Source: a virus. From it: a DNA stretch of 64,000 nucleotides. Every line of letters begins with the position of its first letter. Positions within the stretch are counted from its first letter, which is position 1. Positions 1-64,000 of the stretch are shown here, in pieces. Position numbers and translations under genes: made by a program. Where the stretch lies: positions 74,661 through 138,660 of the IMG/VR virus record IMGVR_UViG_3300047382_000480. One strand, given 5' to 3'. Below the pieces are notes generated by a model, which was given only the letters and a program-made list of their open reading frames with translations, did no database searches and was not told the DNA's origin.

Positions 1-3000
1 TTTTTTATGACATTAGTGCTACCAGAATTTGCCCCAATGGCAATATTATCATTTGTCGTAGTGTTATTGCCGTGAGATTGCGTCGTGGTAATAGTCTTTG
101 TTGTTAATAGGCTAGGAACTGTCAGAATCGCATTATTTTTAAGTTCGACTGAAGGTATACCTTGATCATTAGCGACCTCAAAAACTTCGGTCATAGTCCC
201 GTTGAGAGCAACATTAAATTTAAGACTTCCGTCTTCAGAAGTATAGGCATGATCTATTATTGAAGAAGATATACTTGCATAATCGGCAGGCGTGCCATTA
301 ACCGCTGGTGCGTTAAATTGAATTGATCCAATATTGCTACCCTCAGCGACAGTAGCAGTCCTTACTAATTCAATTATTGGGAAAGTGCTTGTCGTTGTTG
401 ATGTAGTCTCTACTGTGACTTTACCAGAGTCAGTAGACCCATGGCTTGTAAACGCAGTATTTCCAGCGATTTCAGATCTGGCAGATGGAGAAGCATTAAG
501 TTGAATTTTTGTAGCACTACCACTAGCTGGAGATCCTAACCTAGATTCAATAAGAATGTAACCATGACTGTCATTTATATCTGAAAGACCACCTGTGTCA
601 ATTCTAGACCCAGCTCTTATAACAGAACCATTGCTTGTGGTTCCTGCTACTCCGGAGTAATTATTATTACTTAAAATTCGAAAAGCTGCAACACTTGTTG
701 GGGTGTTATGTTGTGTTCCTTTCAGCGTTAATGGCACAGTCCCTAGCGTAGAAGAAGGAATATATCCAATTGCTACTGGCTTGCTTATGTGACTATCGCC
801 TTCGCTGTCAAACCTTATGGTCTCATCGTGAGTATCAGATGAGGAATTACCTGTCGTTTGATACATAGATAATCTAGAGCTGTCTCCAGAACTCTCTAGA
901 ACAAGCGACTCTAGCTTATCGTAATCTGTTATTGTACCACCACCAGTGTAGCTGGCATTATCTGAATTTCTTATAACTGTTTCAAACAAAGTTATCTTAC
1001 CATCACCCTCGCATCTAATTCCAGGATTAGCATGATCGGGAGTAGTGGTGTACCTAATATCAAAGAATCCACCAGAATTGAGTTGAGTAAATGTGGTATT
1101 ACCATTAATATCAATTGTATGAGTGCCACCAGTATTTGTTGCACTCGCGCCACCGATTGTCACTGCCGTATTTGCTGATGAAGACCCAGTTGGTGCTGCT
1201 ATGTCTACGTTTGTGGTGCTAGTGCTTTGACCCGAACTAGCGATATTGATGGTTTGAGTTGTATTACCTTCTGTTGCGGCATCACCGATATTAATGGTGT
1301 TAGCTTTGGTGCTGTTACCGACAGTGATTGTACCAGTTTTTGTACTACTACCTAATGTGATTGGTTTATCGTCACGACCGCTCATAACAATCCCATTAGC
1401 ATAACTCATTTGCAATTCTGTAGCACCAGCTGTATTGAAGGTAATGTTATTGGTCAGTGATGGTGGGTTACCATCATCAACAATTATTATACTAGTATCA
1501 TTTTTAATAATTCTATCAAAGGTGGTGTTACCTGCCATCGCAGTTGTAGCAGTTGTGCCTATTTGTAGTGTAGTTACAGCACCAGTATTTCCATCAACAC
1601 TTGTTACTGCATCTGTGGGTGTAGCAAGTAGTGTGAAGTTTGTCATATCATGTGGATCAGTAGTTCCACTATTCCGCATGTATGTTTTGTTTTCGTCAGT
1701 ACGAACTACAACATCACCTTCTTCTGTTGTCAAGGCAAGTTGTGCAGATTCGCTTGCTGCAGTTTGTACTGTCGTAAGAGCAGTTGCTGCCATGTTACTC
1801 ACAGGCAATGTTCCAGTTACTTGCGATGATAAATCAAGACTACCACCTATTGCACTTAGAGCAGTATTACCCGCCATCGCAGTTGTGGCAGTTGTACCAA
1901 TTTGCAATAGTGAAGTATCGCCCGCTAGAGCAGTCGTTGATGTTGTACCTAATGCTAGTAGTGCAGTATCACCTGCGAGTGCAGTTGTTGATGTTGTACC
2001 TAGTTCTAATAATGCAGTATCACCTGCGAGTGCAGTTGTTGATGTTGTACCTAGTTCTAATAATGCAGTATCACCCGCAAGAGCAGTCGTTCCTGTTGTG
2101 CCTAACTGAAGTAATGAAGTATCACCCGCAAGAGCAGTTGTTGATGTTGTACCAAGTTGTAGTAAGGCTGTATCGCCCGCAAGTGCTGTCGTTGATGATG
2201 TACCAAGTTGCAATAGTGCGGTATCGCCTGCCAATGCTGTAGTGGAACTTGTACCTAATTGCAATAATGAAGTGTTACCAGCTAGTGCTGTAGTAGAAGT
2301 TGTACCTAACTGAAGTAATGAAGTATCACCTGCCAATGCTGTAGTAGAAGTTGTGCCAAGTTGTAATAATGAAGTGTTACCAGCTAGTGCTGTTGTTGCG
2401 GTTGTACCTAATTGTAGTGTTGTGACTGCGCCAGTATTTCCGTCGACGCTTGTTACTGAATCAGTTGGAGTCGCAAGAAGTGTAAAATCTGCCATTGTTC
2501 CTGCAGAACCACCATTATGCATATATGTTTTATTTTGGTCAGTCCGAACTACAACATCGCCTTCTTCTGTTGTTAGAGCCAGTTGTGCAGCTTCATCCGC
2601 AGCAGTCTGTATTGTTGTAAGTGCTGTTGCTGCCATGTTGCTGACAGGAAGAATTCCAGTCACCTGTGTAGATGCGTCAATAGAAAGTGCAGATTGATGT
2701 GCAGTTACGTCAGTTTCGCTAACAGTTTTTTTATACCCTGCATTCCCTACAAGAGTGTCTAGTGACCCAGTAATTGCCTGATTTGATGAATTACCGATAA
2801 AAATATCGCCATCGTCGAGATTGGGTGTAGCATTAGTTCTTCCCGCACCCATAATCTTAATAGAACCAGAAGTTGCGTGTACTCTAGTGACCTTTGCGAT
2901 TTTCTGTATGAGGTTTGCACTTCCTGATGGTGCTGTATTAACTAACACCCCAGCTGTTGAAGCTGATACATATAATTCATCATTGATCGAAAAACTACTT

Positions 3001-4352
3001 GTGTCTATACCAGACAATGTGCCAAAGGTATAAACATCAACATTTGCATTAGCATTCGCAGCCGTGGAAACAATACCAAATGCTGGCATTTTAGCAGCAT
3101 CACTTGCATTTGCCTTAGCAACTTGCGTTTGATTGCCTGTTGTATCGTACTGATCAATATAAACAACATCGCCTTTAGCCAGACCTTCACTTGCCTTAGC
3201 TTTAAATAATACCGCTCCTCGAACATCACCAATAAATTCATCAGCCTCAACATCACCAGTAACTTCTACACCATCATTTGTTGTCTGTAATCTTGAGGAA
3301 TTATTATAATATAATCTGATAAATGGAGAAGTTCCAGGCATAGTAAATGCGGCAAGGGCTCTCTGCCTAGAATCGTTTTCTAGAAATATACCATTTCCGT
3401 CACTAGAAAGATAAAGTCCATTGGTGCCCACATCTTTGATTACAGACCTTCCATCTCCAACAGCTTCACTAGTTGTGTCGTGGTAAATAAGTAAGTCATT
3501 GCTATCACCAAACTTAGCTTTTACGTCATCCCCGAATGATATATCACCAGTAAACGTAGCACCAGATAATTCTGCATATCTACCATCAAAGTCTGTAGTA
3601 ACTGTACTGTTGTCAGATTTAGTGAGAGTGAGTACTCCATCAGAAGTTTCGAAAGATGCTGATGTTATACCAACAGCACTACCGCCACCATCTGCACCAA
3701 CCCACTTTGATAAAGACGAGTCATATTTCAGAAATTTACCATCCACGAGGGCAGTTGAACGATCTACATCGTCCATATCTTTTATTTTTACTGCACCACC
3801 GCCACCAGAACCTTGCATACCTAATCTAAGGCTTGAAATAGATTTCTTAACATCTTCGATTTGTTTCTCAAGTGATTTCATTTTCACTTGATCTTCAGAT
3901 AATTCAACACGCTTAGTTTTAAGGTAGTCTAATGCTTGCTCGTGTAATGGTGTTTCAGCTAACTCTTCAAGGTTCTCTGTTTCTTTGATTATTTCTTCTT
4001 CAGATTCTTCAACTAATTCTTCAATTTCCACTAAAGGTTCTTCAACGATTTCCTCTACTGGGTCTTGGATCTTATCTTCGGTGAAAGTCTCCTCAATATC
4101 TTCTGAGACTATCTGTGGCTGGACTTCTTCTTTCACTGTTGGTGATGTGAGCCATGCTTCCATGGCAGCAATTTCTCGCTTCTGGTTTTCCTCTTGCTCT
4201 TTCAACTGCTTGAGTTCAGAAGAAAATGCTTCTAAGAAGTCTTGCTTCAGATCTTCTGATTTCTTCTTAGTTTTATTTTTCTTTTTCTTTTCTTCTGCAG
4301 AATTCTTAGCCTTTTCTTCGGCTAACATCTTAAACAGATCATTCATATCCAT
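1..4352 (-). CDS. Large tail fibre / virion structural protein (3'-truncated by window edge, >1450 aa)
   Basis: Not in ORF track because it has no stop in the window. ATG at 4352 (MDMNDLFKMLAEEK...). Frame checked open at several points (MQGSGGGGAVKI near 3800, TAMAGNT near 1870, window start), not at every codon. Ser/Thr/Gly-rich with internal repeats. Confidence 0.8.
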   Translation of the reverse strand, partial: MDMNDLFKMLAEEKAKNSAEEKKKKNKTKKKSEDLKQDFLEAFSSELKQLKEQEENQKREIAAMEAWLTSPTVKEEVQPQIVSEDIEETFTEDKIQDPVEEIVEEPLVEIEELVEESEEEIIKETENLEELAETPLHEQALDYLKTKRVELSEDQVKMKSLEKQIEDVKKSISSLRLGMQGSGGGGAVKIKDMDDVDRSTALVDGKFLKYDSSLSKWVGADGGGSAVGITSASFETSDGVLTLTKSDNSTVTTDFDGRYAELSGATFTGDISFGDDVKAKFGDSNDLLIYHDTTSEAVGDGRSVIKDVGTNGLYLSSDGNGIFLENDSRQRALAAFTMPGTSPFIRLYYNNSSRLQTTNDGVEVTGDVEADEFIGDVRGAVLFKAKASEGLAKGDVVYIDQYDTTGNQTQVAKANASDAAKMPAFGIVSTAANANANVDVYTFGTLSGIDTSSFSINDELYVSASTAGVLVNTAPSGSANLIQKIAKVTRVHATSGSIKIMGAGRTNATPNLDDGDIFIGNSSNQAITGSLDTLVGNAGYKKTVSETDVTAHQSALSIDASTQVTGILPVSNMAATALTTIQTAADEAAQLALTTEEGDVVVRTDQNKTYMHNGGSAGTMADFTLLATPTDSVTSVDGNTGAVTTLQLGTTATTALAGNTSLLQLGTTSTTALAGDTSLLQLGTTSTTALAGNTSLLQLGTSSTTALAGDTALLQLGTSSTTALAGDTALLQLGTTSTTALAGDTSLLQLGTTGTTALAGDTALLELGTTSTTALAGDTALLELGTTSTTALAGDTALLALGTTSTTALAGDTSLLQIGTTATTAMAGNTALSAIGGSLDLSSQVTGTLPVSNMAATALTTVQTAASESAQLALTTEEGDVVVRTDENKTYMRNSGTTDPHDMTNFTLLATPTDAVTSVDGNTGAVTTLQIGTTATTAMAGNTTFDRIIKNDTSIIIVDDGNPPSLTNNITFNTAGATELQMSYANGIVMSGRDDKPITLGSSTKTGTITVGNSTKANTINIGDAATEGNTTQTINIASSGQSTSTTNVDIAAPTGSSSANTAVTIGGASATNTGGTHTIDINGNTTFTQLNSGGFFDIRYTTTPDHANPGIRCEGDGKITLFETVIRNSDNASYTGGGTITDYDKLESLVLESSGDSSRLSMYQTTGNSSSDTHDETIRFDSEGDSHISKPVAIGYIPSSTLGTVPLTLKGTQHNTPTSVAAFRILSNNNYSGVAGTTSNGSVIRAGSRIDTGGLSDINDSHGYILIESRLGSPASGSATKIQLNASPSARSEIAGNTAFTSHGSTDSGKVTVETTSTTTSTFPIIELVRTATVAEGSNIGSIQFNAPAVNGTPADYASISSSIIDHAYTSEDGSLKFNVALNGTMTEVFEVANDQGIPSVELKNNAILTVPSLLTTKTITTTQSHGNNTTTNDNIAIGANSGSTNVIK
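1525..2690 (-). repeat. Duplicated ~95-aa domain (about 1525-1825 and 2375-2690) flanking the tandem repeat
   Basis: Both copies read PVSNMAATALTT.QTAA.E.AQLALTTEEGDVVVRTD.NKTYM...FTLLATPTD.VTSVDGNTGAVTTLQ. Confidence 0.9.
1864..2424 (-). repeat. In-frame tandem repeat, 11 x 51 bp (17 aa, consensus SLLQLGTTSTTALAGDT)
   Basis: Units start every 51 nt from 1864 to 2374; two adjacent units at about 1962-2075 are identical at DNA level. Confidence 0.92.
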
Positions 4353-4358
4353 GATAAA

Positions 4359-4688
4359 TTATGCCTTTGTTACTTGGGGTGTGACTGTGAGTATTCCTTC
4401 TACAACTCGTATAGTTTCCGACCCTGATGCACTTTCAACATCGTAAACGTAACGACCTGCCTTCAAATTTCCAGTTTGCGTAGCTGTCAATGAGAGAGTT
4501 ATCACTCCCGTACCATTTACTTGAGATGTCGTGAAACTGGTTGAGGTAGAACTATAATAACTCTTTCTTATTTGTGCAGTTGTTGTATAACCAGAAAGAT
4601 TTTTTGCTGAACCAGTGCTATCCTTCGCTGTCACATCAACGGAAAATGTTGTACCTTGATCAATTACAATATTCTTTTGAGTCGCCAT
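4359..4688 (-). CDS. Small virion structural protein typical of marine T4-like phages
   Basis: MATQKNIVIDQGTTFS...AQIRKSY...GRYVYDV...RVVEGILTVTP; start reassigned to the ATG at 4688; late promoter upstream. Confidence 0.75.
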   Translation of the reverse strand: MATQKNIVIDQGTTFSVDVTAKDSTGSAKNLSGYTTTAQIRKSYYSSTSTSFTTSQVNGTGVITLSLTATQTGNLKAGRYVYDVESASGSETIRVVEGILTVTPQVTKA

Positions 4689-4715
4689 ATCTTTTGCTCC
4701 GAACAATGATACTGG

Positions 4716-4723
4716 TATTTATA
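4716..4723 (-). promoter_or_regulatory. T4-type late promoter TATAAATA
   Basis: Exact consensus 28 nt upstream of the 4688 start. Confidence 0.8.
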
Positions 4724-4737
4724 CGAATAAAAAAGAC

Positions 4738-4765
4738 TTGACTTTCGGGCGAAAAAAAGTATAAT
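4738..4765 (+). promoter_or_regulatory. Sigma70-type promoter for glycosyltransferase operon
   Basis: TTGACT-N16-TATAAT just upstream of the ATG at 4776. Confidence 0.7.
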
Positions 4766-4775
4766 AAATAAGGTT

Positions 4776-5462
4776 ATGAAAAATATTTTTATGCTTTTAT
4801 ATGGAGACAAATACAACCACGAAGATGTTAATCGCATAGTCGAGGCAACTAATTGTCAAACAAAATATAATTACATCTTATACACCGACAATCCTGGGAT
4901 GGATAATCTGCACCCGCAAATTGAAACTGTGAAGATTGACTCAGACTGGGGAACTTTCAACAAAATTAAAATGTTTGAAAGAGATAATGTCGGAGAATGT
5001 GTATATTTAGATTTAGATATTATTATTCAATATCCAAATATCGATATTCTATTTCACAAAGGGGTTCAAAAACCTGCTATTTGTAAAACATACTGGAAAC
5101 ACGAAGGATTTGAAGCTGAACATGATGGTGGAGATTTCAATTCGAGCGTAATGAGTTGGAATTCATCGAATGCGAAACATATTTACGAACATTTTATGAA
5201 GAATCCAGATTATTTTATAACAAAATATAAAGGTTGTGATGATAAATATTTGTTCCACGAACATAAAGATAATTTTTCAAATTATGGTCGAGGTAAAATA
5301 TATTCTTATATGTATGGGATAGATCATAAAACTGATGTGAGCCCACGTGCTAAGAAATATCACGAATTTGCTTCAATCTGTTTGTTGAATGGTCAAGAAA
5401 ACTATGATTTTGATTTGAGGTCTGATTACTATTTTAACCTTTCTAACAATAAAGTGGGGTAA
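4776..5462 (+). CDS. GT-A fold glycosyltransferase-like protein
   Basis: YGDKY..EDVN N-terminus, YLDLD (DxD), FNSSVMSW, GCDDKYL; paralog of the downstream genes. Confidence 0.8.
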   Translation: MKNIFMLLYGDKYNHEDVNRIVEATNCQTKYNYILYTDNPGMDNLHPQIETVKIDSDWGTFNKIKMFERDNVGECVYLDLDIIIQYPNIDILFHKGVQKPAICKTYWKHEGFEAEHDGGDFNSSVMSWNSSNAKHIYEHFMKNPDYFITKYKGCDDKYLFHEHKDNFSNYGRGKIYSYMYGIDHKTDVSPRAKKYHEFASICLLNGQENYDFDLRSDYYFNLSNNKVG

Positions 5463-6822
5463 AAAATACTCACCTGAATATGTGAATAACCTATATGGTA
5501 TGATTGACGCAAATTATGTTAATCAATTTAAAATGGTATGTTTCACAGACGATCCAGAGGGTATTAGGGAAGAAGTAGATACTCACCCCATCCCAGACAT
5601 TGAACCACTACACCCGAAATATTGGTTTGAAAAAGAAAACTACTGCTGGGATCGTAGTAAATTTCTTTTATTCAACGCAAAGGAATGGTTAAATGAAGAT
5701 GGTCCATTTTGCTATTTCGATCTAGATGTAATCATTCAATCTTCTATTGACGAGTTTTACGAACTTGCGTTTGAACCGCATATTTTATATTCTCATTGGC
5801 AACCAGAAGGTCAAATAAAAGATAGAAGATTTAGAAACATCAGAGGAACATACTTCAATTCTAGTTGTATGCTTTGGTGGTCTGATCAAACAAAGAAAAT
5901 TTACGAAGATGTTGTGAGTAATCCAGATATCTTTACAATTTTTTACAAAGGTTCTGACAACTACCATCAATGGAGAAGACCAGCTGGAGCAAATTTCTGG
6001 AACTTCTTACCGCATGAATGGTACTATAGCTACAATTATGAAGATACTAATTATGATGCCAAACTTGCGCTGTTCAATCAAAATGTAATCAAAAACGATA
6101 ATTCCATATCTATTGAAGATCTAGAAGATTCAATTCTTCTGAATCATTGGTACGGAAAATATGATATGTACAAGGATGTCCCTTCTAGGATAGTTTTAGA
6201 ACTTTCAAACAAATACAATGATACAGAAAATAAATTCAATGACCTGTTTGTAGAAGAAGACGAACTCACTCTTGACGAAATAAAAAGAATATTTGCAGAC
6301 CCACCAGAATATGTAACTTTACTGACAACACTTTCTAAACCTGAAAGATGTAAAGACTACTCAAAGATAGTTGATTGGTTTAAAAGCGTGGGGACTGAGG
6401 TAATTGAACCCCCGATGGATTTTCGAGTAAATGAAACCACACATGGCTCACACCCCAACACAGATATTAATAAAGACCTCATAACAAGGGAAAACATAAA
6501 AACATTTAAGCAAAAAGAAGAATATAGAAACATCACAAAAGAAGAAAACTGGGTAATTGATTGTGAAGCCAGAAACGAGAATATGGCTTATATCAATGCA
6601 AAGGGGCAAGTTTTCCCTTGTTCGTATATTGCTAGAGATATTTTAGAAAACAGATTATATCCTTTGCACCCAATAGACTACCCATACAATCCTAAATACA
6701 ACAACGCCAAATCCTTTTTGTTGAAGGATATTGTATATAATGCAGACTTCGAATGTTATAATGATAGTCTGAAAAAAGACCCTTTGAAAATTTGTAAAGA
6801 GACTTGTGGAAGATGCGTGTAA
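5431..6822 (+). CDS. GT-A glycosyltransferase fused to a degenerate radical-SAM/SPASM-like C-terminal domain
   Basis: KWGKKYSPEYVN, CFTDD, FDLD, FNSSCMLW, GSDNY; C-terminal C...YINAKGQVFPC...CKETC. The conserved N-terminus lies upstream of the track's GTG start at 5482, so the start is uncertain. Confidence 0.75.
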   Translation: MLTFLTIKWGKKYSPEYVNNLYGMIDANYVNQFKMVCFTDDPEGIREEVDTHPIPDIEPLHPKYWFEKENYCWDRSKFLLFNAKEWLNEDGPFCYFDLDVIIQSSIDEFYELAFEPHILYSHWQPEGQIKDRRFRNIRGTYFNSSCMLWWSDQTKKIYEDVVSNPDIFTIFYKGSDNYHQWRRPAGANFWNFLPHEWYYSYNYEDTNYDAKLALFNQNVIKNDNSISIEDLEDSILLNHWYGKYDMYKDVPSRIVLELSNKYNDTENKFNDLFVEEDELTLDEIKRIFADPPEYVTLLTTLSKPERCKDYSKIVDWFKSVGTEVIEPPMDFRVNETTHGSHPNTDINKDLITRENIKTFKQKEEYRNITKEENWVIDCEARNENMAYINAKGQVFPCSYIARDILENRLYPLHPIDYPYNPKYNNAKSFLLKDIVYNADFECYNDSLKKDPLKICKETCGRCV

Positions 6823-7613
6823 ATTTTGTATGTGCTAAGTGGGGAGAAAAATATGGTGCGCACTTTGTCAATCGTTTAAAAAACATGGCAAAGAGAAACA
6901 CCCCCGAACAATTTGATGTGCATTTCTACTGCTACACAGATGACCCGACTGGAATTGACCAAGACGTAAAAATAATAGAATTCCCAGACATTCCAAATAT
7001 CCACCCAAAATACTGGTTTGGTTTAGAAGATTACAAATACGGCATGGCTCGTTGTTGGGACAGAGCAAAAACCTTTGTTTTCAATACACATAACTTTGCA
7101 AAAGATAAACCAACTGGTCGATTTGTGTTTTTTGATTTAGACGTAATCATTCAAAATGATCTAACTCCAATCATAACATACAATATGGAACAACCAACAA
7201 AAATGCGCTCTTGGTGGCAAGACCCAAGACCTATGGATACCCGAAGATTTAAATTATCTCATGGAGCGTTTACAAACGGAAGCTGTAAGGTTTGGAGTGA
7301 CGATCAATGTGAGCCTATATGGAATGATGTACTTAAACATCAGGAAAAGATCTGGTTTACATTTACAGACGGCACTGATAATTACCATAGTTGGCGTTGG
7401 AAAGAACTATGGGATTATTTTCCTAGTTGGATGGCATACTCATACAATCGTGGTCGTTCTTGGGATGAAGACGATTTAAACGTAGGAATATACAGAAACA
7501 ATTGTATCCTTTGCGTATTTAATGTAGACCTTCTACCATTTGAAGATGGATCTAGGGGAAAAACAAAACAAGACGATTTGGTAGACCCCAAGTTATTGGA
7601 GCATTGGCAATGA
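6813..7613 (+). CDS. GT-A glycosyltransferase-like protein
   Basis: MRVNFVCAKWGEKY...VNRL, CYTDD, FFDLD, GTDNY. Confidence 0.8.
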   Translation: MRVNFVCAKWGEKYGAHFVNRLKNMAKRNTPEQFDVHFYCYTDDPTGIDQDVKIIEFPDIPNIHPKYWFGLEDYKYGMARCWDRAKTFVFNTHNFAKDKPTGRFVFFDLDVIIQNDLTPIITYNMEQPTKMRSWWQDPRPMDTRRFKLSHGAFTNGSCKVWSDDQCEPIWNDVLKHQEKIWFTFTDGTDNYHSWRWKELWDYFPSWMAYSYNRGRSWDEDDLNVGIYRNNCILCVFNVDLLPFEDGSRGKTKQDDLVDPKLLEHWQ

Positions 7614-8203
7614 GTTATGAATACAGAAAGTTTAGAGACAAGGAATGGCTTTGGCCAAAGGAAGATTACCATTGTTGGAAACACTTGACAAAACAGCACC
7701 CAGATATCCCGATACAAATATTAGTTATGATTGGTGGTGCTGATACAGTCGTTCAGGCTGGAGGAAATTGTGGACTATACACTGCGCAATATGCATCTCA
7801 TGTAAATGAGGTATTAACATTCGAACCAGATTTGGTCAATTATCACTGTTTGAAAGAAAATTTAAAAGAATATAATAATGTAACAATGCACCCATTTGCA
7901 CTTGGAAGTAAAGAAGCAGTTGTTGGAATTAAAATAGATAGGGTTAATACTGGTGCTTCTTCAGTTTCAGAACAATTAGATGGAAAAATAAAACAAGTTC
8001 CCTTAGATAATTATGATATTGATCCTGATTTGATCCACTTAGATATCGAAGGGATGGAAAAAAACGCATTAGAGGGCATGACGAGGATATTGAAGAAATA
8101 TCGCCCAGCGGTCGTAGTAGAAAGAAACAATGGCGGTGATTTATTATTAGAACTTGGCTACAAAAAAATCGCTAATATTGGATTAGATTGGTTGTACGTG
8201 TGA
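7610..8203 (+). CDS. FkbM-family SAM-dependent methyltransferase
   Basis: VQAGGNCG, TFEPD, ALG, IHLDIEGME motifs. Confidence 0.88.
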   Translation: MSYEYRKFRDKEWLWPKEDYHCWKHLTKQHPDIPIQILVMIGGADTVVQAGGNCGLYTAQYASHVNEVLTFEPDLVNYHCLKENLKEYNNVTMHPFALGSKEAVVGIKIDRVNTGASSVSEQLDGKIKQVPLDNYDIDPDLIHLDIEGMEKNALEGMTRILKKYRPAVVVERNNGGDLLLELGYKKIANIGLDWLYV

Positions 8204-8874
8204 ACATCTATACAGTAAAATGGGGTACAAAATATTCTTCTGAATATGTAAATAAGATAGCAGAAGATCTCCAATCCCTTTCCCCAGAATCGCATAAAAA
8301 GGTTTTTTGCATAACCGACGATCCATCTGGACTCAGCGATCTTGTTGAGCCAATACTCATACCAGAGGAAAATGATTTAGAAAAATGGTGGAACAAAATG
8401 TATTTGTTTTCTCCACTAGTAAGCCAAGAAGGGGAAAAACTTTTTTTTGACCTCGATATACTAATCCAAAAAGAAATAAAACCCTTCGAGGAATTTGACC
8501 CAGAAAACTGCCTCGGGATTGTAAAGACTTGGTGGCATGACCTAGAAAGGATGAAAGAAGAAACAAAACACGTTCCTCACAAATTCAGTGATATAAACTC
8601 AAGCATTTTAAGATGGAACGAAAATTTTGATTCAGAAAAACTTTGGGAATACTTTAATAAATATAAGCAACAGATACTTTGGCAATATCGTGGTATTGAT
8701 AATTTTCTTTGTGATAAGAACATAATCCCCATGAAACTTTTCCCAATAGGATGGGTATATAGTTTCAATCAAGGTTATATCTTTCCGCAAGACACTGAAA
8801 AGCACGTGTATCGAGAGATTCCGTATATTTGCTTGTTTGACTCTATGGGTAAAAGTGAAGATGTTAAAATCTAA
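8200..8874 (+). CDS. GT-A glycosyltransferase-like protein
   Basis: KWGTKYSSEYVN, CITDD, WWNKMYLF, FFDLD, NSSILRW, GIDNFL. Confidence 0.8.
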   Translation: MNIYTVKWGTKYSSEYVNKIAEDLQSLSPESHKKVFCITDDPSGLSDLVEPILIPEENDLEKWWNKMYLFSPLVSQEGEKLFFDLDILIQKEIKPFEEFDPENCLGIVKTWWHDLERMKEETKHVPHKFSDINSSILRWNENFDSEKLWEYFNKYKQQILWQYRGIDNFLCDKNIIPMKLFPIGWVYSFNQGYIFPQDTEKHVYREIPYICLFDSMGKSEDVKI

Positions 8875-9529
8875 TTTTCTTAATAATTTTAAATTCTATG
8901 GTGAAGCACTTCACTTCATAGAACAAAAAGCACCGCACAAACTCACCGACTTACGTCAATGCCACGAGGAAAATCACGTTGAAGCAGTGACGTGGCTAGT
9001 GGAACAATTAATAAAGACTGTCGAAAACTGCGCTAGACAAGAGAAAATTAAGGTATTGGTGCTAAACTCTTGGTTAGGCGTGCCTCTCGTCCCTCTCCTT
9101 TGCGAAAACCTAGATATAGGGGAGTTACACTTAGTTGATTTAGATAAAGAAGCATTAGATATATCTAAAATAATGCATAAACATTATGCTCAGGAAAAGT
9201 TTGTAAAGATTCGACATCACAATCTAGACATTCCCTTTGCGTTTGATGAATTAAATAAAATCGATGCAGATATTGTTGTAGCAATTAATACAGAACAAAT
9301 GTATCCACTGAAAGAACTTACAACAAAAAATCCAATGGCAGTATTCGCTTGTCAGAATAGCGATGTGATTGAGGAAATGTATGGTATAAATTGCGTTAAA
9401 AGTATCGACGAATTAAAAGAACAAATTGACTTAGAAGAAACATATTATGAAGGACAACGAGAACAAACATATTATTCTTGGGATGGAAAAAGAAAATATA
9501 ATAGATTCATGGTCATAGGGTCTAAATAG
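8861..9529 (+). CDS. Class I methyltransferase-fold protein (degenerate Gly loop)
   Basis: VLNSWLG, VDLD, INTEQM, CQNSD, NCV, RFMVIG; homologous pattern to 51369-51986. Confidence 0.6.
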   Translation: MLKSNFLNNFKFYGEALHFIEQKAPHKLTDLRQCHEENHVEAVTWLVEQLIKTVENCARQEKIKVLVLNSWLGVPLVPLLCENLDIGELHLVDLDKEALDISKIMHKHYAQEKFVKIRHHNLDIPFAFDELNKIDADIVVAINTEQMYPLKELTTKNPMAVFACQNSDVIEEMYGINCVKSIDELKEQIDLEETYYEGQREQTYYSWDGKRKYNRFMVIGSK

Positions 9530-10133
9530 TAATATCCTCTACCATCAGTTCCCACATATCTTTATCTGGTACAACAAACCCGACAGTAATTCTTGGACCA
9601 CCCCCAGCGCAATGCCATACTGGATCAGATTGATCGCCATAATAACCAACTTTGGCAGACCACCCTTTCCAATCTGGTAATGTGTGGATTATTTCTCCAT
9701 CCCAAAATTGAAAATACCCATCTCCTAGATTATAGTTAAACAAAATATTATATCCAGGAACATCCCAATTATTATGCCACCCCATAAATCCGTCTTCTGG
9801 ATAGTACACGTGTACAGCACTATATTTGGCACCTAAAAATTTAACCAGAGTGTCATTAAACCTTTGAGACTCTTTTTTAAATTTTTCTGGAGATTGAGCT
9901 CCAGGACCAAAGTGTACGTTCCGAACAACCTCTGGTGGACCTGCATGTTGCCCTTCTTCCTTTCCCATTGGCTTTTTGAGCATTTCTTTTAAGTAGTCAA
10001 AAGATTGAGAATGTTCAGAGTTTGAGTTGCCGTGATCACTAATGACTAATTCTGATAAATCCTGATCAAAAAACCATTCACTGTGTTCATTTAAAATTTC
10101 TATTATTTCTTTATTAAGGTCTATAAATCTCAC
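9522..10133 (-). CDS. Putative Fe(II)/2OG-oxygenase or cupin-fold protein
   Basis: YYPEDGFMGWHNN ... WHC ... RITVGF resembles the double-stranded beta-helix His...His...Arg pattern. Confidence 0.55.
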   Translation of the reverse strand: MRFIDLNKEIIEILNEHSEWFFDQDLSELVISDHGNSNSEHSQSFDYLKEMLKKPMGKEEGQHAGPPEVVRNVHFGPGAQSPEKFKKESQRFNDTLVKFLGAKYSAVHVYYPEDGFMGWHNNWDVPGYNILFNYNLGDGYFQFWDGEIIHTLPDWKGWSAKVGYYGDQSDPVWHCAGGGPRITVGFVVPDKDMWELMVEDITI

Positions 10134-10824
10134 TGCACATCATCCTAGTTCTTGATATTGTATAATGTTGAACAACTATATTTTGCCCCATCAGTTCTTC
10201 ATCTTTGTAACCATTTACAAAGTTCCACTTTGCATCTGGGGCAGGGAACTCTCCTATTGTAACATTAAAATCACCATTAGTCAACATATTCCACATAGTA
10301 AATGTATCCCACTGCCTTACTTCTTCGGGATACGGAGAAGGATCCCAGCGTGGATCGGTTTGTTCAAGATACCAAGTGTACCAGTTATCCATCAGTTCTT
10401 TAGTCGTTTTAGTATTATACAAAAACAAACCGCAATGATAAATCATTTCTTCAGTTTCTGACAACTTAGTTATCTTTGCGTTGTATGGTCTACATCTAGT
10501 AAACAGTAAATCTTTGTCTCCAAGTAAATCGAAAACTTCAGATATTTCTTCGCTTTGAATTAGCGTATCGCAATCAATATAAAGGGTTGTATCGTATGGA
10601 GATTTAGACAACGCCCAAAGTTTTGCTCTTACGTGGTTGGGGACACCTTGCGTTATAATTTGATCAAAAATTTCACGTGCTTCATCACACACCCAAGATT
10701 CATGAGTGAACAGCGTTATTTTTGCTTCTGGGTAAAAATCTAAAAGGGATTGGGCAGAATAAAGTGCAGCATAATAAAATTCTTTTTTTACTGAAGCAAC
10801 GTAGACATAACCATTACTCTTCAT
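10114..10824 (-). CDS. GT-A glycosyltransferase / nucleotide-diphospho-sugar transferase
   Basis: SPYDTTLYIDCDT (DxD), HCGLFLY, WDT, KWN, VQHYT. Confidence 0.8.
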   Translation of the reverse strand: MKSNGYVYVASVKKEFYYAALYSAQSLLDFYPEAKITLFTHESWVCDEAREIFDQIITQGVPNHVRAKLWALSKSPYDTTLYIDCDTLIQSEEISEVFDLLGDKDLLFTRCRPYNAKITKLSETEEMIYHCGLFLYNTKTTKELMDNWYTWYLEQTDPRWDPSPYPEEVRQWDTFTMWNMLTNGDFNVTIGEFPAPDAKWNFVNGYKDEELMGQNIVVQHYTISRTRMMCSEIYRP

Positions 10825-11269
10825 TGGCCAATGCTTCCTGTATCATCAGGGTTGCAAAGGCTTGGACTTCAATTGGCGTCTTTGCCTTTCTCAGACGCTT
10901 TTTAAGATCTCGGTTGGTAGAGTTTCGTATTTCTTCGATTTCAAATGCTTCCAACTTCATATTAAAAAGAACTTCTTGCTTGGCACGTGCCATGTCAGCT
11001 TCTTTTTGTTCTCTATGATGTTGTTCGCGTTCTTCAGATTCTTTTCTATGCTCTTCTGTATTTTTATCTAATTGCTCTTCACCAAACATTTCTAATATTT
11101 CATCGAAATCTTTGTTATAAGCATCATATGCATTAATGTGAACAACATTATATTCGCCATCATAAGATAACCTTCTGGCAACTATTTGGCGGTTTTCTTT
11201 ATCTTTCCAGATGGGGTCTTTCCAAAGAGGTGGGCGTTCTTTGTCGTTTGAGGATGCGATAACTTCCAT
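10814..11269 (-). CDS. Hypothetical coiled-coil protein
   Basis: 151-aa ORF with GGAG SD, overlapping the next gene's start. Confidence 0.7.
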   Translation of the reverse strand: MEVIASSNDKERPPLWKDPIWKDKENRQIVARRLSYDGEYNVVHINAYDAYNKDFDEILEMFGEEQLDKNTEEHRKESEEREQHHREQKEADMARAKQEVLFNMKLEAFEIEEIRNSTNRDLKKRLRKAKTPIEVQAFATLMIQEALANEE

Positions 11270-11301
11270 AATTTACTCCATAATGTAAAATTGTATTCTA
11301 T

Positions 11302-12444
11302 TTAGGCAGTTCTCAACCACAGTTTCTTATTGGACTGACTGGAGGATGTACTTATTATTGTAGCTCCATCATAATACCCAGCATAATCACCAGAATAGCT
11401 TCCGCTGTAGTTTCCAGTGTAATTACCAGTATAATAACCTGTGTAATATCCTGTGTATGTCACCCACGTTCTTGTATAACCTGCAAATCGAGGACTGTAA
11501 CTTCCAGAATAGGTTCCAGAATATGTTCCGCTGTAATAACCAGCATAGTTTCCAGTGTATGTCCCAGTATATGTTCCAGCATAAGCATATGTTGCAATGT
11601 TTTTTACTTGGTCCGTGAGAGTCTCTCCCATTTGCTGCCATGTTCCAGTACTCGGAGCATTTTCTGAAAGAGCGTATATTCCTGGACCATCACGCTCAAG
11701 GATCCTATTTCCGAGATACACAGCCATCTGACGATACCTTACAACATCTGCTTCTTGTAGACTTTCGTCATCGGTATTTCCACTTTGTTCCCTGATAACA
11801 ATATTGTTACCCACACCAGTAGGAACTGTGCTGTTGGCTGTTGATTTTTGCCAAAGCGTTTTTGTAAATGAAGTATTATCTACTTGGGTGTCTTCAATAT
11901 TACCGCGATTAACCCAAGTTCCACCAGTATTTGGTGCATTAGCTGACAAGTAATATTGCCCCGCAGTACTTGCAGATTGTTCACAATAGGCATCGATAAC
12001 TATATCTAGAAAATCTTTTCGTTCGGTTTCAGTACTATCTTTAAGCCGATTATTGTCATCTAATATTACTGGAAATGGGTCGTCTCCCATGTTAACGACG
12101 TTTACGTTATTATTCTGAAGAAAGGTATACGTTTTGACTGTCGTTTGAGCACCAGATGTTGGGTGTGTACCTATTGTATCGTTTCGTTTTTTATCTACGA
12201 AAGTTCCAATCTGAGAATCTACTCCAAGAGTATATGGATATTGAGCCGTCCCCTCGTGTAGTATAACTTGTGCAGGCTGTCCCTTACCATCCAGCATGGT
12301 TTGGGTATCATTATCAATATTATACACAAATGCTTCAGTGATCCTACCTGCTACCGCACCTTTCATGTCTGCGGTGCTCATCTCCTGAAAACCTAAAACG
12401 ACATCAGTGTTAGGATCAACTCTTACCTTTACAGGATTACCCAT
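11302..12444 (-). CDS. Virion structural protein with C-terminal Tyr-x-Gly-x repeat
   Basis: End of the baseplate/fibre gene run; two LS.NAP..GTW...G....DT/DQ modules; YAGTYTGTYTGNYAGYYSG... tract. Confidence 0.7.
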   Translation of the reverse strand: MGNPVKVRVDPNTDVVLGFQEMSTADMKGAVAGRITEAFVYNIDNDTQTMLDGKGQPAQVILHEGTAQYPYTLGVDSQIGTFVDKKRNDTIGTHPTSGAQTTVKTYTFLQNNNVNVVNMGDDPFPVILDDNNRLKDSTETERKDFLDIVIDAYCEQSASTAGQYYLSANAPNTGGTWVNRGNIEDTQVDNTSFTKTLWQKSTANSTVPTGVGNNIVIREQSGNTDDESLQEADVVRYRQMAVYLGNRILERDGPGIYALSENAPSTGTWQQMGETLTDQVKNIATYAYAGTYTGTYTGNYAGYYSGTYSGTYSGSYSPRFAGYTRTWVTYTGYYTGYYTGNYTGNYSGSYSGDYAGYYDGATIISTSSSQSNKKLWLRTA

Positions 12445-12453
12445 TATATTTCC

Positions 12454-13491
12454 TTAGTTTACGATATTACCCGACGAATTATAAATCACTAGAGGTCTTT
12501 TTACTTCCCAAGTCTCAGAATCTCTACACACTAGGCTCATAGATGTGTTTGGGGGAAGGTCTTTAGCAGCATTAGACGAACCAAAATCAATCTTATCTGA
12601 AGTTGCAGGATATACTTTTATTGAAGAGGAAGTAGAATTGTAAATCTCTATATGTCTTCCCGTAGTCGCAGAAGGCAATTTAACACCTTCGTTATTAGAA
12701 GCAGTAGTTACAATATTTACTGTTTCTCCTAATTGAGTCGCATCGCTCTGAGCAGATCCTGCTGCAGTTACACCACCTTGCACACCAGTGATCATCGCCC
12801 CAGCAGCAATAAAATTACCTGTAACTGTGACACCTGCGGCAGACAACACACCTAAATTATCTACTGTAAAATTGTCATTTACGTTTATACCTCCATCAAG
12901 GGAAGCAAGACCATCAACATCTAGTGTGCCTGTGGTATTAATATTACCTGTTGAGTCAGCAACAGTAAATGCCCCATCAACGTCAATACCTCCATCGAGG
13001 GAAGCAAGACCTGACGCATCTAATGAAGATGCAACAACTGCGTCACCCTCGTCTGTAGACTGCCATTGAGTTGCAGATACCGCAACAAAATCTCGACCTT
13101 TTTCTGGTCCAAGGGATAATGCAGCATTTGCAGAAAGATCATTGATAGATTCACCCGCATATGGGTAAACTTTAATAGTCGTAGAAGTAGAATTAAAAAC
13201 AGTTACACGTGTACCTGTTGAGGCATCAAGGAGTTTAACACCTTGGTTTGATGTTGCTGTATTAATAATATTGTATGTCTTTGTTAATGCAGTAGCAGTT
13301 CCTTGTGTTGTACCAGCTGCAGTTACCGAGGCATCAACACCAACTATAAAGCGACCAGATACTGTAATATCATCAACAATAATATCATCACCGCTTTGAT
13401 ACTTGTCGGTGTTTAGATTTGTAAAGTTTGAGTCAACCTCAGTATTAGTGAGAGGTGAACCTTTACCTGAGCGAGTTGTTAGTGTTGACAT
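12454..13491 (-). CDS. Short tail fibre-like protein with internally duplicated domain
   Basis: N-terminal TLTTRSGKGSPLTNTEVDSNF; two VTAAG...GVKL...NSTS..IKVYP domains; two GLASLDGGI repeats. Confidence 0.7.
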   Translation of the reverse strand: MSTLTTRSGKGSPLTNTEVDSNFTNLNTDKYQSGDDIIVDDITVSGRFIVGVDASVTAAGTTQGTATALTKTYNIINTATSNQGVKLLDASTGTRVTVFNSTSTTIKVYPYAGESINDLSANAALSLGPEKGRDFVAVSATQWQSTDEGDAVVASSLDASGLASLDGGIDVDGAFTVADSTGNINTTGTLDVDGLASLDGGINVNDNFTVDNLGVLSAAGVTVTGNFIAAGAMITGVQGGVTAAGSAQSDATQLGETVNIVTTASNNEGVKLPSATTGRHIEIYNSTSSSIKVYPATSDKIDFGSSNAAKDLPPNTSMSLVCRDSETWEVKRPLVIYNSSGNIVN

Positions 13492-13496
13492 TTTTC

Positions 13497-13700
13497 TTAC
13501 CTATTTTTTAGAATTATCTGAATGGCATCTTTTATCTGCGCCAAGTCTTCTTTAAGACTATTTATATCATCGCATACTTCATCTAGTTTTTTAGATTGCC
13601 TTTTTTTCGCGCGATATTGCTGTAATCCTGCCAAATCTTTGCTTATTAGAGCATTGCTGTTTGGGTCTCTGGAATATTTATCGGTAGTAAAATCAGCCAT
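13497..13700 (-). CDS. Small conserved protein of marine T4-like baseplate cluster
   Basis: RDPNSNAL...INSLKEDL.QIK pattern and position after the DUF4815 gene. Confidence 0.65.
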   Translation of the reverse strand: MADFTTDKYSRDPNSNALISKDLAGLQQYRAKKRQSKKLDEVCDDINSLKEDLAQIKDAIQIILKNR

Positions 13701-13710
13701 TTATGAAATC

Positions 13711-16700
13711 CTATACTTGTAACGCAATTGCTCTCAGATTCTTACACTGAGGAACATTAGACGTATTATCCGTTAACATTACAATTTTTATCGCAAACTC
13801 CTTGAATGTTACGAAATTTGTTGTAGAAAGTGTTGCCGTTGCTGTGGCGCCAGAACCGCCACCCCCAGAAATTGTTAATGTTGGTGTAGCAGAATTAGTT
13901 GCGTATCTTCCTGGATCTGTTATGACAATAGAGGAAACCGCACCTGCGCTCAACACAGCAATTGCTTTAGCTTGCCTTGTTGACGTACCGCCTGTAATTG
14001 TTACAGTTGGTGGGCTAGTATATCCAGAACCCCCAGCACTAACAGTTGTCGATCCAACACGCTTAGTTGCATATGTAAGAACGTCGGATCCATTGAGGTT
14101 TGCATTATCGATAGTGTATCTATGCTCAACAAAACCTGTTTGACTCAACCCTCTGTTATCTGGTATTGAATCTTCTTTTAACAAGAACCAATCAAGTTCT
14201 TGTCTTAGATCAGCATCGTCTTCTGCTGCCATGAATTTACCATAAACCTTTATTTCAGAACCAAATGGAGTTTTTTGGTCTAGATAAACTTTCAGGTCTT
14301 GTGCATCTTGACCATCTGACAATCTAACTGTCTTAGAGATATATTTAGCAAGAGCACTTCCGCTATTATTTGCGTCTTCATTGGTTGAGTTGTTATTAAT
14401 GATATTTTGAGTCGCGATGAATCCACATCTAGATAAGTCAATAACTGGACTTATGAATTTACTAGAAGTTAACATCTTCGCCTCACTCTTGAAGGACTTA
14501 GCACCACTCAAGTTAGCATCTTCGTTTGATTTAGAATATACAGCATATTCTTTGTTTGTTATTTGTTGTTCCTGCTTAACAATTTTCCTAGAAGTTGTTC
14601 CAGCTGCAGCAACACCAGTTGAGTCTGTTGGAGTGTAGCTGTGATCAACCCTAGTTTGAGGAAGAACTATTTCACCAAAGTTTAACTGCAGTTTGTTAAA
14701 GATTTTATTATCAATGGTTTCAAGTTTTCCTTGAGTAGAACCATTACCAATAATATCGTTAACATCAAAATCAGATTTTGTAAGTTGGATCCTAGCAACA
14801 TCGTTTAAAGAAGAATACCTTTCGACAGCACCAGTCTTTGTTACAACATCGACTATCATACCAGTACCAGAGCCAGTTGTCCCAGATTGTGCTACATTTG
14901 TTCCATCTGCAGTAAACCCAGAACCCAACTCTTCAATACTAAACGCAGTAACAACATTAGATTGGACTTGCGTTACTTTAAGTTTTAAACCAGTACCGCC
15001 ACCAAACCCCGCAAAGGTTATCACGTCATTAACAGAGTGTCCAGTTCCCCCATTATCTAATGTTACATTAAATGAGTGAAGGTTGTCACCAGCTTCAAAC
15101 GCTCCATTGGTGTACTCAACCATTGATAGAAAATCTATTGGTCCATTAGTGAATTTTGCTGATCCTTCAGTATCAGTTGTAAAGTTACAACGATAAATTC
15201 TATGCATTAGATCTTCGGCTTGGAACGCATTCCAAGATCTGTTGTTTGACGAAACAAACAAAACACCGCCAGTAACATCTTCTGCAACAATTCTTTGAGT
15301 GGTTCCTACCTTATTTTCTCCCAACTCTGAAACCCAAACTTCATAATCTGGGCTATTTCCTTGAGGTAGTGTTACAATACAATATTCTCTACCGCCTTCC
15401 AAGAAAACTGGGGAATCAAACGTAACGCCAGTTGCAGAAAACGTAACTGTTCCGTCTGATGCTTCTGATGAGATATTAACCTGAGAAGGAGAAAGATATT
15501 TGGAACCATATGGTAGAACTCTAGATCCAGGATACCCATTTACAACTTCACGAAGTTGAATAGTTATACCATCAGTAGAAGATTTATTTCTGAAATAAAG
15601 GTCTATTTTAGGGCAGAATATCCCTTCTTTATTTGAGACAATAAAGGTCTGCGCAGTTGGATCGTCAGTTGTTAAGTCGACGTCTACTGAAACATTACTT
15701 GTTATGTCCTCAGTTCGCACATCAGTTACTACTTCAGCAACTACTTGTGGATCTCCAGCTTGAGTTCCTGTCGTGAAAGATGGAACCTGCGTAGAAACGA
15801 TAGTTCCTTGCGAAATAACATCAAGACCAAACGAAGAATATGTAGATTCAGTTGACGTAGTTGTAAACCCATCCCTGTTCAGGACATCATCAGTTAAACG
15901 AAGGATTTTTTCTCCAATGCGGAAAGTTTCTGCTGGTATTCTAAATTGAGCTGCAAGTCTTCCTTCTGAATCTGTCACCAGAGGAGTTCCAAATGCATTT
16001 GTTGTTTCATTGAAATCTGACCAGAAGTTGTTGACCCCTGAAGACAATCTAGAAGTAAATGTTGAATATGTTAATTTACGACAATGATCAGAAACTGGGT
16101 CTCCGTCAAAATATGCATAAACGCGAGTATTTGGTTTTAATCTTGTCGCGTGGAATGTGACATTTTGAGATCTCATGAAAGGTGTGAAACCAATATCAGT
16201 TACTCGATCGCCAAAATCTTGCGTGACTGTATCGCTTCCAGTAGAATTAATTGTTAAAGTATCAACCGATTGAGATATAGCTGCAGAATCAACGACTTGT
16301 GTCATAGAAGCATCAAAACTAACATCTACTGTTGAGTCTACGTTTCCGCGACGCCCACCTCGATCAGTGTCTCCATCGCTACCACCAAACTCAATATCTT
16401 GTGTGTCTGATGTTACACCACCCATAGTAGTGTTAACACCATTAACGATACCCGCATTTCCTAGAGAATCAGTAAGATTTTCTAAACCTTGTGCGATTGC
16501 ACTATTCTCAACAATTTGATCGCCACCATCTTCCATTGCAACAAAGTTATCTGATTGAGGATAAAGTTGCAAATCACCTTTATAATTGAACAACAAAGAA
16601 CCAATACAATTCCTAAATTTAGAGGCATTAATATTTCGTTGATTATCCACTAATGTGTATGGAAGAGTTACTAAATTTCCTGTTTTGGTTACACCAGAAG

Positions 16701-19695
16701 AATTAGAATTATCAAATAGAACGTCAACCTGTTCTTCTTCGAAGTTTGCTGTGAGGAATTTGTTTCTTGTGTCAACTGCAGCATTAAAATCAGGGTCTCT
16801 GAGATTACTTAATCCATGGTCTGCGAAATTATGAATAAAGATACCATTCTTAAATCTATTGTTTCCTGAGGAATCTGTAATAACAAGGTTCTCGGTATCC
16901 TTCTCAAGCATATTCATAGAAGTGTAATACTCAAGGCGATTTATCCGTTTTTCTATGGCACCAATATCTGACATGGTGTAGCGTCTATTTTGTTTAACGG
17001 CAATTGTACAAGATAAATCTTTCCTTCCGCTTGTTCTGCCAATATATGGCGATAAAGAAGGATATGGTGGTATTGTTACCTTACCCAATTCCATAGCTGT
17101 AATAGGAGCAACAGGTGATTTTGGATTCAGCCTTGCAGCACCCTTAATTACATCGACAGTACCCTTTTCTCCGATAACAATTTTATCAATTCGAGACAAA
17201 TAATATTCTGCATCTGTAGTATATGATTCTGTTGGAACAGGCATTTCATAACCACCAGAAACAGTTCTGAGGTCGTTTGCTTCTATTGGATTTATGGTCG
17301 CTTGCGCTAAAGAAGTCGCGTCTGCCGAAGTATGATTAACAAATGGTCGGAAATCAACACAATCCCTTAGATCATATTTCCCGCTCTTCTTAGAATAAAA
17401 TACTGGTATTTCGTATGTGTAAATACCAGTCGAACCTGTGTCGTCAACAGGGTAAGAATCAATAGCAAAGTATGATCCAACCGAAGTACTGTAGTTCGGA
17501 TCAAGATAAGAAAGTTTAACAACAATTGATTTGCCATTTGTATTCAATCTTGACTTCGGCTTCTTAATTAGTTTTGCATGGTCATAAACATTCTCTTTTT
17601 GACCATTATCCAATATAAACTGATCTTTGTGGTCAGTTCCAGTTTCAGTATAAGAAGATCCGACATAAACCCCTTCAATCTTGTATACATTACAGAAACC
17701 CAAGTTCCAAGGTCCAAATTGACCACCATCATTGGTACTTGTATCAATTTTAACATATCTAGTTTTTTTAGCAACAAATTGTACTGGAACTACGTCAGTT
17801 TGTTTGACTTTTATTTGCAGAGTTACATCAGTTGCGGCAGAAAGACTATTTCCAATATCAAAATTAATTGCAGTATTAGAAATAGATGTTATCATAGAAG
17901 GTGTTAATCTAAATGGCTCACCTTTTTTGTATAACGTATTATCTAATGTCACATCAGATTGGAATACCAAATAAAACTCATTATCAAGTTGAGTTTGTGT
18001 TGGTGTTGAAGAATACGGGAAAGACTCTGTTCCTGTAACTGTTACAGTTGACACACCAGAAACTGAAACCTCAGCGGTAAACTCTTTCTGATATGTATAA
18101 TTATTATCGTATGTTCCACCTGTATCAACCGCAAAAGTTTTTGCAGCCTTAAATGGAGCTCTGAATACCAGCTGATTAGAATTTGATTCTTTGAGAACTG
18201 CTTTACTGCTTTCCAATACTGGGTCAGCAAACCCATTCATTGTAGAGTCTTCGTTGTAGATAGTTCTAATATCATCAAAAGAACCGCCAAACATACGAAT
18301 ATCATAAAGATATAAACGATATTTACATGCTGCAGCATTTACTGTTCCGCTTTCATAACGGATTTGCCTTATACGTGCTTGACCGATAATCGTAGAAGGA
18401 GCAGCATGGTTTGAATAGGTATTATCTGATGCTGCATTAGAAGCAGTATTACCGAATTTTAATAATGACCCATCTTTAATGTCCCAGTTACCAGCAACTT
18501 CATCAACAATGATATAATTACCATAGTTGGTTGATACTGTAAATCCTTCTTCAACTACACTTTCGTTGCCCTTTTCCACCTTAACATATGTTGGAGAAAG
18601 GAACTCTCGCCTATATCCATTAACGTAGGCAAGACCACGACCAACACCAACAGCGATATGATCCGCTGAGCCACCACTGCTTGTATCTAGCAATCCTCTG
18701 TTAGAAGATGTTTTTAAATGTTCCCTTACAGTAACCTCAAAATTGCGGATAACATAGTTCCCGCTTTCGTCAAATGTTCTTAATGCAAGTTGTGCGCCAA
18801 GTTTGTTGTAATAATCTAAATCACCGATATCGTCACCGCGAGATAATAGACCATCTTCAACTGTATATAAAGAAATGAAATCAGAATCATTGGTTGCGGT
18901 CAAAGCCAATTTTGCGATTTCAGTAGAAGTCTTATAACGATCAGCCCCTGGAGCATTAAAATTAAATGTTCCTGATGCTGGGTCGTTCAATGTACTGTCT
19001 GCATCAGAAGTTACAATAGAATCTTTGAATTTGACACCAACATAATAATTTGCTGATGTCTTATATTTTTCAAGATTAATTGTTTGTGTATCGTGATATA
19101 CAAAGTAACCATCGATATACAAAATACCTTCTTCAATTACAAAATCTAACCCTTTACCGAAATAATTTCTAGTTACATCGCTTGAATCTGTTCCGTTATC
19201 GACAACAAATGTGTTACCATTTCTGCCGTTATCGGTAGATGTTACTGTAAGAGTTTCCCCTGCTTCAAAGTGAAGATATGACCCAGTAGCGTTACCTTCC
19301 GTGTATTCTATATAAAATGTCTTTTTATCTACGGCATCTGTATCTAACCCTGTTGCGGTTTTTGAGATCTTTGCCTTAAGACCGCTAGTTCCACCAGTCA
19401 CAATATCACCGACATAATTCGCCAAAGTGTCATTAGCAACAGTCGCTGAAGATGCATCAAGATCATTCAACTTAATGAAATCTCTGACTAGAGGTGCACC
19501 TGATGCCCCCTTTACTCTTGCCCCATCTTTAAAAAGATGATCAGCAAAATTACCCACAGTATCTTGTAAAATAGTCTGTAGTTGTGTTAGTTCCCTTGCC
19601 TGTACAGCAACTCCAGGCTTGAACAGTATGCGAGAAAACTTTTTCGCATCATCGAAATTGTCAAAATATGGGCTTGTATTTAGATTTAGAGCCAT
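13711..19695 (-). CDS. Large virion structural protein, DUF4815 family
   Basis: N-terminal LNTSPYFDNFD...RILFKPG.AVQARELTQLQTILQ, RTFDESGNY, DPTAQTF, C-terminal NLRAIAL; 1994 aa. Confidence 0.85.
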   Translation of the reverse strand: MALNLNTSPYFDNFDDAKKFSRILFKPGVAVQARELTQLQTILQDTVGNFADHLFKDGARVKGASGAPLVRDFIKLNDLDASSATVANDTLANYVGDIVTGGTSGLKAKISKTATGLDTDAVDKKTFYIEYTEGNATGSYLHFEAGETLTVTSTDNGRNGNTFVVDNGTDSSDVTRNYFGKGLDFVIEEGILYIDGYFVYHDTQTINLEKYKTSANYYVGVKFKDSIVTSDADSTLNDPASGTFNFNAPGADRYKTSTEIAKLALTATNDSDFISLYTVEDGLLSRGDDIGDLDYYNKLGAQLALRTFDESGNYVIRNFEVTVREHLKTSSNRGLLDTSSGGSADHIAVGVGRGLAYVNGYRREFLSPTYVKVEKGNESVVEEGFTVSTNYGNYIIVDEVAGNWDIKDGSLLKFGNTASNAASDNTYSNHAAPSTIIGQARIRQIRYESGTVNAAACKYRLYLYDIRMFGGSFDDIRTIYNEDSTMNGFADPVLESSKAVLKESNSNQLVFRAPFKAAKTFAVDTGGTYDNNYTYQKEFTAEVSVSGVSTVTVTGTESFPYSSTPTQTQLDNEFYLVFQSDVTLDNTLYKKGEPFRLTPSMITSISNTAINFDIGNSLSAATDVTLQIKVKQTDVVPVQFVAKKTRYVKIDTSTNDGGQFGPWNLGFCNVYKIEGVYVGSSYTETGTDHKDQFILDNGQKENVYDHAKLIKKPKSRLNTNGKSIVVKLSYLDPNYSTSVGSYFAIDSYPVDDTGSTGIYTYEIPVFYSKKSGKYDLRDCVDFRPFVNHTSADATSLAQATINPIEANDLRTVSGGYEMPVPTESYTTDAEYYLSRIDKIVIGEKGTVDVIKGAARLNPKSPVAPITAMELGKVTIPPYPSLSPYIGRTSGRKDLSCTIAVKQNRRYTMSDIGAIEKRINRLEYYTSMNMLEKDTENLVITDSSGNNRFKNGIFIHNFADHGLSNLRDPDFNAAVDTRNKFLTANFEEEQVDVLFDNSNSSGVTKTGNLVTLPYTLVDNQRNINASKFRNCIGSLLFNYKGDLQLYPQSDNFVAMEDGGDQIVENSAIAQGLENLTDSLGNAGIVNGVNTTMGGVTSDTQDIEFGGSDGDTDRGGRRGNVDSTVDVSFDASMTQVVDSAAISQSVDTLTINSTGSDTVTQDFGDRVTDIGFTPFMRSQNVTFHATRLKPNTRVYAYFDGDPVSDHCRKLTYSTFTSRLSSGVNNFWSDFNETTNAFGTPLVTDSEGRLAAQFRIPAETFRIGEKILRLTDDVLNRDGFTTTSTESTYSSFGLDVISQGTIVSTQVPSFTTGTQAGDPQVVAEVVTDVRTEDITSNVSVDVDLTTDDPTAQTFIVSNKEGIFCPKIDLYFRNKSSTDGITIQLREVVNGYPGSRVLPYGSKYLSPSQVNISSEASDGTVTFSATGVTFDSPVFLEGGREYCIVTLPQGNSPDYEVWVSELGENKVGTTQRIVAEDVTGGVLFVSSNNRSWNAFQAEDLMHRIYRCNFTTDTEGSAKFTNGPIDFLSMVEYTNGAFEAGDNLHSFNVTLDNGGTGHSVNDVITFAGFGGGTGLKLKVTQVQSNVVTAFSIEELGSGFTADGTNVAQSGTTGSGTGMIVDVVTKTGAVERYSSLNDVARIQLTKSDFDVNDIIGNGSTQGKLETIDNKIFNKLQLNFGEIVLPQTRVDHSYTPTDSTGVAAAGTTSRKIVKQEQQITNKEYAVYSKSNEDANLSGAKSFKSEAKMLTSSKFISPVIDLSRCGFIATQNIINNNSTNEDANNSGSALAKYISKTVRLSDGQDAQDLKVYLDQKTPFGSEIKVYGKFMAAEDDADLRQELDWFLLKEDSIPDNRGLSQTGFVEHRYTIDNANLNGSDVLTYATKRVGSTTVSAGGSGYTSPPTVTITGGTSTRQAKAIAVLSAGAVSSIVITDPGRYATNSATPTLTISGGGGSGATATATLSTTNFVTFKEFAIKIVMLTDNTSNVPQCKNLRAIALQV

Positions 19696-19704
19696 TTCTT
19701 TACC

Positions 19705-21309
19705 TTAAAAGTTAAATACCACTTTCAGCGTTTCTACCTGATTTTCATCGCGAGTGATAGGTCTACGATTGTCAATATAGAGAATCTCACCAGAATGATT
19801 ACTTATTTCTGGTGTTGTCAGGCTATTTATAGTTATTCCTGTATCGCCTGTAGTCACATTTGTGAATGATGACGATGATCCGATTCCAGGATATTTTTGT
19901 AATAGATAAACTGTATCTTTAGTTCCGTTACCTGTAGTATCTATTGACTGAATTACACTAAACTCACCGCCATCGTTAGTTTGCAGCACATCATCTAAAT
20001 TAAATTTTGTTATATTTGAAGAAGATACTGTTACAACGTGACATGGAGTTCCAACTGTTGATGTAAATGTTGCAGTCTCTGCAAAATTATGCATATTTTT
20101 GATAATACCAACTTGTCTAAACTCATTACCAATAATTATGTCATTTTCGTCGGAGGTGAAAGAAACAGTTACGCCAATATTTTTGGCGAAAAGTTCTCTA
20201 GGAGGATTACCTCCGTGACCAGAGTTTGGGGCTACAACTGGTCTTAATATTGCAGATGTACCAGCACCAATCGATTGCGTTATTTCAATGTCAATAAAAG
20301 TGTAATTGGATCCAGGATTAGTCACTATCACATCAGTAATAGTTCCAGCAGTATTAACGATAGCAGAAGCAGTTGCACCAGTCCCGTCACCCTTTACAAC
20401 TAGTGCTACATCTCCTTCAACGTAATCAACACCACCATTTGTGACAGAAACACGATCCAAAGTACCTTTCACTGCTGCAGCCTCGACCGAGGACTGAAGT
20501 GATGGTGTTTCTGAAGAACCGAGTGCAGCTGTAGCAGTAGCACCCGATCCACCGCCACCAGTAAGTTTGATGAACGCAAAGGAATAACCTCTGCCCTCGC
20601 TAGTGATGGTTATACCTGTCACCTGACCACCCGAAACAGTAGCAGTTGCAACTGCCCCTGTTCCATCGCCTTCTATGACAACAGTGGGCGCAGAACTATA
20701 CCCAGAGCCACCAGCAGTTACTGTTATTGAATCCAATTCACCATTTACATCAAATGCTGGATTACCTGCGCCTGAAACTTTGCGGACAGGAATAAAGTTA
20801 GTGTTCAAAAATTTAGTTCTGTCTGCAGAACCAATTTGGAACATAAACTTCCACATGTAACCATCATCCAAGGTGAACGTGTCTGTTGCAGTTGATGTTG
20901 GTTTAATCGTACTTTGAGCATTGTTGTTATTCTCAAGGCACTTATAAACATTGAATTCATCTGTGACTACATAGAACTTGGCGTCAGACAAATTAGTTGC
21001 ACCACTGTATGCTGGATGATTGTCTGCGTATTCGTCATCGTACTGGTCGTAAATTGTACCAGAAACCCAGTCATACCTTGGAGCAAGCAATACTGCATCA
21101 GATGCATTTATTCGTTTAACGAATAACATATCTTGGCGATATTGTGATTGGTAATACTGAGAGTCACGGGGATTCTCGGGAGTCGTATCGTCATCCCAAG
21201 GTCTCGCCCTCGAAGCAAACATATAGAAAAAGTCGTTTTCGTTAAATATATCTCTATAAAACGAACGAGCATTTTCTACCCTTGCAGCTGATCTTAGTAA
21301 TAATGCCAT
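19705..21309 (-). CDS. gp8: Baseplate wedge subunit gp8
   Basis: [61 protein letters not shown]. Confidence 0.9.
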
Positions 21310-21331
21310 GTCTAACTCCTATACGTTAGGT

Positions 21332-21793
21332 TTAGGTGTCAGAAACAGTCAAAGTCCAAGTAATTTTCAGTGTATCTGCCGCACCTTTGTTTACAACCGA
21401 AAACGTAGTTCGGCAAAGCATAGTACCAGCAGAAGTAGCATTAAAGATACCAGCTTCTGTTACAGCACCAGTACCAGTATTAGCAGGGAAATCACCAACA
21501 TATTCAACAGTATTAGTTGATACAGTCTGTGATGTCAGAGTAACACGAGCAGAAGAAATTGGGCTAATCAATGTAGTTTGAGAAGCACTTGGTCCTGTAG
21601 TACCTGTTCCCACTTCCATATTAGACATACGAGTTGGTGGTGATGAGTTTCCGAGGCGGTCAGCAATGTGGTTTAGACCAGATGTAACTACCAAGTTGTT
21701 TACAGTTTGCTCTTCTTTTAGGTTGCCCTTTGCATCGAAAAGCTGAATTTGAACACGCCCCAACGCATTCATTTTATCTACATCAAGAATCAT
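21332..21793 (-). CDS. Virion structural protein between gp7 and gp8
   Basis: NLVVTSG...GTGTT...AVTEAGIFNA...MLCR.TFSVVNK; own late promoter and AGGAG SD. Confidence 0.7.
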   Translation of the reverse strand: MILDVDKMNALGRVQIQLFDAKGNLKEEQTVNNLVVTSGLNHIADRLGNSSPPTRMSNMEVGTGTTGPSASQTTLISPISSARVTLTSQTVSTNTVEYVGDFPANTGTGAVTEAGIFNATSAGTMLCRTTFSVVNKGAADTLKITWTLTVSDT

Positions 21794-21830
21794 TTTTTTC
21801 TCCTAGTTGATGTGTAGTATATTTGTTTTG

Positions 21831-21838
21831 TATTTATA
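21831..21838 (-). promoter_or_regulatory. T4-type late promoter TATAAATA
   Basis: Exact consensus, intergenic. Confidence 0.8.
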
Positions 21839-21854
21839 ACGATTGTTTCCCTTG

Positions 21855-24800
21855 TTAGGAAATATTTCTTACTTCCCCAACATAATCTTCTGCAAAATAA
21901 TCACCTGCGTAGTTTTGAGCAATTACCTTTCCAGATTCACCCCAAACTGCGCTTTCAGTTTTACTGGTGGCAAATAGTAAGACATTTGATTCGTCAACAA
22001 GTGGGTCTTCGGTGTAAGCATTTTCTGAAGCTCGAGTTACTGAGGTGTCATTTAACTCAACTGGGTCTGCTTTAACTAGACCTGGAGAAAGATTGGCTAC
22101 ATCATTCCAGTCAACAGATTCTTGTTTATTCAAACCGACGACTCTAGTTACAACCTCAGCCCAATCTACTGAATCAATTGGATCTCTGGCAATAAAGAAT
22201 AATATGTCAACTATTTCAGACCAATCTACAGAATCAGTTATATTTGGTCTGTGGAAATCTAACGCAGGTGCATCTTGTATCACAGGATCTTCAGTTTTCG
22301 CAAAAACTATATCAAACTTATTTATTGTGTCGTCAAAAGATGGAGTTTCAACTTTATTCAAGTTGGGAAGTAATAGTATGGTGTCATCAGAAGCACCAGT
22401 TCTCTTATCAGACCAATCTATAGAATCAGTGATATTTGGTCTGTGGAAGAATAATTGCGGTGCATCTTGAACAACTACATTTTCAATATCTGCGAATATG
22501 CGGAATACAATTATGTCTGGTAATGCATTAAACGAAGATCCCATATCAACCAATTGATTTATTTGGAGGTCAGTCCAAGCAATCATACCAGCAGGATGAG
22601 CAATCCGATCTAGAAGTTCTCCCCATTGTGTTTTTGGTCTAGAAGTTCTAACTTGATACGCGAAGTTTTGGTAAACAGAATTATCTTGTATTCTATTGGC
22701 ATCAGAAAGAAATCCCTGAGAGTTTTTAAAACTTCCAGGATATGTATGTGAGAAACCTGTATTGCAAGTAAGTGTTGTTGTCTCATTTGTTGCTGAACGG
22801 AGAATAAAATCAAATGACTCTCTCTGGAAACCTGTACCTGTAGAGATAACTTCTACGAATGCGGGATAATTGTTTGAATCTAATGTCTTAATCCTAACAA
22901 CAGCATTGTTATCAATACCAGTAATCGTGTAATCCTCACCGAAATAATCGATTGCATATACACCTAGAATATCCCCTGTCTCTGAAACTTTGAATGTTTC
23001 ACCGATAACAAAACCGCCATTTGATGTACCAGAGTTGGTTTTGAGAGAAACTTTATTTAAAACACGTGTCAAAAATGCTGTTTTATCAGTAATAGTGTCA
23101 AGACTTCCCTCAACACCAATCCAAGATCTAACTGCATCAGTATTGAGAACGATTGTAGGAACATTATTATAACCAACACCTGTTGTATTATTGACAAATA
23201 AAACATTGGATATAGAACCATTCGTCAATCTAGCTTCTACAACGGCAGTTGTTGTAATCGTGTCATCTGGGTGAGGTAAAACAATAACATCTGGATTAGC
23301 AGAATAACCAGCACCTGCATCAGCGATTGTTAACGAAGCAAGTTTACCCTCTGTTATTGTAGCAACATTACACGTGAGGTTTGCCCCACCACCAAAATAT
23401 GATGCAGGGAAAACTATCTGTTCACCCTTAACATAATTAGTTCCTGGATATCCACTAACCAAGCCAATTGTAGCTGCACCAGAAGAATCTATAGTTACAG
23501 TAAATCTTGCTCCAGAACCCGAAATATTTGGATTAGCAACAACCATCGGGGTAGTATTACTAGCAATAATTTGAGTGGAAGCTGTTCTCAATGCATCGGC
23601 TGCACTTATCGACCCAACACTAGCGATTTTACCCTTAACAGTTGCAGTAATTTCACCTTCAACGCCTTGCCCTGGAATAATGGTATCTCCAGGAAGATCC
23701 AGTGTTAATTCAAATGCTTCTGGTGCAGTGTATGCAATTTTTTTAACACGTGTGACTGAAGTGTTTATAATTTTTCTTTTTGTTATGGATGCTGTAGATT
23801 CATAATAATGAACAGAAGCACGCCTTCCCCTCAGATTTAATGGATTTGGAACTGGGGATATTTCTGTATTTGCATATGCTTTGACTGTTAATTCTTTTCT
23901 ATAAATTCCATCTGATGGTCTTAGTATGAATTCAGAAGGAAGAAATACCTCAACATCTTCATTGTACATAAGTTTAAAGAATTGTTGTATGCCTTGTCGA
24001 GAACCTTTTGATTCAAGAAAGGTTTTCATATGCTTTATTAGCATCCTTGAATCTACAGCAGCAGTAGTCGGGAAGTCTAATGCATACTGTTCTAACATAG
24101 GCTGCAAGAAATCTGGGTCATTATGATCAATGTTTATTTTATCGATCATCTCCTGGAGAAGGTGAGTCGGGCTGTATTGACTTTCGGATGATCCATTTGA
24201 TATGTTAAGAGAGGTATATTCCTCTTGCCCAAGATCTTCAAATCTATAATAGTCTTTTATGAATCTAGCAAAGTTTGGATAGTCAGTTTTTATGAATTCT
24301 GGAATCTGAGAATCAGATATGTAACTCATATTATCGTGATAATAACCCTGACCCTTTGCAATCTTTTGCAGTACTATGTCAAAGGTTGCGCCCTTACCAC
24401 CACCCTTCAAACTATCTACAGTGAATGTGATGTCTGGTGCATTGTTTACACCACCAATGTCAATATCTAAAACTGTTACAGTTTCGCCTTCTCTATAAAG
24501 AGACCCATCATCAATAATAGAATATGAAAGAATTGAACCGCTGTTATCGATAATGAGACTGATCCTAGCACCTGTCCCTGTTTTTGATGATACTAAAGGA
24601 ACATTGGTATAGAGACCTGCTGATCTTCTAGAGTCTGCGGAAGTCGTGTTTATAAGACCAGCACCACCGCTTTTCAGGGGAGAAAGTATGGCAATCTCGG
24701 GTGCATCCCGATACCCATCACCCTCTGATGTAATTTGAATCGAAGTAACCTGACCATTATTGATTTCAACTTCAGCAGTTGCTTGTATTTGCTCAGACTC

Positions 24801-24926
24801 AGCTGCACCAGTTGGAGGGCTAATGAGAACAGAAACATCTCCTAATTGAGAAGAATAGTTAGAACCCGCAGATGTTATCGTTATGGATTCAATGTATTCC
24901 TTGAAATTTGGTGCTGATCTCGCCAT
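21855..24926 (-). CDS. gp7: Baseplate wedge initiator gp7-like protein
   Basis: QIPEFIKTDYPNF..FIKDYY, SKGS...FFKLMYNE, IQDNSVYQNFAY, HPAG; lies between gp6 and gp8. Confidence 0.8.
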   Translation of the reverse strand: MARSAPNFKEYIESITITSAGSNYSSQLGDVSVLISPPTGAAESEQIQATAEVEINNGQVTSIQITSEGDGYRDAPEIAILSPLKSGGAGLINTTSADSRRSAGLYTNVPLVSSKTGTGARISLIIDNSGSILSYSIIDDGSLYREGETVTVLDIDIGGVNNAPDITFTVDSLKGGGKGATFDIVLQKIAKGQGYYHDNMSYISDSQIPEFIKTDYPNFARFIKDYYRFEDLGQEEYTSLNISNGSSESQYSPTHLLQEMIDKINIDHNDPDFLQPMLEQYALDFPTTAAVDSRMLIKHMKTFLESKGSRQGIQQFFKLMYNEDVEVFLPSEFILRPSDGIYRKELTVKAYANTEISPVPNPLNLRGRRASVHYYESTASITKRKIINTSVTRVKKIAYTAPEAFELTLDLPGDTIIPGQGVEGEITATVKGKIASVGSISAADALRTASTQIIASNTTPMVVANPNISGSGARFTVTIDSSGAATIGLVSGYPGTNYVKGEQIVFPASYFGGGANLTCNVATITEGKLASLTIADAGAGYSANPDVIVLPHPDDTITTTAVVEARLTNGSISNVLFVNNTTGVGYNNVPTIVLNTDAVRSWIGVEGSLDTITDKTAFLTRVLNKVSLKTNSGTSNGGFVIGETFKVSETGDILGVYAIDYFGEDYTITGIDNNAVVRIKTLDSNNYPAFVEVISTGTGFQRESFDFILRSATNETTTLTCNTGFSHTYPGSFKNSQGFLSDANRIQDNSVYQNFAYQVRTSRPKTQWGELLDRIAHPAGMIAWTDLQINQLVDMGSSFNALPDIIVFRIFADIENVVVQDAPQLFFHRPNITDSIDWSDKRTGASDDTILLLPNLNKVETPSFDDTINKFDIVFAKTEDPVIQDAPALDFHRPNITDSVDWSEIVDILFFIARDPIDSVDWAEVVTRVVGLNKQESVDWNDVANLSPGLVKADPVELNDTSVTRASENAYTEDPLVDESNVLLFATSKTESAVWGESGKVIAQNYAGDYFAEDYVGEVRNIS

Positions 24927-24928
24927 TT

Positions 24929-26851
24929 TTAGCTATCCGATATTCTAGCAGTCATTGTTATTGTAGTTCCTTGTCTGATATTGTTAGGGATATCAGCTAC
25001 GCTATTATCTTGCGCTAAAATATAGTTTTTAGATGGTTTAGGGAAAACTGGAGAACCATCTTCATTTAGCTGTGTGGTCGAAGATAAAATATCGGTTTTA
25101 ATATCCTTAGAACTCTCGTGTGGTTGACAAACTACATTTAGCGTTGTATTAGAACCCTTTATTTCAGTAATATTCAAAGAGTTTAATTCTATTTTACCTG
25201 TATCATAATTAATAGTCCCTGCGTTTGAATCGATGACAATATTATTATCTGCAGATTTAAGGATAATAGTTCCACTACCATTATATGCTGGGGCAATAAC
25301 GTCGGGGTCTGGAATATCTGTTATGTAAACAGTATAAATTGCTTGATCTATCTTAGCATCAAAGAATCCACTAGAAATAGAATATGGTTGGAGCTTATTG
25401 TTGAACCTCATCTCATACTTAACATTTGTATTTAATGCTGGAACAACACGTTTCTGTAGTCTTAATTCTAAGTTAACAGCAACAAAGGATTTGGATAATT
25501 GCACCAATCTTGAAGAAAGAACTGAATAGTAAAAATTCTTGTTTAATGAATTTAGTTGATTGTCAAAAAAATCTTGCAATTCAGTTTGGATAAGGTTTTG
25601 CAATGCACCCTGCGATTCGGAAGTTTTCTTGGAGTCGTAAATGACGCCAATGTTTAGACCAATATATGTGTATTCTGGGTCTACGAACTCTGATGTGATT
25701 GCAACTGGTTGTCTTGGACTAATGACTTCCCGTATAAGATTATCCTTATCGTCTTGAGTGATAACCAATCCAGGTTGAGGTTGAAGAGAAACAAAGACCT
25801 TACCATAAATTGGTGGATCATTATCTTCTCCACCCCAAACAGCAACTGATTTTACATTAGGATTAGAAGATAATATAAGAGACTTATAATCATTGGTGGT
25901 TACTGCTCTATTTTTCGTAGCATTAAACCTTGGAGCATTATAACGAATACTATCAACGCTTTCTTGGGATGCACCGCCTGAAGATTGCGAAACTGTAGTG
26001 ATTGACACAGTTTCTCCCGATCCTACTAGGACACTTGGAGGAGTAAATGATTTGATGCCATTTGCAGATGGTCCAGAAGAAGCAATATAATTTAATCTAA
26101 CAATATTTCCAGTCTTTAATTTCTTACCGATCACCCCATCACCAAATCTAACTTCGTAATATCCATTCAATGACTCTTCAATATAGTAAATGTTTGAAGT
26201 AGACTTTACTTCAAGGATATTATCAGAAAATTCAAATGTGTTAGTTGTGGTGTCAGAAACACTTTCCTGCACTGTCACAGTAAGCGTGGTTGTGTCAACA
26301 TCTGGGTTTGCCATTAAGACTGGACCAGATAAGTTTTCTGCGCCTATAATTTCAGAGTTGTCAACACGAACACCTTCTACTAGTCTAATATCTTTGAAGT
26401 GAAAACCACTTGAACCACCGCTAGTGGTTGTCTTGTTTACTGTATAATCTTTATCTGGGAAAAATTTAAACGTAGACCCATTAGAGGAAGTGATAAATGC
26501 CTTGTCTCTAGAAAGTGTAAATGAACCACTTGTATACGAAGAAGGGATGTTAGTTATATCTAAATCCACAACCGCAGCAGAAGACCTTGCAGATCTTGCA
26601 GTGTATCCCATCGTCTTTGCAATAGAGGCGACTGAGTTTCTTTTTACGGCTGAATCAATAAATGCTTCGTTAGCAACCATATGTGCCAAAAATGCGTTGT
26701 ATTGAGTGTTATATGCCAAAAGATCTATTAAGACAGAAAGACCCGATGCTTCAAAATCATAATCAGAATATTGATCCTGATCAGAAAGAAATGTCTTTAA
26801 GTTTGACTTAATAGATTCAAATTCAAGTTCTGTTAATTTTCTTACTGCCAT
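24929..26851 (-). CDS. gp6: Baseplate wedge subunit gp6
   Basis: DYDFEASGLSVLIDLLAYNT, ANEAFIDSA, FGDGVIG, RAVTTNDY, WGGEDNDPPIYGKV. Confidence 0.95.
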   Translation of the reverse strand: MAVRKLTELEFESIKSNLKTFLSDQDQYSDYDFEASGLSVLIDLLAYNTQYNAFLAHMVANEAFIDSAVKRNSVASIAKTMGYTARSARSSAAVVDLDITNIPSSYTSGSFTLSRDKAFITSSNGSTFKFFPDKDYTVNKTTTSGGSSGFHFKDIRLVEGVRVDNSEIIGAENLSGPVLMANPDVDTTTLTVTVQESVSDTTTNTFEFSDNILEVKSTSNIYYIEESLNGYYEVRFGDGVIGKKLKTGNIVRLNYIASSGPSANGIKSFTPPSVLVGSGETVSITTVSQSSGGASQESVDSIRYNAPRFNATKNRAVTTNDYKSLILSSNPNVKSVAVWGGEDNDPPIYGKVFVSLQPQPGLVITQDDKDNLIREVISPRQPVAITSEFVDPEYTYIGLNIGVIYDSKKTSESQGALQNLIQTELQDFFDNQLNSLNKNFYYSVLSSRLVQLSKSFVAVNLELRLQKRVVPALNTNVKYEMRFNNKLQPYSISSGFFDAKIDQAIYTVYITDIPDPDVIAPAYNGSGTIILKSADNNIVIDSNAGTINYDTGKIELNSLNITEIKGSNTTLNVVCQPHESSKDIKTDILSSTTQLNEDGSPVFPKPSKNYILAQDNSVADIPNNIRQGTTITMTARISDS

Positions 26852-26878
26852 CGTAGACTCTTTGTTTTTATTTTTATG

Positions 26879-26886
26879 TATTTATA
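26879..26886 (-). promoter_or_regulatory. T4-type late promoter TATAAATA
   Basis: Exact consensus upstream of gp6. Confidence 0.8.
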
Positions 26887-26896
26887 AACAGTTTTA

Positions 26897-27931
26897 TTAG
26901 TTTTCTAACTGGGTTATTCGTGCCGATAATGCTTCTATCTGCGCTTGTTGCTCTTGTATCGCTTTAGTCAATACAGGTATTAAATCAGCAGCAATTGTCT
27001 TGTACGGATCTTCTCCTTCAGGTGATTCGTCTAACCATTCACCAATCATATCTGGAAAAACTTGTTCGAACTCCTGAGCAACGAACCCACGATCATCCGA
27101 AATACCACTTCCCTTACCTTCCTTCCAATCAAACTTTCTGGGTTGTAGCTGCATTATCTTAGATAGTCCGTCATCCAGATCTCTAATATTTTCCTTGAAT
27201 CTTTCGTCTGAAATACTTGCAATGGTAGTAGAAGTAGAGTTTATCTGGCCAGTTTTGTTTACATAAAATCTCCACGCACCAGTCCATCTCACATGATAGG
27301 TGTTTAAATCGGCAGTTCCGAGAGAAGCGACCATTGACCCATTTTTTGACAATTGCATACCTTGCACATCACTGGAATCATTTGCTTTGCCTATCAGTAC
27401 ATCACCATCTTGTCTAATCGTCATTGCTCTAAAGTCGGTGACACCCCCTTCAGCTACAGCATCTTCTATAGAATTAGCAGCAGCAGATTGTGGAGCATTT
27501 GTGGTAGTGCTAATATCAAAACAATGATTAGATGCATAATGCCTGATTCTATCTGAACCGCCACCCGCAGTTTCAGTATCATTCAATTTCATCAATAACA
27601 ATTCTGAAGTTTCGCCCCTTGAATCACTCGAGGATCTAGGTTCGGCACCATAAATTCTTTCGCCGATATATGTGTAGGAAAAATCTCCGATTTGATTATC
27701 CCCACTAGTACCTTTAAATGCAATGTAATTCGCATATATTGGATATGTTGTATGACTATCGGATAGAGTGCTAGCAATTTTTAATCCACCGATTTTTGCT
27801 TCACGGGTGCTTGTGTCTCCATTACTCAACACTCGGTCAAGAGTAGTGTCCTCGAACAGATCTCGGATATTCTCATCCAATTCCGCATAAGTAAGCGCAC
27901 TACCTTTTGTTGACCTTTTTGTTATTGTCAT
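26897..27931 (-). CDS. Tail fibre/spike with C-terminal intramolecular chaperone (peptidase S74)
   Basis: SDERFKENI...LQPRKFDWK...GFVAQE...LTKAIQEQQ; N-terminal KRSTKGSALT motif. Confidence 0.88.
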   Translation of the reverse strand: MTITKRSTKGSALTYAELDENIRDLFEDTTLDRVLSNGDTSTREAKIGGLKIASTLSDSHTTYPIYANYIAFKGTSGDNQIGDFSYTYIGERIYGAEPRSSSDSRGETSELLLMKLNDTETAGGGSDRIRHYASNHCFDISTTTNAPQSAAANSIEDAVAEGGVTDFRAMTIRQDGDVLIGKANDSSDVQGMQLSKNGSMVASLGTADLNTYHVRWTGAWRFYVNKTGQINSTSTTIASISDERFKENIRDLDDGLSKIMQLQPRKFDWKEGKGSGISDDRGFVAQEFEQVFPDMIGEWLDESPEGEDPYKTIAADLIPVLTKAIQEQQAQIEALSARITQLEN

Positions 27932-28602
27932 TGTATTATCCCGTCGATATTGTAATACACCCCAACATATGATGTTGGGTCAGGTGATTCTATTCTAACT
28001 GTATATGTTTGAGTTCGATTGTTAGCAGATTCATTCGACAAACCAGTAAAATAATCCAACCCAGTTGAGTTTGCCTCGTCAAAATCTACATAATGAAGCT
28101 GATTCCGTCCAATCTGATAAAAACCAGTAATGGTTCCAACTAATTTACTACTCCCCGAACTAAACGTGATTTTCGCACCAGCAACTGCATTAGTAGTGCC
28201 TTCTGTAGACGAAGCAGTGTCTGACCACAACCACCAACTTCCCGATCTATTACCAACCACGCTGTGGGTTTGCGGTACATAATTGGGTTCAATATTACTA
28301 TTATTAGCAGTAGCACCCACAAAAGACGCAAACGGAGTCAACTCGGGTTTATAAGATTCTAATATACCAAATACCCCGATAGCAGCAACTTCCTTCTCAA
28401 AAGGGGTTGTCATCTGTTTCGCAACTGGAATTCCAGGATTACCATCTATATACCCAAATTCCACATATTCAAATAATTCTTGTTCGTCTTCAGTTAATGG
28501 TTCTACAAACTGATAACACTGATCTATCAAATTTTGTTTTGTCGTGGGGTCTGTTTCTGCAGCAATTTGAGCCAATAAAGATGCGTAATTCGGATTGGGC
28601 AC
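27928..28602 (-). CDS. Hypothetical virion-associated protein
   Basis: 224 aa, GTG start, coupled between the PAAR and fibre genes. Confidence 0.65.
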   Translation of the reverse strand: MPNPNYASLLAQIAAETDPTTKQNLIDQCYQFVEPLTEDEQELFEYVEFGYIDGNPGIPVAKQMTTPFEKEVAAIGVFGILESYKPELTPFASFVGATANNSNIEPNYVPQTHSVVGNRSGSWWLWSDTASSTEGTTNAVAGAKITFSSGSSKLVGTITGFYQIGRNQLHYVDFDEANSTGLDYFTGLSNESANNRTQTYTVRIESPDPTSYVGVYYNIDGIIQ

Positions 28603-28604
28603 AC

Positions 28605-28895
28605 TTATCCCCCAGCAGTAACATTAGGCGATCCCGTAGATGCAGCATTTGGAACCCAACTACCATGTCCGCTTGTTGAATCTCCTGTCCTATGAACACC
28701 TTTATTGTTTACTTTTACAGTTGCACTCCCCCCGACTGCTGTATCACCGCACCCTGTAGAGTCTCCAATAGTTACAATTGGAGAACCATTTGCATATACA
28801 TTAGCACTAGATTTGTAAGGAGTCTTATGGAAACCATTTGGTGTTGGGCTTGCATGCCCTATATGAGTGTCCCCTGCTCTAATAACTGCTGGCAT
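28605..28895 (-). CDS. gp5.4: PAAR spike-tip protein (T4 gp5.4-like)
   Basis: MPAVIRAGDTHIGH, NVYANG, GDSTGCG, GSPNV. Confidence 0.9.
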   Translation of the reverse strand: MPAVIRAGDTHIGHASPTPNGFHKTPYKSSANVYANGSPIVTIGDSTGCGDTAVGGSATVKVNNKGVHRTGDSTSGHGSWVPNAASTGSPNVTAGG

Positions 28896-29296
28896 TATCT
28901 TAATCTCTCAAGTGCTGTTGTGTATACTTGTGGTTCTCTGACACCAACCACATAAAATTCTATTCGTATTTCATAAGTATCTAAATCAAAATTTGGAGTA
29001 CATTCAACATCAATCAATTCAACTCTTGATTCGTAGTTTTCAATTGAAGTCTCAATCTCTTTTTGCATAACACTACTCACAAGATAATCCATTGGCTCAA
29101 ACAATAGATCATAAACACCAGATCCATAGTCTGGGTTAAATGGCTTCTCACCTTTTTGAGTCAGTAGCAAATTTTTCAAAGACTGCTTGACTGCATTGAC
29201 ATCAAATTTCTTGTAGATGTCCTTTGTTAAATCGTTTAAATTAAACGACATATCAATATCTTTGTATATTCTTTTTGGTTTGTTTGTAATAGCCAT
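28895..29296 (-). CDS. gp25: Baseplate wedge subunit gp25
   Basis: NAVKQSLKNLLLT..GEKPF.P.YGS...LLFE, NYESRV. Confidence 0.93.
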   Translation of the reverse strand: MAITNKPKRIYKDIDMSFNLNDLTKDIYKKFDVNAVKQSLKNLLLTQKGEKPFNPDYGSGVYDLLFEPMDYLVSSVMQKEIETSIENYESRVELIDVECTPNFDLDTYEIRIEFYVVGVREPQVYTTALERLR

Positions 29297-29300
29297 GTGT

Positions 29301-29308
29301 TATTTATA
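29301..29308 (-). promoter_or_regulatory. T4-type late promoter TATAAATA
   Basis: Exact consensus 4 nt upstream of the gp25 ATG, implying a nearly leaderless mRNA. Confidence 0.7.
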
Positions 29309-29311
29309 ACC

Positions 29312-29956
29312 TCAACTCTCGTTTCCTAATAAAAAACTACTTGTTGCGTCATAATGAATATCATCCCATGTTTCTGGTTTGTCTTCTTCTGCGGGTGTGT
29401 CAAATCCATCTGAAAATTCTTCAAAAACTTCATCAAACCTTTTAATGAATGGGGAAGCTACTTGTTTAACAGGGTTAGTGGGTCGCTCAACAGTTCCTGA
29501 CAAAGGTTTTCCTAATTCTACCAACTCACCATATCTAGACTGTATATTGGGAACTATTTCGCAGAGTCTGTCAATATCGTCGCCAAGACCATTCAACAAC
29601 TCTAAAATTTCTTCTGGGTCTCCGAGATCAACGTCAGAATATTTCTCGCCTATGTTAGCTACAAGTTCTGCCTTTTCTAATGTTTCACCGACAAGGTCGT
29701 TACCTGCAGCAATAAAGTCTTGAAACTCTTGCGGAAGAGAGGGGACTGCAGCCTCTACTAATGCAACAGGATCATCAAGTAAGTCTTTCATCATTTTCAG
29801 GTCTTGGGCGACCTGAGCAGCCATTGTTATTTCTGTATATCCAGGAATACTAGCAATACGTTTCGGGAGAGCTGAAATGCCAGACTCAACAGTGTCAATT
29901 ACACCATTGATACCATCTACAAGGTCAGTAAGTTGTTTTGGTGCACCACAGCTCAT
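29312..29956 (-). CDS. Hypothetical protein between gp5 and gp25
   Basis: 214-aa acidic helical ORF, AGGAG SD. Confidence 0.7.
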   Translation of the reverse strand: MSCGAPKQLTDLVDGINGVIDTVESGISALPKRIASIPGYTEITMAAQVAQDLKMMKDLLDDPVALVEAAVPSLPQEFQDFIAAGNDLVGETLEKAELVANIGEKYSDVDLGDPEEILELLNGLGDDIDRLCEIVPNIQSRYGELVELGKPLSGTVERPTNPVKQVASPFIKRFDEVFEEFSDGFDTPAEEDKPETWDDIHYDATSSFLLGNES

Positions 29957-29965
29957 TTATCTCTC

Positions 29966-31378
29966 CTAGTTTAACGTGATCAATGTAGCATTGACGTCGA
30001 ACAATGTTCCTGTATTATATGTCGCAGATGCTGCAGAGTTTAACTGCGCCCCGACAGTAGTCATCGTCAAAATTCCACCTGTGTCAATATTAGTATTCAA
30101 TACAGAAGCAATATTGGTCTGACCAGCCGATGTACTTATCGAAGAAGTTGAACCTGCTGCAAGGTCAATATTACCCAAAGTTGTAACTGCAAACCCTTGT
30201 TGATTTGGTATAACACCGACAGTAAATTGAGTTTTACCCTTAGTTGTAACCGCATATTTGTTTCCAATATGTTCTGTCTTGTTACTTGCAACAGTGGTTG
30301 CTTGTGTACCCTTAACTAAAAGGATATCGGAACCAGATGGAACTGCCCCTATAAACGGAATTGTTATCGGTGGAGATGAGGTTGCACAATTAACAACTGT
30401 ATATCTACTACCGCTTATGTTTATTTTCTGGTCAGAAAGAACATCAAGCATATCATTACCAACAACCTTTGAATATCTACCCTTTCTAACAGTAGAATAT
30501 ATGTTGCCTGCATAGTCTTCGATAACATCGCCCTTGTCAACTTTAATGTTAACATCTCCACGTGTAACATTAATGTTTAAATTACCTTCAACGTGCAATG
30601 TTTTATTACCATAAACAATCTCAAAATCATCACCAACTATTTTTTGAACACGAGATCCATCTGGCTGAAACTCAACGAATGAACCAGATTTATGGTAAGT
30701 GTGTATTCTTTCTGATCCAGGAGTATCGTCAAACTCTTGGACGTGACCAGATTCGTATTCATGAACATTATTATAAGGATATTGAGTTTTTGATTCTTCA
30801 GATCCTTGTGCGTGTGGTTCGCTCCAAGTAGCTGGATTTACCTCAGGAAAAGCACCGCTCTCCCCATCTATGTTACTTGGTTGAGCAAAGGGTTGGTCTT
30901 TTACACGCATCGCTCTTTTTGCTGCAAGGGAAACGTGTTTCTCCGCAGTTTTACCACCGCGAGCCAGCCTAGATAAAGAAGATTCTCCAACCTGATTTCT
31001 GCCCTTATCTTGGGGTCTTAGTGCATTTAATGGGTATGTTGCAGAAGGATCTTGGAATCCAGTTTGACCATTCCCCTTCACACTATCGACTCCACCAATA
31101 GACCCCATTATTATAGGGAGTTGAGTCTCATTACTGTCAGTGAAAAATCCAACGACTGTAGAACCATTTAAAAGACCAATATTTGTATTACCAATACCTG
31201 ACATTGCAGCCGATGAAGTCGGTTGAACAGTCATAGCCCACGGAAGATCTTCTGTCGGAAGTACTGATTTATCATCTGTGTGATAACCAAGAATGCGGAC
31301 TTTATACCGCCCAATCTTTTCGGGGTCGTTAACATCTTCAACAGTCCCCAACCACCATGTAAAATCACCATAAATCAT
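29966..31378 (-). CDS. gp5: Baseplate hub/spike gp5 (OB-fold plus beta-helix; no lysozyme domain evident)
   Basis: WWLGTVEDVNDPEKIGRYKVRILGYH, LPWA, YPYNNV.EYESGH..EFDDTPG.ERIH.YHKSG. Confidence 0.92.
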   Translation of the reverse strand: MIYGDFTWWLGTVEDVNDPEKIGRYKVRILGYHTDDKSVLPTEDLPWAMTVQPTSSAAMSGIGNTNIGLLNGSTVVGFFTDSNETQLPIIMGSIGGVDSVKGNGQTGFQDPSATYPLNALRPQDKGRNQVGESSLSRLARGGKTAEKHVSLAAKRAMRVKDQPFAQPSNIDGESGAFPEVNPATWSEPHAQGSEESKTQYPYNNVHEYESGHVQEFDDTPGSERIHTYHKSGSFVEFQPDGSRVQKIVGDDFEIVYGNKTLHVEGNLNINVTRGDVNIKVDKGDVIEDYAGNIYSTVRKGRYSKVVGNDMLDVLSDQKINISGSRYTVVNCATSSPPITIPFIGAVPSGSDILLVKGTQATTVASNKTEHIGNKYAVTTKGKTQFTVGVIPNQQGFAVTTLGNIDLAAGSTSSISTSAGQTNIASVLNTNIDTGGILTMTTVGAQLNSAASATYNTGTLFDVNATLITLN

Positions 31379-32745
31379 TAAAAGTCTCCCAAACTATCTT
31401 TCATTATACTGAGCGTCATACTATGCTGCCCATTAGAAATGTCATGACGAACACCAGTTATCAGATAGATACCAGAGATATATGGATCCTCTAATTCTTC
31501 GCGATCAACCCTTGTATCTCCCTTCTCAACAGTCCTCGGATATACCAATCTAACTAGCATCCCTGTTTCCACGTCTGTTTTCCCTGGAACTGTAATTTCT
31601 AATGTTTGGTTTTGCAATTCAGCATCACCATATCTTCTGACAAGGGTGTTTCGTATTTGTTCAACCCCTCTATGAAAACTACTCCCGAATGGAGATGTCG
31701 CCATTGGAGAAAATGTTCTATTGGCTAATGGATTACCAAGCATGTTTTGCGGAGTTGGGTTTATTTTTGATATTGTTTCAAAACTGTCAAAGTTTTCCCC
31801 CAAATATCTTCTATCATCTTTGGCAATATCTTTAGATTCTGGTCTTGAATCAAATTTCATCATCGCCATACGTTTTGTTGTCAAATCGTATGAAAAAATA
31901 GAACTAGCAGTATAGCCATCGTTTTGCGCTTTAATCTGATCTTTAAATGTGGGGAAATATATACTTTCCACTTGATTAAAACGACTAGATATAAACGGAG
32001 AGATATAATTGTAAGAAGCAGAACGATTGTCTTGAGTTATTTCTTGTGTCTGATTTTGTTGAACATTATACTCGTCATAAACTATTCTTTTTTCTTTTTG
32101 CTGTTTTATTAAAATTTCAGGGGAAGCAAAATAAAACCCAGCTTTCGTTTCATAAAATTTAAAATTGGACTTCGATGTCTCAGAACCAATAGACTTAGAT
32201 GCTATATGATTAAGACACTTAAATGGAGACCAATAATTAGCTACAAATTCATAATTTTGAGAAAGATGAGGAGTACCTAAAATATTTACCTGAGTCTCAC
32301 CAATAGGAGAAGAAGATTTAACTTGGTCGAAGATCTTTTCAACTAATTCATCAGTAGAACCTTTATATTTTGAATTTAATCTAACAAATGAATCTGAATA
32401 TAATTCAGGCGTCACACAATGTAGTGTATAAAATTGTTCTCGGTCGTTATTTAATGTTCTGTGTTTAATAGAATGAACGATGAATGCTATGTTAATCGAG
32501 GAATCAAACGTGGGTGTTCTAAATTTAACTACAATCGATTCTTGTCCCAAAAATGGTGCAGCTGTAATCAAACCATTACTATCAATGATGGTTATTTCTG
32601 CTGACATACCATTGAGTTCCATATTCTCATATAAAACTGCTTCTGCCATAAAATTTTTGAGACTGAAAGAAGTTCCATCATTTGTGACAATATAGGCATC
32701 TTCTATCAGGACAGCTCCAGGCTGTCTTAATGTTTCTTTACTCAT
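31378..32745 (-). CDS. Baseplate hub protein (gp27-like)
   Basis: Position between gp53 and gp5; FYETKAGFYF, ITVPG, SGIYLITGVRH, KDS. Confidence 0.7.
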   Translation of the reverse strand: MSKETLRQPGAVLIEDAYIVTNDGTSFSLKNFMAEAVLYENMELNGMSAEITIIDSNGLITAAPFLGQESIVVKFRTPTFDSSINIAFIVHSIKHRTLNNDREQFYTLHCVTPELYSDSFVRLNSKYKGSTDELVEKIFDQVKSSSPIGETQVNILGTPHLSQNYEFVANYWSPFKCLNHIASKSIGSETSKSNFKFYETKAGFYFASPEILIKQQKEKRIVYDEYNVQQNQTQEITQDNRSASYNYISPFISSRFNQVESIYFPTFKDQIKAQNDGYTASSIFSYDLTTKRMAMMKFDSRPESKDIAKDDRRYLGENFDSFETISKINPTPQNMLGNPLANRTFSPMATSPFGSSFHRGVEQIRNTLVRRYGDAELQNQTLEITVPGKTDVETGMLVRLVYPRTVEKGDTRVDREELEDPYISGIYLITGVRHDISNGQHSMTLSIMKDSLGDF

Positions 32746-33241
32746 TTGCTAACCGATTAAATTCTGTCAAAAAATCTTGAATATATCTTGGGTTTATAAC
32801 AGAGATATTTTGTCTTGCATCATTTTCTAATTGCTCGTGTTCAAGGTGAGAAATTTCTTTTATTTCTCCCGAAGCAAGTTTCTGTGCATCGTACTGAACA
32901 CAAACAAGAGGGTTATCTGCTACTATATAATGGTGTGTATTCCCAGAGTTTCCTACGCCATACTTATCTTCTACAAGGCTTCTTATTTGTTCTGGTGTGA
33001 AATACCATTCGTTGTATGGATCTATAATATTGTTCACGAGAAGAACAACCCAATATAATTTTGGGTCGTCATATAAAATATCTGCAACATCTTCTGGTTT
33101 TTGACCTGCTTCGATAGTATACTTTGTGAGAAGAAGTTCGTTGATCGCTATATCAGAAAGTGCAACCCTTCTAAAGATGTCCGTGGCAACAATTAATCTG
33201 CTATCGAGGGCATAACCAAATTGTGGGAAATTCTTAAACAT
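32738..33241 (-). CDS. gp53: Baseplate wedge subunit gp53
   Basis: FKNFP, PEDVADILYDD..LYWVVLLVNNIIDP..EW, HHY. Confidence 0.9.
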   Translation of the reverse strand: MFKNFPQFGYALDSRLIVATDIFRRVALSDIAINELLLTKYTIEAGQKPEDVADILYDDPKLYWVVLLVNNIIDPYNEWYFTPEQIRSLVEDKYGVGNSGNTHHYIVADNPLVCVQYDAQKLASGEIKEISHLEHEQLENDARQNISVINPRYIQDFLTEFNRLANE

Positions 33242-34371
33242 TAAAACCCTTCCTCAACTTTATTTCTGGTAAGGAGCTCAGTTTCTTTGAACGCCATAGC
33301 CATTGTTATTTCTGATGGTGCACCACGTGCGTCTTTAAATGTAGTAAATGTACCACCATTACCATAGTCGATTGACAAATCCGTTAGAAAACAAGGTGCT
33401 ATTTTATTAAGGTATCTATTTTCTCTATTTTTATACACATACTCTATTTGAAATTCTGAGGGGAAAGTAAAAAATAATCCTGTCTCGTCTTTTTCTGGGT
33501 GCATATGTGATTTAAATAATTTGATAATATCCATTACATCTCTCAGTTCTTTCTCATTCCTTGGAGCGAACTTATATTCAAAAGCAAAACTTCTGAAACC
33601 CATAGTTTGAAAAATCTGTTCTTTATAGGGATTGCGAATTGTTCTTGTAGAAGACCTTATAGCACCGCTCACGTTCAGGTCGCCAAGACCCAACTCTCTT
33701 GGTATATTACCAGCACTAGAAATAGTTCTTGCAAGAACACTACCTAATGGAGAACCTGCTGCAGCTTCCAATGCTTTACCAAACTCACCCTTTCCAATTA
33801 AATCCTTTACTGCATTAAATGTTTGGGTTAGTTGAGTGTCACCTGCCATACCCCCGCCCATAATCGTTCCAAGATCTTCAATATTGAATTCAGCACCATA
33901 TTTGGCTTGAGGTGAATTTGGGATGTAAAGAGATATCGAAGAATCTATTTTCTTGGTAATCCTTGACTGCATCGCTCCAGCTTTCTTAATTAATTCGCTT
34001 GCTCCTAATGATGCAGCACCCGCGACACCAGCTTTTTTCACAGCACCGCCACTAGTTGCAGCTGAAAGACCTATACCAAAAGTTGCTGCAGCAGTAGTCC
34101 TGAGAAATGATTGCCTTCCTTCTTCTATTGATAGTTCCTTTGCAGCAGATCTGTCGCCTGCGTTAGCCAACCCCTTTAAATCGGAAACCCTTTCGTTTTT
34201 CTCTGTTAGGCTTTCAGTTTTGAAAATATAAAAATTTATAGCATGGGGTTGCTCATCAGAGCCGATATTTGAAGGATAGCGATATATCTTATTTTTTCGC
34301 CTTTTCCTTTTTTTCTCAACAACTGTGTCAGTAGTCAGCGGAGTATTTTTGGTGTCTGCTTCTGTAGCCAT
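33241..34371 (-). CDS. gp48: Baseplate tail-tube cap gp48
   Basis: ISLYIP, NPYKEQIFQ.MGFRSFAFEYKFAPRN..E, CFLTDLSIDY, FKETELLTR. Confidence 0.88.
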   Translation of the reverse strand: MATEADTKNTPLTTDTVVEKKRKRRKNKIYRYPSNIGSDEQPHAINFYIFKTESLTEKNERVSDLKGLANAGDRSAAKELSIEEGRQSFLRTTAAATFGIGLSAATSGGAVKKAGVAGAASLGASELIKKAGAMQSRITKKIDSSISLYIPNSPQAKYGAEFNIEDLGTIMGGGMAGDTQLTQTFNAVKDLIGKGEFGKALEAAAGSPLGSVLARTISSAGNIPRELGLGDLNVSGAIRSSTRTIRNPYKEQIFQTMGFRSFAFEYKFAPRNEKELRDVMDIIKLFKSHMHPEKDETGLFFTFPSEFQIEYVYKNRENRYLNKIAPCFLTDLSIDYGNGGTFTTFKDARGAPSEITMAMAFKETELLTRNKVEEGF

Positions 34372-34381
34372 TAGACTTCTC

Positions 34382-34413
34382 TATAAATAGGGTTATTATT
34401 CTTCTTATTTATA
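34382..34413. promoter_or_regulatory. Pair of late promoters: TATAAATA at 34382-34389 (+) and 34406-34413 (-)
   Basis: Two exact consensus boxes in the 42-bp gp48/gp4 divergent intergenic region. Confidence 0.8.
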
Positions 34414-34857
34414 ATGCCATATTCAAAAAATGTTTACAAGGGTCGTTTTAAACCCACTAATCCAAAAAAATATTGTGGAGATGTCTCCAATATTATTTAT
34501 CGCTCATCATATGAGCTAAAATTTATGAAATGGTGCGACCTCAACGAAAATATAATAGAGTGGGGTTCCGAAGAATTGTCTATACCATACAAATCACCAG
34601 TTGATAATAGAATACACAGATATTTCCCAGACTTCTATCTAAAATTAAATAACAAAAAATATCTGATAGAAATAAAACCTTCAAGGTTCACCCAAGAACC
34701 GAAAGTACCCAAAAGAAAAACAAAAAGATTTATTGAAGAAGTCAAACAATATGGAAATAACATAGCCAAATGGGAAAGTGCAACTGAGTTCTGTCTAGAT
34801 AATGGTTGGGAATTTAAAATTATTACTGAAAAAGAATTAGGCATCTCTTATAAATAA
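34414..34857 (+). CDS. gp4: Head completion nuclease gp4
   Basis: YKGRFKPTNPKKY.GD..NIIYRSSYE, HRYFPDF, IEIKP, KWESA. Confidence 0.95.
   Translation: MPYSKNVYKGRFKPTNPKKYCGDVSNIIYRSSYELKFMKWCDLNENIIEWGSEELSIPYKSPVDNRIHRYFPDFYLKLNNKKYLIEIKPSRFTQEPKVPKRKTKRFIEEVKQYGNNIAKWESATEFCLDNGWEFKIITEKELGISYK
34849..34856 (+). promoter_or_regulatory. T4-type late promoter TATAAATA
   Basis: Exact consensus at the end of gp4, upstream of gp2. Confidence 0.65.
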
Positions 34858-34861
34858 GGAT

Positions 34862-35428
34862 ATGGCTAATCCTTTAGAAAAAATACGAGCAAACTCTAAC
34901 GACCAGCAAAAATCTATGGACTGGTATCAGAGACAAGTGCGTCAATTGGCATCAAACGTCAATTCACCGCAAGCATATGTTCGTTCAAAAATGTTTGAAG
35001 TGAAATCAGATATAGAGATCGGAAGTATGTACCTCTATAGATATGACCCGAAGCATAAAGAAACACTTCCATATTATGACACCTTCCCATTGGTTCTACC
35101 ATTTGAACCTGCAAAGGGAGGGTTTTATGGATTAAATCTGCATTACTTACCATATATGATGAGAGCAAAACTTCTTGGTCAATTGCTAGAAACAGCGAAC
35201 GATAAAACGATTGGTCCAGAAACTAAAATGAGATATAACTGGCAGATTTTAAAAAGCATTGGTAATGAAATAAAACCTTGTGTGAAAAGGTATTTGACAA
35301 ATCACGTTGTAACATCTTTCTATAAAGTTAATCCAGAAGATTGGAAATCAACTATCTTTCTTCCGATTGACAATTTTGTTGGTGCAACAAAGAATAAAGT
35401 ATTTACAGATTCAAGGGCAATGCTATAA
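34862..35428 (+). CDS. gp2: DNA end protector gp2
   Basis: YDPKHKETLPYYDTFPLV, GLNLHYLP, CVKRYL. Confidence 0.95.
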   Translation: MANPLEKIRANSNDQQKSMDWYQRQVRQLASNVNSPQAYVRSKMFEVKSDIEIGSMYLYRYDPKHKETLPYYDTFPLVLPFEPAKGGFYGLNLHYLPYMMRAKLLGQLLETANDKTIGPETKMRYNWQILKSIGNEIKPCVKRYLTNHVVTSFYKVNPEDWKSTIFLPIDNFVGATKNKVFTDSRAML

Positions 35429-36057
35429 TGGCTAATTTTCAATTAAATGACTTTTTAGCAAAGATACGTTCAGAAGATCTTGCAAGATCTAGTAGATTTG
35501 AGATAGTCATAACAACTCCTGGAAAATCCAGCAACGCAAGAAGTGTTTCTCTCCTATGCGAAGAAGCAGCAATTCCTGGATTAATATCAACCTTTGTACC
35601 AACAAAGATTGGTAACTGGACTGAATATCGTGTTCATGGCGTTGAATTCTTCGGGGATAATGCAACATTCGGGTTCTATGTTGATACGCAGTGGGGTGTG
35701 AGAGAGTTTTTTGAAGATTGGATTGCCACAACTCAAGTTGATACTATATCAAAAGAAGTTGGGTTTTATGAAGACTACACTGCTGACATCGAGATATATA
35801 CGCTGGATAGAGCTGACAACAGAACAGGGAAATGGTGTCTTCGGGATGCGTTCCCGAGGCTGGTAAACTTAACGCCAGTTTCTCAAGCTGCAGATTCACC
35901 AGCAAGAGTAAGTGTCACATTCGCTTACAAATATTGGACGTCAGATACAATTGAAGAAGGATTCCGCGAAGGCGGTGGACCACTCGGAAACATCAAACGA
36001 TTGGTCAATATGTTTAAAAACGATGGTAAGGGGTTCAAAGACCTTTTTGACTTTTAA
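35428..36057 (+). CDS. gp54: Tail tube initiator, gp54/gp19-like
   Basis: LARSSRFEI, LLCEEAAIPG, FFEDW, L.DAFP, VTFAYKYW; synteny between gp2 and gp26. Confidence 0.75.
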   Translation: MANFQLNDFLAKIRSEDLARSSRFEIVITTPGKSSNARSVSLLCEEAAIPGLISTFVPTKIGNWTEYRVHGVEFFGDNATFGFYVDTQWGVREFFEDWIATTQVDTISKEVGFYEDYTADIEIYTLDRADNRTGKWCLRDAFPRLVNLTPVSQAADSPARVSVTFAYKYWTSDTIEEGFREGGGPLGNIKRLVNMFKNDGKGFKDLFDF

Positions 36058-36067
36058 GGAGTAAATA

Positions 36068-36766
36068 ATGGCACTACCGCAAATTGATGTGCAAACATTT
36101 AATATTAATATATCATCATTGGGAAAGAAATTTAAGTTTAGACCTTTCCTAGTAAAAGAAGAAAAATTGTTGGTTATGGCAGGGGAGTCTGAGGACAAAT
36201 CTGATATGATAAATGCCGTGCAACAGATAATAACGAACTGTTCCATGGGAAAGGTAAACGGAGAAACCTTACCGATATTTGACCTCCAAAAAGTATTCTT
36301 AGAAATACGAGGGATGTCTGTATCAAACATCATAAACTTGGTTGCAAATTGCGGTGAGTGCGGTATAGAAAACGATGTTGTGTTTGACTTAGAAAAAGTC
36401 AAGATTACAAAAAACAAAGGACACACTAATAAAATAAAACTCACCGAAACAATGATTCTGGAAATGGATTACCCAGACGTTCACGAAATCAGTAAACTGA
36501 TGAGTGGTGAGACAGAAGAAATATATGAAGTAACAGCAAATTGTATTAAAACGATCTATAACGACGAAGAAATAATTCAATTCCAAGAAAGTCCATTGGA
36601 AGAAAGAATTAATTTTATAGAAGGATTTTCGGTTAAACAATTTGCTCTTATAAGACAATTTTACGAAAGTATGCCACAAATTTTACATGCGATTGATTTC
36701 AAATGTAAGGCATGCAAAAAGGACAATACGCTTGTTATTGATGGCTACGAAAATTTTTTCGTCTAA
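36068..36766 (+). CDS. gp26: Baseplate hub assembly protein gp26
   Basis: MALPQI, FRPFLVKEEKLLVMA, CxxC pairs, MDYP, ends G.ENFF. Confidence 0.9.
   Translation: MALPQIDVQTFNINISSLGKKFKFRPFLVKEEKLLVMAGESEDKSDMINAVQQIITNCSMGKVNGETLPIFDLQKVFLEIRGMSVSNIINLVANCGECGIENDVVFDLEKVKITKNKGHTNKIKLTETMILEMDYPDVHEISKLMSGETEEIYEVTANCIKTIYNDEEIIQFQESPLEERINFIEGFSVKQFALIRQFYESMPQILHAIDFKCKACKKDNTLVIDGYENFFV
36754..36760 (+). other. Candidate -1 slippery heptamer T TTT TTC
   Basis: X XXY YYZ pattern in gp26 codons AAT TTT TTC; the -1 frame is the gp51 frame. Confidence 0.6.
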
Positions 36767-36936
36767 GCCTCTCTCACGAAACCTTGCAGAATTTGTTTAA
36801 AACAAATTTTTTATTAATGCAAGAACACCATTACTCTCTCACGGAAATAGAGGCAATGGTTCCTTGGGAGAGGGAAGTCTACGTTGCTATGTTAGTTGAA
36901 CATCTAAAGAAAAAGGCTGAGGCTGCAAAGAGATAA
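36760..36936 (+). CDS. gp51: Baseplate hub assembly catalyst gp51 (not in ORF track; possibly a frameshift extension of gp26)
   Basis: RLSLSHETLQNLFKTNFLLMQEHHYSLTEIEAMVPWEREVYVAMLVEHLKKKAEAAKR*; NF.LMQ.H.YSL.EIE.M.PWER..Y is the gp51 signature. Confidence 0.85.
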   Translation, partial: RLSLSHETLQNLFKTNFLLMQEHHYSLTEIEAMVPWEREVYVAMLVEHLKKKAEAAKR

Positions 36937-36942
36937 AGAACT

Positions 36943-38373
36943 ATGGCAGAAGAAATTAGACCAAACCTGAACAAATCCCGTGGGGATGTCGTTATCGGTT
37001 TTCCAGACCTTCTGAAAGGTAACGCTGGAAACTCCGCTACATCTGATCCAATCACAATGAAAAGGGCTGAAGAAGGTCAGTCTTTTGGCGGTTCTGGAAG
37101 TGGCGGTGGCGGTGGCATGTCTAATAACGTCACACCAATACTTGGTGATCTTCAAGCTGCATCCGAACTCTCTATGGAAGAGTTGGCAAAACAAACAGAT
37201 ATCTTAGAAGGAATAGAAAAAAACACTTCTGAAACAACCACTGCTGGCGGTCAAGAAAAGAAATCTTCCGAAGAAGATATAAGAGCAAAACTAGATGAAT
37301 CAAAACCCCTTGACCAAGAACAAGGGAACAAGATAATCGATAAGCTGGCTGAGCTCAATAGCAATAGTAAAGCAACAGCATCTCTGTTGTCAGTTGCTGC
37401 GGCATTTGCAGGAACTCAAGCCGACGAAATCACAGACGCAATTGACAATATGACCACCACACAGAAGGCTGTTGCTGCAGCATTAACTGTTGGTGTTGCA
37501 GGAACTAGTATCGCTGCAAGTAAACTTGTGACCGCTCCATTGAAAAAAATTGTTAGTCCTGACAAAAAGGAAAAACCAAAGCCCAATTCCTCGAAGTCAA
37601 AAAAACCAAAAACTGCTAAACCCAAACCCCCACCATCTCCCGCTAAACCCAAATCAGGAGTCGTTAAACAGGCAGCAAAGACAGGCGGTAAATTGATTGC
37701 TAAGCAGGGAGCAAAGGTGGCAACAATTGCTGCATCTGGTCCAGCAGCACCTATCGTCGCGAGTGTCATGGCTGCAGCAACAGTTTATGAGCTTGGTACA
37801 ATGGCTCTGGAAAAGGCAGGTTATGGGGAAGAAGTCGAAGCATTTGAAACAGGTGCAATGAATCTTGCTGGGATTGAAACAGATGAACAAGAAATTGAAA
37901 AAGATGCAGCCAAAGTTGCATTGAATGAGAAGAAAATGCAGGCTTTGGTCAAGAAAATTGATTCGTCAGACCTCACCGACCAACAAAAAACATTTCAAAA
38001 GGCAGAGTTACAGAAGGCATTGAATAACAGCGGTGACGTAGATACATTCGGAGACAGAAAAGCAAGGATTGCAGATAGAACATTTAAGAGATATGAGAAA
38101 ATGTATGGTGAAGTAGAGATAGAATCACCAATGACACCTCCTCCTCAAAGCTCAAACTCGATTGAATCAGAAACATCACAAGCTAGAGAAGCAGAGTTGT
38201 TGGCGATGATTCCTGATATTCAAATCCCACCGCAAATACCACCAACAGTTAATGTACCAAACCAACCTGCTCCAAATGTTAGTGTGAGCGCAGTTCTTCC
38301 AAGAACAAACTTGCCATCCGAATTGTCTTCATTCGGGAACCAAGCTAGGATTCCTAAACTAGTTGTTTCATAA
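36943..38373 (+). CDS. Putative tape measure / baseplate hub (gp29-like)
   Basis: Position after gp26-gp51; Ala/Gly-rich helical and low-complexity; Pro-rich C-terminus. Confidence 0.6.
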   Translation: MAEEIRPNLNKSRGDVVIGFPDLLKGNAGNSATSDPITMKRAEEGQSFGGSGSGGGGGMSNNVTPILGDLQAASELSMEELAKQTDILEGIEKNTSETTTAGGQEKKSSEEDIRAKLDESKPLDQEQGNKIIDKLAELNSNSKATASLLSVAAAFAGTQADEITDAIDNMTTTQKAVAAALTVGVAGTSIAASKLVTAPLKKIVSPDKKEKPKPNSSKSKKPKTAKPKPPPSPAKPKSGVVKQAAKTGGKLIAKQGAKVATIAASGPAAPIVASVMAAATVYELGTMALEKAGYGEEVEAFETGAMNLAGIETDEQEIEKDAAKVALNEKKMQALVKKIDSSDLTDQQKTFQKAELQKALNNSGDVDTFGDRKARIADRTFKRYEKMYGEVEIESPMTPPPQSSNSIESETSQAREAELLAMIPDIQIPPQIPPTVNVPNQPAPNVSVSAVLPRTNLPSELSSFGNQARIPKLVVS

Positions 38374-38396
38374 AAAAGGGGAGCATTGCGCTCCCC
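38372..38396 (-). terminator. Rho-independent terminator
   Basis: Minus strand GGGGAGC-GCAAT-GCTCCCC followed by T6. Confidence 0.85.
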
Positions 38397-38403
38397 AGTA
38401 CCA

Positions 38404-38565
38404 CTAAGAACTAAACTCTACGCCACGATAAGTGTGTAAACTTTCTTTCTTTTCTTGCTTCGGCAATTTTTCGTAAAAGGCTCCTCTATAAGTTTTTCTA
38501 GAGTTCTTTTTTACTTTTGCAGATTTTACTAATTGGCTTGCGCCACGATACATAAACGTGTTCAT
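38404..38565 (-). CDS. 53-aa basic peptide with three YRG motifs (DUF4278-like)
   Basis: MNTFMYRGASQLVKSAKVKKNSRKTYRGAFYEKLPKQEKKESLHTYRGVEFSS*; SD AGGGAGA; terminator directly downstream. Below the ORF-track cutoff. Confidence 0.8.
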   Translation of the reverse strand: MNTFMYRGASQLVKSAKVKKNSRKTYRGAFYEKLPKQEKKESLHTYRGVEFSS

Positions 38566-38568
38566 AAC

Positions 38569-38640
38569 ACTTCTCCCTATACAAGGATTGAAGTAGTCTT
38601 TTAACGCATGAACAAATGCGAGTCGATAAAGATGACTAAT
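38569..38640 (-). ncRNA. Candidate structured cis-regulatory leader (riboswitch-like)
   Basis: TAGTC/GACTA closing stem, CGCAT/ATGCG hairpin, alternative AGTC/GACT pairing, and an SD-sequestering hairpin. Pairings found by eye. Confidence 0.45.
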
Positions 38641-38657
38641 CTATTCTATTTAGTAAT

Positions 38658-38682
38658 AAAAAAGGGACTCCGAAGAGTCCCT
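38658..38682 (-). terminator. Rho-independent terminator with cUUCGg tetraloop after gp32
   Basis: Minus strand AGGGACTC-TTCG-GAGTCCCT followed by a T-tract. Confidence 0.92.
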
Positions 38683-38762
38683 ATAAACTTGCAACGAGTA
38701 CTCTTGTTAAATTTTGTCGTTGAGTTTTACCAAGTTTCTAGCCAAGAGGAGCTAGATTCCTG

Positions 38763-39671
38763 TTAATCGTCTTCAGCCAACTTAGCGAAGTATGATAGTG
38801 TATCATCTTCATCATCGTCATTAGACGCAACTGATACCTCTGGTTTTGAATCAACAAAAATTTGATCTTCGACATCACCAGTTTGTTCGGCAACTTTCTC
38901 AGCTGTGGTTACTTTAGCACCACCAGTAAGAACCATTTCTAGTTTTTGCTTCAACTCATCATAAGACTTGAAGTTCTTTGGATCAACAATTTCAGCTAGA
39001 GAAATTTGTTTCGCCCAAATGGCTTCTATTTCTGAATCTTCGGAAGCGATAGGAGTTGGGGTAGTTTCAAACTCAGACTTGTCATAGTTACGATAACCAT
39101 CAACTTGACGAGCCTTCAGTTTAAAGTTTACACCTTCCCAAAAATCAAAAGGATTAACTGGTGTTTCGTCTTCGAACTGTGGTTGCATAACGTCTTTGAT
39201 TTTGTCAAAGATTTTCTTACCAAATTTGTAAAGCATAACCTGCCCCTCGTTTTGAGGATTAGCAGGATCCTTCACAACAAGAACATTAGCATAATAAGCA
39301 AGTCGACGTTTTTGTTTTCGGGCAAGATCTTTATTCGCCTCAACACCACTATTCCAAAGTTCGCTGTTCAATTCAGAAACAGGGTCTTGTTGGTTTAGAG
39401 TAGTGAGGGAGTTTTCAATATACCACTTACCAGTTGGACCTTGGAACCCATGATTAAACATACGAACCCATGGAAGTTCCTCGCCTTGAGGGGAAGGCAA
39501 AAAACGAAGAACAGCATAACCATTACCAGCGGAATCTACTGAGAGTTTCCACTCATTGCTGTCATCTTTTTTATAGTTGGTTTGTGGTGCATCAATTTTT
39601 TCGACTTCTTTCATTAGATTATCGAAAGAGCCTCTTGCTTTACGCAAGTCAGATAGGGAATTAAACGACAT
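38763..39671 (-). CDS. gp32: Single-stranded DNA-binding protein gp32
   Basis: GNGYAVLRFLP, HGFQGPTGKWYIENSLTTL, FGKKIFDKI, NPFDFWEG, YRNYDKSEF, acidic tail LSYFAKLAEDD. Confidence 0.97.
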   Translation of the reverse strand: MSFNSLSDLRKARGSFDNLMKEVEKIDAPQTNYKKDDSNEWKLSVDSAGNGYAVLRFLPSPQGEELPWVRMFNHGFQGPTGKWYIENSLTTLNQQDPVSELNSELWNSGVEANKDLARKQKRRLAYYANVLVVKDPANPQNEGQVMLYKFGKKIFDKIKDVMQPQFEDETPVNPFDFWEGVNFKLKARQVDGYRNYDKSEFETTPTPIASEDSEIEAIWAKQISLAEIVDPKNFKSYDELKQKLEMVLTGGAKVTTAEKVAEQTGDVEDQIFVDSKPEVSVASNDDDEDDTLSYFAKLAEDD

Positions 39672-39730
39672 ATTTTTTCTCCGTATAAGCGTTGTATTTA
39701 CGATGTATTTTTTGTCCTTTATCAGCGGAC

Positions 39731-40306
39731 TTAGTATTTATAAAGATTCTCACCTAGATACCTAGTCTTTTCTGTTAATTTGACAAATGGTCGATATTTT
39801 TTTATAAGCAAATTAATGCTCTCTAAAAATATATCATCACTATTATCGCTTATTTCAAACAATTTGTCAAGCAAAACTAATGTCTCAATCGTTATTTTTT
39901 TACCAAGATAAAGACGATAGACTAATGCGTGATGTCCTTGTTCAGCGATAAATGGGTTAGAAATAGATTCTTTTTCCATTTCTAATTTTATCAGTTCTAC
40001 GTCTTGCTCAAACTGATAATCTCTTCTCGCCTTGCGTGATTTCCATTCCTTATAGATCTCAGAGGAGCGAGTATCAAACATCCCACCCCACTTGTCTCCA
40101 GAAACAAAATTAGCCACTAGCAAGTCGATAATTTCTTTTTTCTTGTAGTCCCTTGCAAGTTTACGCATTGCAATAATATCTTTCCTCTTCAGGAATGCCT
40201 TCTCGCTTGCCTTTACTGCACCACGTGTTTTTGTGATGTCATACTTTTCAGTTGTAAAGTGTAGTTTGAGAGCAAGATATAATTTGTAAACCTCAAATGG
40301 GTCCAT
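39731..40306 (-). CDS. gp59: Helicase loader gp59
   Basis: FEVYKLYLALKLHFT.EKYD, VANF, ETLVLLD, KKYRPF. Confidence 0.93.
   Translation of the reverse strand: MDPFEVYKLYLALKLHFTTEKYDITKTRGAVKASEKAFLKRKDIIAMRKLARDYKKKEIIDLLVANFVSGDKWGGMFDTRSSEIYKEWKSRKARRDYQFEQDVELIKLEMEKESISNPFIAEQGHHALVYRLYLGKKITIETLVLLDKLFEISDNSDDIFLESINLLIKKYRPFVKLTEKTRYLGENLYKY
39735..39742 (-). promoter_or_regulatory. T4-type late promoter TATAAATA upstream of gp32
   Basis: Exact consensus at the 3' end of gp59. Confidence 0.65.
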
Positions 40307-40602
40307 TACAATGGCAACTTCCCTGACTTATCAAACTTCAAAAGATTCAATTCAGATGCCTCTACTTTAATTTTATCTTTCAATGATGCAGTCAATAATT
40401 TCTTGACAGATTCAATTTCTAAATTATTCTGTTCACAAAAATAAACAATGGTATCGATATACCCAGACGCAGTTCTAACTGCTTCTTTCTCTATGTGCTG
40501 AGAGAAATCAGAGGAACTCTTGAATTGTTTTGTGATCAAATATTGGTCTGTGACTTTCGAAGCATCCGTCGTCATATCGTTATCAACTACCACTTTTGGC
40601 AT
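40306..40602 (-). CDS. gp33: Late promoter transcription coactivator gp33
   Basis: FS..IE....YIDTIV.FCE.NNLEIE...KL...LKDKI..EA..LNLL...KLP; start reassigned to the ATG at 40602 with AGGGAG SD. Confidence 0.88.
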   Translation of the reverse strand: MPKVVVDNDMTTDASKVTDQYLITKQFKSSSDFSQHIEKEAVRTASGYIDTIVYFCEQNNLEIESVKKLLTASLKDKIKVEASELNLLKFDKSGKLPL

Positions 40603-41425
40603 CTTGAAATCTCCCTTTCCAATCTCTAATATATTCAATGACATCATGACTCCGTTTTATATATGGGGTTTCACAAATAGTGTGTTCAGCCTCACCCTTT
40701 CGGTCAAACTCGTAGACAGAAGGATGATCAAATGCCTCCGCTATCTGATTAATTGTATATGGGTTGTTTGAACCGAAATGCGCTTCTCTTATTTTCTTTC
40801 CAGACACAACAAGGTTCACAACCCCCTTCGCTACATCTTCAATATGGGTGAAATCTCTTGACTTATTCCCAGTACCGAATATCCGTAGACTCTCATTTTT
40901 AATAATTTGGTTTTTAAATGCTCTTATAACAGTGCTGTGTTCACCATAGTCCGCTTCTCTCGGACCATATACATTATAAAAGAACATGAGGTGAAAGTCA
41001 AGGGAATATTGAAGACTGTAAAAATTCAATGCTTCTTCGCACATAGCCTTCCCAAACGTATATGCATTAGAATATGGATCAGTAAATTCTACGCTAGATG
41101 ATTGAGCAAAATACAAGGGGCATTTAAACCTTGTAGCCCACTCACAAACAGCAACTGTTGGGTTGATATTGTTTAGTATGGATTCTGCTGGGTGATCAAA
41201 GGATGCCCTTACTCTTGGAGTATTCGCAAGATGTATTATCCCGTCACACGGAGGTGGGGTGACATTACAAACATCATCAAAAATATAAGATACATTAGGA
41301 GAATCAGAAACATATGTTCCATTTCTTTTGTCGTCTACTACTGTCACTGAGCAATCTTGTTCAGCTAGTAAATCAACGACATGACTTCCTATAAACCCGC
41401 AACCGCCAGTTACAACGATATGCAT
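40583..41425 (-). CDS. NAD-dependent epimerase/dehydratase
   Basis: VTGGCGFIG, SSS, YTFGK (YxxxK), NVYGP, RDFTHI. Confidence 0.92.
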   Translation of the reverse strand: MHIVVTGGCGFIGSHVVDLLAEQDCSVTVVDDKRNGTYVSDSPNVSYIFDDVCNVTPPPCDGIIHLANTPRVRASFDHPAESILNNINPTVAVCEWATRFKCPLYFAQSSSVEFTDPYSNAYTFGKAMCEEALNFYSLQYSLDFHLMFFYNVYGPREADYGEHSTVIRAFKNQIIKNESLRIFGTGNKSRDFTHIEDVAKGVVNLVVSGKKIREAHFGSNNPYTINQIAEAFDHPSVYEFDRKGEAEHTICETPYIKRSHDVIEYIRDWKGRFQDAKSGS

Positions 41426-41426
41426 T

Positions 41427-41852
41427 CTATACTTCTTCTACTGAGAGTTGACCTTCGAAAACAACCATTGATTCGTCACAATAGTATCCATTTTCTTCTA
41501 GATAACTTACACCATCTAAATCAACACCTTCCCAGACTTCATCTATAGTTCCATCTAATTCTTCATCTTCAGTCCAGCCGATATAGTCAACATCCTCCAC
41601 ATAACCATCGAAAGATGCTGCAAACTCAGTATCGCTGTAATCATAAGGTCTGAATGAATCATTTTCTCCATTAGCTAATGCAGTTTGCAATAAGTTTACT
41701 TCGTCGTCAGTCCTTGGAGTAATGTTAATTGTACCTCTTTTCCAGATGGTTGTTAACACAACTTTTTTGGAGTCACAAACCCAATCTTCAACCTCTTTAA
41801 ATCCATACTTGGGTGGATTAACTGCATATGTTTTATCTTTTTGAATCTTCAT
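41427..41852 (-). CDS. Acidic hypothetical protein (paralog of 59064-59522)
   Basis: WKRGTINITPRTDDEV versus WRSGSVIITPQNEDEV. Confidence 0.75.
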   Translation of the reverse strand: MKIQKDKTYAVNPPKYGFKEVEDWVCDSKKVVLTTIWKRGTINITPRTDDEVNLLQTALANGENDSFRPYDYSDTEFAASFDGYVEDVDYIGWTEDEELDGTIDEVWEGVDLDGVSYLEENGYYCDESMVVFEGQLSVEEV

Positions 41853-41885
41853 TTGAATCCCACATTTATATCTGCATAGTGAATT

Positions 41886-41923
41886 TATTTATACATTATA
41901 CCATAAAGTCTGTGATTAGTCAA
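41886..41923 (-). promoter_or_regulatory. Tandem sigma70 promoter (TTGACT-N17-TATAAT) and late promoter TATAAATA
   Basis: -35 at 41918-41923, -10 at 41895-41900, late box at 41886-41893. Confidence 0.8.
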
Positions 41924-41934
41924 GTAAAATTTTA

Positions 41935-42594
41935 CTAGACATTCTCGCTCTCCCAGATATCTCTTGCATTGAGTAACAACTCCACATAGTTATCTCGTTT
42001 CTCAACAAATATTTGTGGGTCATCTCCCTCGACAGCAACCATAATAACACTCTGGTCTATGGGAATACCAGTTCTTTCTTCGTACATAATTGCATATGCT
42101 GCAGCTTGAGCAAAGTAATTACTAATCCATTCCTTCTTTTTTGGTTTTGCTGAGGTTTTAAAATCAATAATTGACAACTTACCTTCATATTCAGCAATGC
42201 AATCAACACGACCTGCTAGTCTTAAATGATCGCTATACAACGCTATCTCTTGTCCATGAATATTGTCTATACGATCTAACAGTGGTCTGAAATTATTAAA
42301 CATCTCCTTATCAAGCAAGGACATATTTGACATATCAATTTGTTTGTTATTGAGTATATCTTCACACAATAAATGTATTTTTGTCCCACGAGTTGATGCT
42401 TGACGGCTCACACGATTAGCTGTTTCCTCACCAACTCTATCTCTCCATTTCTTTATGGAGTCTCTAGATAGGACACTTAAGACAGTTGTAACAGATGGAT
42501 ATGCCGCACCAGAGTCAGTATGATAACGTCTACTTCCATCTGGTGCGGTTTTATCTTTTGCGAAATCAGCGATTTCTTTTAAGTGATTGAACAT
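41935..42594 (-). CDS. PD-(D/E)XK exonuclease
   Basis: YPSVTTVLS, W..RVGEE.A, RGT..H, AGRVDCIAEY.G.LSIIDFKTS; typical phoH neighbour. Confidence 0.9.
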   Translation of the reverse strand: MFNHLKEIADFAKDKTAPDGSRRYHTDSGAAYPSVTTVLSVLSRDSIKKWRDRVGEETANRVSRQASTRGTKIHLLCEDILNNKQIDMSNMSLLDKEMFNNFRPLLDRIDNIHGQEIALYSDHLRLAGRVDCIAEYEGKLSIIDFKTSAKPKKKEWISNYFAQAAAYAIMYEERTGIPIDQSVIMVAVEGDDPQIFVEKRDNYVELLLNARDIWESENV

Positions 42595-42891
42595 TTAAGA
42601 TTTCTTTCTAGGCTTGAAACCTAACATTTTCATCGCTTCAAGTGGAGTAAACTCCTCAGCCAGTTTCAAGTAAATTTCAACATGGGCATTTTTGACGAGA
42701 TAATTTACCCAAGACTTCCAAGGTTTTGAACCATACTTGAATCGTGCGATAAAAGCAGGTTTCATTTTACCTACCCAAGATGGGTGACAGGTAGGATTAA
42801 CTTCGTCCATAGTCTGTGAACCCTCATATGGACCATTATACATAAGGAATGACCCATCCCACTGAAACAACTCTTTATCAAATCTAGTCAT
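42595..42891 (-). CDS. Hypothetical early protein
   Basis: 98 aa behind a sigma70 promoter cassette. Confidence 0.75.
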   Translation of the reverse strand: MTRFDKELFQWDGSFLMYNGPYEGSQTMDEVNPTCHPSWVGKMKPAFIARFKYGSKPWKSWVNYLVKNAHVEIYLKLAEEFTPLEAMKMLGFKPRKKS

Positions 42892-42923
42892 AATCTCACT
42901 CTCTCATCTCAATTTATACAACT

Positions 42924-42952
42924 ATTATACTACAAAGAGTTTTAAAAGTCAA
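42924..42952 (-). promoter_or_regulatory. Sigma70 early promoter
   Basis: TTGACT-N17-TATAAT with an upstream A-tract. Confidence 0.88.
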
Positions 42953-42978
42953 CACTTTTTTTTATTTTTTTCAAGTAT

Positions 42979-43734
42979 TTAAACTGAATATTGCTCCTCA
43001 TATTGCTCTCTGGCAATGATATATTCTTTAACAATGTCGCTTCTCACTATATCCTCAGGTGTAAACTCGAATATATTAAACGATGGCATAAGATCTGCTA
43101 TAACCATAAATTTCTTTAGACCTGACATATCATTTCTCTTTGAATAAAGATCTGACTGTTTGAAGTCTCCTGCAAAGATTACTTTACTTCTCTGACCAAT
43201 ACGTGTCATTATGGAATTCAGTTCCATATCATTCATATTCTGACACTCATCAACAATAATAATCGCATCGTCTAGTGTAATGCCTCGAACAAATGATGTT
43301 ATCATCCAGTCTATCTTTTTTGATTCTTGTAGACGCTCAAATACCTGATGTTTGTCTGGAAATAATTCCTCGCACATATCAATATATGGGCGCATATAGA
43401 CTTCTGTTTTCTCTATTTCGTTTCCAGGAAGGTGACCAATATCTCGAGATGCAACAGCAGAACGACATACAACAACCTTATTAAAAGGATTGCCTTTGTC
43501 GAGGACTTCTTCTAATGCTTTGTAAAGTGCGATAAAGGTTTTACCTGTACCAGCGGAGCCGTGGAGGAGCATACAGGTTGAGGATCGGTAAGCCTCATAA
43601 AAAGATTTTTGAGTCGGGGTGAGCGGGTCGAATACTTGTAGATCGTCAATTTTTGGTTGGAGCCTATTGTTTCCTTTTTTGAAAGTTGATTTGTCGTCTT
43701 GGATGAGTTGCAGGCTTGCTTGTTTTTTCGACAT
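42979..43734 (-). CDS. phoH: PhoH-family ATPase
   Basis: GSAGTGKT, IGHLPG, TSFVRGITL, IIVDECQN, TRIG, GDFKQSD, DIVRS. Confidence 0.96.
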   Translation of the reverse strand: MSKKQASLQLIQDDKSTFKKGNNRLQPKIDDLQVFDPLTPTQKSFYEAYRSSTCMLLHGSAGTGKTFIALYKALEEVLDKGNPFNKVVVCRSAVASRDIGHLPGNEIEKTEVYMRPYIDMCEELFPDKHQVFERLQESKKIDWMITSFVRGITLDDAIIIVDECQNMNDMELNSIMTRIGQRSKVIFAGDFKQSDLYSKRNDMSGLKKFMVIADLMPSFNIFEFTPEDIVRSDIVKEYIIAREQYEEQYSV

Positions 43735-43763
43735 TTATAGACCTTGTGTGTTGGTTGAGTTTT

Positions 43764-44066
43764 TTACGAAATTGCCCCCTTTCGCGAGGGAGTCACATCG
43801 GTCACGTTACTCATTATGCGGGAAATTATTGCCTTTGCGTCGCGAGATAGCAAAAAGCTAGATTGAGCCGATCGCATACAGTCTATTGTGTAATATGGAT
43901 CAGCACTTCGTATATCGTTTTTTGTGAAAAGATCTGTTCGGGAACCGAATATATTAATGCAGAGGAGAACCATTTCTATTTCCTCTTCAGTGTAAAGTTT
44001 AATGGCGACTCCTAGAGGTGTCGTCCTCTGAAACTTCTTTGGGAATTTTACTATTTTTGCTTTCAT
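43764..44066 (-). CDS. Hypothetical protein
   Basis: 100-aa ORF co-oriented between the carbamoyltransferase and phoH. Confidence 0.65.
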   Translation of the reverse strand: MKAKIVKFPKKFQRTTPLGVAIKLYTEEEIEMVLLCINIFGSRTDLFTKNDIRSADPYYTIDCMRSAQSSFLLSRDAKAIISRIMSNVTDVTPSRKGAIS

Positions 44067-44077
44067 TATTTTATTTA

Positions 44078-45514
44078 TTATGAAACTACTTTTACGCCAT
44101 ACTTTTTTTCAAATAAATTAGCATCTTCGCGACTATTAACCATCGGTTCGCCTTTAATATTTAATGACGTATTTAACAACATAGGAATTCCAGTTTCCTT
44201 CTTCCATTTCTTTAGTAATCTCCAAAGACCTTCGTGTTGTTCTTTGGTCACAGTCTGTACTCTACTCGTTCCATCTTTATGTACAATTGCTGGATACTTT
44301 TCGGGATCCCTTGCTTTAACTATATATTGCATATATGGGCTCTCAAACCCCTCGTCAACATAGAAATGTTTGTGGACATCTTCTTGTAATATAACAGGAG
44401 CAAATGGTCTAAACTCTTGCCGTTTCTTAATCTTATTCACCAAATCTTTCATTTCTAATCCAGTGGGATTGGCAAACAGACTTCTATTACCCAATGCTCT
44501 TGGACCAAACTCAGCACGACCACTAGCAACACCAACAATGTTATTATCTATCAACTCTTTGAAGAGTTTATTTACAGGGTAATCACCTTTTATCTCTTCA
44601 CCGAGATATGGAGACTTCCAGTGTAACATTTCCATTTCATTACCTGCAACTGCTCCAATAGAACTACCAGCATCTCCTGGATTTGGCATAACCCAAACAT
44701 TATCAAAGAATTCATGAGCGTGTCTATTTGCTAAACAATTTAACGCACACCCGCCCATCAAAACAAGATTCGCGGATTTAGTTAGATGTTTAGCAAGTTT
44801 TAGAAGTTTAATAAATTCTTCTTCGTAAACTTTTTGTGCGGATGCAGCTAAATCAAAATGATCAGCATCGGGTAAAAGGTTTGAGCAACCTCTATGAAAA
44901 TTAAACTTTGCTTCTAACATTTCTCTCATTTGGTCAGCATATTTTGGATCACCATATGCTGACATTCCCATGAGAATGTATTCGTCTTCGTTTGGTTTTA
45001 AATTTACACGACCTGTTATTGCAGAATAAAATAATCCAAGGGATTGAGGGTAAACTTTGGTGAACAGTTTTTTACTGCTGATGTTTCCGCTTTTGTCGCA
45101 AGAATATGCTGATATGGAAGTTGTATCAAACTCCCCTATGGCATCAATTACAAGAACAGCAGCATCTTTAAAATTAGAAGTAGCAAACCCAGCAGATGCG
45201 TGAGACCTGTGATGATTCCCATATTTAACTTTTGCGTCTATCCCATACCCCTTGAGATATGTACGAGGGTTCATCCATTTATTGGGTTGCCCAGCATATA
45301 ACTTCCGGAGAGCCTTTTTGTAAGGATCTTCATACCAGTGGATAATATCTGGATTCCCAAACTTCAACGCTTCTTCTATCAATTGTGTGTTTAGGTGTGC
45401 ATCGTTTTTCTTTCTACTATATCTCTCAGTATGACTCGCAAAAAGAATTTCATTATCTTTAACTACTGCAAGAGACCCATCATGAGTCCCTGCTGCAACA
45501 CCCCACTTAATCAT
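44078..45514 (-). CDS. Carbamoyltransferase (NodU/CmcH family)
   Basis: HDGS, ERYSRKKND, HHRSHA, GGCALNC, PGDAG, EFGPRALGNRS, RPFAP, LLNTSLN. Confidence 0.96.
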   Translation of the reverse strand: MIKWGVAAGTHDGSLAVVKDNEILFASHTERYSRKKNDAHLNTQLIEEALKFGNPDIIHWYEDPYKKALRKLYAGQPNKWMNPRTYLKGYGIDAKVKYGNHHRSHASAGFATSNFKDAAVLVIDAIGEFDTTSISAYSCDKSGNISSKKLFTKVYPQSLGLFYSAITGRVNLKPNEDEYILMGMSAYGDPKYADQMREMLEAKFNFHRGCSNLLPDADHFDLAASAQKVYEEEFIKLLKLAKHLTKSANLVLMGGCALNCLANRHAHEFFDNVWVMPNPGDAGSSIGAVAGNEMEMLHWKSPYLGEEIKGDYPVNKLFKELIDNNIVGVASGRAEFGPRALGNRSLFANPTGLEMKDLVNKIKKRQEFRPFAPVILQEDVHKHFYVDEGFESPYMQYIVKARDPEKYPAIVHKDGTSRVQTVTKEQHEGLWRLLKKWKKETGIPMLLNTSLNIKGEPMVNSREDANLFEKKYGVKVVS

Positions 45515-45611
45515 AGATAAACGGATCCTTGTCCCGAAGTTCCTTCAGGCGTTTTTTAAATGCACGTTTCGCTTTCCACTTATAATATATGTTTTTAACC
45601 CATCCAACCAT
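45507..45611 (-). CDS. 34-aa peptide ending DPFIYD, coupled to the carbamoyltransferase
   Basis: MVGWVKNIYYKWKAKRAFKKRLKELRDKDPFIYD*; fills the gap and overlaps both neighbours. Confidence 0.7.
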   Translation of the reverse strand: MVGWVKNIYYKWKAKRAFKKRLKELRDKDPFIYD

Positions 45612-46326
45612 TTTTCTCAAAATCCTCTTTTATTGTGTTCGACCACAGCTTATAAACATCCCCATTGGGGTGCAATCTATCCCTCGCCTTGTCTCCTTCG
45701 TTAGGCGACCACGCAAGATTTCTTTCCGTGCCAGCTATTTGTATAGGAGTATAATCAAGGTATCTCGTTATATTTAGCTGGTTCATGGTGTTAATAATCT
45801 GGTCATTGTGAAACATAAAATTATCATTTCTGATCCAAAAATTTGTATATGCCTGATTCTGATCCCATGACCCTTCGTGAACAATCCCTGTGTTTCCAGT
45901 TTGAGGGTGGCAAAATTTCACATATCTATCTGGAGTGCTCCATTGAACCACGACCGCATATGGGGTTACGTGTTTCAGGAGATTTGCTGCGTTGTATAAC
46001 ATAAACATATTTGATGACCCAGCAACACCAAGATTAATTACTGGTCTTCCGATTGCCTTTTGTAGCTGAGAGGATACTGTACATTCCTTTGGTACTCCTA
46101 CGCCCATTGTGCAAGAATCCCCAATAATAACAACAGCGTTTTTCCAGTCTATTGTATCCCATTCATCAGTTCTATACCCATCGGAATTAAGGTCATATGT
46201 TATATGGACATCACGCCATTTCTCTTTCCATTTTCTACTTGATTTTTCCCAAGTCTCTGGATTATCAGTCGCCATCCATTCAGGGCTATTATTATCATAA
46301 GTTAGATTATTTCCCCTGAGTAACAT
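45595..46326 (-). CDS. SGNH/GDSL hydrolase-like protein
   Basis: GDSCTMGVG, INLGVAGSSN, DRLHP. Confidence 0.8.
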   Translation of the reverse strand: MLLRGNNLTYDNNSPEWMATDNPETWEKSSRKWKEKWRDVHITYDLNSDGYRTDEWDTIDWKNAVVIIGDSCTMGVGVPKECTVSSQLQKAIGRPVINLGVAGSSNMFMLYNAANLLKHVTPYAVVVQWSTPDRYVKFCHPQTGNTGIVHEGSWDQNQAYTNFWIRNDNFMFHNDQIINTMNQLNITRYLDYTPIQIAGTERNLAWSPNEGDKARDRLHPNGDVYKLWSNTIKEDFEKNGWMG

Positions 46327-47146
46327 ATCCCCTCCGCATAATCTCGTCCTCCAATAAACTAGAAATATGAATATGCCCTTGATTAGAAGGATGACCGCAA
46401 GGTGTGATCAATCCCTCTGCAAATCCAGGAATTTTATATCTGTTAAAATATTCATTAGAATAAATTGGTTGTAATTCATCTTCGGATAAAGATGGTTCTT
46501 GTTCTCTAACCAGATATTCCATTAGTGTTCTATTTCCCTTTGGTTTAACCATCAAGTCCCAATCAACAATATCCGCAAGATACTTTTTTGACTCTGGGAT
46601 AATCATAGATCTAAACTCTTCTCTTCCAATCCTCAAGTCGAACGCAGAAACAAGAAGCAGTTTAGCATTATTTACTTTACACCAATTTTGTACCTCGGCA
46701 ATGTTTAATATGCAATCTACTGCCTCTTGTTGCCAACTATTCCCAAACTCAGCATATCCTTGCCAAAGTTTATTGCCACTAAGATCTGGAAATACTGGTT
46801 GGAAATGATGATCGACCAATTCTCCTTTAGGTTGTAAAAAATCAAATCTAGATAAACCAGACAAACAAAAAACAACAATTTTTTCTGACGTTGAATCTAG
46901 CTGGTTCATATAAAGTTCTTTCGCAGCAGACCGATTCCCTCTTCCTTTAGAACCAAAATTCAAAGGTATGTAACCAATTCTATCCGCAAGGTTTGTAACC
47001 CAACTATGATCGCTTTCTACTCGGTCAATCATCGCTATTGGTGCTCTTTTATATACTCCGTCTCCGTATCTCGCGTGAAACTTTCTGGGCACTGACCCCT
47101 GTCCACTAGTGAAACTACAACCAATTCCAATCAAATACTTACTCAT
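46307..47146 (-). CDS. SGNH/GDSL hydrolase-like protein
   Basis: GCSFTSGQG, NFGSKGRGN, GHPSNQGH. Confidence 0.75.
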   Translation of the reverse strand: MSKYLIGIGCSFTSGQGSVPRKFHARYGDGVYKRAPIAMIDRVESDHSWVTNLADRIGYIPLNFGSKGRGNRSAAKELYMNQLDSTSEKIVVFCLSGLSRFDFLQPKGELVDHHFQPVFPDLSGNKLWQGYAEFGNSWQQEAVDCILNIAEVQNWCKVNNAKLLLVSAFDLRIGREEFRSMIIPESKKYLADIVDWDLMVKPKGNRTLMEYLVREQEPSLSEDELQPIYSNEYFNRYKIPGFAEGLITPCGHPSNQGHIHISSLLEDEIMRRGYVTQGK

Positions 47147-48296
47147 AAAAATAATCCTTGCAATATTGTCGAAGTTCTATGTGTGCTACATCAGGTTTTG
47201 AAGAATTTTCTGTGAGTTGGTTGTAGTTATGTTCTAAAACAGGTCTCATAGATTCAAACCAAGAAACTTTATCCTCTATAGAATCAATGTACTTCAGAGT
47301 TTCTATAATAGCATCCATCCTTTTTGTGTCATCAAGTTTATCATAAGACTCGTCAAAATAATCAGAAAATGTTTTATAACCTCTACTCTTCATTATTTCT
47401 AACTCACCCTTTCCACCAAGAACTATAAATGGGTGGTAGCAAGCGATTGGTTTGAATACCTTTTCGCTTGTGAATGTAGTAAGTTCTTTATCGTAATATT
47501 GTGGTTCGCTGACCACACTTACAAATGTCTTAAGAGAATAGTCAGTGTGTATTCTATTCATATAGTGCATCCAATCTTGGTCGTGTTTTTCTCCCAAAAT
47601 ATAATGATCTCTAGCAGGGAAGCTACACAATCCCCTTTCTAATACACCAGAAACACTCATCTTATCGAAAAACTCATGTCGGTGATATCTCGCTCTTTTT
47701 TGTGGGCAATTAAATGCCCAAACTTGATTATTTTTCTTATACTCTATGTGCTCATCTACTGATTCAATATTGGTTTGCATCATGGAAAGGGTTTTAACAT
47801 GCTCCTCGAATAAAGCATATGGTAAGCATTTTATTCTGTTAAAAATAGATCTAGAGTTTGCCCATTCTTCATAATGTCTATCAACTAACATATTACCTGT
47901 CACATAAACAATTGCTTGTGGTGGAATGAGCAACCTTTCACACTCACTATGAAACCAAGAAAATAACCAAGATTCTTGATAACCTTCTAGAGAAAAATCA
48001 ATCAACAGAATGGCTGTTCCATCTCTAAGTTTTTCAAGATAAGAATCATTGATAAAATCAAACAAAGAAGTTCCTCCAAACTCCTCACCCTTTGCCCATT
48101 GTTCGATTGCCCCATTCACGCCCACTGGAATGATAACATTTTTGCTATCGTGCGTTTGCAACTCAGCTTGACCAACTGTTCTGCAAATAACATTAACCAT
48201 CGGGCTGACTTGAAACCTTTTTCTAGAATCTTCGAATTTATCTTCGCAACTCAGTAGGTTTTCTCGGGTTAGGAAATTTTCAAAAATAAAATTCAT
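47139..48296 (-). CDS. Glycosyltransferase-like protein (GT10-like C-terminal motif)
   Basis: VVSE...FTSEKVFKPI..YHPFIVLG, GYKTF...FDESYD, LEHNY. Confidence 0.55.
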   Translation of the reverse strand: MNFIFENFLTRENLLSCEDKFEDSRKRFQVSPMVNVICRTVGQAELQTHDSKNVIIPVGVNGAIEQWAKGEEFGGTSLFDFINDSYLEKLRDGTAILLIDFSLEGYQESWLFSWFHSECERLLIPPQAIVYVTGNMLVDRHYEEWANSRSIFNRIKCLPYALFEEHVKTLSMMQTNIESVDEHIEYKKNNQVWAFNCPQKRARYHRHEFFDKMSVSGVLERGLCSFPARDHYILGEKHDQDWMHYMNRIHTDYSLKTFVSVVSEPQYYDKELTTFTSEKVFKPIACYHPFIVLGGKGELEIMKSRGYKTFSDYFDESYDKLDDTKRMDAIIETLKYIDSIEDKVSWFESMRPVLEHNYNQLTENSSKPDVAHIELRQYCKDYFYE

Positions 48297-48297
48297 A

Positions 48298-49314
48298 TTA
48301 CATCAACCTGTCTTTCCATGTACTTGGAGTCTTATCATTTATTATCTCTAATTTATAAGTGTAATCAAAATCTCTTGGTCCAACACTAGAAATGTAATCT
48401 ACTGTCTTTTTGACTGCTTCTCGTAGAGTAGTAGATGTCTCATAACTCAACATCTTTCTTGCTTTATTGCTACTACAAAGAGCATTCTTAACTTCTTGAG
48501 GTCTGTCGTCTTTGTATATCGGATTACCATTAAAATTACATTTTTCTGCAACAAGTTGTGACAATTCATTAATAGTCACTTCACCCTCGTCTGGACCAAT
48601 ATTAATTACCTCGTTAACAATATCTTTATCGAGTACCATTTTTGTTAAACAAGAAACGCAATCAGAAACATAAGAGAAACACCTTTTCTGTTCACCATCT
48701 CCGTATATGATCGAAGGTTTATTTTGTAAGTTTCTATTCGCCATAATACTAACGACGTTGCGATACGGATCATCGAATCTTTGCCGTTCACCAATTATAT
48801 TGTGTGGTACTGCAATATTCCATTGCATCCCATGTACACCAGAAAGGCACTTTAATGTATCCTCTGCAGCAACCTTTGCGATACCATATGGGTCGACTGG
48901 CATAGGTTTCATATCTTCAGTAAATTGCCCTGAGTTTCCATTTTGATTACCATATCTTGCCATACTACTACAAAAAACAAACCTCTTTACATTATTTGCG
49001 ATACTTGCACTTATTACAGAGACACTCGCTTCATAAATGTTACGAGTAATAAATGATGGGCTGAAAACAGAGAACCCTTCGTGAGCGGTCGCTGCACAAT
49101 GAACAACAACATCTATTTCTTCGCTTTTGATTATGTCATGCATCGCTTTTTGATTGCAACAATCAGCTTCAAAAAACTTTATCTTGTCGTTTAGATTACA
49201 ACGGAATCCACCAATAAGATTATCAACACCAGCCACAGTATGCCCGAGATCAATAAACTTGTCAGCTAGATGACTCCCCAGAAATCCTGCGACACCTGTT
49301 ATAAAAATTTTCAT
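48298..49314 (-). CDS. NAD-dependent epimerase/dehydratase
   Basis: TGVAGFLG, CSSMARYG, YGIAK, HNIIG, YGDGEQKRCF. Confidence 0.93.
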   Translation of the reverse strand: MKIFITGVAGFLGSHLADKFIDLGHTVAGVDNLIGGFRCNLNDKIKFFEADCCNQKAMHDIIKSEEIDVVVHCAATAHEGFSVFSPSFITRNIYEASVSVISASIANNVKRFVFCSSMARYGNQNGNSGQFTEDMKPMPVDPYGIAKVAAEDTLKCLSGVHGMQWNIAVPHNIIGERQRFDDPYRNVVSIMANRNLQNKPSIIYGDGEQKRCFSYVSDCVSCLTKMVLDKDIVNEVINIGPDEGEVTINELSQLVAEKCNFNGNPIYKDDRPQEVKNALCSSNKARKMLSYETSTTLREAVKKTVDYISSVGPRDFDYTYKLEIINDKTPSTWKDRLM

Positions 49315-50674
49315 ACTCAGGGAATGTCTCCAAAAAATTTGTATTTCTTCTGCGGTCGTGTTCGTTGAACCAATTGTAGAAATCTTTACGACCTTCGTTT
49401 AGTTTCTCTTCACCATAATCGCTAGTAGCCATGTAATCGTGCACTCTTCTGAACTTCTCAAACTCAATAGTCTGGAACATAGTTGGATCTGAATCGTCTA
49501 CGTTTTCTTCAATGAAGTCAAGGCATTCTTTCATATAAGGCATAAATTCATCTTTCGGTAAGATATTCATATCGTAATGTAAAGGTTCTTTCAGATATGG
49601 TGTATCAAACCTTATTGTTCTTTTTGATACGCTGTCTGGAACAATTACACCCTCATATTGTTTACGCCACTCAAGAATCTTAACCAACAATGTTTTAAAT
49701 GTAGAAACAGTGAGTGCATTAAATGTGATCATAAGATTAATCGGTGTCTTTGCTTTACTTGCATAAGAATGAAAGTTTCTTTCCCACAAGTCCAACTTCA
49801 ACCCTGTTCTTATATACTCCGCTCTCTCATTCCAGCAATCAATGCTTGTATATAACGCAAAACTTTTGACACCATTTTCCTTTCTTATTAGATTTACATT
49901 CTCAGCAAGGTTGTCAACAAACTTTTCTTTCACACCAAGATTAGTGTTTATATTAAGTTCTAGATGAGGTTGTGGGTTTCTATGGAGTTCCTCAAATAAC
50001 CTCCAAGTAGACTTATGCATCAACGGCTCTCCACCAGTCAAGCGCAAAATACTAAGAGTCTTTACAACTTCTGGATACCATTTCCACCAAGCATCTACAT
50101 ACGGATTATCGTGTTCCTCATATGCCTTGAACCAATCAATAGAAGCTGTATGGTTCTTCACCATATCGTATGGTCCAAATTTCTTGATCTCTGACATAAA
50201 TCTAGAAGAAGAATTGGGGTGGCAATACCCGCACTTGAAATTACACTCATTACTAAAAGAAAGTTCTATGTAATCAGGATTAACATTGAAGTCCCAATCA
50301 GATGCAATAATATCCCTCAACCTATCTTCTTTGTAAAGAGATCCAGACCTTATAACTCTGTCAGAAATATAGTCCTCACCCATATCCTCAACATTCCAAC
50401 AGTAAGTGCAACCAACGCATTTCTCACCATCAAGCATTTGTTTTCTTTCAACTTTCTTATGCGGTGTGTTATGAAGCTGACTCGGGTTTTCAGCAAGACC
50501 TTCTAACGGAATCTTGTGGGGAGCAGGGTGATAACAAGAATGTGTCATACCAGTTTGCAAGTATATGGTTGTATGATACCACTTAGCAAAACAAAATGTT
50601 GGGCTTATAATATCATCCATTGAATCTCGGATGACTAGTGCTTTATCTAAATCACTCACACTAATCTCTCCCAT
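49262..50674 (-). CDS. Radical SAM protein with N-terminal twitch/SPASM-like domain
   Basis: CNFKCGYC (CxxxCxxC), TGGEP; N-terminal C..KW...SCYHP...CVGCTYCW. True start is probably the GTG at 50659. Confidence 0.9.
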   Translation of the reverse strand: MGEISVSDLDKALVIRDSMDDIISPTFCFAKWYHTTIYLQTGMTHSCYHPAPHKIPLEGLAENPSQLHNTPHKKVERKQMLDGEKCVGCTYCWNVEDMGEDYISDRVIRSGSLYKEDRLRDIIASDWDFNVNPDYIELSFSNECNFKCGYCHPNSSSRFMSEIKKFGPYDMVKNHTASIDWFKAYEEHDNPYVDAWWKWYPEVVKTLSILRLTGGEPLMHKSTWRLFEELHRNPQPHLELNINTNLGVKEKFVDNLAENVNLIRKENGVKSFALYTSIDCWNERAEYIRTGLKLDLWERNFHSYASKAKTPINLMITFNALTVSTFKTLLVKILEWRKQYEGVIVPDSVSKRTIRFDTPYLKEPLHYDMNILPKDEFMPYMKECLDFIEENVDDSDPTMFQTIEFEKFRRVHDYMATSDYGEEKLNEGRKDFYNWFNEHDRRRNTNFLETFPEYENFYNRCRRISGESSS

Positions 50675-51372
50675 TCAAAATTTATAATATTTTCTCTAAC
50701 CCAAGTATCTGGGTTTTTATTTCTATTTTCAACAATATCGTATAATCTTGCCTTTCTTTCTTCTGAATATGTTGGGTGGATTAATGTCTCATCATCTGGG
50801 TAAGTTGTGATTCCATTATCAGAATATATCACCTTCCTCGCATTTCTAGTTGGCATAACCACGACAGGTATTGTCGTCGGGGATAAGTAAGAATTCAACC
50901 TCTCAACAAATATTCTATCGCCAACGTGCCAGTTTACAAATTCCTCGTCATACCCTCCAGACTTCCACCAAGATTCTGTTCTGACGCAGTAATCATTATG
51001 TGTTACCTGAGTTCTTCCAAGTAATGTATTGAAATACTCATTTGGTTCTGCCGACCTAACATATCTGTCTATAACAGGAGCAAACTGCCCTATCAAATCT
51101 CTGTCAATATCAGTCATATACGCCCACTCAGTCTCAACGTGCTTCATTGCAAGATTTCTCGCTCCGTGAGAGTTGAAGCCAATATCGTCTTTAACCCGAA
51201 AAAGTTTTATATTCTTTTCTGGGTAGTTTTTGACAATAGGTTCTGCTGGTTGTCTTGGAGATCCATCGTCAACAATAATGAGTTCTGAAAAATATTCTTC
51301 GTTGAATTGTTTCTCGATATAGTCTTTTAGTCTATACGGATCTTCAAAGTATGTTGTGACAAGTGTGATCAT
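50656..51372 (-). CDS. Glycosyltransferase family 2
   Basis: IIVDDGS, ARNLAM, TDID, GGYDEEF, GD. Confidence 0.88.
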   Translation of the reverse strand: MITLVTTYFEDPYRLKDYIEKQFNEEYFSELIIVDDGSPRQPAEPIVKNYPEKNIKLFRVKDDIGFNSHGARNLAMKHVETEWAYMTDIDRDLIGQFAPVIDRYVRSAEPNEYFNTLLGRTQVTHNDYCVRTESWWKSGGYDEEFVNWHVGDRIFVERLNSYLSPTTIPVVVMPTRNARKVIYSDNGITTYPDDETLIHPTYSEERKARLYDIVENRNKNPDTWVRENIINFEWERLV

Positions 51373-51986
51373 TTAAATCCAGTAACCATAAATCTTGTGA
51401 ATTGTTTACCGCGAAGACCAGTACAATTGAATTCAAACTCATTTGTCGAGTTTTCGCAACGATTCATTTGTTTGAAATCTAGCATATCTTTCGCACATCT
51501 TATATGCTCTGGTTCTTCGTAGAAGTCATTTCCTTGAAGTAAGTAGAATGTTCCCTCTGGTATCTTTTCCCACCACTCGTCATATGCTTCCTGAGTAACG
51601 TGTTCGGTTATTGTGTTTATAACAGTATTGGGTCTACTTGAAGGGGGATAATTCCAATCAGCCATATCTGCTGTTACTGCTTGAATATCAGAGTTGGGAT
51701 AAACATCATTTATGACCCAATCACAAACAGGATCTATATCAATTGAAACTATAGATGTAGCATTCAAGTTTGAAGAATCTTCAATCAATTTAGCAAGAAG
51801 ACCATACCAACCCCCAAAGATATAAACATCATTCAAATAATATCTTTCCTTTTGAAGTAAATCAATGATATGTTGCTTACTTGTTATCTGACTTTCCCAA
51901 AAGCAGTCCATAAACCGCTCGGATAAATCGGGGTGGAAGCGGATGAATTTTATCCAGTTGGCGAGTGTTTCTGGTTTAATTTCCAT
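51369..51986 (-). CDS. Class I SAM-dependent methyltransferase-fold protein
   Basis: IFGGWYG, SIDID, INTITEH, LQGN, EH.RC, RFMVTG. Confidence 0.7.
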   Translation of the reverse strand: MEIKPETLANWIKFIRFHPDLSERFMDCFWESQITSKQHIIDLLQKERYYLNDVYIFGGWYGLLAKLIEDSSNLNATSIVSIDIDPVCDWVINDVYPNSDIQAVTADMADWNYPPSSRPNTVINTITEHVTQEAYDEWWEKIPEGTFYLLQGNDFYEEPEHIRCAKDMLDFKQMNRCENSTNEFEFNCTGLRGKQFTRFMVTGFK

Positions 51987-52044
51987 GGCAAAGTTTCATA
52001 ATCAATTGTAGTGTTCTATTTATCTTGCGAAAATAGTGGTTACT

Positions 52045-52052
52045 TATAAATA
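52045..52052 (+). promoter_or_regulatory. T4-type late promoter for the curli/cyclase operon
   Basis: Exact TATAAATA 62 nt upstream of 52115. Confidence 0.75.
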
Positions 52053-52061
52053 ACAAAGATT

Positions 52062-52090
52062 ATTATACTACTTTGAATTTAATTAGTCAA
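52062..52090 (-). promoter_or_regulatory. Sigma70 promoter for the second modification island
   Basis: TTGACT-N17-TATAAT. Confidence 0.85.
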
Positions 52091-52114
52091 GTATTAATTT
52101 ATAAACATTGAGAT

Positions 52115-52402
52115 ATGAAAATGCAAGAAGTTTTTAATATTATAGGTGAGCTTGGGTTTCCAATCGCTGCAGCACTTATTGGTGGTTTCTTTATGTTCCT
52201 CACACTGAAGTATATTATGTCTGGAGTTATCGACCAAGTAAATGGTATGCACGGAATTGTTAAGGCACTTGACAACAGAGTAAAAACGATGAATCACGAT
52301 TTGATTCGCCTTGACACAACTATGTGTGTTGTATTGGGTATTAGACCAGACTTGAACCGCATTTCAAGGGCAGACGGCAAAACTGACGCAAGGCGAGACT
52401 AA
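52115..52402 (+). CDS. Small single-TM, coiled-coil protein (holin-like candidate)
   Basis: GFPIAAALIGGFFMFL TM segment; L.NRV..M..D.IRL; paralog of the next gene. Confidence 0.7.
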   Translation: MKMQEVFNIIGELGFPIAAALIGGFFMFLTLKYIMSGVIDQVNGMHGIVKALDNRVKTMNHDLIRLDTTMCVVLGIRPDLNRISRADGKTDARRD

Positions 52403-52656
52403 TGGATATTGTGACCGCAGTAAAAGATTTCGGGTTTCCAATAGTTGCTGCCGTTGGCATGCTTTATATGATCTATTATGTTTGGAAAACGATAACAGAA
52501 AAAATAGAAGCAAACTTAGAAGATGCAAGAATAACATTAATAGGGTTGATTGATCGTGTTAGAATGTTAGACAATGACATAATACGTTTGCAACAAAAGC
52601 TGGATACAGCAATAGAAGTGAAGGGTTTAGAAGAAGATGAAGATAACAAGAAGTAG
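52402..52656 (+). CDS. Small single-TM, coiled-coil protein (paralog of preceding gene)
   Basis: GFPIVAAVGMLYMIYYVW; LIDRVRMLDNDIIRL. Confidence 0.7.
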   Translation: MDIVTAVKDFGFPIVAAVGMLYMIYYVWKTITEKIEANLEDARITLIGLIDRVRMLDNDIIRLQQKLDTAIEVKGLEEDEDNKK

Positions 52657-53083
52657 TCTATTCGTACTTTTATGTTCTGTTCAAATTGCACATGCAGCAC
52701 CAATAGAACATAGTTTTAAGTCTCCTTCATTCAGTGGTGTGAATCAGAGTTCCCACTACTTAACAATAGAAAACCAAGAGACTTCTAGAAAAGAAGCGAT
52801 AAAACAAGAAGTTGAAGACTTACAAAAGCAATTAGAAAGAGATGCTGAGAATACAACTCTCGCAAAGTTTATTCGTAATGTAGAAAGTAGAATATACTCT
52901 ACATTATCGAGACAGATTGTTGATAGTATGTTTGGAGAGAATCCATCTGATATGGGTTCATTCGACATAGAAGGAACAGGAATAACCTACGTCAAAGATG
53001 GCGATAAAGTGGAGCTCACAATAACTGATGAATACGGCAAGGTTACTGTCATCACTATTCCTATTGGGGATTTTGGGATTTAG
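52637..53083 (+). CDS. csgF: Curli assembly protein CsgF-like
   Basis: Signal peptide, then HSFKSPSFSG, F.RN.ESRIY..LSRQI...MFG, T.ITIP; adjacent to csgG. Confidence 0.85.
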   Translation: MKITRSSLFVLLCSVQIAHAAPIEHSFKSPSFSGVNQSSHYLTIENQETSRKEAIKQEVEDLQKQLERDAENTTLAKFIRNVESRIYSTLSRQIVDSMFGENPSDMGSFDIEGTGITYVKDGDKVELTITDEYGKVTVITIPIGDFGI

Positions 53084-53849
53084 CACTGGTTGTACCACTG
53101 TTGGTGGCAACTTGAAAATTCCATTAGAGGATAAAGCAACTGTTCAATTTTCATTACTTGAACAGGAATTAATTGATGTCCCAGAACCAATAAGAAAACC
53201 ATCTGTAGCAGTATACAGATTTAATGATCAGACAGGGCAAAAAAGACAAAATGCTAGTGGTGGTACATCATTTAGCACTGCGGTTACTCAGGCTCCAGAT
53301 GTATATCTGATAAGAGCATTGAAAAGAGCATCACACGGAAACTTTTTTAGAGTTATAGATCGCCAAATACTTGATGACTTAACAAAAGAACGTCAATTAA
53401 TCAGACAGACTAGGCAAAGTTATGATGGCGAAGGAGCAAAAAAATTACCAGCACTAACATTTGCTGGTATGATAATTACAGGTGGTATTGTCGGATATGA
53501 CACCGCCATCGATTCTGGTGGTTCTGGTGCGAGATATCTAGGCATTGGAACAAGCAGTCAGTTTAGTCGCGACACAGTAACTATTAATATCCGTTTAGTG
53601 AGTGTTGCGACTGGTGAAGTATTACTTGAAGTTATAGCGAGTAAGACGATACTATCCACAGCAAATGGCGGGGATGTATTTAAATTTATCGAGCAAGGAA
53701 CTGAACTCGTCGAGATCGAGTCTGGTGTTGCTCGTAATGAGAGCGTATCAATTGCCACGCAAAGAGCAATAGAAACTGGCGTATTAGAACTCATAGAGAA
53801 AGGAAATACACATGGGTTTTGGACGTATAACCATAACGGGAGCAAGTAA
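53028..53849 (+). CDS. csgG: Curli secretion channel CsgG (lipoprotein)
   Basis: Lipobox STGC; VAVYRF.DQTGQ, FSTAVTQ, L.KERQLIR, GGIVGYD, GG.GARYLGIG, RLVSV.TGEVL. Confidence 0.95.
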   Translation: MNTARLLSSLFLLGILGFSTGCTTVGGNLKIPLEDKATVQFSLLEQELIDVPEPIRKPSVAVYRFNDQTGQKRQNASGGTSFSTAVTQAPDVYLIRALKRASHGNFFRVIDRQILDDLTKERQLIRQTRQSYDGEGAKKLPALTFAGMIITGGIVGYDTAIDSGGSGARYLGIGTSSQFSRDTVTINIRLVSVATGEVLLEVIASKTILSTANGGDVFKFIEQGTELVEIESGVARNESVSIATQRAIETGVLELIEKGNTHGFWTYNHNGSK

Positions 53850-53887
53850 AATTTATGGGGTAAAATCTCATAAGGGAGTAAGTAAAA

Positions 53888-54622
53888 ATGAACACGTTAC
53901 AAAAAAGGTTTATTGTGATGTTGTTCCTAGTATGTTCAGGGACATCGCCATTGCTGGCAGATAACGCTATCTACATTGATCAAATAGGTTCAGGGGTAGA
54001 CATTGATATCACGCAAGACGGCAGTGGCAATAAAGTCGGAGGGAGTGCCGACGATGATACAAAAATGATTGTAAATGGTGATAACATTAGCATGAGCATA
54101 GATACTGTTGGTTCTACCAACTCTATAATCGGCAATATTGTCGGTGAGGGTAGCACTATCGATATCGATGTTTCTGGTAGCACAAACACTGTTGATTTTA
54201 ATGTAGACCCAACGAATACGTTTGGGGCAACTGATGGAGATTACACGTTGAATATATCTGGTGGTAACAACGACCTAGACCTAAATGTAGGAACTGCAGA
54301 TGCAGCAAATAACGGAAGTCTAAATTGGACAGTTGATGGCGACTTTAATAGTGCAACAATAGATGTTGATGTAAGTAACTTCAGCAATACCCTTGATTGG
54401 ATAGGTGACAGCAATACCATAGCATATGATGCAGATGGTTACGATGGTCACACATTCAATGTTTCAGGCTCGGGAAATTTCTGGGATATGAGCATTAGCC
54501 AGCAATCGACACTGCAAGTAGATGAATTGGAGATAGAACTTGATGGCGACGGAACTAGTACCACGCCTGCTACGATTTGCATTAGCCAGTCTGATTCTGG
54601 TACTGCCACAGGTTGCCAATAG
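53888..54622 (+). CDS. Secreted curlin-like beta-repeat protein (CsgA/CsgB-like)
   Basis: Signal peptide; NAIYIDQIG..VDIDITQDGSGN and repeated xIxVxGxxN units; acidic and Gly/Asn/Asp-rich. Confidence 0.75.
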   Translation: MNTLQKRFIVMLFLVCSGTSPLLADNAIYIDQIGSGVDIDITQDGSGNKVGGSADDDTKMIVNGDNISMSIDTVGSTNSIIGNIVGEGSTIDIDVSGSTNTVDFNVDPTNTFGATDGDYTLNISGGNNDLDLNVGTADAANNGSLNWTVDGDFNSATIDVDVSNFSNTLDWIGDSNTIAYDADGYDGHTFNVSGSGNFWDMSISQQSTLQVDELEIELDGDGTSTTPATICISQSDSGTATGCQ

Positions 54623-55658
54623 TAATGATGTCGGGCTAGTCGATAAAGCAGTCGGCTGGCGTCAAATCGTCAGGGAAGAAAAAGAATTAGAACCAGAAAA
54701 GGGTTCTAGTGTAATATCTAAAGACGACCTCAGGACAGGGGAAGGACGTATGCAAGTGAAGTTTGTTGATGACAGCAAACTTCGCATGACCGAACACACA
54801 AGAATTGTTATTGATAATGTAGTATTCGATAATGACCCAAGTAAGTCTGACTTAGCTATGACTTTCGCTCAGGGAACCGCACGTTTTATAACAGGTTCTC
54901 TGGGCACTATCGAAAAAGAAAATATAAGACTAAGAACTCCGACCGCATCAATAGGTATTAGGGGAACTGACTTCACAGTTACAGTAGATGAATTTGGTAG
55001 AACATTAGTCATTCTTCTTCCTGACATAAATGGTATATCGTCAGGAGAAATAATAGTTGCAACAATGACAGGTGAGGTGGTTTTAAATAAGCCATTTGAA
55101 TCCACAACGACTTCTGTCGGTGAATTACCACCATCAAACCCCGCTATCCTTAACCTAACATTGGATATGCTTGATAACATCCTCATAATAACCCCTCCAA
55201 CGGAAAGACAAACTCTAGAAGAATTTTATTCTTCAACATCTGCAAATAGAAATATAAACCCACTAGACATAGACTTCTTAGACGAGGCACTTCTTGAGAA
55301 CGAAGAACTAGAAAAAGATTACCTTGAATTCACGGAACTAGATATAAACTTCTTAGATGTTGAACTTCTAGAAAACCTATTAGAATCTTATTCAGACCTT
55401 GACTCAGAGTTGCTCAAAGAAGAACAGCAATCAGGAGATGTTGATATAGAAGGAACTGAAGAAGGATTTGACACAGTAACTCAAGTTTCTACTATCGTGG
55501 ATGGTCAGAGTGTCACGCTGACAAGAAATGTATCTGATATAGTTGTAATCAAAGTAGATCAAAGCGCAGAGACAGAAGTAATCATAGAGCAGGATGGTAA
55601 ACTTCTAGACCCCATAACAATCAATGGTAGTACGACAACAATAAATATAACACAATGA
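54540..55658 (+). CDS. FecR-domain periplasmic protein
   Basis: Signal peptide; D.LRTG.G...F.DDS.L, GTARF.TG, TPTASIGIRGTDF; acidic LDIDFLD/LDINFLD repeats. Confidence 0.88.
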   Translation: MMATELVPRLLRFALASLILVLPQVANSNDVGLVDKAVGWRQIVREEKELEPEKGSSVISKDDLRTGEGRMQVKFVDDSKLRMTEHTRIVIDNVVFDNDPSKSDLAMTFAQGTARFITGSLGTIEKENIRLRTPTASIGIRGTDFTVTVDEFGRTLVILLPDINGISSGEIIVATMTGEVVLNKPFESTTTSVGELPPSNPAILNLTLDMLDNILIITPPTERQTLEEFYSSTSANRNINPLDIDFLDEALLENEELEKDYLEFTELDINFLDVELLENLLESYSDLDSELLKEEQQSGDVDIEGTEEGFDTVTQVSTIVDGQSVTLTRNVSDIVVIKVDQSAETEVIIEQDGKLLDPITINGSTTTINITQ

Positions 55659-57481
55659 AGATGTGGCACGTATTATTAACTTTGGCGACACTTGTTTCGC
55701 TGAGACTCGTAGATCCTTTTTTGCTTGAAAGCTCTAGGCTGAGCTATTTTGATTTCTTGCAACGAGGGCAGGATGTCGTCACATCAGAACAAATCGTTCT
55801 GGTTGATATTGACGAACAAACTCTAGACAAGTTTGGGCAATACCCAATACCAAGAAGCGTAATGGCAAACGAGGTCGACAAACTTGGAAACTCTATAATT
55901 GCCTTCAATATATTATTCAGCGAACCAGATAGATCTGGGGGTGACGAGGAGTTCGCAGATGTATTGTTCTATAAAAATTCTCTTGTGGCGATCGCCCCCT
56001 CTCAAAAAACAAATATAGATTACAGACCAAGAGGTATCGGTTATGCGACATTTGGTGATCGCTCTGCAGAAGAAATAAGACCAGAACTATCTGGGATGCT
56101 ATTTGCAAGACCAGAAATTATGCAGTCGACTATAGGATATGGAACCATATCGTCAACCCCAGACACCGACGGAATAACAAGAAGGATACCACTACTCGAA
56201 AACTTTGAGGGTAGATTGTATCCTGCACTCGCCCTTGACACTCTAAGAGTTGCAGCAGGGGATATATCATATCAAATAAAGACTGATGATCTCGGGATAA
56301 GGTTTGTGCGCATACCAAAATTTGATTCCATTAAAACAGACGAAGTTGGAAACGTGAATGTTGCCTTTTGGAATGAGTTTACTCGGTTTTCGTTTACCCA
56401 AATACAGGATATACCTGAAGGGAGTATAGCAATCGTTGGTGCAACCTTCGAGGGATCTAATTTAATCTCTACTCCAGTCGGTTCAATGTATCCTCACGAT
56501 GTACAAGCCAATCTTTTAAAGACTATGATCAGTGGGGTGACTATATCACGCCTTCCAGAGTTTAAAATTTACGAAATTGCGCTAACAATCATTGGTTCAT
56601 TGCTTGTTATATTCATGCTCACTAAAATTACAATCTTAATTAGTGGTCTTGGCTTTGGATTATTAGCATTTTTGTCAGTTTTTGGCGCAAATTATGCCTT
56701 TGAGAAGTATTTTTTACTGTTTGACCCTATTTTTTGCGTTATAACACTTGTTTTAGTGTTTGCACACGGAAGTTTTATTCAATTTTACACAAATTTCAAG
56801 CAAAAACAGATGATAAAGGGGCAATTTGGAACTTATTTGTCTCCAGACATGGTTGATATGCTTGCAAACGACCCATCTTTACTGAAACTTGGTGGTGAAC
56901 GGAAAGAAATGACATTCCTGTTCATGGATATCTGCGGTTTCACTCCTATATCTGAGTATTATAAGAATAATGACGACCCAGAAGGGTTGGTATTATTGAT
57001 AAACGAATATTTAAATGAGATGACCAAAATAATTATGAATAATGGGGGAACCATAGATAAATATATGGGCGATTGTATCATGGCATTTTGGAATGCGCCT
57101 TTATCTTGCGACAATCACGCAGAAATGGCTGTAAAATCAGCAATAGAAATCGAGGAAAAGACAAATGCACTCAAGAAAATATACTCTGATAGAGGGTTGC
57201 CTGATATTAATGTCGGCACTGGTATTAATTCCGGCACTGCTATTGTCGGCAACATGGGTTCTGATGCCAGATTCGATTACTCCGTCATCGGAGATTCCGT
57301 CAACCTTGCAGCAAGATTAGAAGCAACTGCTGCTCGAGGTGAGTACAAGGAATACAAAACTATCATCTCGTCTTTCACTAAAGATTTGCTCCCCGAACAA
57401 TATAACTGCGAGAAGATCGGAGACATAAAGGTAAAGGGAAAGGAAGACCTCATCACCATATACTCACCGAAATATAAATAA
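55655..57481 (+). CDS. CHASE2-domain class III adenylate/guanylate cyclase
   Basis: VDIDEQTL..FGQYP.PR, FSEPDR, DGITRRIPL (CHASE2); three TM segments; FMDICGFT, DKYMGD, DYSVIGDSVNLAARLE, VKGK. Confidence 0.95.
   Translation: MKMWHVLLTLATLVSLRLVDPFLLESSRLSYFDFLQRGQDVVTSEQIVLVDIDEQTLDKFGQYPIPRSVMANEVDKLGNSIIAFNILFSEPDRSGGDEEFADVLFYKNSLVAIAPSQKTNIDYRPRGIGYATFGDRSAEEIRPELSGMLFARPEIMQSTIGYGTISSTPDTDGITRRIPLLENFEGRLYPALALDTLRVAAGDISYQIKTDDLGIRFVRIPKFDSIKTDEVGNVNVAFWNEFTRFSFTQIQDIPEGSIAIVGATFEGSNLISTPVGSMYPHDVQANLLKTMISGVTISRLPEFKIYEIALTIIGSLLVIFMLTKITILISGLGFGLLAFLSVFGANYAFEKYFLLFDPIFCVITLVLVFAHGSFIQFYTNFKQKQMIKGQFGTYLSPDMVDMLANDPSLLKLGGERKEMTFLFMDICGFTPISEYYKNNDDPEGLVLLINEYLNEMTKIIMNNGGTIDKYMGDCIMAFWNAPLSCDNHAEMAVKSAIEIEEKTNALKKIYSDRGLPDINVGTGINSGTAIVGNMGSDARFDYSVIGDSVNLAARLEATAARGEYKEYKTIISSFTKDLLPEQYNCEKIGDIKVKGKEDLITIYSPKYK
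57473..57480 (+). promoter_or_regulatory. T4-type late promoter TATAAATA
   Basis: Exact consensus 4 nt before the ATG at 57485. Confidence 0.65.
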
Positions 57482-57484
57482 GAT

Positions 57485-58309
57485 ATGTCTGCACAAAAAG
57501 GTTTTGAATACGAAAAGAATCTGTATACCGCACTAAAGAGTTGCGGTATTGCTGGTGGCAACCCACCTGCAGGCGCAGAAAGTGATAGACCAGACCTAGA
57601 AATAAAATTAGTTAAAAGCCGAGATACCCAAACAGAAGGTGCTGAGTTGAAACTAGCACCAACCGCTGGCGGTAGTTTAGTGATGAAGTATAATAAGGGC
57701 AAATGGATGTTTGACCCAAAGGCTGCAAGGGATAAAGAAAAGGCATTTATGATGCAGGTTGCAACAAAAGCAAACCTCCTCAGAGAAATGAATACAAGCG
57801 GAACTTATGGGACAAACTGGAGGGGAAAGACACCATTCCTTCAGAATGACGATCTAGGAAGAAAGGTACTGGCTGAAGGGGTTACAAATAAACGCCAAGC
57901 ATATGAAAAAGATATAAAACAGTTTGGTGGTCAAAACGAAGTAAAGATACCAGTCCCAGCAAAGGTGATGTGTGACTACTATAATTTAAAAGATACGCAC
58001 TATCTTAATGTAGCATCACACGGATTCTTTCTGATGAATACCAAAGATCCACTAAAATTAAATCAAGGTATCTCAGGAAGACCAATCCCCGACTTTGCAA
58101 ACTCAGCAACTCTGAAGATAAGAGTTCGATGTCAATATAAGGGGAGCGGAGATTATCAGTTCGTAATGACTCTGGAGTTTGGCGGTGTTACTGCGTCGCC
58201 ATATAATATTGGTCCAATCCTCAGCAAAACTAATGTTCAGATTGATAAACGAGCATTATTTAATGACCAAAACAAACCCCTTCTTGATCAATTCGGTTAC
58301 AATAAGTAG
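57485..58309 (+). CDS. Putative PD-(D/E)XK nuclease-fold protein
   Basis: GFEYE ... RPDLEI ... AELK pattern. Confidence 0.5.
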   Translation: MSAQKGFEYEKNLYTALKSCGIAGGNPPAGAESDRPDLEIKLVKSRDTQTEGAELKLAPTAGGSLVMKYNKGKWMFDPKAARDKEKAFMMQVATKANLLREMNTSGTYGTNWRGKTPFLQNDDLGRKVLAEGVTNKRQAYEKDIKQFGGQNEVKIPVPAKVMCDYYNLKDTHYLNVASHGFFLMNTKDPLKLNQGISGRPIPDFANSATLKIRVRCQYKGSGDYQFVMTLEFGGVTASPYNIGPILSKTNVQIDKRALFNDQNKPLLDQFGYNK

Positions 58310-58310
58310 A

Positions 58311-58682
58311 TTATTTTCGAGTAAATTTTTCTTTGTTTCTCTTCATCCGAGAGAGTAACATCTTTCTCTGAAACGTCCACTGATCTTTTGCAGCATACTC
58401 ACAACGTATCCATAATATCTTTCTATTAACAAAGAACGTGGGCATATGAAAAGCATTCCCGAAATGAAATGCAATATATGGGACTCTGTGTGATCGATAA
58501 CCACTAATCATCCCAAATGAAATGAACGGCAACTTAATGCCTCTGAATCTTGATACACGATAGAAAGAGTTTATATACCAACCCTGCTCTACCCATTTCT
58601 TTCTTACAATATGACACGGATGGAACTCATTATAGTCTCCACTCGGATAATGTGTACTGTGAAAGAAGTAATGTTTTTCCAT
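58311..58682 (-). CDS. Hypothetical basic, aromatic-rich protein
   Basis: Likely ATG at 58682 (MEKHYF...); lies directly after a terminator. Confidence 0.5.
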   Translation of the reverse strand: MEKHYFFHSTHYPSGDYNEFHPCHIVRKKWVEQGWYINSFYRVSRFRGIKLPFISFGMISGYRSHRVPYIAFHFGNAFHMPTFFVNRKILWIRCEYAAKDQWTFQRKMLLSRMKRNKEKFTRK

Positions 58683-58683
58683 T

Positions 58684-58710
58684 AAAAATCGGGGAGACCG
58701 AAGTCTCCCC
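58684..58710 (-). terminator. Rho-independent terminator with cUUCGg loop
   Basis: Minus strand GGGGAGAC-TTCG-GTCTCCCC-GATTTTT. Confidence 0.88.
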
Positions 58711-58718
58711 ATTCCAAA

Positions 58719-58988
58719 CTACTGAGCTAGAGCAGCATAACCAGCAGCAACAACTGCTCTGGTTGGTTGACCTAGACGATAGAAGTCAGACTTCGCACGA
58801 CCACGAGAACCTTTGCGACCTTCGTTCAGATGGATTGCATAACCTTTACGACGAAGTGCATAAACCACATTGTGTGGGTTTGCAACACCGAATCGTGAAG
58901 AGATTTGTGAAGCGGTAAGTGTATCACCCTTCATGAATGTCGCTAAAGCGCGATCTTGTGCAGTTGCTTTGTTCATAAGTTTCTCCAT
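58719..58988 (-). CDS. Small winged-helix DNA-binding protein
   Basis: G.TLTASQI..RFGVANP...VY.LRRKGY.I, YRLG.P; GGAG SD. Confidence 0.7.
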   Translation of the reverse strand: MEKLMNKATAQDRALATFMKGDTLTASQISSRFGVANPHNVVYALRRKGYAIHLNEGRKGSRGRAKSDFYRLGQPTRAVVAAGYAALAQ

Positions 58989-59063
58989 AATAAAAAGTTA
59001 AAACAACATTTTGGTTTTTACGTCTTGCGACGATCAGCCACCACTGGCTAATTCAGTTTACAT

Positions 59064-59507
59064 CTAGAAAGGAATGTGATCTTTGGCTTCTTCGATCTCA
59101 ACTTCGTTCCAGATGAAAGTTTCAATTTCGTCACTCTCGTATCCAAACTCCTCGAGAATCTCACTGACGAAATCTTCACCTTCTTCATATTTCTCTTGAA
59201 TCTTTTCTTCGTCTGGATTATCTCCATAGAACTCAAGGTCTTCAGAAACACCATCCCAGCACTCAGCGAACTCGCATTCTTCAAACCCATCAGGTTCAAA
59301 GTATTCGCCTTCCTTCTGCTCTAGGATATCTTTCAAATCTTGAACCTCGTCTTCATTCTGAGGTGTAATAATAACAGAACCACTACGCCACAAAACACGG
59401 ACACCAATAGTCTTTTTATTCTCATCGTTTCGCCAAAACTCACATTGCTCAAAAGACTTTTTGTATTTTGGTCCAACTTCGTAACTTTTACCAATTTCAA
59501 TTTTCAT
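59064..59507 (-). CDS. Acidic hypothetical protein (paralog of 41427-41852)
   Basis: MKIEIGKSYEVGPKYKKS...WRSGSVIITP; start reassigned to the second Met. Confidence 0.75.
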   Translation of the reverse strand: MKIEIGKSYEVGPKYKKSFEQCEFWRNDENKKTIGVRVLWRSGSVIITPQNEDEVQDLKDILEQKEGEYFEPDGFEECEFAECWDGVSEDLEFYGDNPDEEKIQEKYEEGEDFVSEILEEFGYESDEIETFIWNEVEIEEAKDHIPF

Positions 59508-59511
59508 AAAA

Positions 59512-59754
59512 TCACCATCCAAGTTCTACTGCATTTCTGAGTAAGAATGTCAACCCAATACCATTAACCAGTATCAACGCACGATCTTTCCAAAGACAAG
59601 ATACCCAAAACCATCCTATGACACCAATAATTGAAAGAAAGAGATCTACATTCTCATAACCATATACACCACGAACGGACATAGCACCGACCATCATTAT
59701 GGATGCAAACCATTTAACATACCAGTCTAAAGTACCAGTATCTCTCTTAGACAT
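59512..59754 (-). CDS. Small membrane protein
   Basis: WYVKWFAS...GW.WV..LWKDRALI..N, about three hydrophobic segments. Confidence 0.75.
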   Translation of the reverse strand: MSKRDTGTLDWYVKWFASIMMVGAMSVRGVYGYENVDLFLSIIGVIGWFWVSCLWKDRALILVNGIGLTFLLRNAVELGW

Positions 59755-60187
59755 TAGAAAGTGCCTCGTTCATTACTCTTTCTTCTCGAGAATATGCATC
59801 AATCTCCCAAGGTTGGTCGGCATATGGCGTATTAACATATCTTTCTTTATCCCAGACAACTACATTTACTAGGCTCTGTGAGTCACCAGACTGTAGAAGT
59901 TGAAGACCAACATTCTCTAAGCGACCATCAATAATTTGTTGAGCGTGAATCATTTCGTGGGCAATGTTACGCATAACATCTTCGTCAGGAAGTTCTTCAC
60001 CTTGAACGTGAGTAGCAATCTCTATCTCTACGTCATCAGTGTCGCCATGGCAAAACCCACCAGCATCATAATCACACTTAGTCTTGAATTCAATTGTGAT
60101 ATCAGTCAACGAATCTTGAATGCCCAAAATCTCACCACAAGCGTGGATATAGTCTAGGTATTTTGTATCATCAACAGTATAAATCAT
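59747..60187 (-). CDS. Zinc metallopeptidase-like protein (HExxH)
   Basis: IAHEMIHAQQ and PWEIDAY. Confidence 0.8.
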   Translation of the reverse strand: MIYTVDDTKYLDYIHACGEILGIQDSLTDITIEFKTKCDYDAGGFCHGDTDDVEIEIATHVQGEELPDEDVMRNIAHEMIHAQQIIDGRLENVGLQLLQSGDSQSLVNVVVWDKERYVNTPYADQPWEIDAYSREERVMNEALSNV

Positions 60188-60215
60188 AACAAGTCCTCTC
60201 TCAACTTATATAACC

Positions 60216-60244
60216 ATTATACTACACTATTTCCAAAAAGTCAA
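60216..60244 (-). promoter_or_regulatory. Sigma70 early promoter
   Basis: TTGACT-N17-TATAAT with an upstream A-tract. Confidence 0.88.
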
Positions 60245-60277
60245 CACTTTTTTTAAAAAAATTAACAAACCCACTCT

Positions 60278-60285
60278 TATAAATA
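60278..60285 (+). promoter_or_regulatory. T4-type late promoter TATAAATA
   Basis: Exact consensus upstream of the GGAG SD and ATG at 60310. Confidence 0.75.
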
Positions 60286-60309
60286 ATGTAAACTGATTGG
60301 AGTACATTA

Positions 60310-60813
60310 ATGCCAACATATATAAAACAAACAACAACTGTTCACATACAAACTGTCGGTGGACCCTGTTTCTCTGGTGCTAACTTCACCAATGAAGAAA
60401 TCTGGGATATGTTCGCCTCTCTATATCCTCTCTATACTGGACACGGACCAAACACTCCTGAACACGAAGAATATTCTCGTTTGATTCTTAATAATCTAGG
60501 GAGCGACGAACAACATTGGAATCTCATTGCTACAGGTCAAGCGAGCGAAAGTGATCGCGGAGATTTGGACGAGTTAGATGCATACAATGCTGCAATTAAC
60601 AGCGGTGCTTATGTGTATGTGGAAAATATGCAACATCATACAACCAATGATTTCATAAGTTTCGATATAGTCGGATACTTCAGAGACGAAGAACACAAAA
60701 ATGAAGTTGGAAATTCTTTCACCTCTAGATCTCGGGAACAAGCCACAAGACACGGACTCAAAGTATCAGAAACAACTTGCGACTTCCACAAACCTTATCG
60801 GGATCCTATTTAG
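60310..60813 (+). CDS. Hypothetical late protein
   Basis: 167 aa with late promoter and SD. Confidence 0.7.
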   Translation: MPTYIKQTTTVHIQTVGGPCFSGANFTNEEIWDMFASLYPLYTGHGPNTPEHEEYSRLILNNLGSDEQHWNLIATGQASESDRGDLDELDAYNAAINSGAYVYVENMQHHTTNDFISFDIVGYFRDEEHKNEVGNSFTSRSREQATRHGLKVSETTCDFHKPYRDPI

Positions 60814-61009
60814 GGTAATACCCATGATCTGCGCAGAAGTAGTCTAGCCACTGGATTGCAGAACTTCTATCAGAAGTCTCCAAAGTTTCGCCAGTCTCCT
60901 TTTGCGCAGTATCTAGAATCACAACCAAGTCAACATCTGTTCCCATATCTTCTTGAAGAATCAAATGTTCTGCAAACTCACAAACTCGTTCAAACCGATT
61001 GTTCATCAA
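60806..61009 (-). CDS. Hypothetical protein
   Basis: AAGGAGAG SD upstream. Confidence 0.65.
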   Translation of the reverse strand: MMNNRFERVCEFAEHLILQEDMGTDVDLVVILDTAQKETGETLETSDRSSAIQWLDYFCADHGYYPK

Positions 61010-61016
61010 ACTCTCC

Positions 61017-61517
61017 TTAAATTAGACGCTCACCATGTGAAGTAATCTCAGTCATAGAAAGAGAAGCACCCAAACGAGGGTCTTTATTCTTACTACCATT
61101 AGACATACGCTCATAGGCACGCTTCAGTTTTGGCGTAAGAAGTTTAAGAACATCTTCACCTGACAACTTCCATAACTCAACAACTTTACCACCCTCGTAG
61201 CGAGCATGATAATGATTCTTATATTTGGCGATCTTTTCTTTACGCAGATAATTTAATTGTTTGCGCCAAGTTGGTTGTACAGAGATCGCATTGTATGTTG
61301 CGTTAATACGAGGAGCAATGGTAGACTTATACTCACAACCACCATCTTCATCATAACCATCCGCACCAGACAACGTGTCACTTACTGTGTGACCAAGTAA
61401 ACCAGCCATATGAATCTCTTTGGATCGAGCATATGAGAAGGGATCGCCCCAACCATTTGTTTCACAAAGATCAAACATCTCTTCATACAGTTTACGAAAT
61501 TTCATTTCAGCAGTCAT
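61017..61517 (-). CDS. Putative restriction-endonuclease-like PD-(D/E)XK protein
   Basis: E...GADGYDEDGGCEYKST motif; own early promoter. Confidence 0.6.
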   Translation of the reverse strand: MTAEMKFRKLYEEMFDLCETNGWGDPFSYARSKEIHMAGLLGHTVSDTLSGADGYDEDGGCEYKSTIAPRINATYNAISVQPTWRKQLNYLRKEKIAKYKNHYHARYEGGKVVELWKLSGEDVLKLLTPKLKRAYERMSNGSKNKDPRLGASLSMTEITSHGERLI

Positions 61518-61549
61518 AACAAGTCCTCACTCTCATTAATTATACAACC

Positions 61550-61578
61550 ATTGTACTACATTTCAAACCAAAAGTCAA
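61550..61578 (-). promoter_or_regulatory. Sigma70 early promoter
   Basis: TTGACT-N17-TACAAT. Confidence 0.82.
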
Positions 61579-61583
61579 CAGTT

Positions 61584-62258
61584 TTATGCGCCAACAAAAT
61601 CTCTCCAGAGTTCAACAGCTTCGTCAAGATCCGCCACCTTGAATGAAACCCAAGGATCCGCACCAGTACCCTCACCATACAATTCAAGATCAGAACAGCG
61701 TTTCTTGATTTGCTTGATGACGTGAGCACGTTGCCTACCTTTGAATCGAACAGAGATTACATCCTCTGTGTTTGTCGCATCACACTTAATAACGCAACAC
61801 AACCCATCAATAGATGTTGACTCTACCTCAAAAGTTCTCCCTCGAGAACTCATCAATCCGTTGAATTGAGAAATGACAGGGCGAGTGGAAACAAACACAT
61901 AAAGTTCCTCCCACATCTTGCGCTGATCATCCTGATGTTTTTCAAATAATCCCTCGAAACGTGACATAATATAAGTATCCTCTTGATATCTTCCCTTCAC
62001 TGAATTCAGTTCGGGTTTAAAAAAGTGTATTAAAAATGCTTCCATTGAAAACTGAGCAGGATCGTTTTTCTCGTCATAGCGTTCAAGATTCCGAGCAATC
62101 ACATAGCAATTTGTCCATTCGAGTTGTTTGTCCTCAACGTGGTCATATGCTCGTGCACCTGAACCCTTTCCGATGTAATCCCAACCCTCACCATCTGGGT
62201 TTTTATAACCATAGATGTATTTGCCGAGTGTCTTAAAGAACTCGTTAGATGGCTTCAT
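61584..62258 (-). CDS. GIY-YIG (LEM-3-like) nuclease-domain protein
   Basis: YIYG...YIGKG.G.R...H...E..LI......N. Confidence 0.7.
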   Translation of the reverse strand: MKPSNEFFKTLGKYIYGYKNPDGEGWDYIGKGSGARAYDHVEDKQLEWTNCYVIARNLERYDEKNDPAQFSMEAFLIHFFKPELNSVKGRYQEDTYIMSRFEGLFEKHQDDQRKMWEELYVFVSTRPVISQFNGLMSSRGRTFEVESTSIDGLCCVIKCDATNTEDVISVRFKGRQRAHVIKQIKKRCSDLELYGEGTGADPWVSFKVADLDEAVELWRDFVGA

Positions 62259-62578
62259 CGTCCAATATCTCTCACACTAGACTTGCCGATTACCTGATAC
62301 GCACCCTTATTATAAGCGGGAGCAACAGTAAAGTTCTTACTCTCTTTCACTTTCCACGAAGTGTCGGCACTCGCAGAGTCTGCTCGCTGCATCCCAATGT
62401 CTGCCGAAGGATACTTTTCTCTGTGAGCATCAGTCGCACGAGATCGAGCGATCTCGGTGGGCGACACCTCCATCGGTTTAAAGTCAGTCTTTTTGGCTCG
62501 CACAGCAGAGGGTTTCGTCTTGCTCTTTCGCTTTCTGCCATGCATATCGTAGCGCAAACTACCACTTAGATTGATCAT
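62255..62578 (-). CDS. Conserved basic hypothetical phage protein
   Basis: GSLRYD..GRKRK, YPS, TVAPAYNKGAYQVI...DIGR. Confidence 0.75.
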   Translation of the reverse strand: MINLSGSLRYDMHGRKRKSKTKPSAVRAKKTDFKPMEVSPTEIARSRATDAHREKYPSADIGMQRADSASADTSWKVKESKNFTVAPAYNKGAYQVIGKSSVRDIGR

Positions 62579-62754
62579 GCCTCCACCTCTTTCACTGCGA
62601 AATATTCCTCAGTCAAACGATGAAATGAAAGAAGTGCAGTACCGCTCCGACTCATGGAACTGTGAGAGTGAGCAACGAGTTTCTCGTCAATCTCAAGCAA
62701 CGCAGCACGTGAACACATATTAGTTACAACACCCAACGATAATATAAGACCCAT
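62575..62754 (-). CDS. Small hypothetical protein
   Basis: 59 aa, GAGG SD, overlaps the next gene's start. Confidence 0.55.
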   Translation of the reverse strand: MGLILSLGVVTNMCSRAALLEIDEKLVAHSHSSMSRSGTALLSFHRLTEEYFAVKEVEA

Positions 62755-62761
62755 AACATCC

Positions 62762-62929
62762 TCACTTAGTGTATTTCAAACAATCTCGTAATTCTTCCAA
62801 GACATCCACATTCTCTTTCGTAGCAAGAGTAGCAATCAAAGACTCTAGATAACCAATGTAGTAGTCATTTGTAGGAGACCTATCACGAAGAACACTTAGC
62901 ATTTCAAGCGCATTTTCTCTCGCTTCCAT
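62762..62929 (-). CDS. Small hypothetical protein
   Basis: 55 aa MEARENALEML..., AGGAG SD. Confidence 0.6.
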   Translation of the reverse strand: MEARENALEMLSVLRDRSPTNDYYIGYLESLIATLATKENVDVLEELRDCLKYTK

Positions 62930-63108
62930 TATCCATTCTCCTGATAAACCATAAAGTCAAGACGATCTTGAACAAGCTGATCAACCATATCGTCTAGTAT
63001 TGGACCAAGATCAGAATCTTTTAACTCAACGAGAAAGTCAGAAACTGACATAGAAAGAACATCCTGTACCATCTCATCTTCCTTGCGTTCCATAAATTCA
63101 TTACTCAT
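62929..63108 (-). CDS. Small acidic hypothetical protein
   Basis: 59 aa MSNEFMERKED..., GGAGG SD, TAATG coupling. Confidence 0.6.
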   Translation of the reverse strand: MSNEFMERKEDEMVQDVLSMSVSDFLVELKDSDLGPILDDMVDQLVQDRLDFMVYQENG

Positions 63109-63299
63109 TATACTACCTCCAAAAATCTAGAATCACGACTCATATCTCTCGCTTCTAAAGGGCGATGATTTACAAGATCCCAAAAATACTTGTCTATTAC
63201 AGAGAACGATAACAAAGGAGCAACCCACTCTGTTCCATCTTCAAATGAAACGTAAGTCATCTCACTCTTCAGCGCACTTTCAAGGATATCTAAACTCAT
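63108..63299 (-). CDS. Small hypothetical early protein
   Basis: ATG at 63299 behind a promoter cassette. Confidence 0.6.
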   Translation of the reverse strand: MSLDILESALKSEMTYVSFEDGTEWVAPLLSFSVIDKYFWDLVNHRPLEARDMSRDSRFLEVV

Positions 63300-63332
63300 A
63301 ATCAACTCTCTCTTTATCAATTCAATACAAGT

Positions 63333-63360
63333 ATTATACTACAGTAGAGATAAAAAGCAA
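63333..63360 (-). promoter_or_regulatory. Sigma70 early promoter (variant)
   Basis: TTGCTT-N16-TATAAT, sharing the TGTAGTATAAT..TTGTAT core with the other cassettes. Confidence 0.7.
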
Positions 63361-63532
63361 CAATTATTTTAGAATAAAAGCAACTTTCTATAGAACGAAA
63401 AGTTATTGAAAAACCTCTCGGGATGTAAAAATGCCTCGGAAAAAAATTTTGAAGAAAACACATATAAGTCCGTGCGTATATACCCTTGTAAGAGACGCCA
63501 GACTCTCGAGCTTCCCAAGTTCCAGACGCCCC

Positions 63533-63727
63533 TTATCCCGAGACGATCCGACCCTTATCGATCCACACGAGTTCCTTAAACTTCTCCTCGAATGTGTAGC
63601 CACTTACTGTGAACCCCACATCGTGTAACTCTCTGAGAGCGAACTTAACAGCTTCCTTCGCAGTGTCAAAGGAGTACCATTTAAGACAAGCAGCACCGCT
63701 ATTGGCGAGTCGTACCTCATACTTCAT
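63533..63727 (-). CDS. Small hypothetical protein
   Basis: 64 aa, AGGAG SD. Confidence 0.6.
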   Translation of the reverse strand: MKYEVRLANSGAACLKWYSFDTAKEAVKFALRELHDVGFTVSGYTFEEKFKELVWIDKGRIVSG

Positions 63728-63950
63728 CGGAAATTCTCCTTTCTTCGAGCACTTCTATTATCTCATCCCACAGAGCATCAGCGTGTTCTCTTGCAGAACG
63801 AACAATCTCAACGGAATCTTCTATCGGAGCAGGAACTCGAGTACCATCAGCGAGTACGATATCGTCGTCACTCCCAATCTCGACCACACGTTCGAATGCT
63901 TCTCTGTCTTTTAACTGGACGAAATCACCTTCAAATACTATCATGAGCAC
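63717..63950 (-). CDS. Small acidic hypothetical protein
   Basis: 77 aa, overlaps the next gene's start. Confidence 0.6.
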   Translation of the reverse strand: MLMIVFEGDFVQLKDREAFERVVEIGSDDDIVLADGTRVPAPIEDSVEIVRSAREHADALWDEIIEVLEERRISDEV

Positions 63951-64000
63951 ATCGCCTCAGCAATAGACTCAGGATCAGACTCAGCGTTCTTCCACTCATT

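Follow-up and report, generated by a model that had tools for sequence, protein, structure and literature searches.

A conserved structured leader of a YRG peptide gene in a phage and in marine Gammaproteobacteria, a candidate sensor of nitrogen status

Glutamine riboswitches and the phage unit

The glutamine synthetase-inactivating factors IF17 and IF7 bind and inactivate glutamine synthetase through their C-terminal region and key arginines. Glutamine-I riboswitches (glnA RNA, RF01739), which lie before gifB/IF17 and before genes for YRG peptides, form a three-way junction with an E-loop. In marine picocyanobacteria, the glutamine-II riboswitch (Downstream-peptide motif, RF01704) is a short 5' leader that controls the translation of a small basic peptide of the YRG/DUF4278 type. 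According to passages of PMC6698751 and PMC6212724 it is compact, and its near-invariant nucleotides make up a short helix and a groove strand; the former source describes a pseudoknot helix 5'-CGUUC/GAACG-3' together with a long-range C:G pair and a linking strand, CGC. Klaehn et al. (PMC6212724) note that the DUF4278 proteins of picocyanobacteria, which are short, are without the C-terminal residues of IF17 that are needed for the interaction with glutamine synthetase. Glutamine riboswitches are also common in Melnitz-like myophages, as stated in a passage of PMC9004378.

The window analysed here is a stretch of 64,000 nucleotides from a virus (IMG/VR record IMGVR_UViG_3300047382_000480). 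On its minus strand, a leader of about 75 nt separates a late-promoter-like box from an ORF of 53 aa. The initial annotation had described a self-contained unit running from promoter to terminator, and its box, leader, triple-YRG ORF and two terminators were all found, as were the inner CGCAT/ATGCG hairpin (P2) and the hairpin that buries the Shine-Dalgarno (SD) sequence (P3). The box does follow the gp32 terminator, but at 38654..38647, one base off the position first given (38648-38655). The features are listed below; P2 and the A-rich tail together are referred to as the core.

38763..39671, minus strand: gene for a gp32-type ssDNA-binding protein (302-aa ORF), after which the unit begins
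38658..38682, minus strand: intrinsic terminator of the gp32 transcript, 8-bp stem and T-run (scan match 38682..38663)
38647..38654, minus strand: late-promoter-like box ACTAAATA, a degenerate TATAAATA with two mismatches (6/8)
38621..38637, minus strand: P1 hairpin, AGTC (38637-38634), 9-nt loop and GACT (38624-38621), abutting the core
38605..38620, minus strand: P2 hairpin, CGCAT (38620-38616), loop TTGTTC and ATGCG (38609-38605)
38596..38604, minus strand: A-rich tail TTAAAAGAC (UYAAAAGAC), invariant across leaders except at Y
38568..38595, minus strand: P3, the SD-burying hairpin TACTTC-AA-TCCTT-GTAT-AGGGA-GAAGTG
38404..38565, minus strand: YRG peptide gene, ATG at 38565, 53 aa, predicted divergent DUF4278 member
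38372..38396, minus strand: the unit's own intrinsic terminator (scan match 38396..38378 and T-run)

In T4-type late promoters, which have no -35 element, a TATAAATA box lies about 6-9 nt ahead of the point where transcription begins. The box in the window ends 26 nt ahead of the core, which is the spacing of the exact and one-mismatch boxes in related loci. Among 39 phage-type upstream regions, TATAAATA is exact in 17 and carries one mismatch in 12 more, at a distance to the core that is mostly identical, so that the relatives back the idea of a late promoter. No sigma-70-type promoter was found in positions 38300-38800 of the window. A hairpin equivalent to the gp32 terminator is found in most relatives, and the unit's 3' terminator is also kept in them, with compensatory differences. 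Contigs from RNA libraries of two studies match the window exactly over 38454-38618 and 38458-38608, at a depth of 2.4-4; DNA carry-over is possible in these contigs, transcript ends are not visible in them and the parts they leave uncovered carry no meaning.

The window peptide contains three YRG motifs and has a net charge of about +9. It matches part of the DUF4278 domain (PF14105) with an E-value of 4.7e-4 and 20.9 bits, the gathering cut-off being 25.3. Nine relatives encoded behind the same leader all (9/9) have DUF4278 as their top match, with essentially no other family, and match it over its full length; two of the nine score above the cut-off (32.8 and 26.1 bits). The peptide ORF varies at 34, 27 and 57 of 60 first, second and third codon positions, and the YRG motifs are retained through synonymous codons. 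By codon variability and family matches, the triple-YRG peptide proposed at the outset is real, under protein-level selection and, as judged from these comparisons of sequence, probably a divergent member of DUF4278. The peptide family also shows a likeness to the T-loop of PII; a sister peptide matches it strongly, the window peptide weakly. A deep HMMER search with the peptide, whose short length limits the reach of such a query, returned only three representatives at E <= 1e-3. In the phage GenBank collection nothing matched the unit, at either the DNA or the protein level.

No family of Rfam 15 matches the leader, whether searched in the window at E <= 10, over the whole window at gathering thresholds or in eight bacterial loci at E <= 1. 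The initial impression that the leader falls outside the glutamine riboswitch consensus is borne out by this search, which places it in neither glutamine-I nor glutamine-II. RF01704 (gathering cut-off 33 bits) has no match at E <= 10 in positions 38000-39000 of the window and none in the whole phage genome; the same model detects a true case in one Porticoccaceae genome (G065) at 57.3 bits. RF01739 (cut-off 35 bits) has no gathering match in the window, and its best score in the phage genome, 11.1 bits, lies elsewhere. Like glutamine-II, the new RNA is a compact, short 5' leader ahead of a small basic YRG peptide; unlike it, the new RNA has neither the CGUUC/GAACG helix nor the other conserved nucleotides, and its hosts are Gammaproteobacteria and their phages rather than cyanobacteria. 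Neither a GAACG nor an AACGG strand is present in the consensus of 70 leaders. In phage-type leaders the P2 loop UGUUC could pair with a GAACA that follows the start codon. This P2-loop/start-codon pairing (TGTTCAT with ATGAACA) was rejected as a general feature, as it is confined to the phage type and fails in the bacterial type (UGAUC against AUGAAAAAC). The glutamine-I three-way-junction pattern CGUUCA...GGAAGUAGG...GAAGGAACGC does not occur in the leader either; in place of the junction and E-loop the new RNA has P1 and P2 side by side, followed by the A-rich tail and the helix that buries the SD, and true RF01739 examples from Porticoccaceae look different from it. The core bears no recognisable likeness to the binding core of glutamine-I or glutamine-II, which speaks against a role as a sensor of nitrogen status.

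Helices and invariant core of the leader

The initial annotation had taken the leader for a structured RNA, and a covariation test on its relatives shows that the 5' hairpin and the SD-burying helix do covary. The comparison set comprises 70 distinct leaders, with P2, P3 and the joint covariation scored over 73 distinct rows. For P1, P2 and P3 together, 87.4% of cells are paired and the score is 0.252, against at most 0.079 for slid alignments and with none of 500 shuffles reaching it, although kinship among the leader sequences inflates shuffle-based statistics. Independently of any alignment, a P1 helix of at least 4 bp is found in 69/70 distinct leaders, compared with 32% of shuffles. The P1 arms occur in 19 combinations among the 70 leaders, and in the correct registers both sides change at all five pairs (5/5) in phage-type leaders and at 3/5 in the bacterial type. 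P3 shows changes on both sides at six of nine pairs over the 73 rows, with 83.9% of cells paired, while its loop or insert ranges from 4 to about 60 nt and varies in sequence. Both helices contain G-U wobbles, which places the constraint on this RNA strand. P3 belongs to the minimum free energy fold of the window leader; the folding energy of that leader alone is no better than that of shuffles (z = -0.52). The leader is best explained as a new, conserved cis-regulatory RNA that gates how a small peptide of the YRG (DUF4278) type is translated, and its description as a conserved structured translational leader is very probably correct.

Two further pairings were considered and rejected. A mutually exclusive distal pairing, TAGTC with GACTA, had been suggested as an alternative to P1. 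It is present in the window and is not conserved among relatives: its central pair is broken in 15/29 distinct phage-type leaders, full pairing of arm and tail is possible for only 8/70 arms, and bacterial-type arms reach at most three of four bases. A pairing between the P1 loop and the tail (UUUAA with UUAAA) is impossible for loops like CGCGAAAAA and CACUUCAGC, and, by eye, the U/C change in the tail occurs without a change in the partner. A mini-ORF of two codons, AUG-CGU-UAA, within P2 and the tail loses its stop in the 12/70 leaders that have C in the tail.

The core is far more constant than the helices that flank it. All 73 distinct rows share one and the same P2 stem, and no variant of it was found in viral contigs, where only chance matches occurred, or in 202 Porticoccaceae genomes, where 23 non-canonical matches are not hairpins (0-3/5 complementary positions among those inspected). 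The loop occurs as TGATC, NTGTTC, CGGTTC, AGGTC or AGGTTC, in 5 or 6 nt, and always keeps G..UC. The tail UYAAAAGAC varies solely at Y (T in 58/70, C in 12/70). These 24-25 nt are invariant next to an ORF that varies at nearly all of its third codon positions (57/60). Because the stem, the loop G..UC and the tail never vary, the hairpin and the proposed pseudoknot are without covariation support, and an invariant stem is equally typical of a protein-binding site and of a ligand pocket.

An inverted repeat that is perfect and without any covariation would also suit a DNA element, with CGCAT-N5/6-ATGCG as the operator of a dimeric factor or as part of a neighbouring gene's promoter and the hairpin incidental; in bacteria the core indeed lies inside a compact bidirectional control region. 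We nevertheless regard this reading as very improbable. The spacing of the half-sites varies between 5 and 6 and their centre is conserved asymmetrically, while the flanks are conserved on one side only, the 3' tail being invariant and the 5' flank variable. One-sided conservation and a 5/6-nt loop are more readily expected of an RNA than of a DNA operator, which would be symmetric. In addition, the adjacent P1 and P3 covary in the manner of RNA, with G-U pairs, and phages keep the core behind a predicted T4-type late promoter without the neighbouring gene.

It is also conceivable, though improbable, that the leader senses nothing and is constitutive, P3 merely tuning translation as a thermometer, stability element or standby site and the core being conserved for folding or stability. 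Occlusion of the SD by P3 is the sole functional feature with direct support, and the ordinary folding energy of the window leader agrees with such a role. A constitutive leader nonetheless leaves unexplained why so many nucleotides outside P3 are invariant ahead of phage and bacterial peptides that are just 43-49% identical, and why the leader replaces glutamine riboswitches, as described below.

As an RNA, the core resembles small H-type pseudoknot riboswitches such as preQ1-I. Its stem has 5 bp, the 3' part of its short loop could pair with the tail, an A-rich strand of about 6 nt could run along the stem, and the expression platform begins immediately after. The new RNA differs in having no Rfam match, in the inferred status of its pseudoknot and in its association with nitrogen-type peptide genes. 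The tail is proposed to act as a third strand and as the pseudoknot partner of the P2 loop (GAC with G.UC).

Distribution and the bacterial neighbour gene

Among loci retrieved with the peptide only and extending 100 nt or more upstream of it, 51/52 metagenome and 17/17 viral ones carry the core; at the metagenome locus L136 the peptide is present and the leader absent. A search from the RNA side through the genomes of 185,579 species gave 39 loci, of which 23 are true and 16 are chance matches. All 23 true loci precede a YRG ORF (one cut by a contig end), and none of the 16 chance loci does. The core is present in 20/202 Porticoccaceae genomes, and the new RNA stands ahead of a YRG peptide in 11/151. 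Among phages, several T4-like marine lineages have the RNA before YRG-type peptides; at least five phage lineages retain the core, its loop differing in length and sequence. The cyanobacterial setting in which the leader was initially placed is the wrong one: its cellular relatives are Porticoccaceae (SAR92-type) and other marine Gammaproteobacteria.

The window phage, a marine T4-like phage, is equally close, in gp32, to the Methylophilales phage Melnitz and to cyanophages, with identities by tblastn of 57.1% to Melnitz and 56.8% to the ssDNA-binding proteins of P-SSM2 and P-SSM5. After its own gp32 gene, Melnitz has an unrelated 61-aa ORF instead of the unit, and a search of Melnitz with our model R1 gave no match. 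Its glutamine-I riboswitch was confirmed here, and the window phage has none. Glutamine-I and the new RNA occur in the same phage group, the Melnitz example being followed by an SD and start context similar to that of the new RNA. The peptide behind the Melnitz riboswitch looks like those of loci L143 and L144 by eye only, and BLASTP finds no alignment.

Glutamine-I and the new RNA also share a peptide family in Porticoccaceae, where the new RNA occupies the place that glutamine-I riboswitches hold in sister genomes. Tandem RF01739 elements precede a triple-YRG peptide in 4/151 Porticoccaceae genomes, none of which has the canonical core. Both RNAs occur in a single genome (G122), where RF01739 precedes a non-YRG ORF.

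In bacterial loci, the core always stands head-to-head with a gene for an uncharacterised protein of about 186 aa. This gene is divergent from the core everywhere, despite differing outer context, and starts 49-56 bp from it in 23/23 genome loci and 19/19 bacterial-type metagenome loci; the start of this gene overlaps with the -35 box of the sigma-70 promoter that serves the peptide. Neighbour and new RNA co-occur exactly, in the same 11/151 Porticoccaceae genomes, and the neighbour is missing from the four genomes with glutamine-I before YRG. The exact co-occurrence and the fixed spacing point to a protein partner, and the conserved neighbour offers a protein-based alternative to ligand sensing. 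Autoregulatory protein-binding leaders, such as ribosomal-protein operators, have an invariant hairpin adjoining an occluded SD, as does the new RNA, and are likewise linked to a conserved protein gene. P2 and the tail might accordingly bind a host protein, most obviously this neighbour, and binding would stabilise or open the SD-burying helix, the phage copy borrowing the protein of its host. An invariant P2 stem that never covaries suits such an operator. We consider it the main rival reading, serious but rather unlikely. The neighbour is absent from phage loci and from the window phage's genome, although the core is kept there, and, unlike the proteins of known autoregulatory leaders, it belongs to no known nucleic-acid-binding family or fold. 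Searches of Pfam, NCBIfam and PDB sequences gave nothing informative, the ESM Atlas returned unnamed clusters only, the best Foldseek E-value was 0.28, and VIA-align wide found generic helical hairpins (Z <= 7.5). Co-occurrence fits equally well with a neighbour that is the partner of the peptide or is merely co-inherited. A complex prediction for neighbour and peptide scored 0.00 and gave no answer, which is evidence neither way.

Possible sensing of nitrogen status

We tentatively read the leader as a riboswitch-like RNA of a new kind that senses nitrogen status and may represent a third glutamine class; direct sensing of a small molecule is likewise plausible, at a little below an even chance. 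Under this proposal, P2 and the tail would fold into a compact H-type pseudoknot or triplex pocket in which the loop G.UC pairs with the tail GAC, with the A-run placed alongside the stem of P2. The pocket would bind a small metabolite that reports nitrogen status, most likely L-glutamine. As the tail GAC abuts the anti-SD strand, ligand binding would alter the stability of P3 and so set the translation of the peptide. Read from a late-type promoter, the phage unit would yield the peptide late, in proportion to the nitrogen state of the host.

A more specific form, in which P1, P2 and the tail (about 45-50 nt) make up a third, structurally unrelated glutamine class ('glutamine-III') built as a tiny H-type pseudoknot or triplex, is more doubtful. 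If it were true, streamlined SAR92/Porticoccaceae would use this RNA and T4-like phages would have captured the element, timing the production of a PII-T-loop-like YRG peptide to the nitrogen status of the host. Bolder still would be a new three-part nitrogen-signalling module made up of the RNA, the peptide and the 186-aa neighbour.

Should the RNA respond to glutamine or to some other signal of nitrogen, it would define a new class of riboswitch with the classic signature of the same gene family behind a different leader. The YRG peptide system extends past cyanobacteria to abundant marine heterotrophs and their phages, and the analysis singles out a tightly linked, uncharacterised protein of about 186 aa in these bacteria. 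Given the likeness to the PII T-loop, the peptide may act on the PII signalling network and not on glutamine synthetase. The late-type promoters of the phage units suggest that these phages read or manipulate the nitrogen signalling of their hosts late in infection.

Organisation of the unit in the phage genome

The leader and its peptide form a compact minus-strand unit behind a gp32-type gene, with the following parts.

39671..38763, minus strand: gp32-type gene, ending in an intrinsic terminator
38682..38663, minus strand: intrinsic terminator of the gp32-type gene
38654..38647, minus strand: late-promoter-like box ACTAAATA
Between the box and the ATG, minus strand: leader of about 75 nt
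ATG at 38565, to 38404, minus strand: 53-aa ORF with three YRG motifs, strongly basic
38396..38378, minus strand: second terminator

The initial annotation had placed these elements correctly to within one base, and the hairpins it described (AGTC/GACT, CGCAT/ATGCG and one burying the Shine-Dalgarno (SD) sequence) are all present. From 5' to 3', the leader consists of a hairpin (P1), a core made of a second hairpin (P2, CGCAT-N5/6-ATGCG) and the tail TYAAAAGAC, and a helix (P3) that buries the SD. Expression evidence for the unit consists only of low-depth contigs from RNA libraries of two studies. A plus-strand ORF of 52 aa (38608..38766) carries no weight; it spans the gp32 terminator and sequence that is unconserved in relatives.

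No sigma-70-type promoter is predicted within 38300-38800. Among 39 phage-type upstream regions, 17 contain an exact TATAAATA and 12 a copy with one mismatch; the window's copy, at the same position as the relatives' boxes, has two mismatches. Judged from these sequences, the phage units are probably driven by a T4-type late promoter. In one phage lineage (loci L077, L103, L105, L112 and L113), the TATAAATA box is separated from P1 by about 25 nt and an added hairpin, GAATAGTTTACTATTC, which together would lengthen the transcript at its 5' end. TGCTTTA is frequent in the P1 loops of leaders of both the phage and the bacterial type (e.g., L022, L023 and L153); the window's own loop is ATCTTTATC and lacks it. 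TGCTTTA is also the T4 MotA-box motif as quoted in PMC9004378, a resemblance that may be coincidence because the bacterial versions have it too.

Relatives of the unit and the coding capacity of the peptide

Relatives were first gathered by peptide search alone, disregarding the leader. This search returned 18 viral contigs (11 in the first round) and 58 metagenome contigs; a peptide-pattern scan of prokaryote genomes found no locus. Among loci with at least 100 nt 5' of the ORF, the core CGCAT-N5/6-ATGCG-TYAAAAGAC is present at all 17 viral loci and at 51 of the 52 from metagenomes, even in a group whose peptides are just 43-49% identical to the window's. The sole peptide locus without the leader, L136 (1-400), has unrelated upstream sequence and no SD, and may be a chimeric contig or a rearrangement. 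One viral contig (L011/L018) carries a one-base deletion in an A-run, about 40 nt past the start, that disrupts the reading frame of the peptide here and in no other copy, and may be a sequencing error or mark a pseudogene.

Searching viral contigs by core pattern placed the core also 5' of 19-20-aa single-YRG peptides (L146, L151) and of 31-33-aa basic peptides without YRG (L143-L150). The corresponding prokaryote scan, covering one genome per species for 185,579 species, gave 39 loci, 23 of which are true instances from Porticoccaceae, the SAR92 clade, Cellvibrionales and unclassified Gammaproteobacteria. In 22 of these a triple-YRG ORF of 57-65 aa comes after the core, and the last is truncated where its contig ends. 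The 16 further loci are chance matches with no hairpin context and no peptide. The canonical core occurs in 20 of 202 Porticoccaceae genomes. R1, our covariance model of the new RNA, detects the RNA in 11 of the 151 Porticoccaceae genomes sampled, never more than once per genome, and once in the phage genome. In cells, the element therefore belongs to the marine Gammaproteobacteria, not the cyanobacteria. The phage gp32 is about as close to its counterpart in Methylophilales phage Melnitz (57.1% identity) as to those of Prochlorococcus phages (56.8%). The phage need not be a cyanophage, and the module by itself suggests a Porticoccaceae-like host.

Across 28 distinct coding sequences, 34, 27 and 57 of 60 sites vary at the first, second and third codon positions, and the three YRG motifs are preserved through synonymous codons, CGN/AGA changes included. 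This pattern indicates that the triple-YRG ORF encodes a genuine protein. DUF4278 is the top-ranking family in nine of nine triple-YRG relatives, two of which exceed the cut-off with full-length matches; the window peptide scores 20.9 bits, under the cut-off of 25.3. The peptides were also compared with PII proteins taken from host genomes, whose T-loop reads GHTELYRGAEYVVDFLPK. A Porticoccaceae YRG peptide encoded behind a glutamine-I riboswitch (L206-L209) matches this T-loop through its middle repeat, LYRGAEYQVDQLSK, at 11 of 14 positions (E = 2e-5). The window peptide matches it weakly (6 of 10, E = 0.15), and its family does share YRG(A/S)xY..LPK. These matches partly support mimicry of the PII T-loop by such peptides, which makes glutamine synthetase just one of several possible targets of the peptide.

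Structure and conservation of the leader RNA

The leader RNA of the YRG peptides is real, conserved and previously uncatalogued. The initial annotation had suspected a new RNA, and the leader indeed has no match in Rfam 15: nothing appears in its local region at E <= 10, and the whole window has no gathering match. In the 138.7-kb phage genome the glutamine-II riboswitch is absent, and the best glutamine-I candidate scores 11 bits only and lies away from the leader. As the initial annotation stated, cyanobacterial DUF4278 genes are placed by PMC6212724, for IF17 and IF17-like, downstream of glutamine-I or glutamine-II riboswitches. By title and abstract, the DUF4278 literature retrieved by full-text search is cyanobacterial throughout; such searches of openly accessible article text found no publication on a Porticoccaceae riboswitch and no description of the leader in work on glutamine riboswitches with phage, Gammaproteobacteria or T-loop/PII.

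The comparison covered 70 distinct leaders, each taken from 24 nt 5' of the core through the ATG, with duplicates removed, together with rows that contained N, had short upstream sequence or lacked the SD-ATG-peptide arrangement. In a model-based alignment of 74 hits, which form 73 distinct rows, P1, P2 and P3 are paired in 87.4% of cells. The covariation score of the three helices is 0.252, versus 0.135 when shuffled (0 of 500 shuffles reach 0.252) and at most 0.079 with partners slid; kinship among the sequences makes shuffle statistics overstate significance, and the slid controls and the count of independent arm types give a safer guide. P1 and P3 both change on both sides, as expected of the structured leader first proposed. 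In P3, six of nine pairs do so (the outer pair is, e.g., U-A, U-G or C-G), and its loop or insert differs freely from 4 to about 60 nt.

Because the model-based alignment sets phage-type P1 one column out of register, P1 was re-tested three ways. Among phage-type leaders alone, both partners change in five of five pairs, with 86% of cells paired; for bacterial-type leaders the figures are three of five and 96%. Free of any alignment, a helix of at least 4 bp abuts the core in 69 of 70 leaders versus 32% of shuffles, and one of at least 5 bp in 56 of 70 versus 12%. The 70 leaders contain 19 combinations of P1 arms. The alternative distal pairing in the initial annotation is not selected: the tail is fixed, and the P1 arms drift from complementarity to it.

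The P2 stem shows zero variation, and searches aimed at stem variants in viral contigs and 202 Porticoccaceae genomes found none. Its loops are TGATC (33), NTGTTC (26), CGGTTC (5), AGGTC (5) and AGGTTC (1), with a constant G at the fourth position from the 3' end and a UC terminus; the pyrimidine (T in 58, C in 12) is the only variable site of the tail. Since the core is invariant in the same bacterial sequences whose ORF varies at nearly every third codon position, it is under strong nucleotide-level selection. Of the 70 leaders, 58 also spell a two-codon mini-ORF, AUG-CGU-UAA, across the P2 3' arm and tail (window 38601-38609, minus strand); a tail C removes the stop from the other 12, whose frame continues.

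Exchange with glutamine riboswitches and the neighbour protein

Leaders and the ORFs behind them in the same 151 Porticoccaceae genomes (RF01739, glutamine-I riboswitch; RF01704, glutamine-II riboswitch)
G024, G039, G050, G060 (L206-L209: G050, G060, G039, G024): tandem RF01739 pairs, 5' of a 59-60-aa triple-YRG peptide
G122 (L205): single RF01739, 5' of a 66-aa non-YRG ORF (MGRFTELLKNF...)
G065: RF01704, 5' of a 33-aa basic peptide
11 genomes, G122 among them: new RNA, 5' of the triple-YRG peptide

The four genomes with tandem RF01739 have no canonical new core, and in G122 the new RNA heads the YRG peptide and RF01739 serves a different ORF. The new RNA stands in for a glutamine riboswitch. 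Alternative leaders on one gene family in sister genomes are the pattern that revealed additional riboswitch classes for a given ligand, and it is mainly because of this pattern that we favour a nitrogen or glutamine signal. Glutamine-I riboswitches are common among Melnitz-like marine myophages, according to PMC9004378, and we confirmed the one in Melnitz (L258:1501-1667; MZ577097.1, about 46398-46564). It is followed by an SD/start of similar context and by a 32-aa basic ORF (MTLYQQWCYLKAQKEYRRRQK...). ORF calling there gives just a 45-aa ORF, which is longer, lies in the same frame and begins at an upstream ATG; the published account ties the riboswitch to ssrA, not to the 32-aa ORF.

All 23 genome loci and all 19 bacterial-type metagenome loci have a divergent ORF of about 186 aa, which begins 49-56 bp away from the core (e.g., L153:4683-5243, minus strand; equivalents in L152-L190; alignment A6). 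The protein is conserved and all-helical, and Pfam, NCBIfam, PDB sequence and Foldseek searches gave no known family or fold. It is present in exactly the 11 of 151 genomes with the new RNA, and is absent from the four tandem-RF01739 genomes, all phage loci and the window's genome. Its role could be that of a trans-acting sensor or of a partner for the peptide, or its gene could be inherited along with the module. The peptide's bacterial sigma-70 promoter, TTGACC-N17-TATATT, overlaps the neighbour's start, and we therefore infer that the neighbour's own promoter lies within the leader DNA. That the core is conserved merely as this promoter is argued against by the phages, which keep the invariant core without the neighbour.

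The outer context of bacterial loci varies, with formamidase and ureDAB in L153 and NUDIX, COX15 or GST elsewhere; the nitrogen-scavenging context of L153 is not common to all lineages. In L153, which belongs to one Porticoccaceae lineage, a formamidase gene and ureD-ureA-ureB flank the module (5782-7281, 3013-4248), and Rfam's antisense 5' ureB sRNA family matches over ureB (87 bits).

The SD is sequestered by the covarying helix P3, directly 3' of the invariant P2 hairpin and tail. The G.UC of the P2 loop may pair with the tail GAC, and the UYAAAA run would then cross the 5-bp P2 stem, giving a 24-25-nt H-type pseudoknot of triplex character, a geometry known from small riboswitches. A ligand or protein bound at P2 and the tail would change the base of P3 beside it and thereby control translation of the peptide. 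PMC6698751 describes a glutamine-II pocket built similarly to the proposed pseudoknot, although the sequences differ, and reports that riboswitch as an ON switch; by this analogy, the simplest guess is that the new leader would be ON at high glutamine. The leader may respond to a metabolite itself or act together with the neighbour protein. SAR92-type bacteria and T4-like marine phages have this leader RNA in common.

Follow-up and report, generated by a model that had tools for sequence, protein, structure and literature searches.

Seven co-oriented genes in an uncultivated marine virus join curli-type export proteins to a FecR-domain protein and a predicted adenylate cyclase with a CHASE2 sensor. 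We give slightly better than even credence to the view that this block is another copy of the known marine-phage type VIII module and that, in it, a curlin protein is exported late in infection, FecR and CHASE2 act as the sensor and cAMP is the output. The coupling of csg genes to FecR and a cyclase in ocean phages has been known since 2022 (PMC9599517). The initial annotation of this DNA had taken only the pore as already known; the pore was indeed known, but the coupling is not new, having been published together with FecR and the cyclase. What the present block adds is minor, namely that the cyclase sensor is a CHASE2 domain, that the FecR/CHASE2 pair is an imported bacterial unit, that the label of histidine kinase is unsupported for the small proteins and that the late-promoter motif is conserved.

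Layout, late-promoter motif and proposed role of the block

The co-oriented, mostly overlapping run of seven genes in the initial annotation was recovered in full, all ORFs lying on the plus strand (52115-57481) of the window, by which we mean the whole 64,000-nt stretch of DNA that was analysed:

52045..52052, plus strand: TATAAATA, motif resembling a T4-type late promoter, 70 nt upstream of the first ORF
52115..52402, plus strand: small single-pass membrane protein 1, 95 aa (phrog_18771, 4e-30)
52402..52656, plus strand: small single-pass membrane protein 2, 84 aa, paralogue of protein 1 (phrog_18771, 4e-25)
52637..53083, plus strand: CsgF homologue, signal peptide …VQIAHA/AP… (Pfam CsgF, 4.5e-18; phrog_35372, 2.5e-41)
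53028..53849, plus strand: CsgG homologue, outer-membrane lipoprotein, signal …LGILGFSTGC (Pfam CsgG, 5e-46)
53888..54622, plus strand: secreted curlin-repeat protein, 244 aa, predicted beta-solenoid (Gly/Asn/Gln ladder, CsgA fold match)
54540..55658, plus strand: secreted FecR-domain protein, 372 aa (Pfam FecR, 3e-11)
55655..57481, plus strand: CHASE2-sensor class III (IIIb-like) predicted adenylate cyclase, 608 aa (CHASE2, 4.6e-34; Guanylate_cyc, 2.8e-20)

Successive genes overlap by 1, 20, 56, 83 and 4 nt, and the single gap, of 38 nt, separates the CsgG gene (end 53849) from the curlin-repeat gene (start 53888). Each gene of the block has a PHROG match, the curlin-repeat protein excepted, and the exported proteins all retain their Sec or lipoprotein signals; the parts list, for which profile and structure checks had been suggested, was upheld by Pfam cut-offs, PHROGs and fold matches. 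The window is part of a 138,660-b record of an uncultivated T4-like marine virus (86% complete) and also encodes baseplate, hub, tail and gp32 proteins, indicative of a phage context. A comparison of the SSB placed Melnitz and the P-SSM phages as the nearest cultured relatives (57% identity), and the source virus is a T4-like (Kyanoviridae-like) uncultivated myophage.

The motif TATAAATA at the head of the block is a putative T4-type late promoter. It occurs 14 times in the window compared with 5.4 expected, a number reached in 0/100 shuffles, and most of these copies lie immediately upstream of gene starts. In 27/50 related loci the motif lies within the 150 nt that precede the gene of the first small membrane protein; of random windows of this length, 1.2% contain it. 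Libraries from two studies that are labelled metatranscriptomes include contigs (X2, X3) matching parts of the block at 99-100% identity; these may derive from carried-over DNA.

Under the type VIII reading, CsgG and CsgF would open a channel across the outer membrane of the host late in infection, through which the curlin-repeat protein would be exported. On the infected cell this protein would then probably give rise to curli-like fibres. The periplasmic FecR-domain protein may partner the CHASE2 domain, by analogy with bacterial FecR/CHASE2 neighbours, and may also touch an outer-membrane component, as FecR-type domains engaged in cell-surface signalling do; the cyclase would respond by making cAMP. 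The initial annotation is thus right in its parts list and phage setting, while its 'complete trans-envelope circuit' is a hypothesis. Candidate purposes are aggregation or 'sibling capture', the blocking of other phages, and the reprogramming or timing of infection. The roles put forward in PMC9599517 include aggregation and protection against superinfection, two of those suggested in the initial annotation; its third, lysis timing, had appeared in PMC9004378.

Curli-type proteins and small membrane proteins

Both pore components are recognized well above family thresholds. CsgF matches PF10614 with 66.1 bits (cut-off 25.8) over profile positions 4-132 of 132, and a sequence search of the PDB gave no match for it. 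CsgG matches PF03783 with 157 bits (cut-off 20.8) and E. coli CsgG (3x2r) at 9e-41, scores 155.9 bits with the NCBIfam CsgG model as opposed to 29.5 bits with HfaB, and retains the lipobox Cys22 throughout the family. Its constriction loop has a 2-residue insertion relative to E. coli CsgG and is therefore unlike the E. coli loop, suggesting that the substrate passing the pore may differ. A search of the 138.7-kb record (86% complete) gave no match to CsgE (PF10627), which had not been evident on first inspection either, and alphaproteobacterial curli modules are likewise described as lacking it (PMC9599517).

The 244-aa product had been described as a secreted curlin-like protein, and its family bears this out. 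It carries a signal peptide and a ladder of invariant G-x-x-N and Q positions spaced by about 22-28 residues. The window copy has no Pfam match at E<=0.01; Curlin_rpt reaches E 0.028 and 14.8 bits with hmmscan, below the 20.7-bit cut-off, its summed score in the genome scan is 22.9 bits, and 8/32 relatives of the protein match this family. The AlphaFold model (pLDDT 82.4) has Pontibacter CsgA (8c50_A) as its top structural match, with Z 18.3 over 211 aligned residues at rmsd 8.7, followed by a second-best match at Z 15.5; Foldseek found nothing in the PDB at E<=0.001. Mainly on family-level evidence, the protein is the likely secreted curlin-repeat subunit of a type VIII system. One curlin gene is present in the 138.7-kb record, whereas E. 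coli curli comprise a nucleator and a major subunit.

Two virus-only small membrane proteins stand at the head of the block, as they do in nearly all related loci. Protein 1 consists of an N-terminal transmembrane (TM) helix (residues 13-31), an amphipathic helix and a conserved C-terminal tail, D.DRI.RADG..D.RRD, while protein 2 has an acidic tail. Searches of Pfam and NCBIfam with protein 1 returned no match, and in the ESM Atlas it falls in virus-only clusters, the nearest named cluster for the small proteins being YvrJ at 0.90, merely a lead. The published label of histidine kinase is unsupported for proteins of 84-95 aa with no kinase features: an alignment of 24 family members contains one Gly as its sole invariant residue and no conserved His, a Pfam search at E<=10 for a HisKA/DHp or ATPase domain gave a single chance-level row, and NCBIfam gave nothing relevant to a histidine kinase.

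The small proteins are central to a lysis-timing explanation, an idea of PMC9004378 that we extend here, in which CsgG and CsgF would be a gated outer-membrane pore and not a fibre exporter, the small proteins would behave like a holin and antiholin, and the CHASE2 cyclase would sense the state of the envelope. That paper argues for a role in lysis timing from synteny and models and reports no clumping in Melnitz cultures. The architecture of the two proteins, a single TM helix and an amphipathic one as in holins, their position at the head of the block and the late-promoter motif before it would all fit, as would matches of both proteins to phrog_4898 'holin'; these matches, however, are weak (1e-4 and 6e-4) and fall on a TM stretch, and the holin families of Pfam and NCBIfam gave no match. 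A pore of roughly 1 nm does not breach the outer membrane. There is no endolysin within the block, and a signal-bearing curlin protein with an invariant ladder, present in every locus, would be needless for a pure pore. We consider this explanation rather unlikely.

FecR-domain protein and CHASE2 cyclase

The FecR-domain protein is composed of a signal peptide, a FecR-type beta domain (about 30-200), a disordered acidic linker (about 212-299) and, at the C terminus, a small beta domain that closes with an invariant I-x-I-x-Q. PF04773 matches with 43.9 bits (cut-off 24). The model has pLDDT 70, with the linker below 50, and its best fold match is the cell-surface signalling domain of PupR (6ovm_R; Z 15.0, rmsd 2.8, 137 aligned), followed by 4m0h_A (Z 12.8) and then Z 6.5; Foldseek matched 6ovm_R and 4m0h_A at 4.6e-05 to 9.5e-05. 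The TM segment and N-terminal anti-sigma domain of a true FecR are absent, only a signal peptide of cleavable type being present, and the genes of the block, to which this search was confined, include neither a sigma factor nor a TonB-dependent transducer. We therefore refer to a FecR-domain protein and not to a FecR regulator.

These features also bear on an uptake or sensing role, an option raised by PMC7029224 and PMC9599517, whereby an ungated CsgG would admit solutes such as iron chelates or cofactors to the periplasm, FecR/CHASE2 would report them and cAMP would tune host metabolism. The failure to find CsgE in the record (86% complete) is consistent with such a pore, and FecR-type domains, including the PupR fold matched here, serve outer-membrane signalling in iron uptake. 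Yet the phage protein is without the anti-sigma and TM parts of a true FecR, a TonB-dependent transducer is missing from the block, and CsgF and the curlin protein, unneeded for uptake, are conserved, making this role improbable in our estimation.

The cyclase begins with a TM helix followed by a periplasmic CHASE2 domain (about 25-305), a hydrophobic block (about 308-375) and the cytoplasmic cyclase domain, with hydropathy segments at 6-24, 311-329 and 352-370. CHASE2 (PF05226) scores 118.6 bits (cut-off 26.3) over residues 11-316 and Guanylate_cyc (PF00211) 73.1 bits (cut-off 21.9). The best solved relatives are CyaB, Cya2 and CyaC, with P. aeruginosa CyaB (3r5g) as the top PDB match (1.9e-32, 116 bits). 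Alignment to CyaB 3r5g located the catalytic positions D425 (FMDICGFT), K469 and D473 (DKYMGD), S543, and N550 and R554 (VNLAAR), all invariant in 32/32 phage homologues. Both metal Asp residues (D425, D473) and the catalytic Asn/Arg (N550, R554) are thus as first annotated. The adenine-selecting Lys/Asp pair claimed alongside them stands only for Lys469; at the other position, occupied by Asp in class IIIa and Thr in class IIIb, Ser543 aligns, so that the substrate pair is Lys/Ser. Thr or Ser at this second substrate-specifying position indicates class IIIb, and we classify the enzyme as class IIIb-like with all catalytic residues kept, a predicted adenylate cyclase. A search of the phage record (86% complete) for cNMP-binding domains gave none, and hence no phage-encoded cAMP receptor is known.

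PADLOC PycC models also match the catalytic domain, the best at 1.9e-24 and 84.5 bits, slightly more than the 73.1 bits of the generic Pfam model, raising the prospect that the enzyme makes a cyclic nucleotide other than cAMP or acts, for instance in the manner of Pycsar cyclases, in defence or counter-defence. Such a match is expected because PycC enzymes are class III homologues. The best solved relatives, namely the adenylate cyclases CyaB (116 bits) and CyaC as well as Cya2, the fit of Lys469/Ser543 to the class IIIb adenylate pattern and the lack of a Pycsar effector beside the cyclase all speak against this prospect, which we regard as very improbable.

Distribution, origin and comparison with known systems

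The initial annotation had proposed a survey of gene order, treating linkage of the cyclase to csg genes in related phages as one of the points at issue. We inspected the best 80 of 596 viral stretches encoding relatives of the cyclase and left out of judgement the 28 that end <4 kb upstream. The block lies upstream on the same strand in 47 of the best 80 and inverted downstream in 5 (L066, L070, L079, L080 and L082), so that the cyclase adjoins a csg-FecR block in 52/52 judgeable viral loci. No gene separates FecR from the cyclase in 19/47 loci, and an extra gene does so in 27/47. The annotations of HTVC008M and Melnitz have the same gene order.

The bacterial relatives fall into two separate settings. 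Among the 80 closest bacterial cyclase loci, csgG or csgF occurs within 10 kb in 0/80 and a FecR-like ORF near the cyclase in 22/80, in the order TPR - FecR - CHASE2-cyclase (L107, L088, L120) or FecR - cyclase - TPR (L143); the closest bacterial cyclases are 30-36% identical over full length. FecR alongside CHASE2 sensors has been described in bacteria (PMC9239204, PMC5498481, PMC5192318), and the pairing of FecR with a CHASE2 cyclase recurs in bacteria, where a TPR protein frequently accompanies it. In alphaproteobacteria, 7/401 sampled genomes contain a csgG locus, its CsgG being 39-45% identical to that of the phage, with csgF in 7/7 and curlin-like ORFs in 6/7; FecR, cyclase and small membrane proteins were found within about 10 kb in 0/7. 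The block thus consists of an alphaproteobacterial-style csgF-csgG-curlin unit joined to a bacterial-style FecR/CHASE2-cyclase unit.

Although the genes of the block have bacterial relatives, the prospect raised with the original proposal, that the block is a chimera of the assembly or was recently inserted from a bacterium and is not expressed, is already contradicted by the data and has a negligible probability. The GC content of the block (0.37-0.40) is inside the range of the window (0.35-0.42), the block is conserved in all judgeable viral loci as well as in cultured phages of two genera, identity to the closest bacterial proteins is only 30-45%, no sampled bacterial locus unites both halves, and an independent run yielded a 4.4-kb contig (X4) that is about 90-95% identical and extends from csgF through the cyclase.

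The closest known system is the type VIII secretion (T8SS) module of pelagiphages (HTVC023P-type podophages and pelagimyophages; HTVC008M, KC465899; Melnitz, MZ577097), which is likewise marine, shares the gene order and lacks CsgE, the block proteins being 33-49% identical to those of HTVC008M. PMC9599517 gives the pelagiphage order as HK - CsgF - CsgG - CsgA/B - FecR - (second CsgA/B) - AC, reports that this HK-to-AC arrangement is absent from bacterial T8SS operons and presents metatranscriptome hits; its main text names CHASE2 0 times. The present clade differs from that module in that its FecR and cyclase genes are not separated by a second curlin/PA14 gene, a copy that PMC9599517 describes only as 'frequently' present.

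Alphaproteobacterial curli loci resemble the block in having csgF directly before csgG, curlin-like genes nearby and no csgE or csgD, but are without FecR, cyclase and small membrane proteins (0/7, about 10 kb). The bacterial CHASE2 clusters compared, from Campylobacterota (PMC9239204), S. meliloti (CyaD1 and SMc02177; PMC5498481) and loci L088, L107, L120 and L143, have a secreted FecR-domain gene adjoining that of a CHASE2 class III cyclase, as in the phage, but where the phage has CsgG, CsgF and curlin they encode a TPR protein and, in some cases, a phosphodiesterase. With E. coli curli the block shares a CsgG lipoprotein pore, CsgF and a subunit that bears a Sec signal and is built as a repeat beta-solenoid. 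It differs in its altered CsgG constriction loop, its single curlin gene and the absence of CsgE from the record and of CsgC and CsgD from the block; and whereas E. coli curli are controlled by CsgD, the phage block has a phage promoter motif instead.

Composition and setting of the gene block

Seven genes on the plus strand of the window (52115-57481) follow TATAAATA, a T4-type late-promoter-like motif located 70 nt before the first of them. The block and its immediate surroundings comprise:

44078-51986, minus strand: gene run directly upstream of the block
52045-52052: TATAAATA, at the head of the block
52115-52402, plus strand: small membrane protein 1 (95 aa)
52402-52656, plus strand: small membrane protein 2 (84 aa)
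52637-53083, plus strand: CsgF
53028-53849, plus strand: CsgG
53888-54622, plus strand: curlin-repeat protein (244 aa)
54540-55658, plus strand: FecR-domain protein
55655-57481, plus strand: CHASE2 cyclase
57473-57480: second copy of TATAAATA
57473-58309, plus strand: 274-aa ORF right behind the cyclase

The seven ORFs overlap by 1, 20, 56, 83 and 4 nt and are interrupted by one 38-nt gap, bearing out the co-oriented, mostly overlapping run claimed in the initial annotation, in which one residue assignment is corrected below. The claimed CsgF (66.1 bits), CsgG (157), FecR (43.9), CHASE2 (118.6) and Guanylate_cyc (73.1) domains all score above the Pfam curated cut-offs. Every block gene but the one encoding the 244-aa protein has a PHROG family of its own, indicating that such genes are already carried by phages in public collections. 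Block GC content (0.37-0.40) lies inside the range of the window (0.35-0.42).

The window is the final 64 kb of a 138,660-b virus record with an estimated completeness of 86%, and contains T4-type baseplate, hub, tail-fibre and gp32 genes as well as an SSB with 57% identity to those of Methylophilales phage Melnitz and the Prochlorococcus P-SSM phages, which together point to a marine Kyanoviridae-like myophage without a close cultured relative. At the DNA level, the block matches phage records only over 441 nt of the Pelagibacter phage HTVC008M cyclase gene (68.6% identity).

The upstream minus-strand run includes carbamoyltransferase, nucleotide-sugar epimerase, radical SAM protein and family-2 glycosyltransferase genes, and resembles the hypervariable surface-modification island of pelagimyophages (PMC7029224). 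On the other side, the second TATAAATA lies 5 nt ahead of the 274-aa ORF, for which no counterpart was found in 82 related viral/phage loci. This ORF has a PD...E-x-K-like stretch when read by eye, and falls into virus-only unnamed clusters of the ESM Atlas, the nearest named cluster (score 0.93), 14% of whose members carry the R-HinP1I restriction-enzyme family, being a lead only. The ORF may be a nuclease gene found in this phage alone.

Domains, folds and catalytic residues

The products of the first two genes are paralogues built alike, from a single TM helix at the N-terminus and an amphipathic helix behind it, and a weak PHROG match gives these bitopic membrane proteins a faintly holin-like look. 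Their published label of 'histidine kinase' is unsupported, as proteins of 84-95 aa with neither a kinase domain nor a conserved His. In the ESM Atlas, small protein 1 matched virus-only unnamed clusters, with YvrJ (0.90) as the nearest named lead. Its tail, D.DRI(A/S)RADG..D.R(R/K)D, is kept even in distant relatives, unlike that of small protein 2, which is variable and acidic or basic; this difference suggests a different partner for each.

CsgG starts with a lipoprotein signal, the Cys of which is conserved across the family, and aligns over nearly its full length with E. coli CsgG (E 9e-41). Relative to the latter, the constriction-forming loop has a 2-residue insertion and substitutions. 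CsgF had no meaningful match among PDB sequences (best E 0.19, to an unrelated protein). Neither a second curlin gene nor CsgE was found in the 138,660-b record (86% complete), in keeping with the earlier remark that no CsgE is evident.

The proposal that the 244-aa product is a secreted curlin-like protein is upheld by a Sec signal peptide (also present on CsgF and the FecR-domain protein), by family-level repeat matches and by fold. Curlin_rpt is borderline on the window's own copy (14.8 bits by hmmscan, 22.9 bits summed), and matches 8 of 32 relatives as well as those in Melnitz and HTVC008M, while the family alignment has an invariant Gly/Asn/Gln ladder spaced at about 22-28 residues. The AlphaFold model (pLDDT 82.4) is a regular beta-solenoid with two strands per turn. 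Foldseek returned no PDB match to it at a threshold of E<=0.001; the rows obtained were weak and of beta-helix type, and the CsgA fibril 8enq stood 34th. In a subsequent, wider VIA search of 48,161 chains Pontibacter korlensis CsgA (8c50) ranked first (Z 18.3, 211 residues aligned, rmsd 8.7), followed by unrelated beta-helices at Z 15.5.

In the model of the FecR-domain protein, a FecR-type beta domain is connected by a disordered, acidic linker to a second, small beta domain at the C-terminus. For the FecR-type domain, two structural matches stand far above all others, the cell-surface signalling domain of PupR (Z 15.0) and an anti-sigma factor from Bacteroidales (Z 12.8). True FecR has a cytoplasmic anti-sigma portion and a TM anchor, both missing here, which indicates a secreted FecR-domain protein rather than a FecR regulator. 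The C-terminal domain gave weak FHA-like structural matches only (Z 3.3-3.8); the 'cell surface anchoring domain' 5ix9 (Foldseek E 0.013) was aligned by VIA to the N-terminal part of the protein (Z 6.5). In all 36 homologues of the alignment the chain finishes with a beta strand carrying an invariant I-x-I-x-Q, in which Q is the last or nearly the last residue, and the same strand motif recurs in the curlin-repeat protein (IDITQ, MSISQ, CISQ). This strand may serve to dock or cap curlin subunits. Complex prediction for CHASE2 residues 22-303 and the mature FecR-domain protein (30-372) scored 0.00 against a mark of 0.32, a run without controls that bears neither way.

In the cyclase, a TM helix precedes the periplasmic CHASE2 domain, and a hydrophobic block separates the latter from the cytoplasmic catalytic domain; the protein matches Pseudomonas aeruginosa CyaB (3r5g; E 1.9e-32). 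The metal Asp residues, catalytic Asn/Arg and substrate Lys originally named are present, with D425, K469, D473, N550 and R554 invariant in 32/32 phage homologues. The proposed Lys/Asp adenine-selecting pair needs revision: alignment to 3r5g places Ser543 at the second position, where CyaB has Thr and the Melnitz homologue Asp. Class IIIb adenylate cyclases combine Lys with Thr or Ser, a pattern that the Lys/Ser pair fits, and the adenylate cyclase prediction therefore still stands; a product other than cAMP is possible, at lower odds. PADLOC gave no defence-system match apart from generic PycC cyclase models, which hit the cyclase domain, and a search for a phage-encoded cAMP receptor found no cNMP_binding domain in the 138,660-b record (86% complete).

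Linkage in viruses and separate occurrence in bacteria

An IMG/VR scan identified 596 stretches encoding cyclase relatives, and synteny was counted in the best 80 of these. The whole block lies upstream of the cyclase on the same strand in 47, and downstream, still adjacent, in inverted, convergent orientation in five (L066, L070, L079, L080 and L082), a clade that seems to have one small membrane-protein gene only. For the remaining 28, under 4 kb of sequence upstream of the cyclase is available and no judgement is possible, so that the block is missing from none of the best 80 with enough DNA, which answers in the affirmative whether the cyclase is linked to csg genes in related phages. Retention of this linkage through inversion argues for a functional unit. 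HTVC008M and Melnitz have a gene order identical to that of the block, annotated as CsgF, CsgG, curlin-associated protein, FecR-domain protein or hypothetical, and adenylate/guanylate cyclase. FecR and cyclase genes are immediate neighbours in 19 of the 47 same-strand loci, as in the window, and are separated by an additional gene in 27. This gene encodes a PA14-plus-curlin-repeat protein in HTVC008M and a curlin-repeat protein in Melnitz, whereas the window clade has a single curlin gene.

TATAAATA occurs 14 times in the window (5.4 expected), mostly just before gene starts. The late-promoter motif at the block head is conserved: in 27/50 loci it stands no more than 150 nt ahead of the first small gene, compared to 1.2% of random windows. 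Libraries recorded as metatranscriptomes in two studies (X2 and X3) contain contigs that match parts of the block at 99-100% identity, covering 52077-52433, 52888-53038, 53556-54354, 54318-54541 and 57082-57232. A further library, X1, has contigs identical to those of X2 and the two may be one data set; gaps in X1-X3 contig cover, for example over most of the FecR gene and cyclase, are uninformative. In an independent run of unrecorded kind (X4), one contig of 4.4 kb reaches from csgF to cyclase with an identity of about 90-95%. All these contigs are evidence of presence rather than transcription, and DNA carry-over is possible. A recent bacterial insertion or an assembly chimera is effectively excluded, the block's combination of csg and signalling genes being found across the viral loci and the X4 contig.

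The 80 closest bacterial cyclase loci (30-36% identity, full length) are mostly from Alphaproteobacteria; 22 have a FecR-like ORF and none has csgG or csgF within 10 kb. A Pfam survey of five found TPR protein, FecR-domain protein and CHASE2 cyclase in that order in L107, L088 (with a GAF-HD protein behind the cyclase) and L120, FecR then cyclase in L151, and, in L143, a cyclase flanked by a giant FecR-containing protein in front and a TPR protein behind. In the last, an alphaproteobacterial MAG locus, the FecR domain belongs to a 1733-aa protein (4667-9868) with a BapA prefix-like domain and RTX repeats, indicating that a CHASE2 cyclase can have a giant, adhesin-like secreted protein as its FecR-domain partner. 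Among the 'bacterial' cyclase matches the best two (L084 and L085; 47% and 39% identity) are on contigs of 2.2 and 3.3 kb binned into a Rhizobiaceae and a Saprospiraceae MAG, L085 with a curlin-like ORF immediately upstream of the cyclase in phage style; both are probably mis-binned phage fragments.

A CsgG close to that of the phage (39-45% identity) was found in 7 of 401 sampled alphaproteobacterial genomes, adjoined by csgF at all seven loci and with curlin-like ORFs near six, and FecR, cyclase and small membrane protein genes around none of the seven. The csg and FecR/cyclase halves are thus separate in bacteria, and the phage block joins two bacterial units and two virus-only genes. With CHASE2 as the sensor, FecR and CHASE2 are best regarded as a single signalling pair imported from bacteria. 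Similar bacterial pairings include Campylobacterota clusters of CHASE2 cyclase, phosphodiesterase, FecR-domain protein and TPR protein (PMC9239204), the FecR-with-CHASE2 pairing of SMc02177 beside the CyaD1 pathway in S. meliloti (PMC5498481), and LysM-FecR with a CHASE2 kinase in Burkholderia (PMC5192318); S. meliloti CHASE2 cyclases are also reported to have an outer-membrane-associated partner, NsrA (PMC7529298).

Possible working and relation to the published module

Late in infection, CsgG and CsgF would build a pore in the host outer membrane through which the curlin-repeat protein would be exported to form curli-like fibres. The secreted FecR-domain protein and the CHASE2 domain would work together in the periplasm, where the former, like other FecR-type domains, may also make contact with a partner in the outer membrane, and the cyclase would then produce cAMP. 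It is an improbable extension of this outline that the phage has rewired a bacterial envelope-signalling pathway, with the CsgG/CsgF pore and curlin cargo replacing the TPR/outer-membrane partner of FecR/CHASE2, the FecR-domain protein reporting to the cyclase the state of the pore or fibre export or a second phage attacking the envelope, and cAMP and the two small membrane proteins setting lysis timing or reprogramming the host.

The curli cluster of pelagimyophages was described in 2020 with 'sibling capture' proposed (PMC7029224), and Melnitz CsgG/CsgF were modelled in 2022 (PMC9004378); the main texts of these papers make no mention of FecR, cyclase or CHASE2. The latter study, in which cultures showed no clumping, put forward a pore that times lysis, and a block that acts in lysis timing is possible at lower odds. 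The full module was reported from podo- and myoviral pelagiphages in PMC9599517 (2022), consisting of one or two 'histidine kinases', CsgF, CsgG, CsgA/B, FecR, often a second CsgA/B, and adenylate cyclase. That paper gives FecR, HK and AC as absent from bacterial T8SS operons, infers an alphaproteobacterial origin, reports metatranscriptome hits, and discusses aggregation, superinfection protection and import as roles. Of these, uptake through the pore is likewise possible at lower odds.

Such modules are widespread in ocean viruses, being present at 65/65 stations surveyed in PMC9599517 and represented by the 596 viral stretches of the IMG/VR scan. SAR11 and OM43, which are streamlined hosts, lack curli genes (PMC9004378; PMC9599517), and the modules would equip hosts of this type with a novel surface structure and, possibly, a second-messenger input new to them in the course of infection. 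If fibres make infected cells adhere, phage spread, particle formation and gene exchange at sea would be affected.

The csg-FecR-cyclase coupling, taken as new in the initial annotation, is therefore already in print (PMC9599517), and the interpretation placed on it in that annotation is reasonable, unproven and not new. CHASE2 has no occurrence in the main text of PMC9599517, and a literature search of limited coverage found no paper combining phage, CHASE2, adenylate cyclase and curli. The window block is a further member of the published phage module and no new kind of system, to which the present analysis adds the CHASE2 sensor, the imported FecR/CHASE2 pair, small proteins lacking kinase features, a conserved late-promoter motif and a single-curlin clade.
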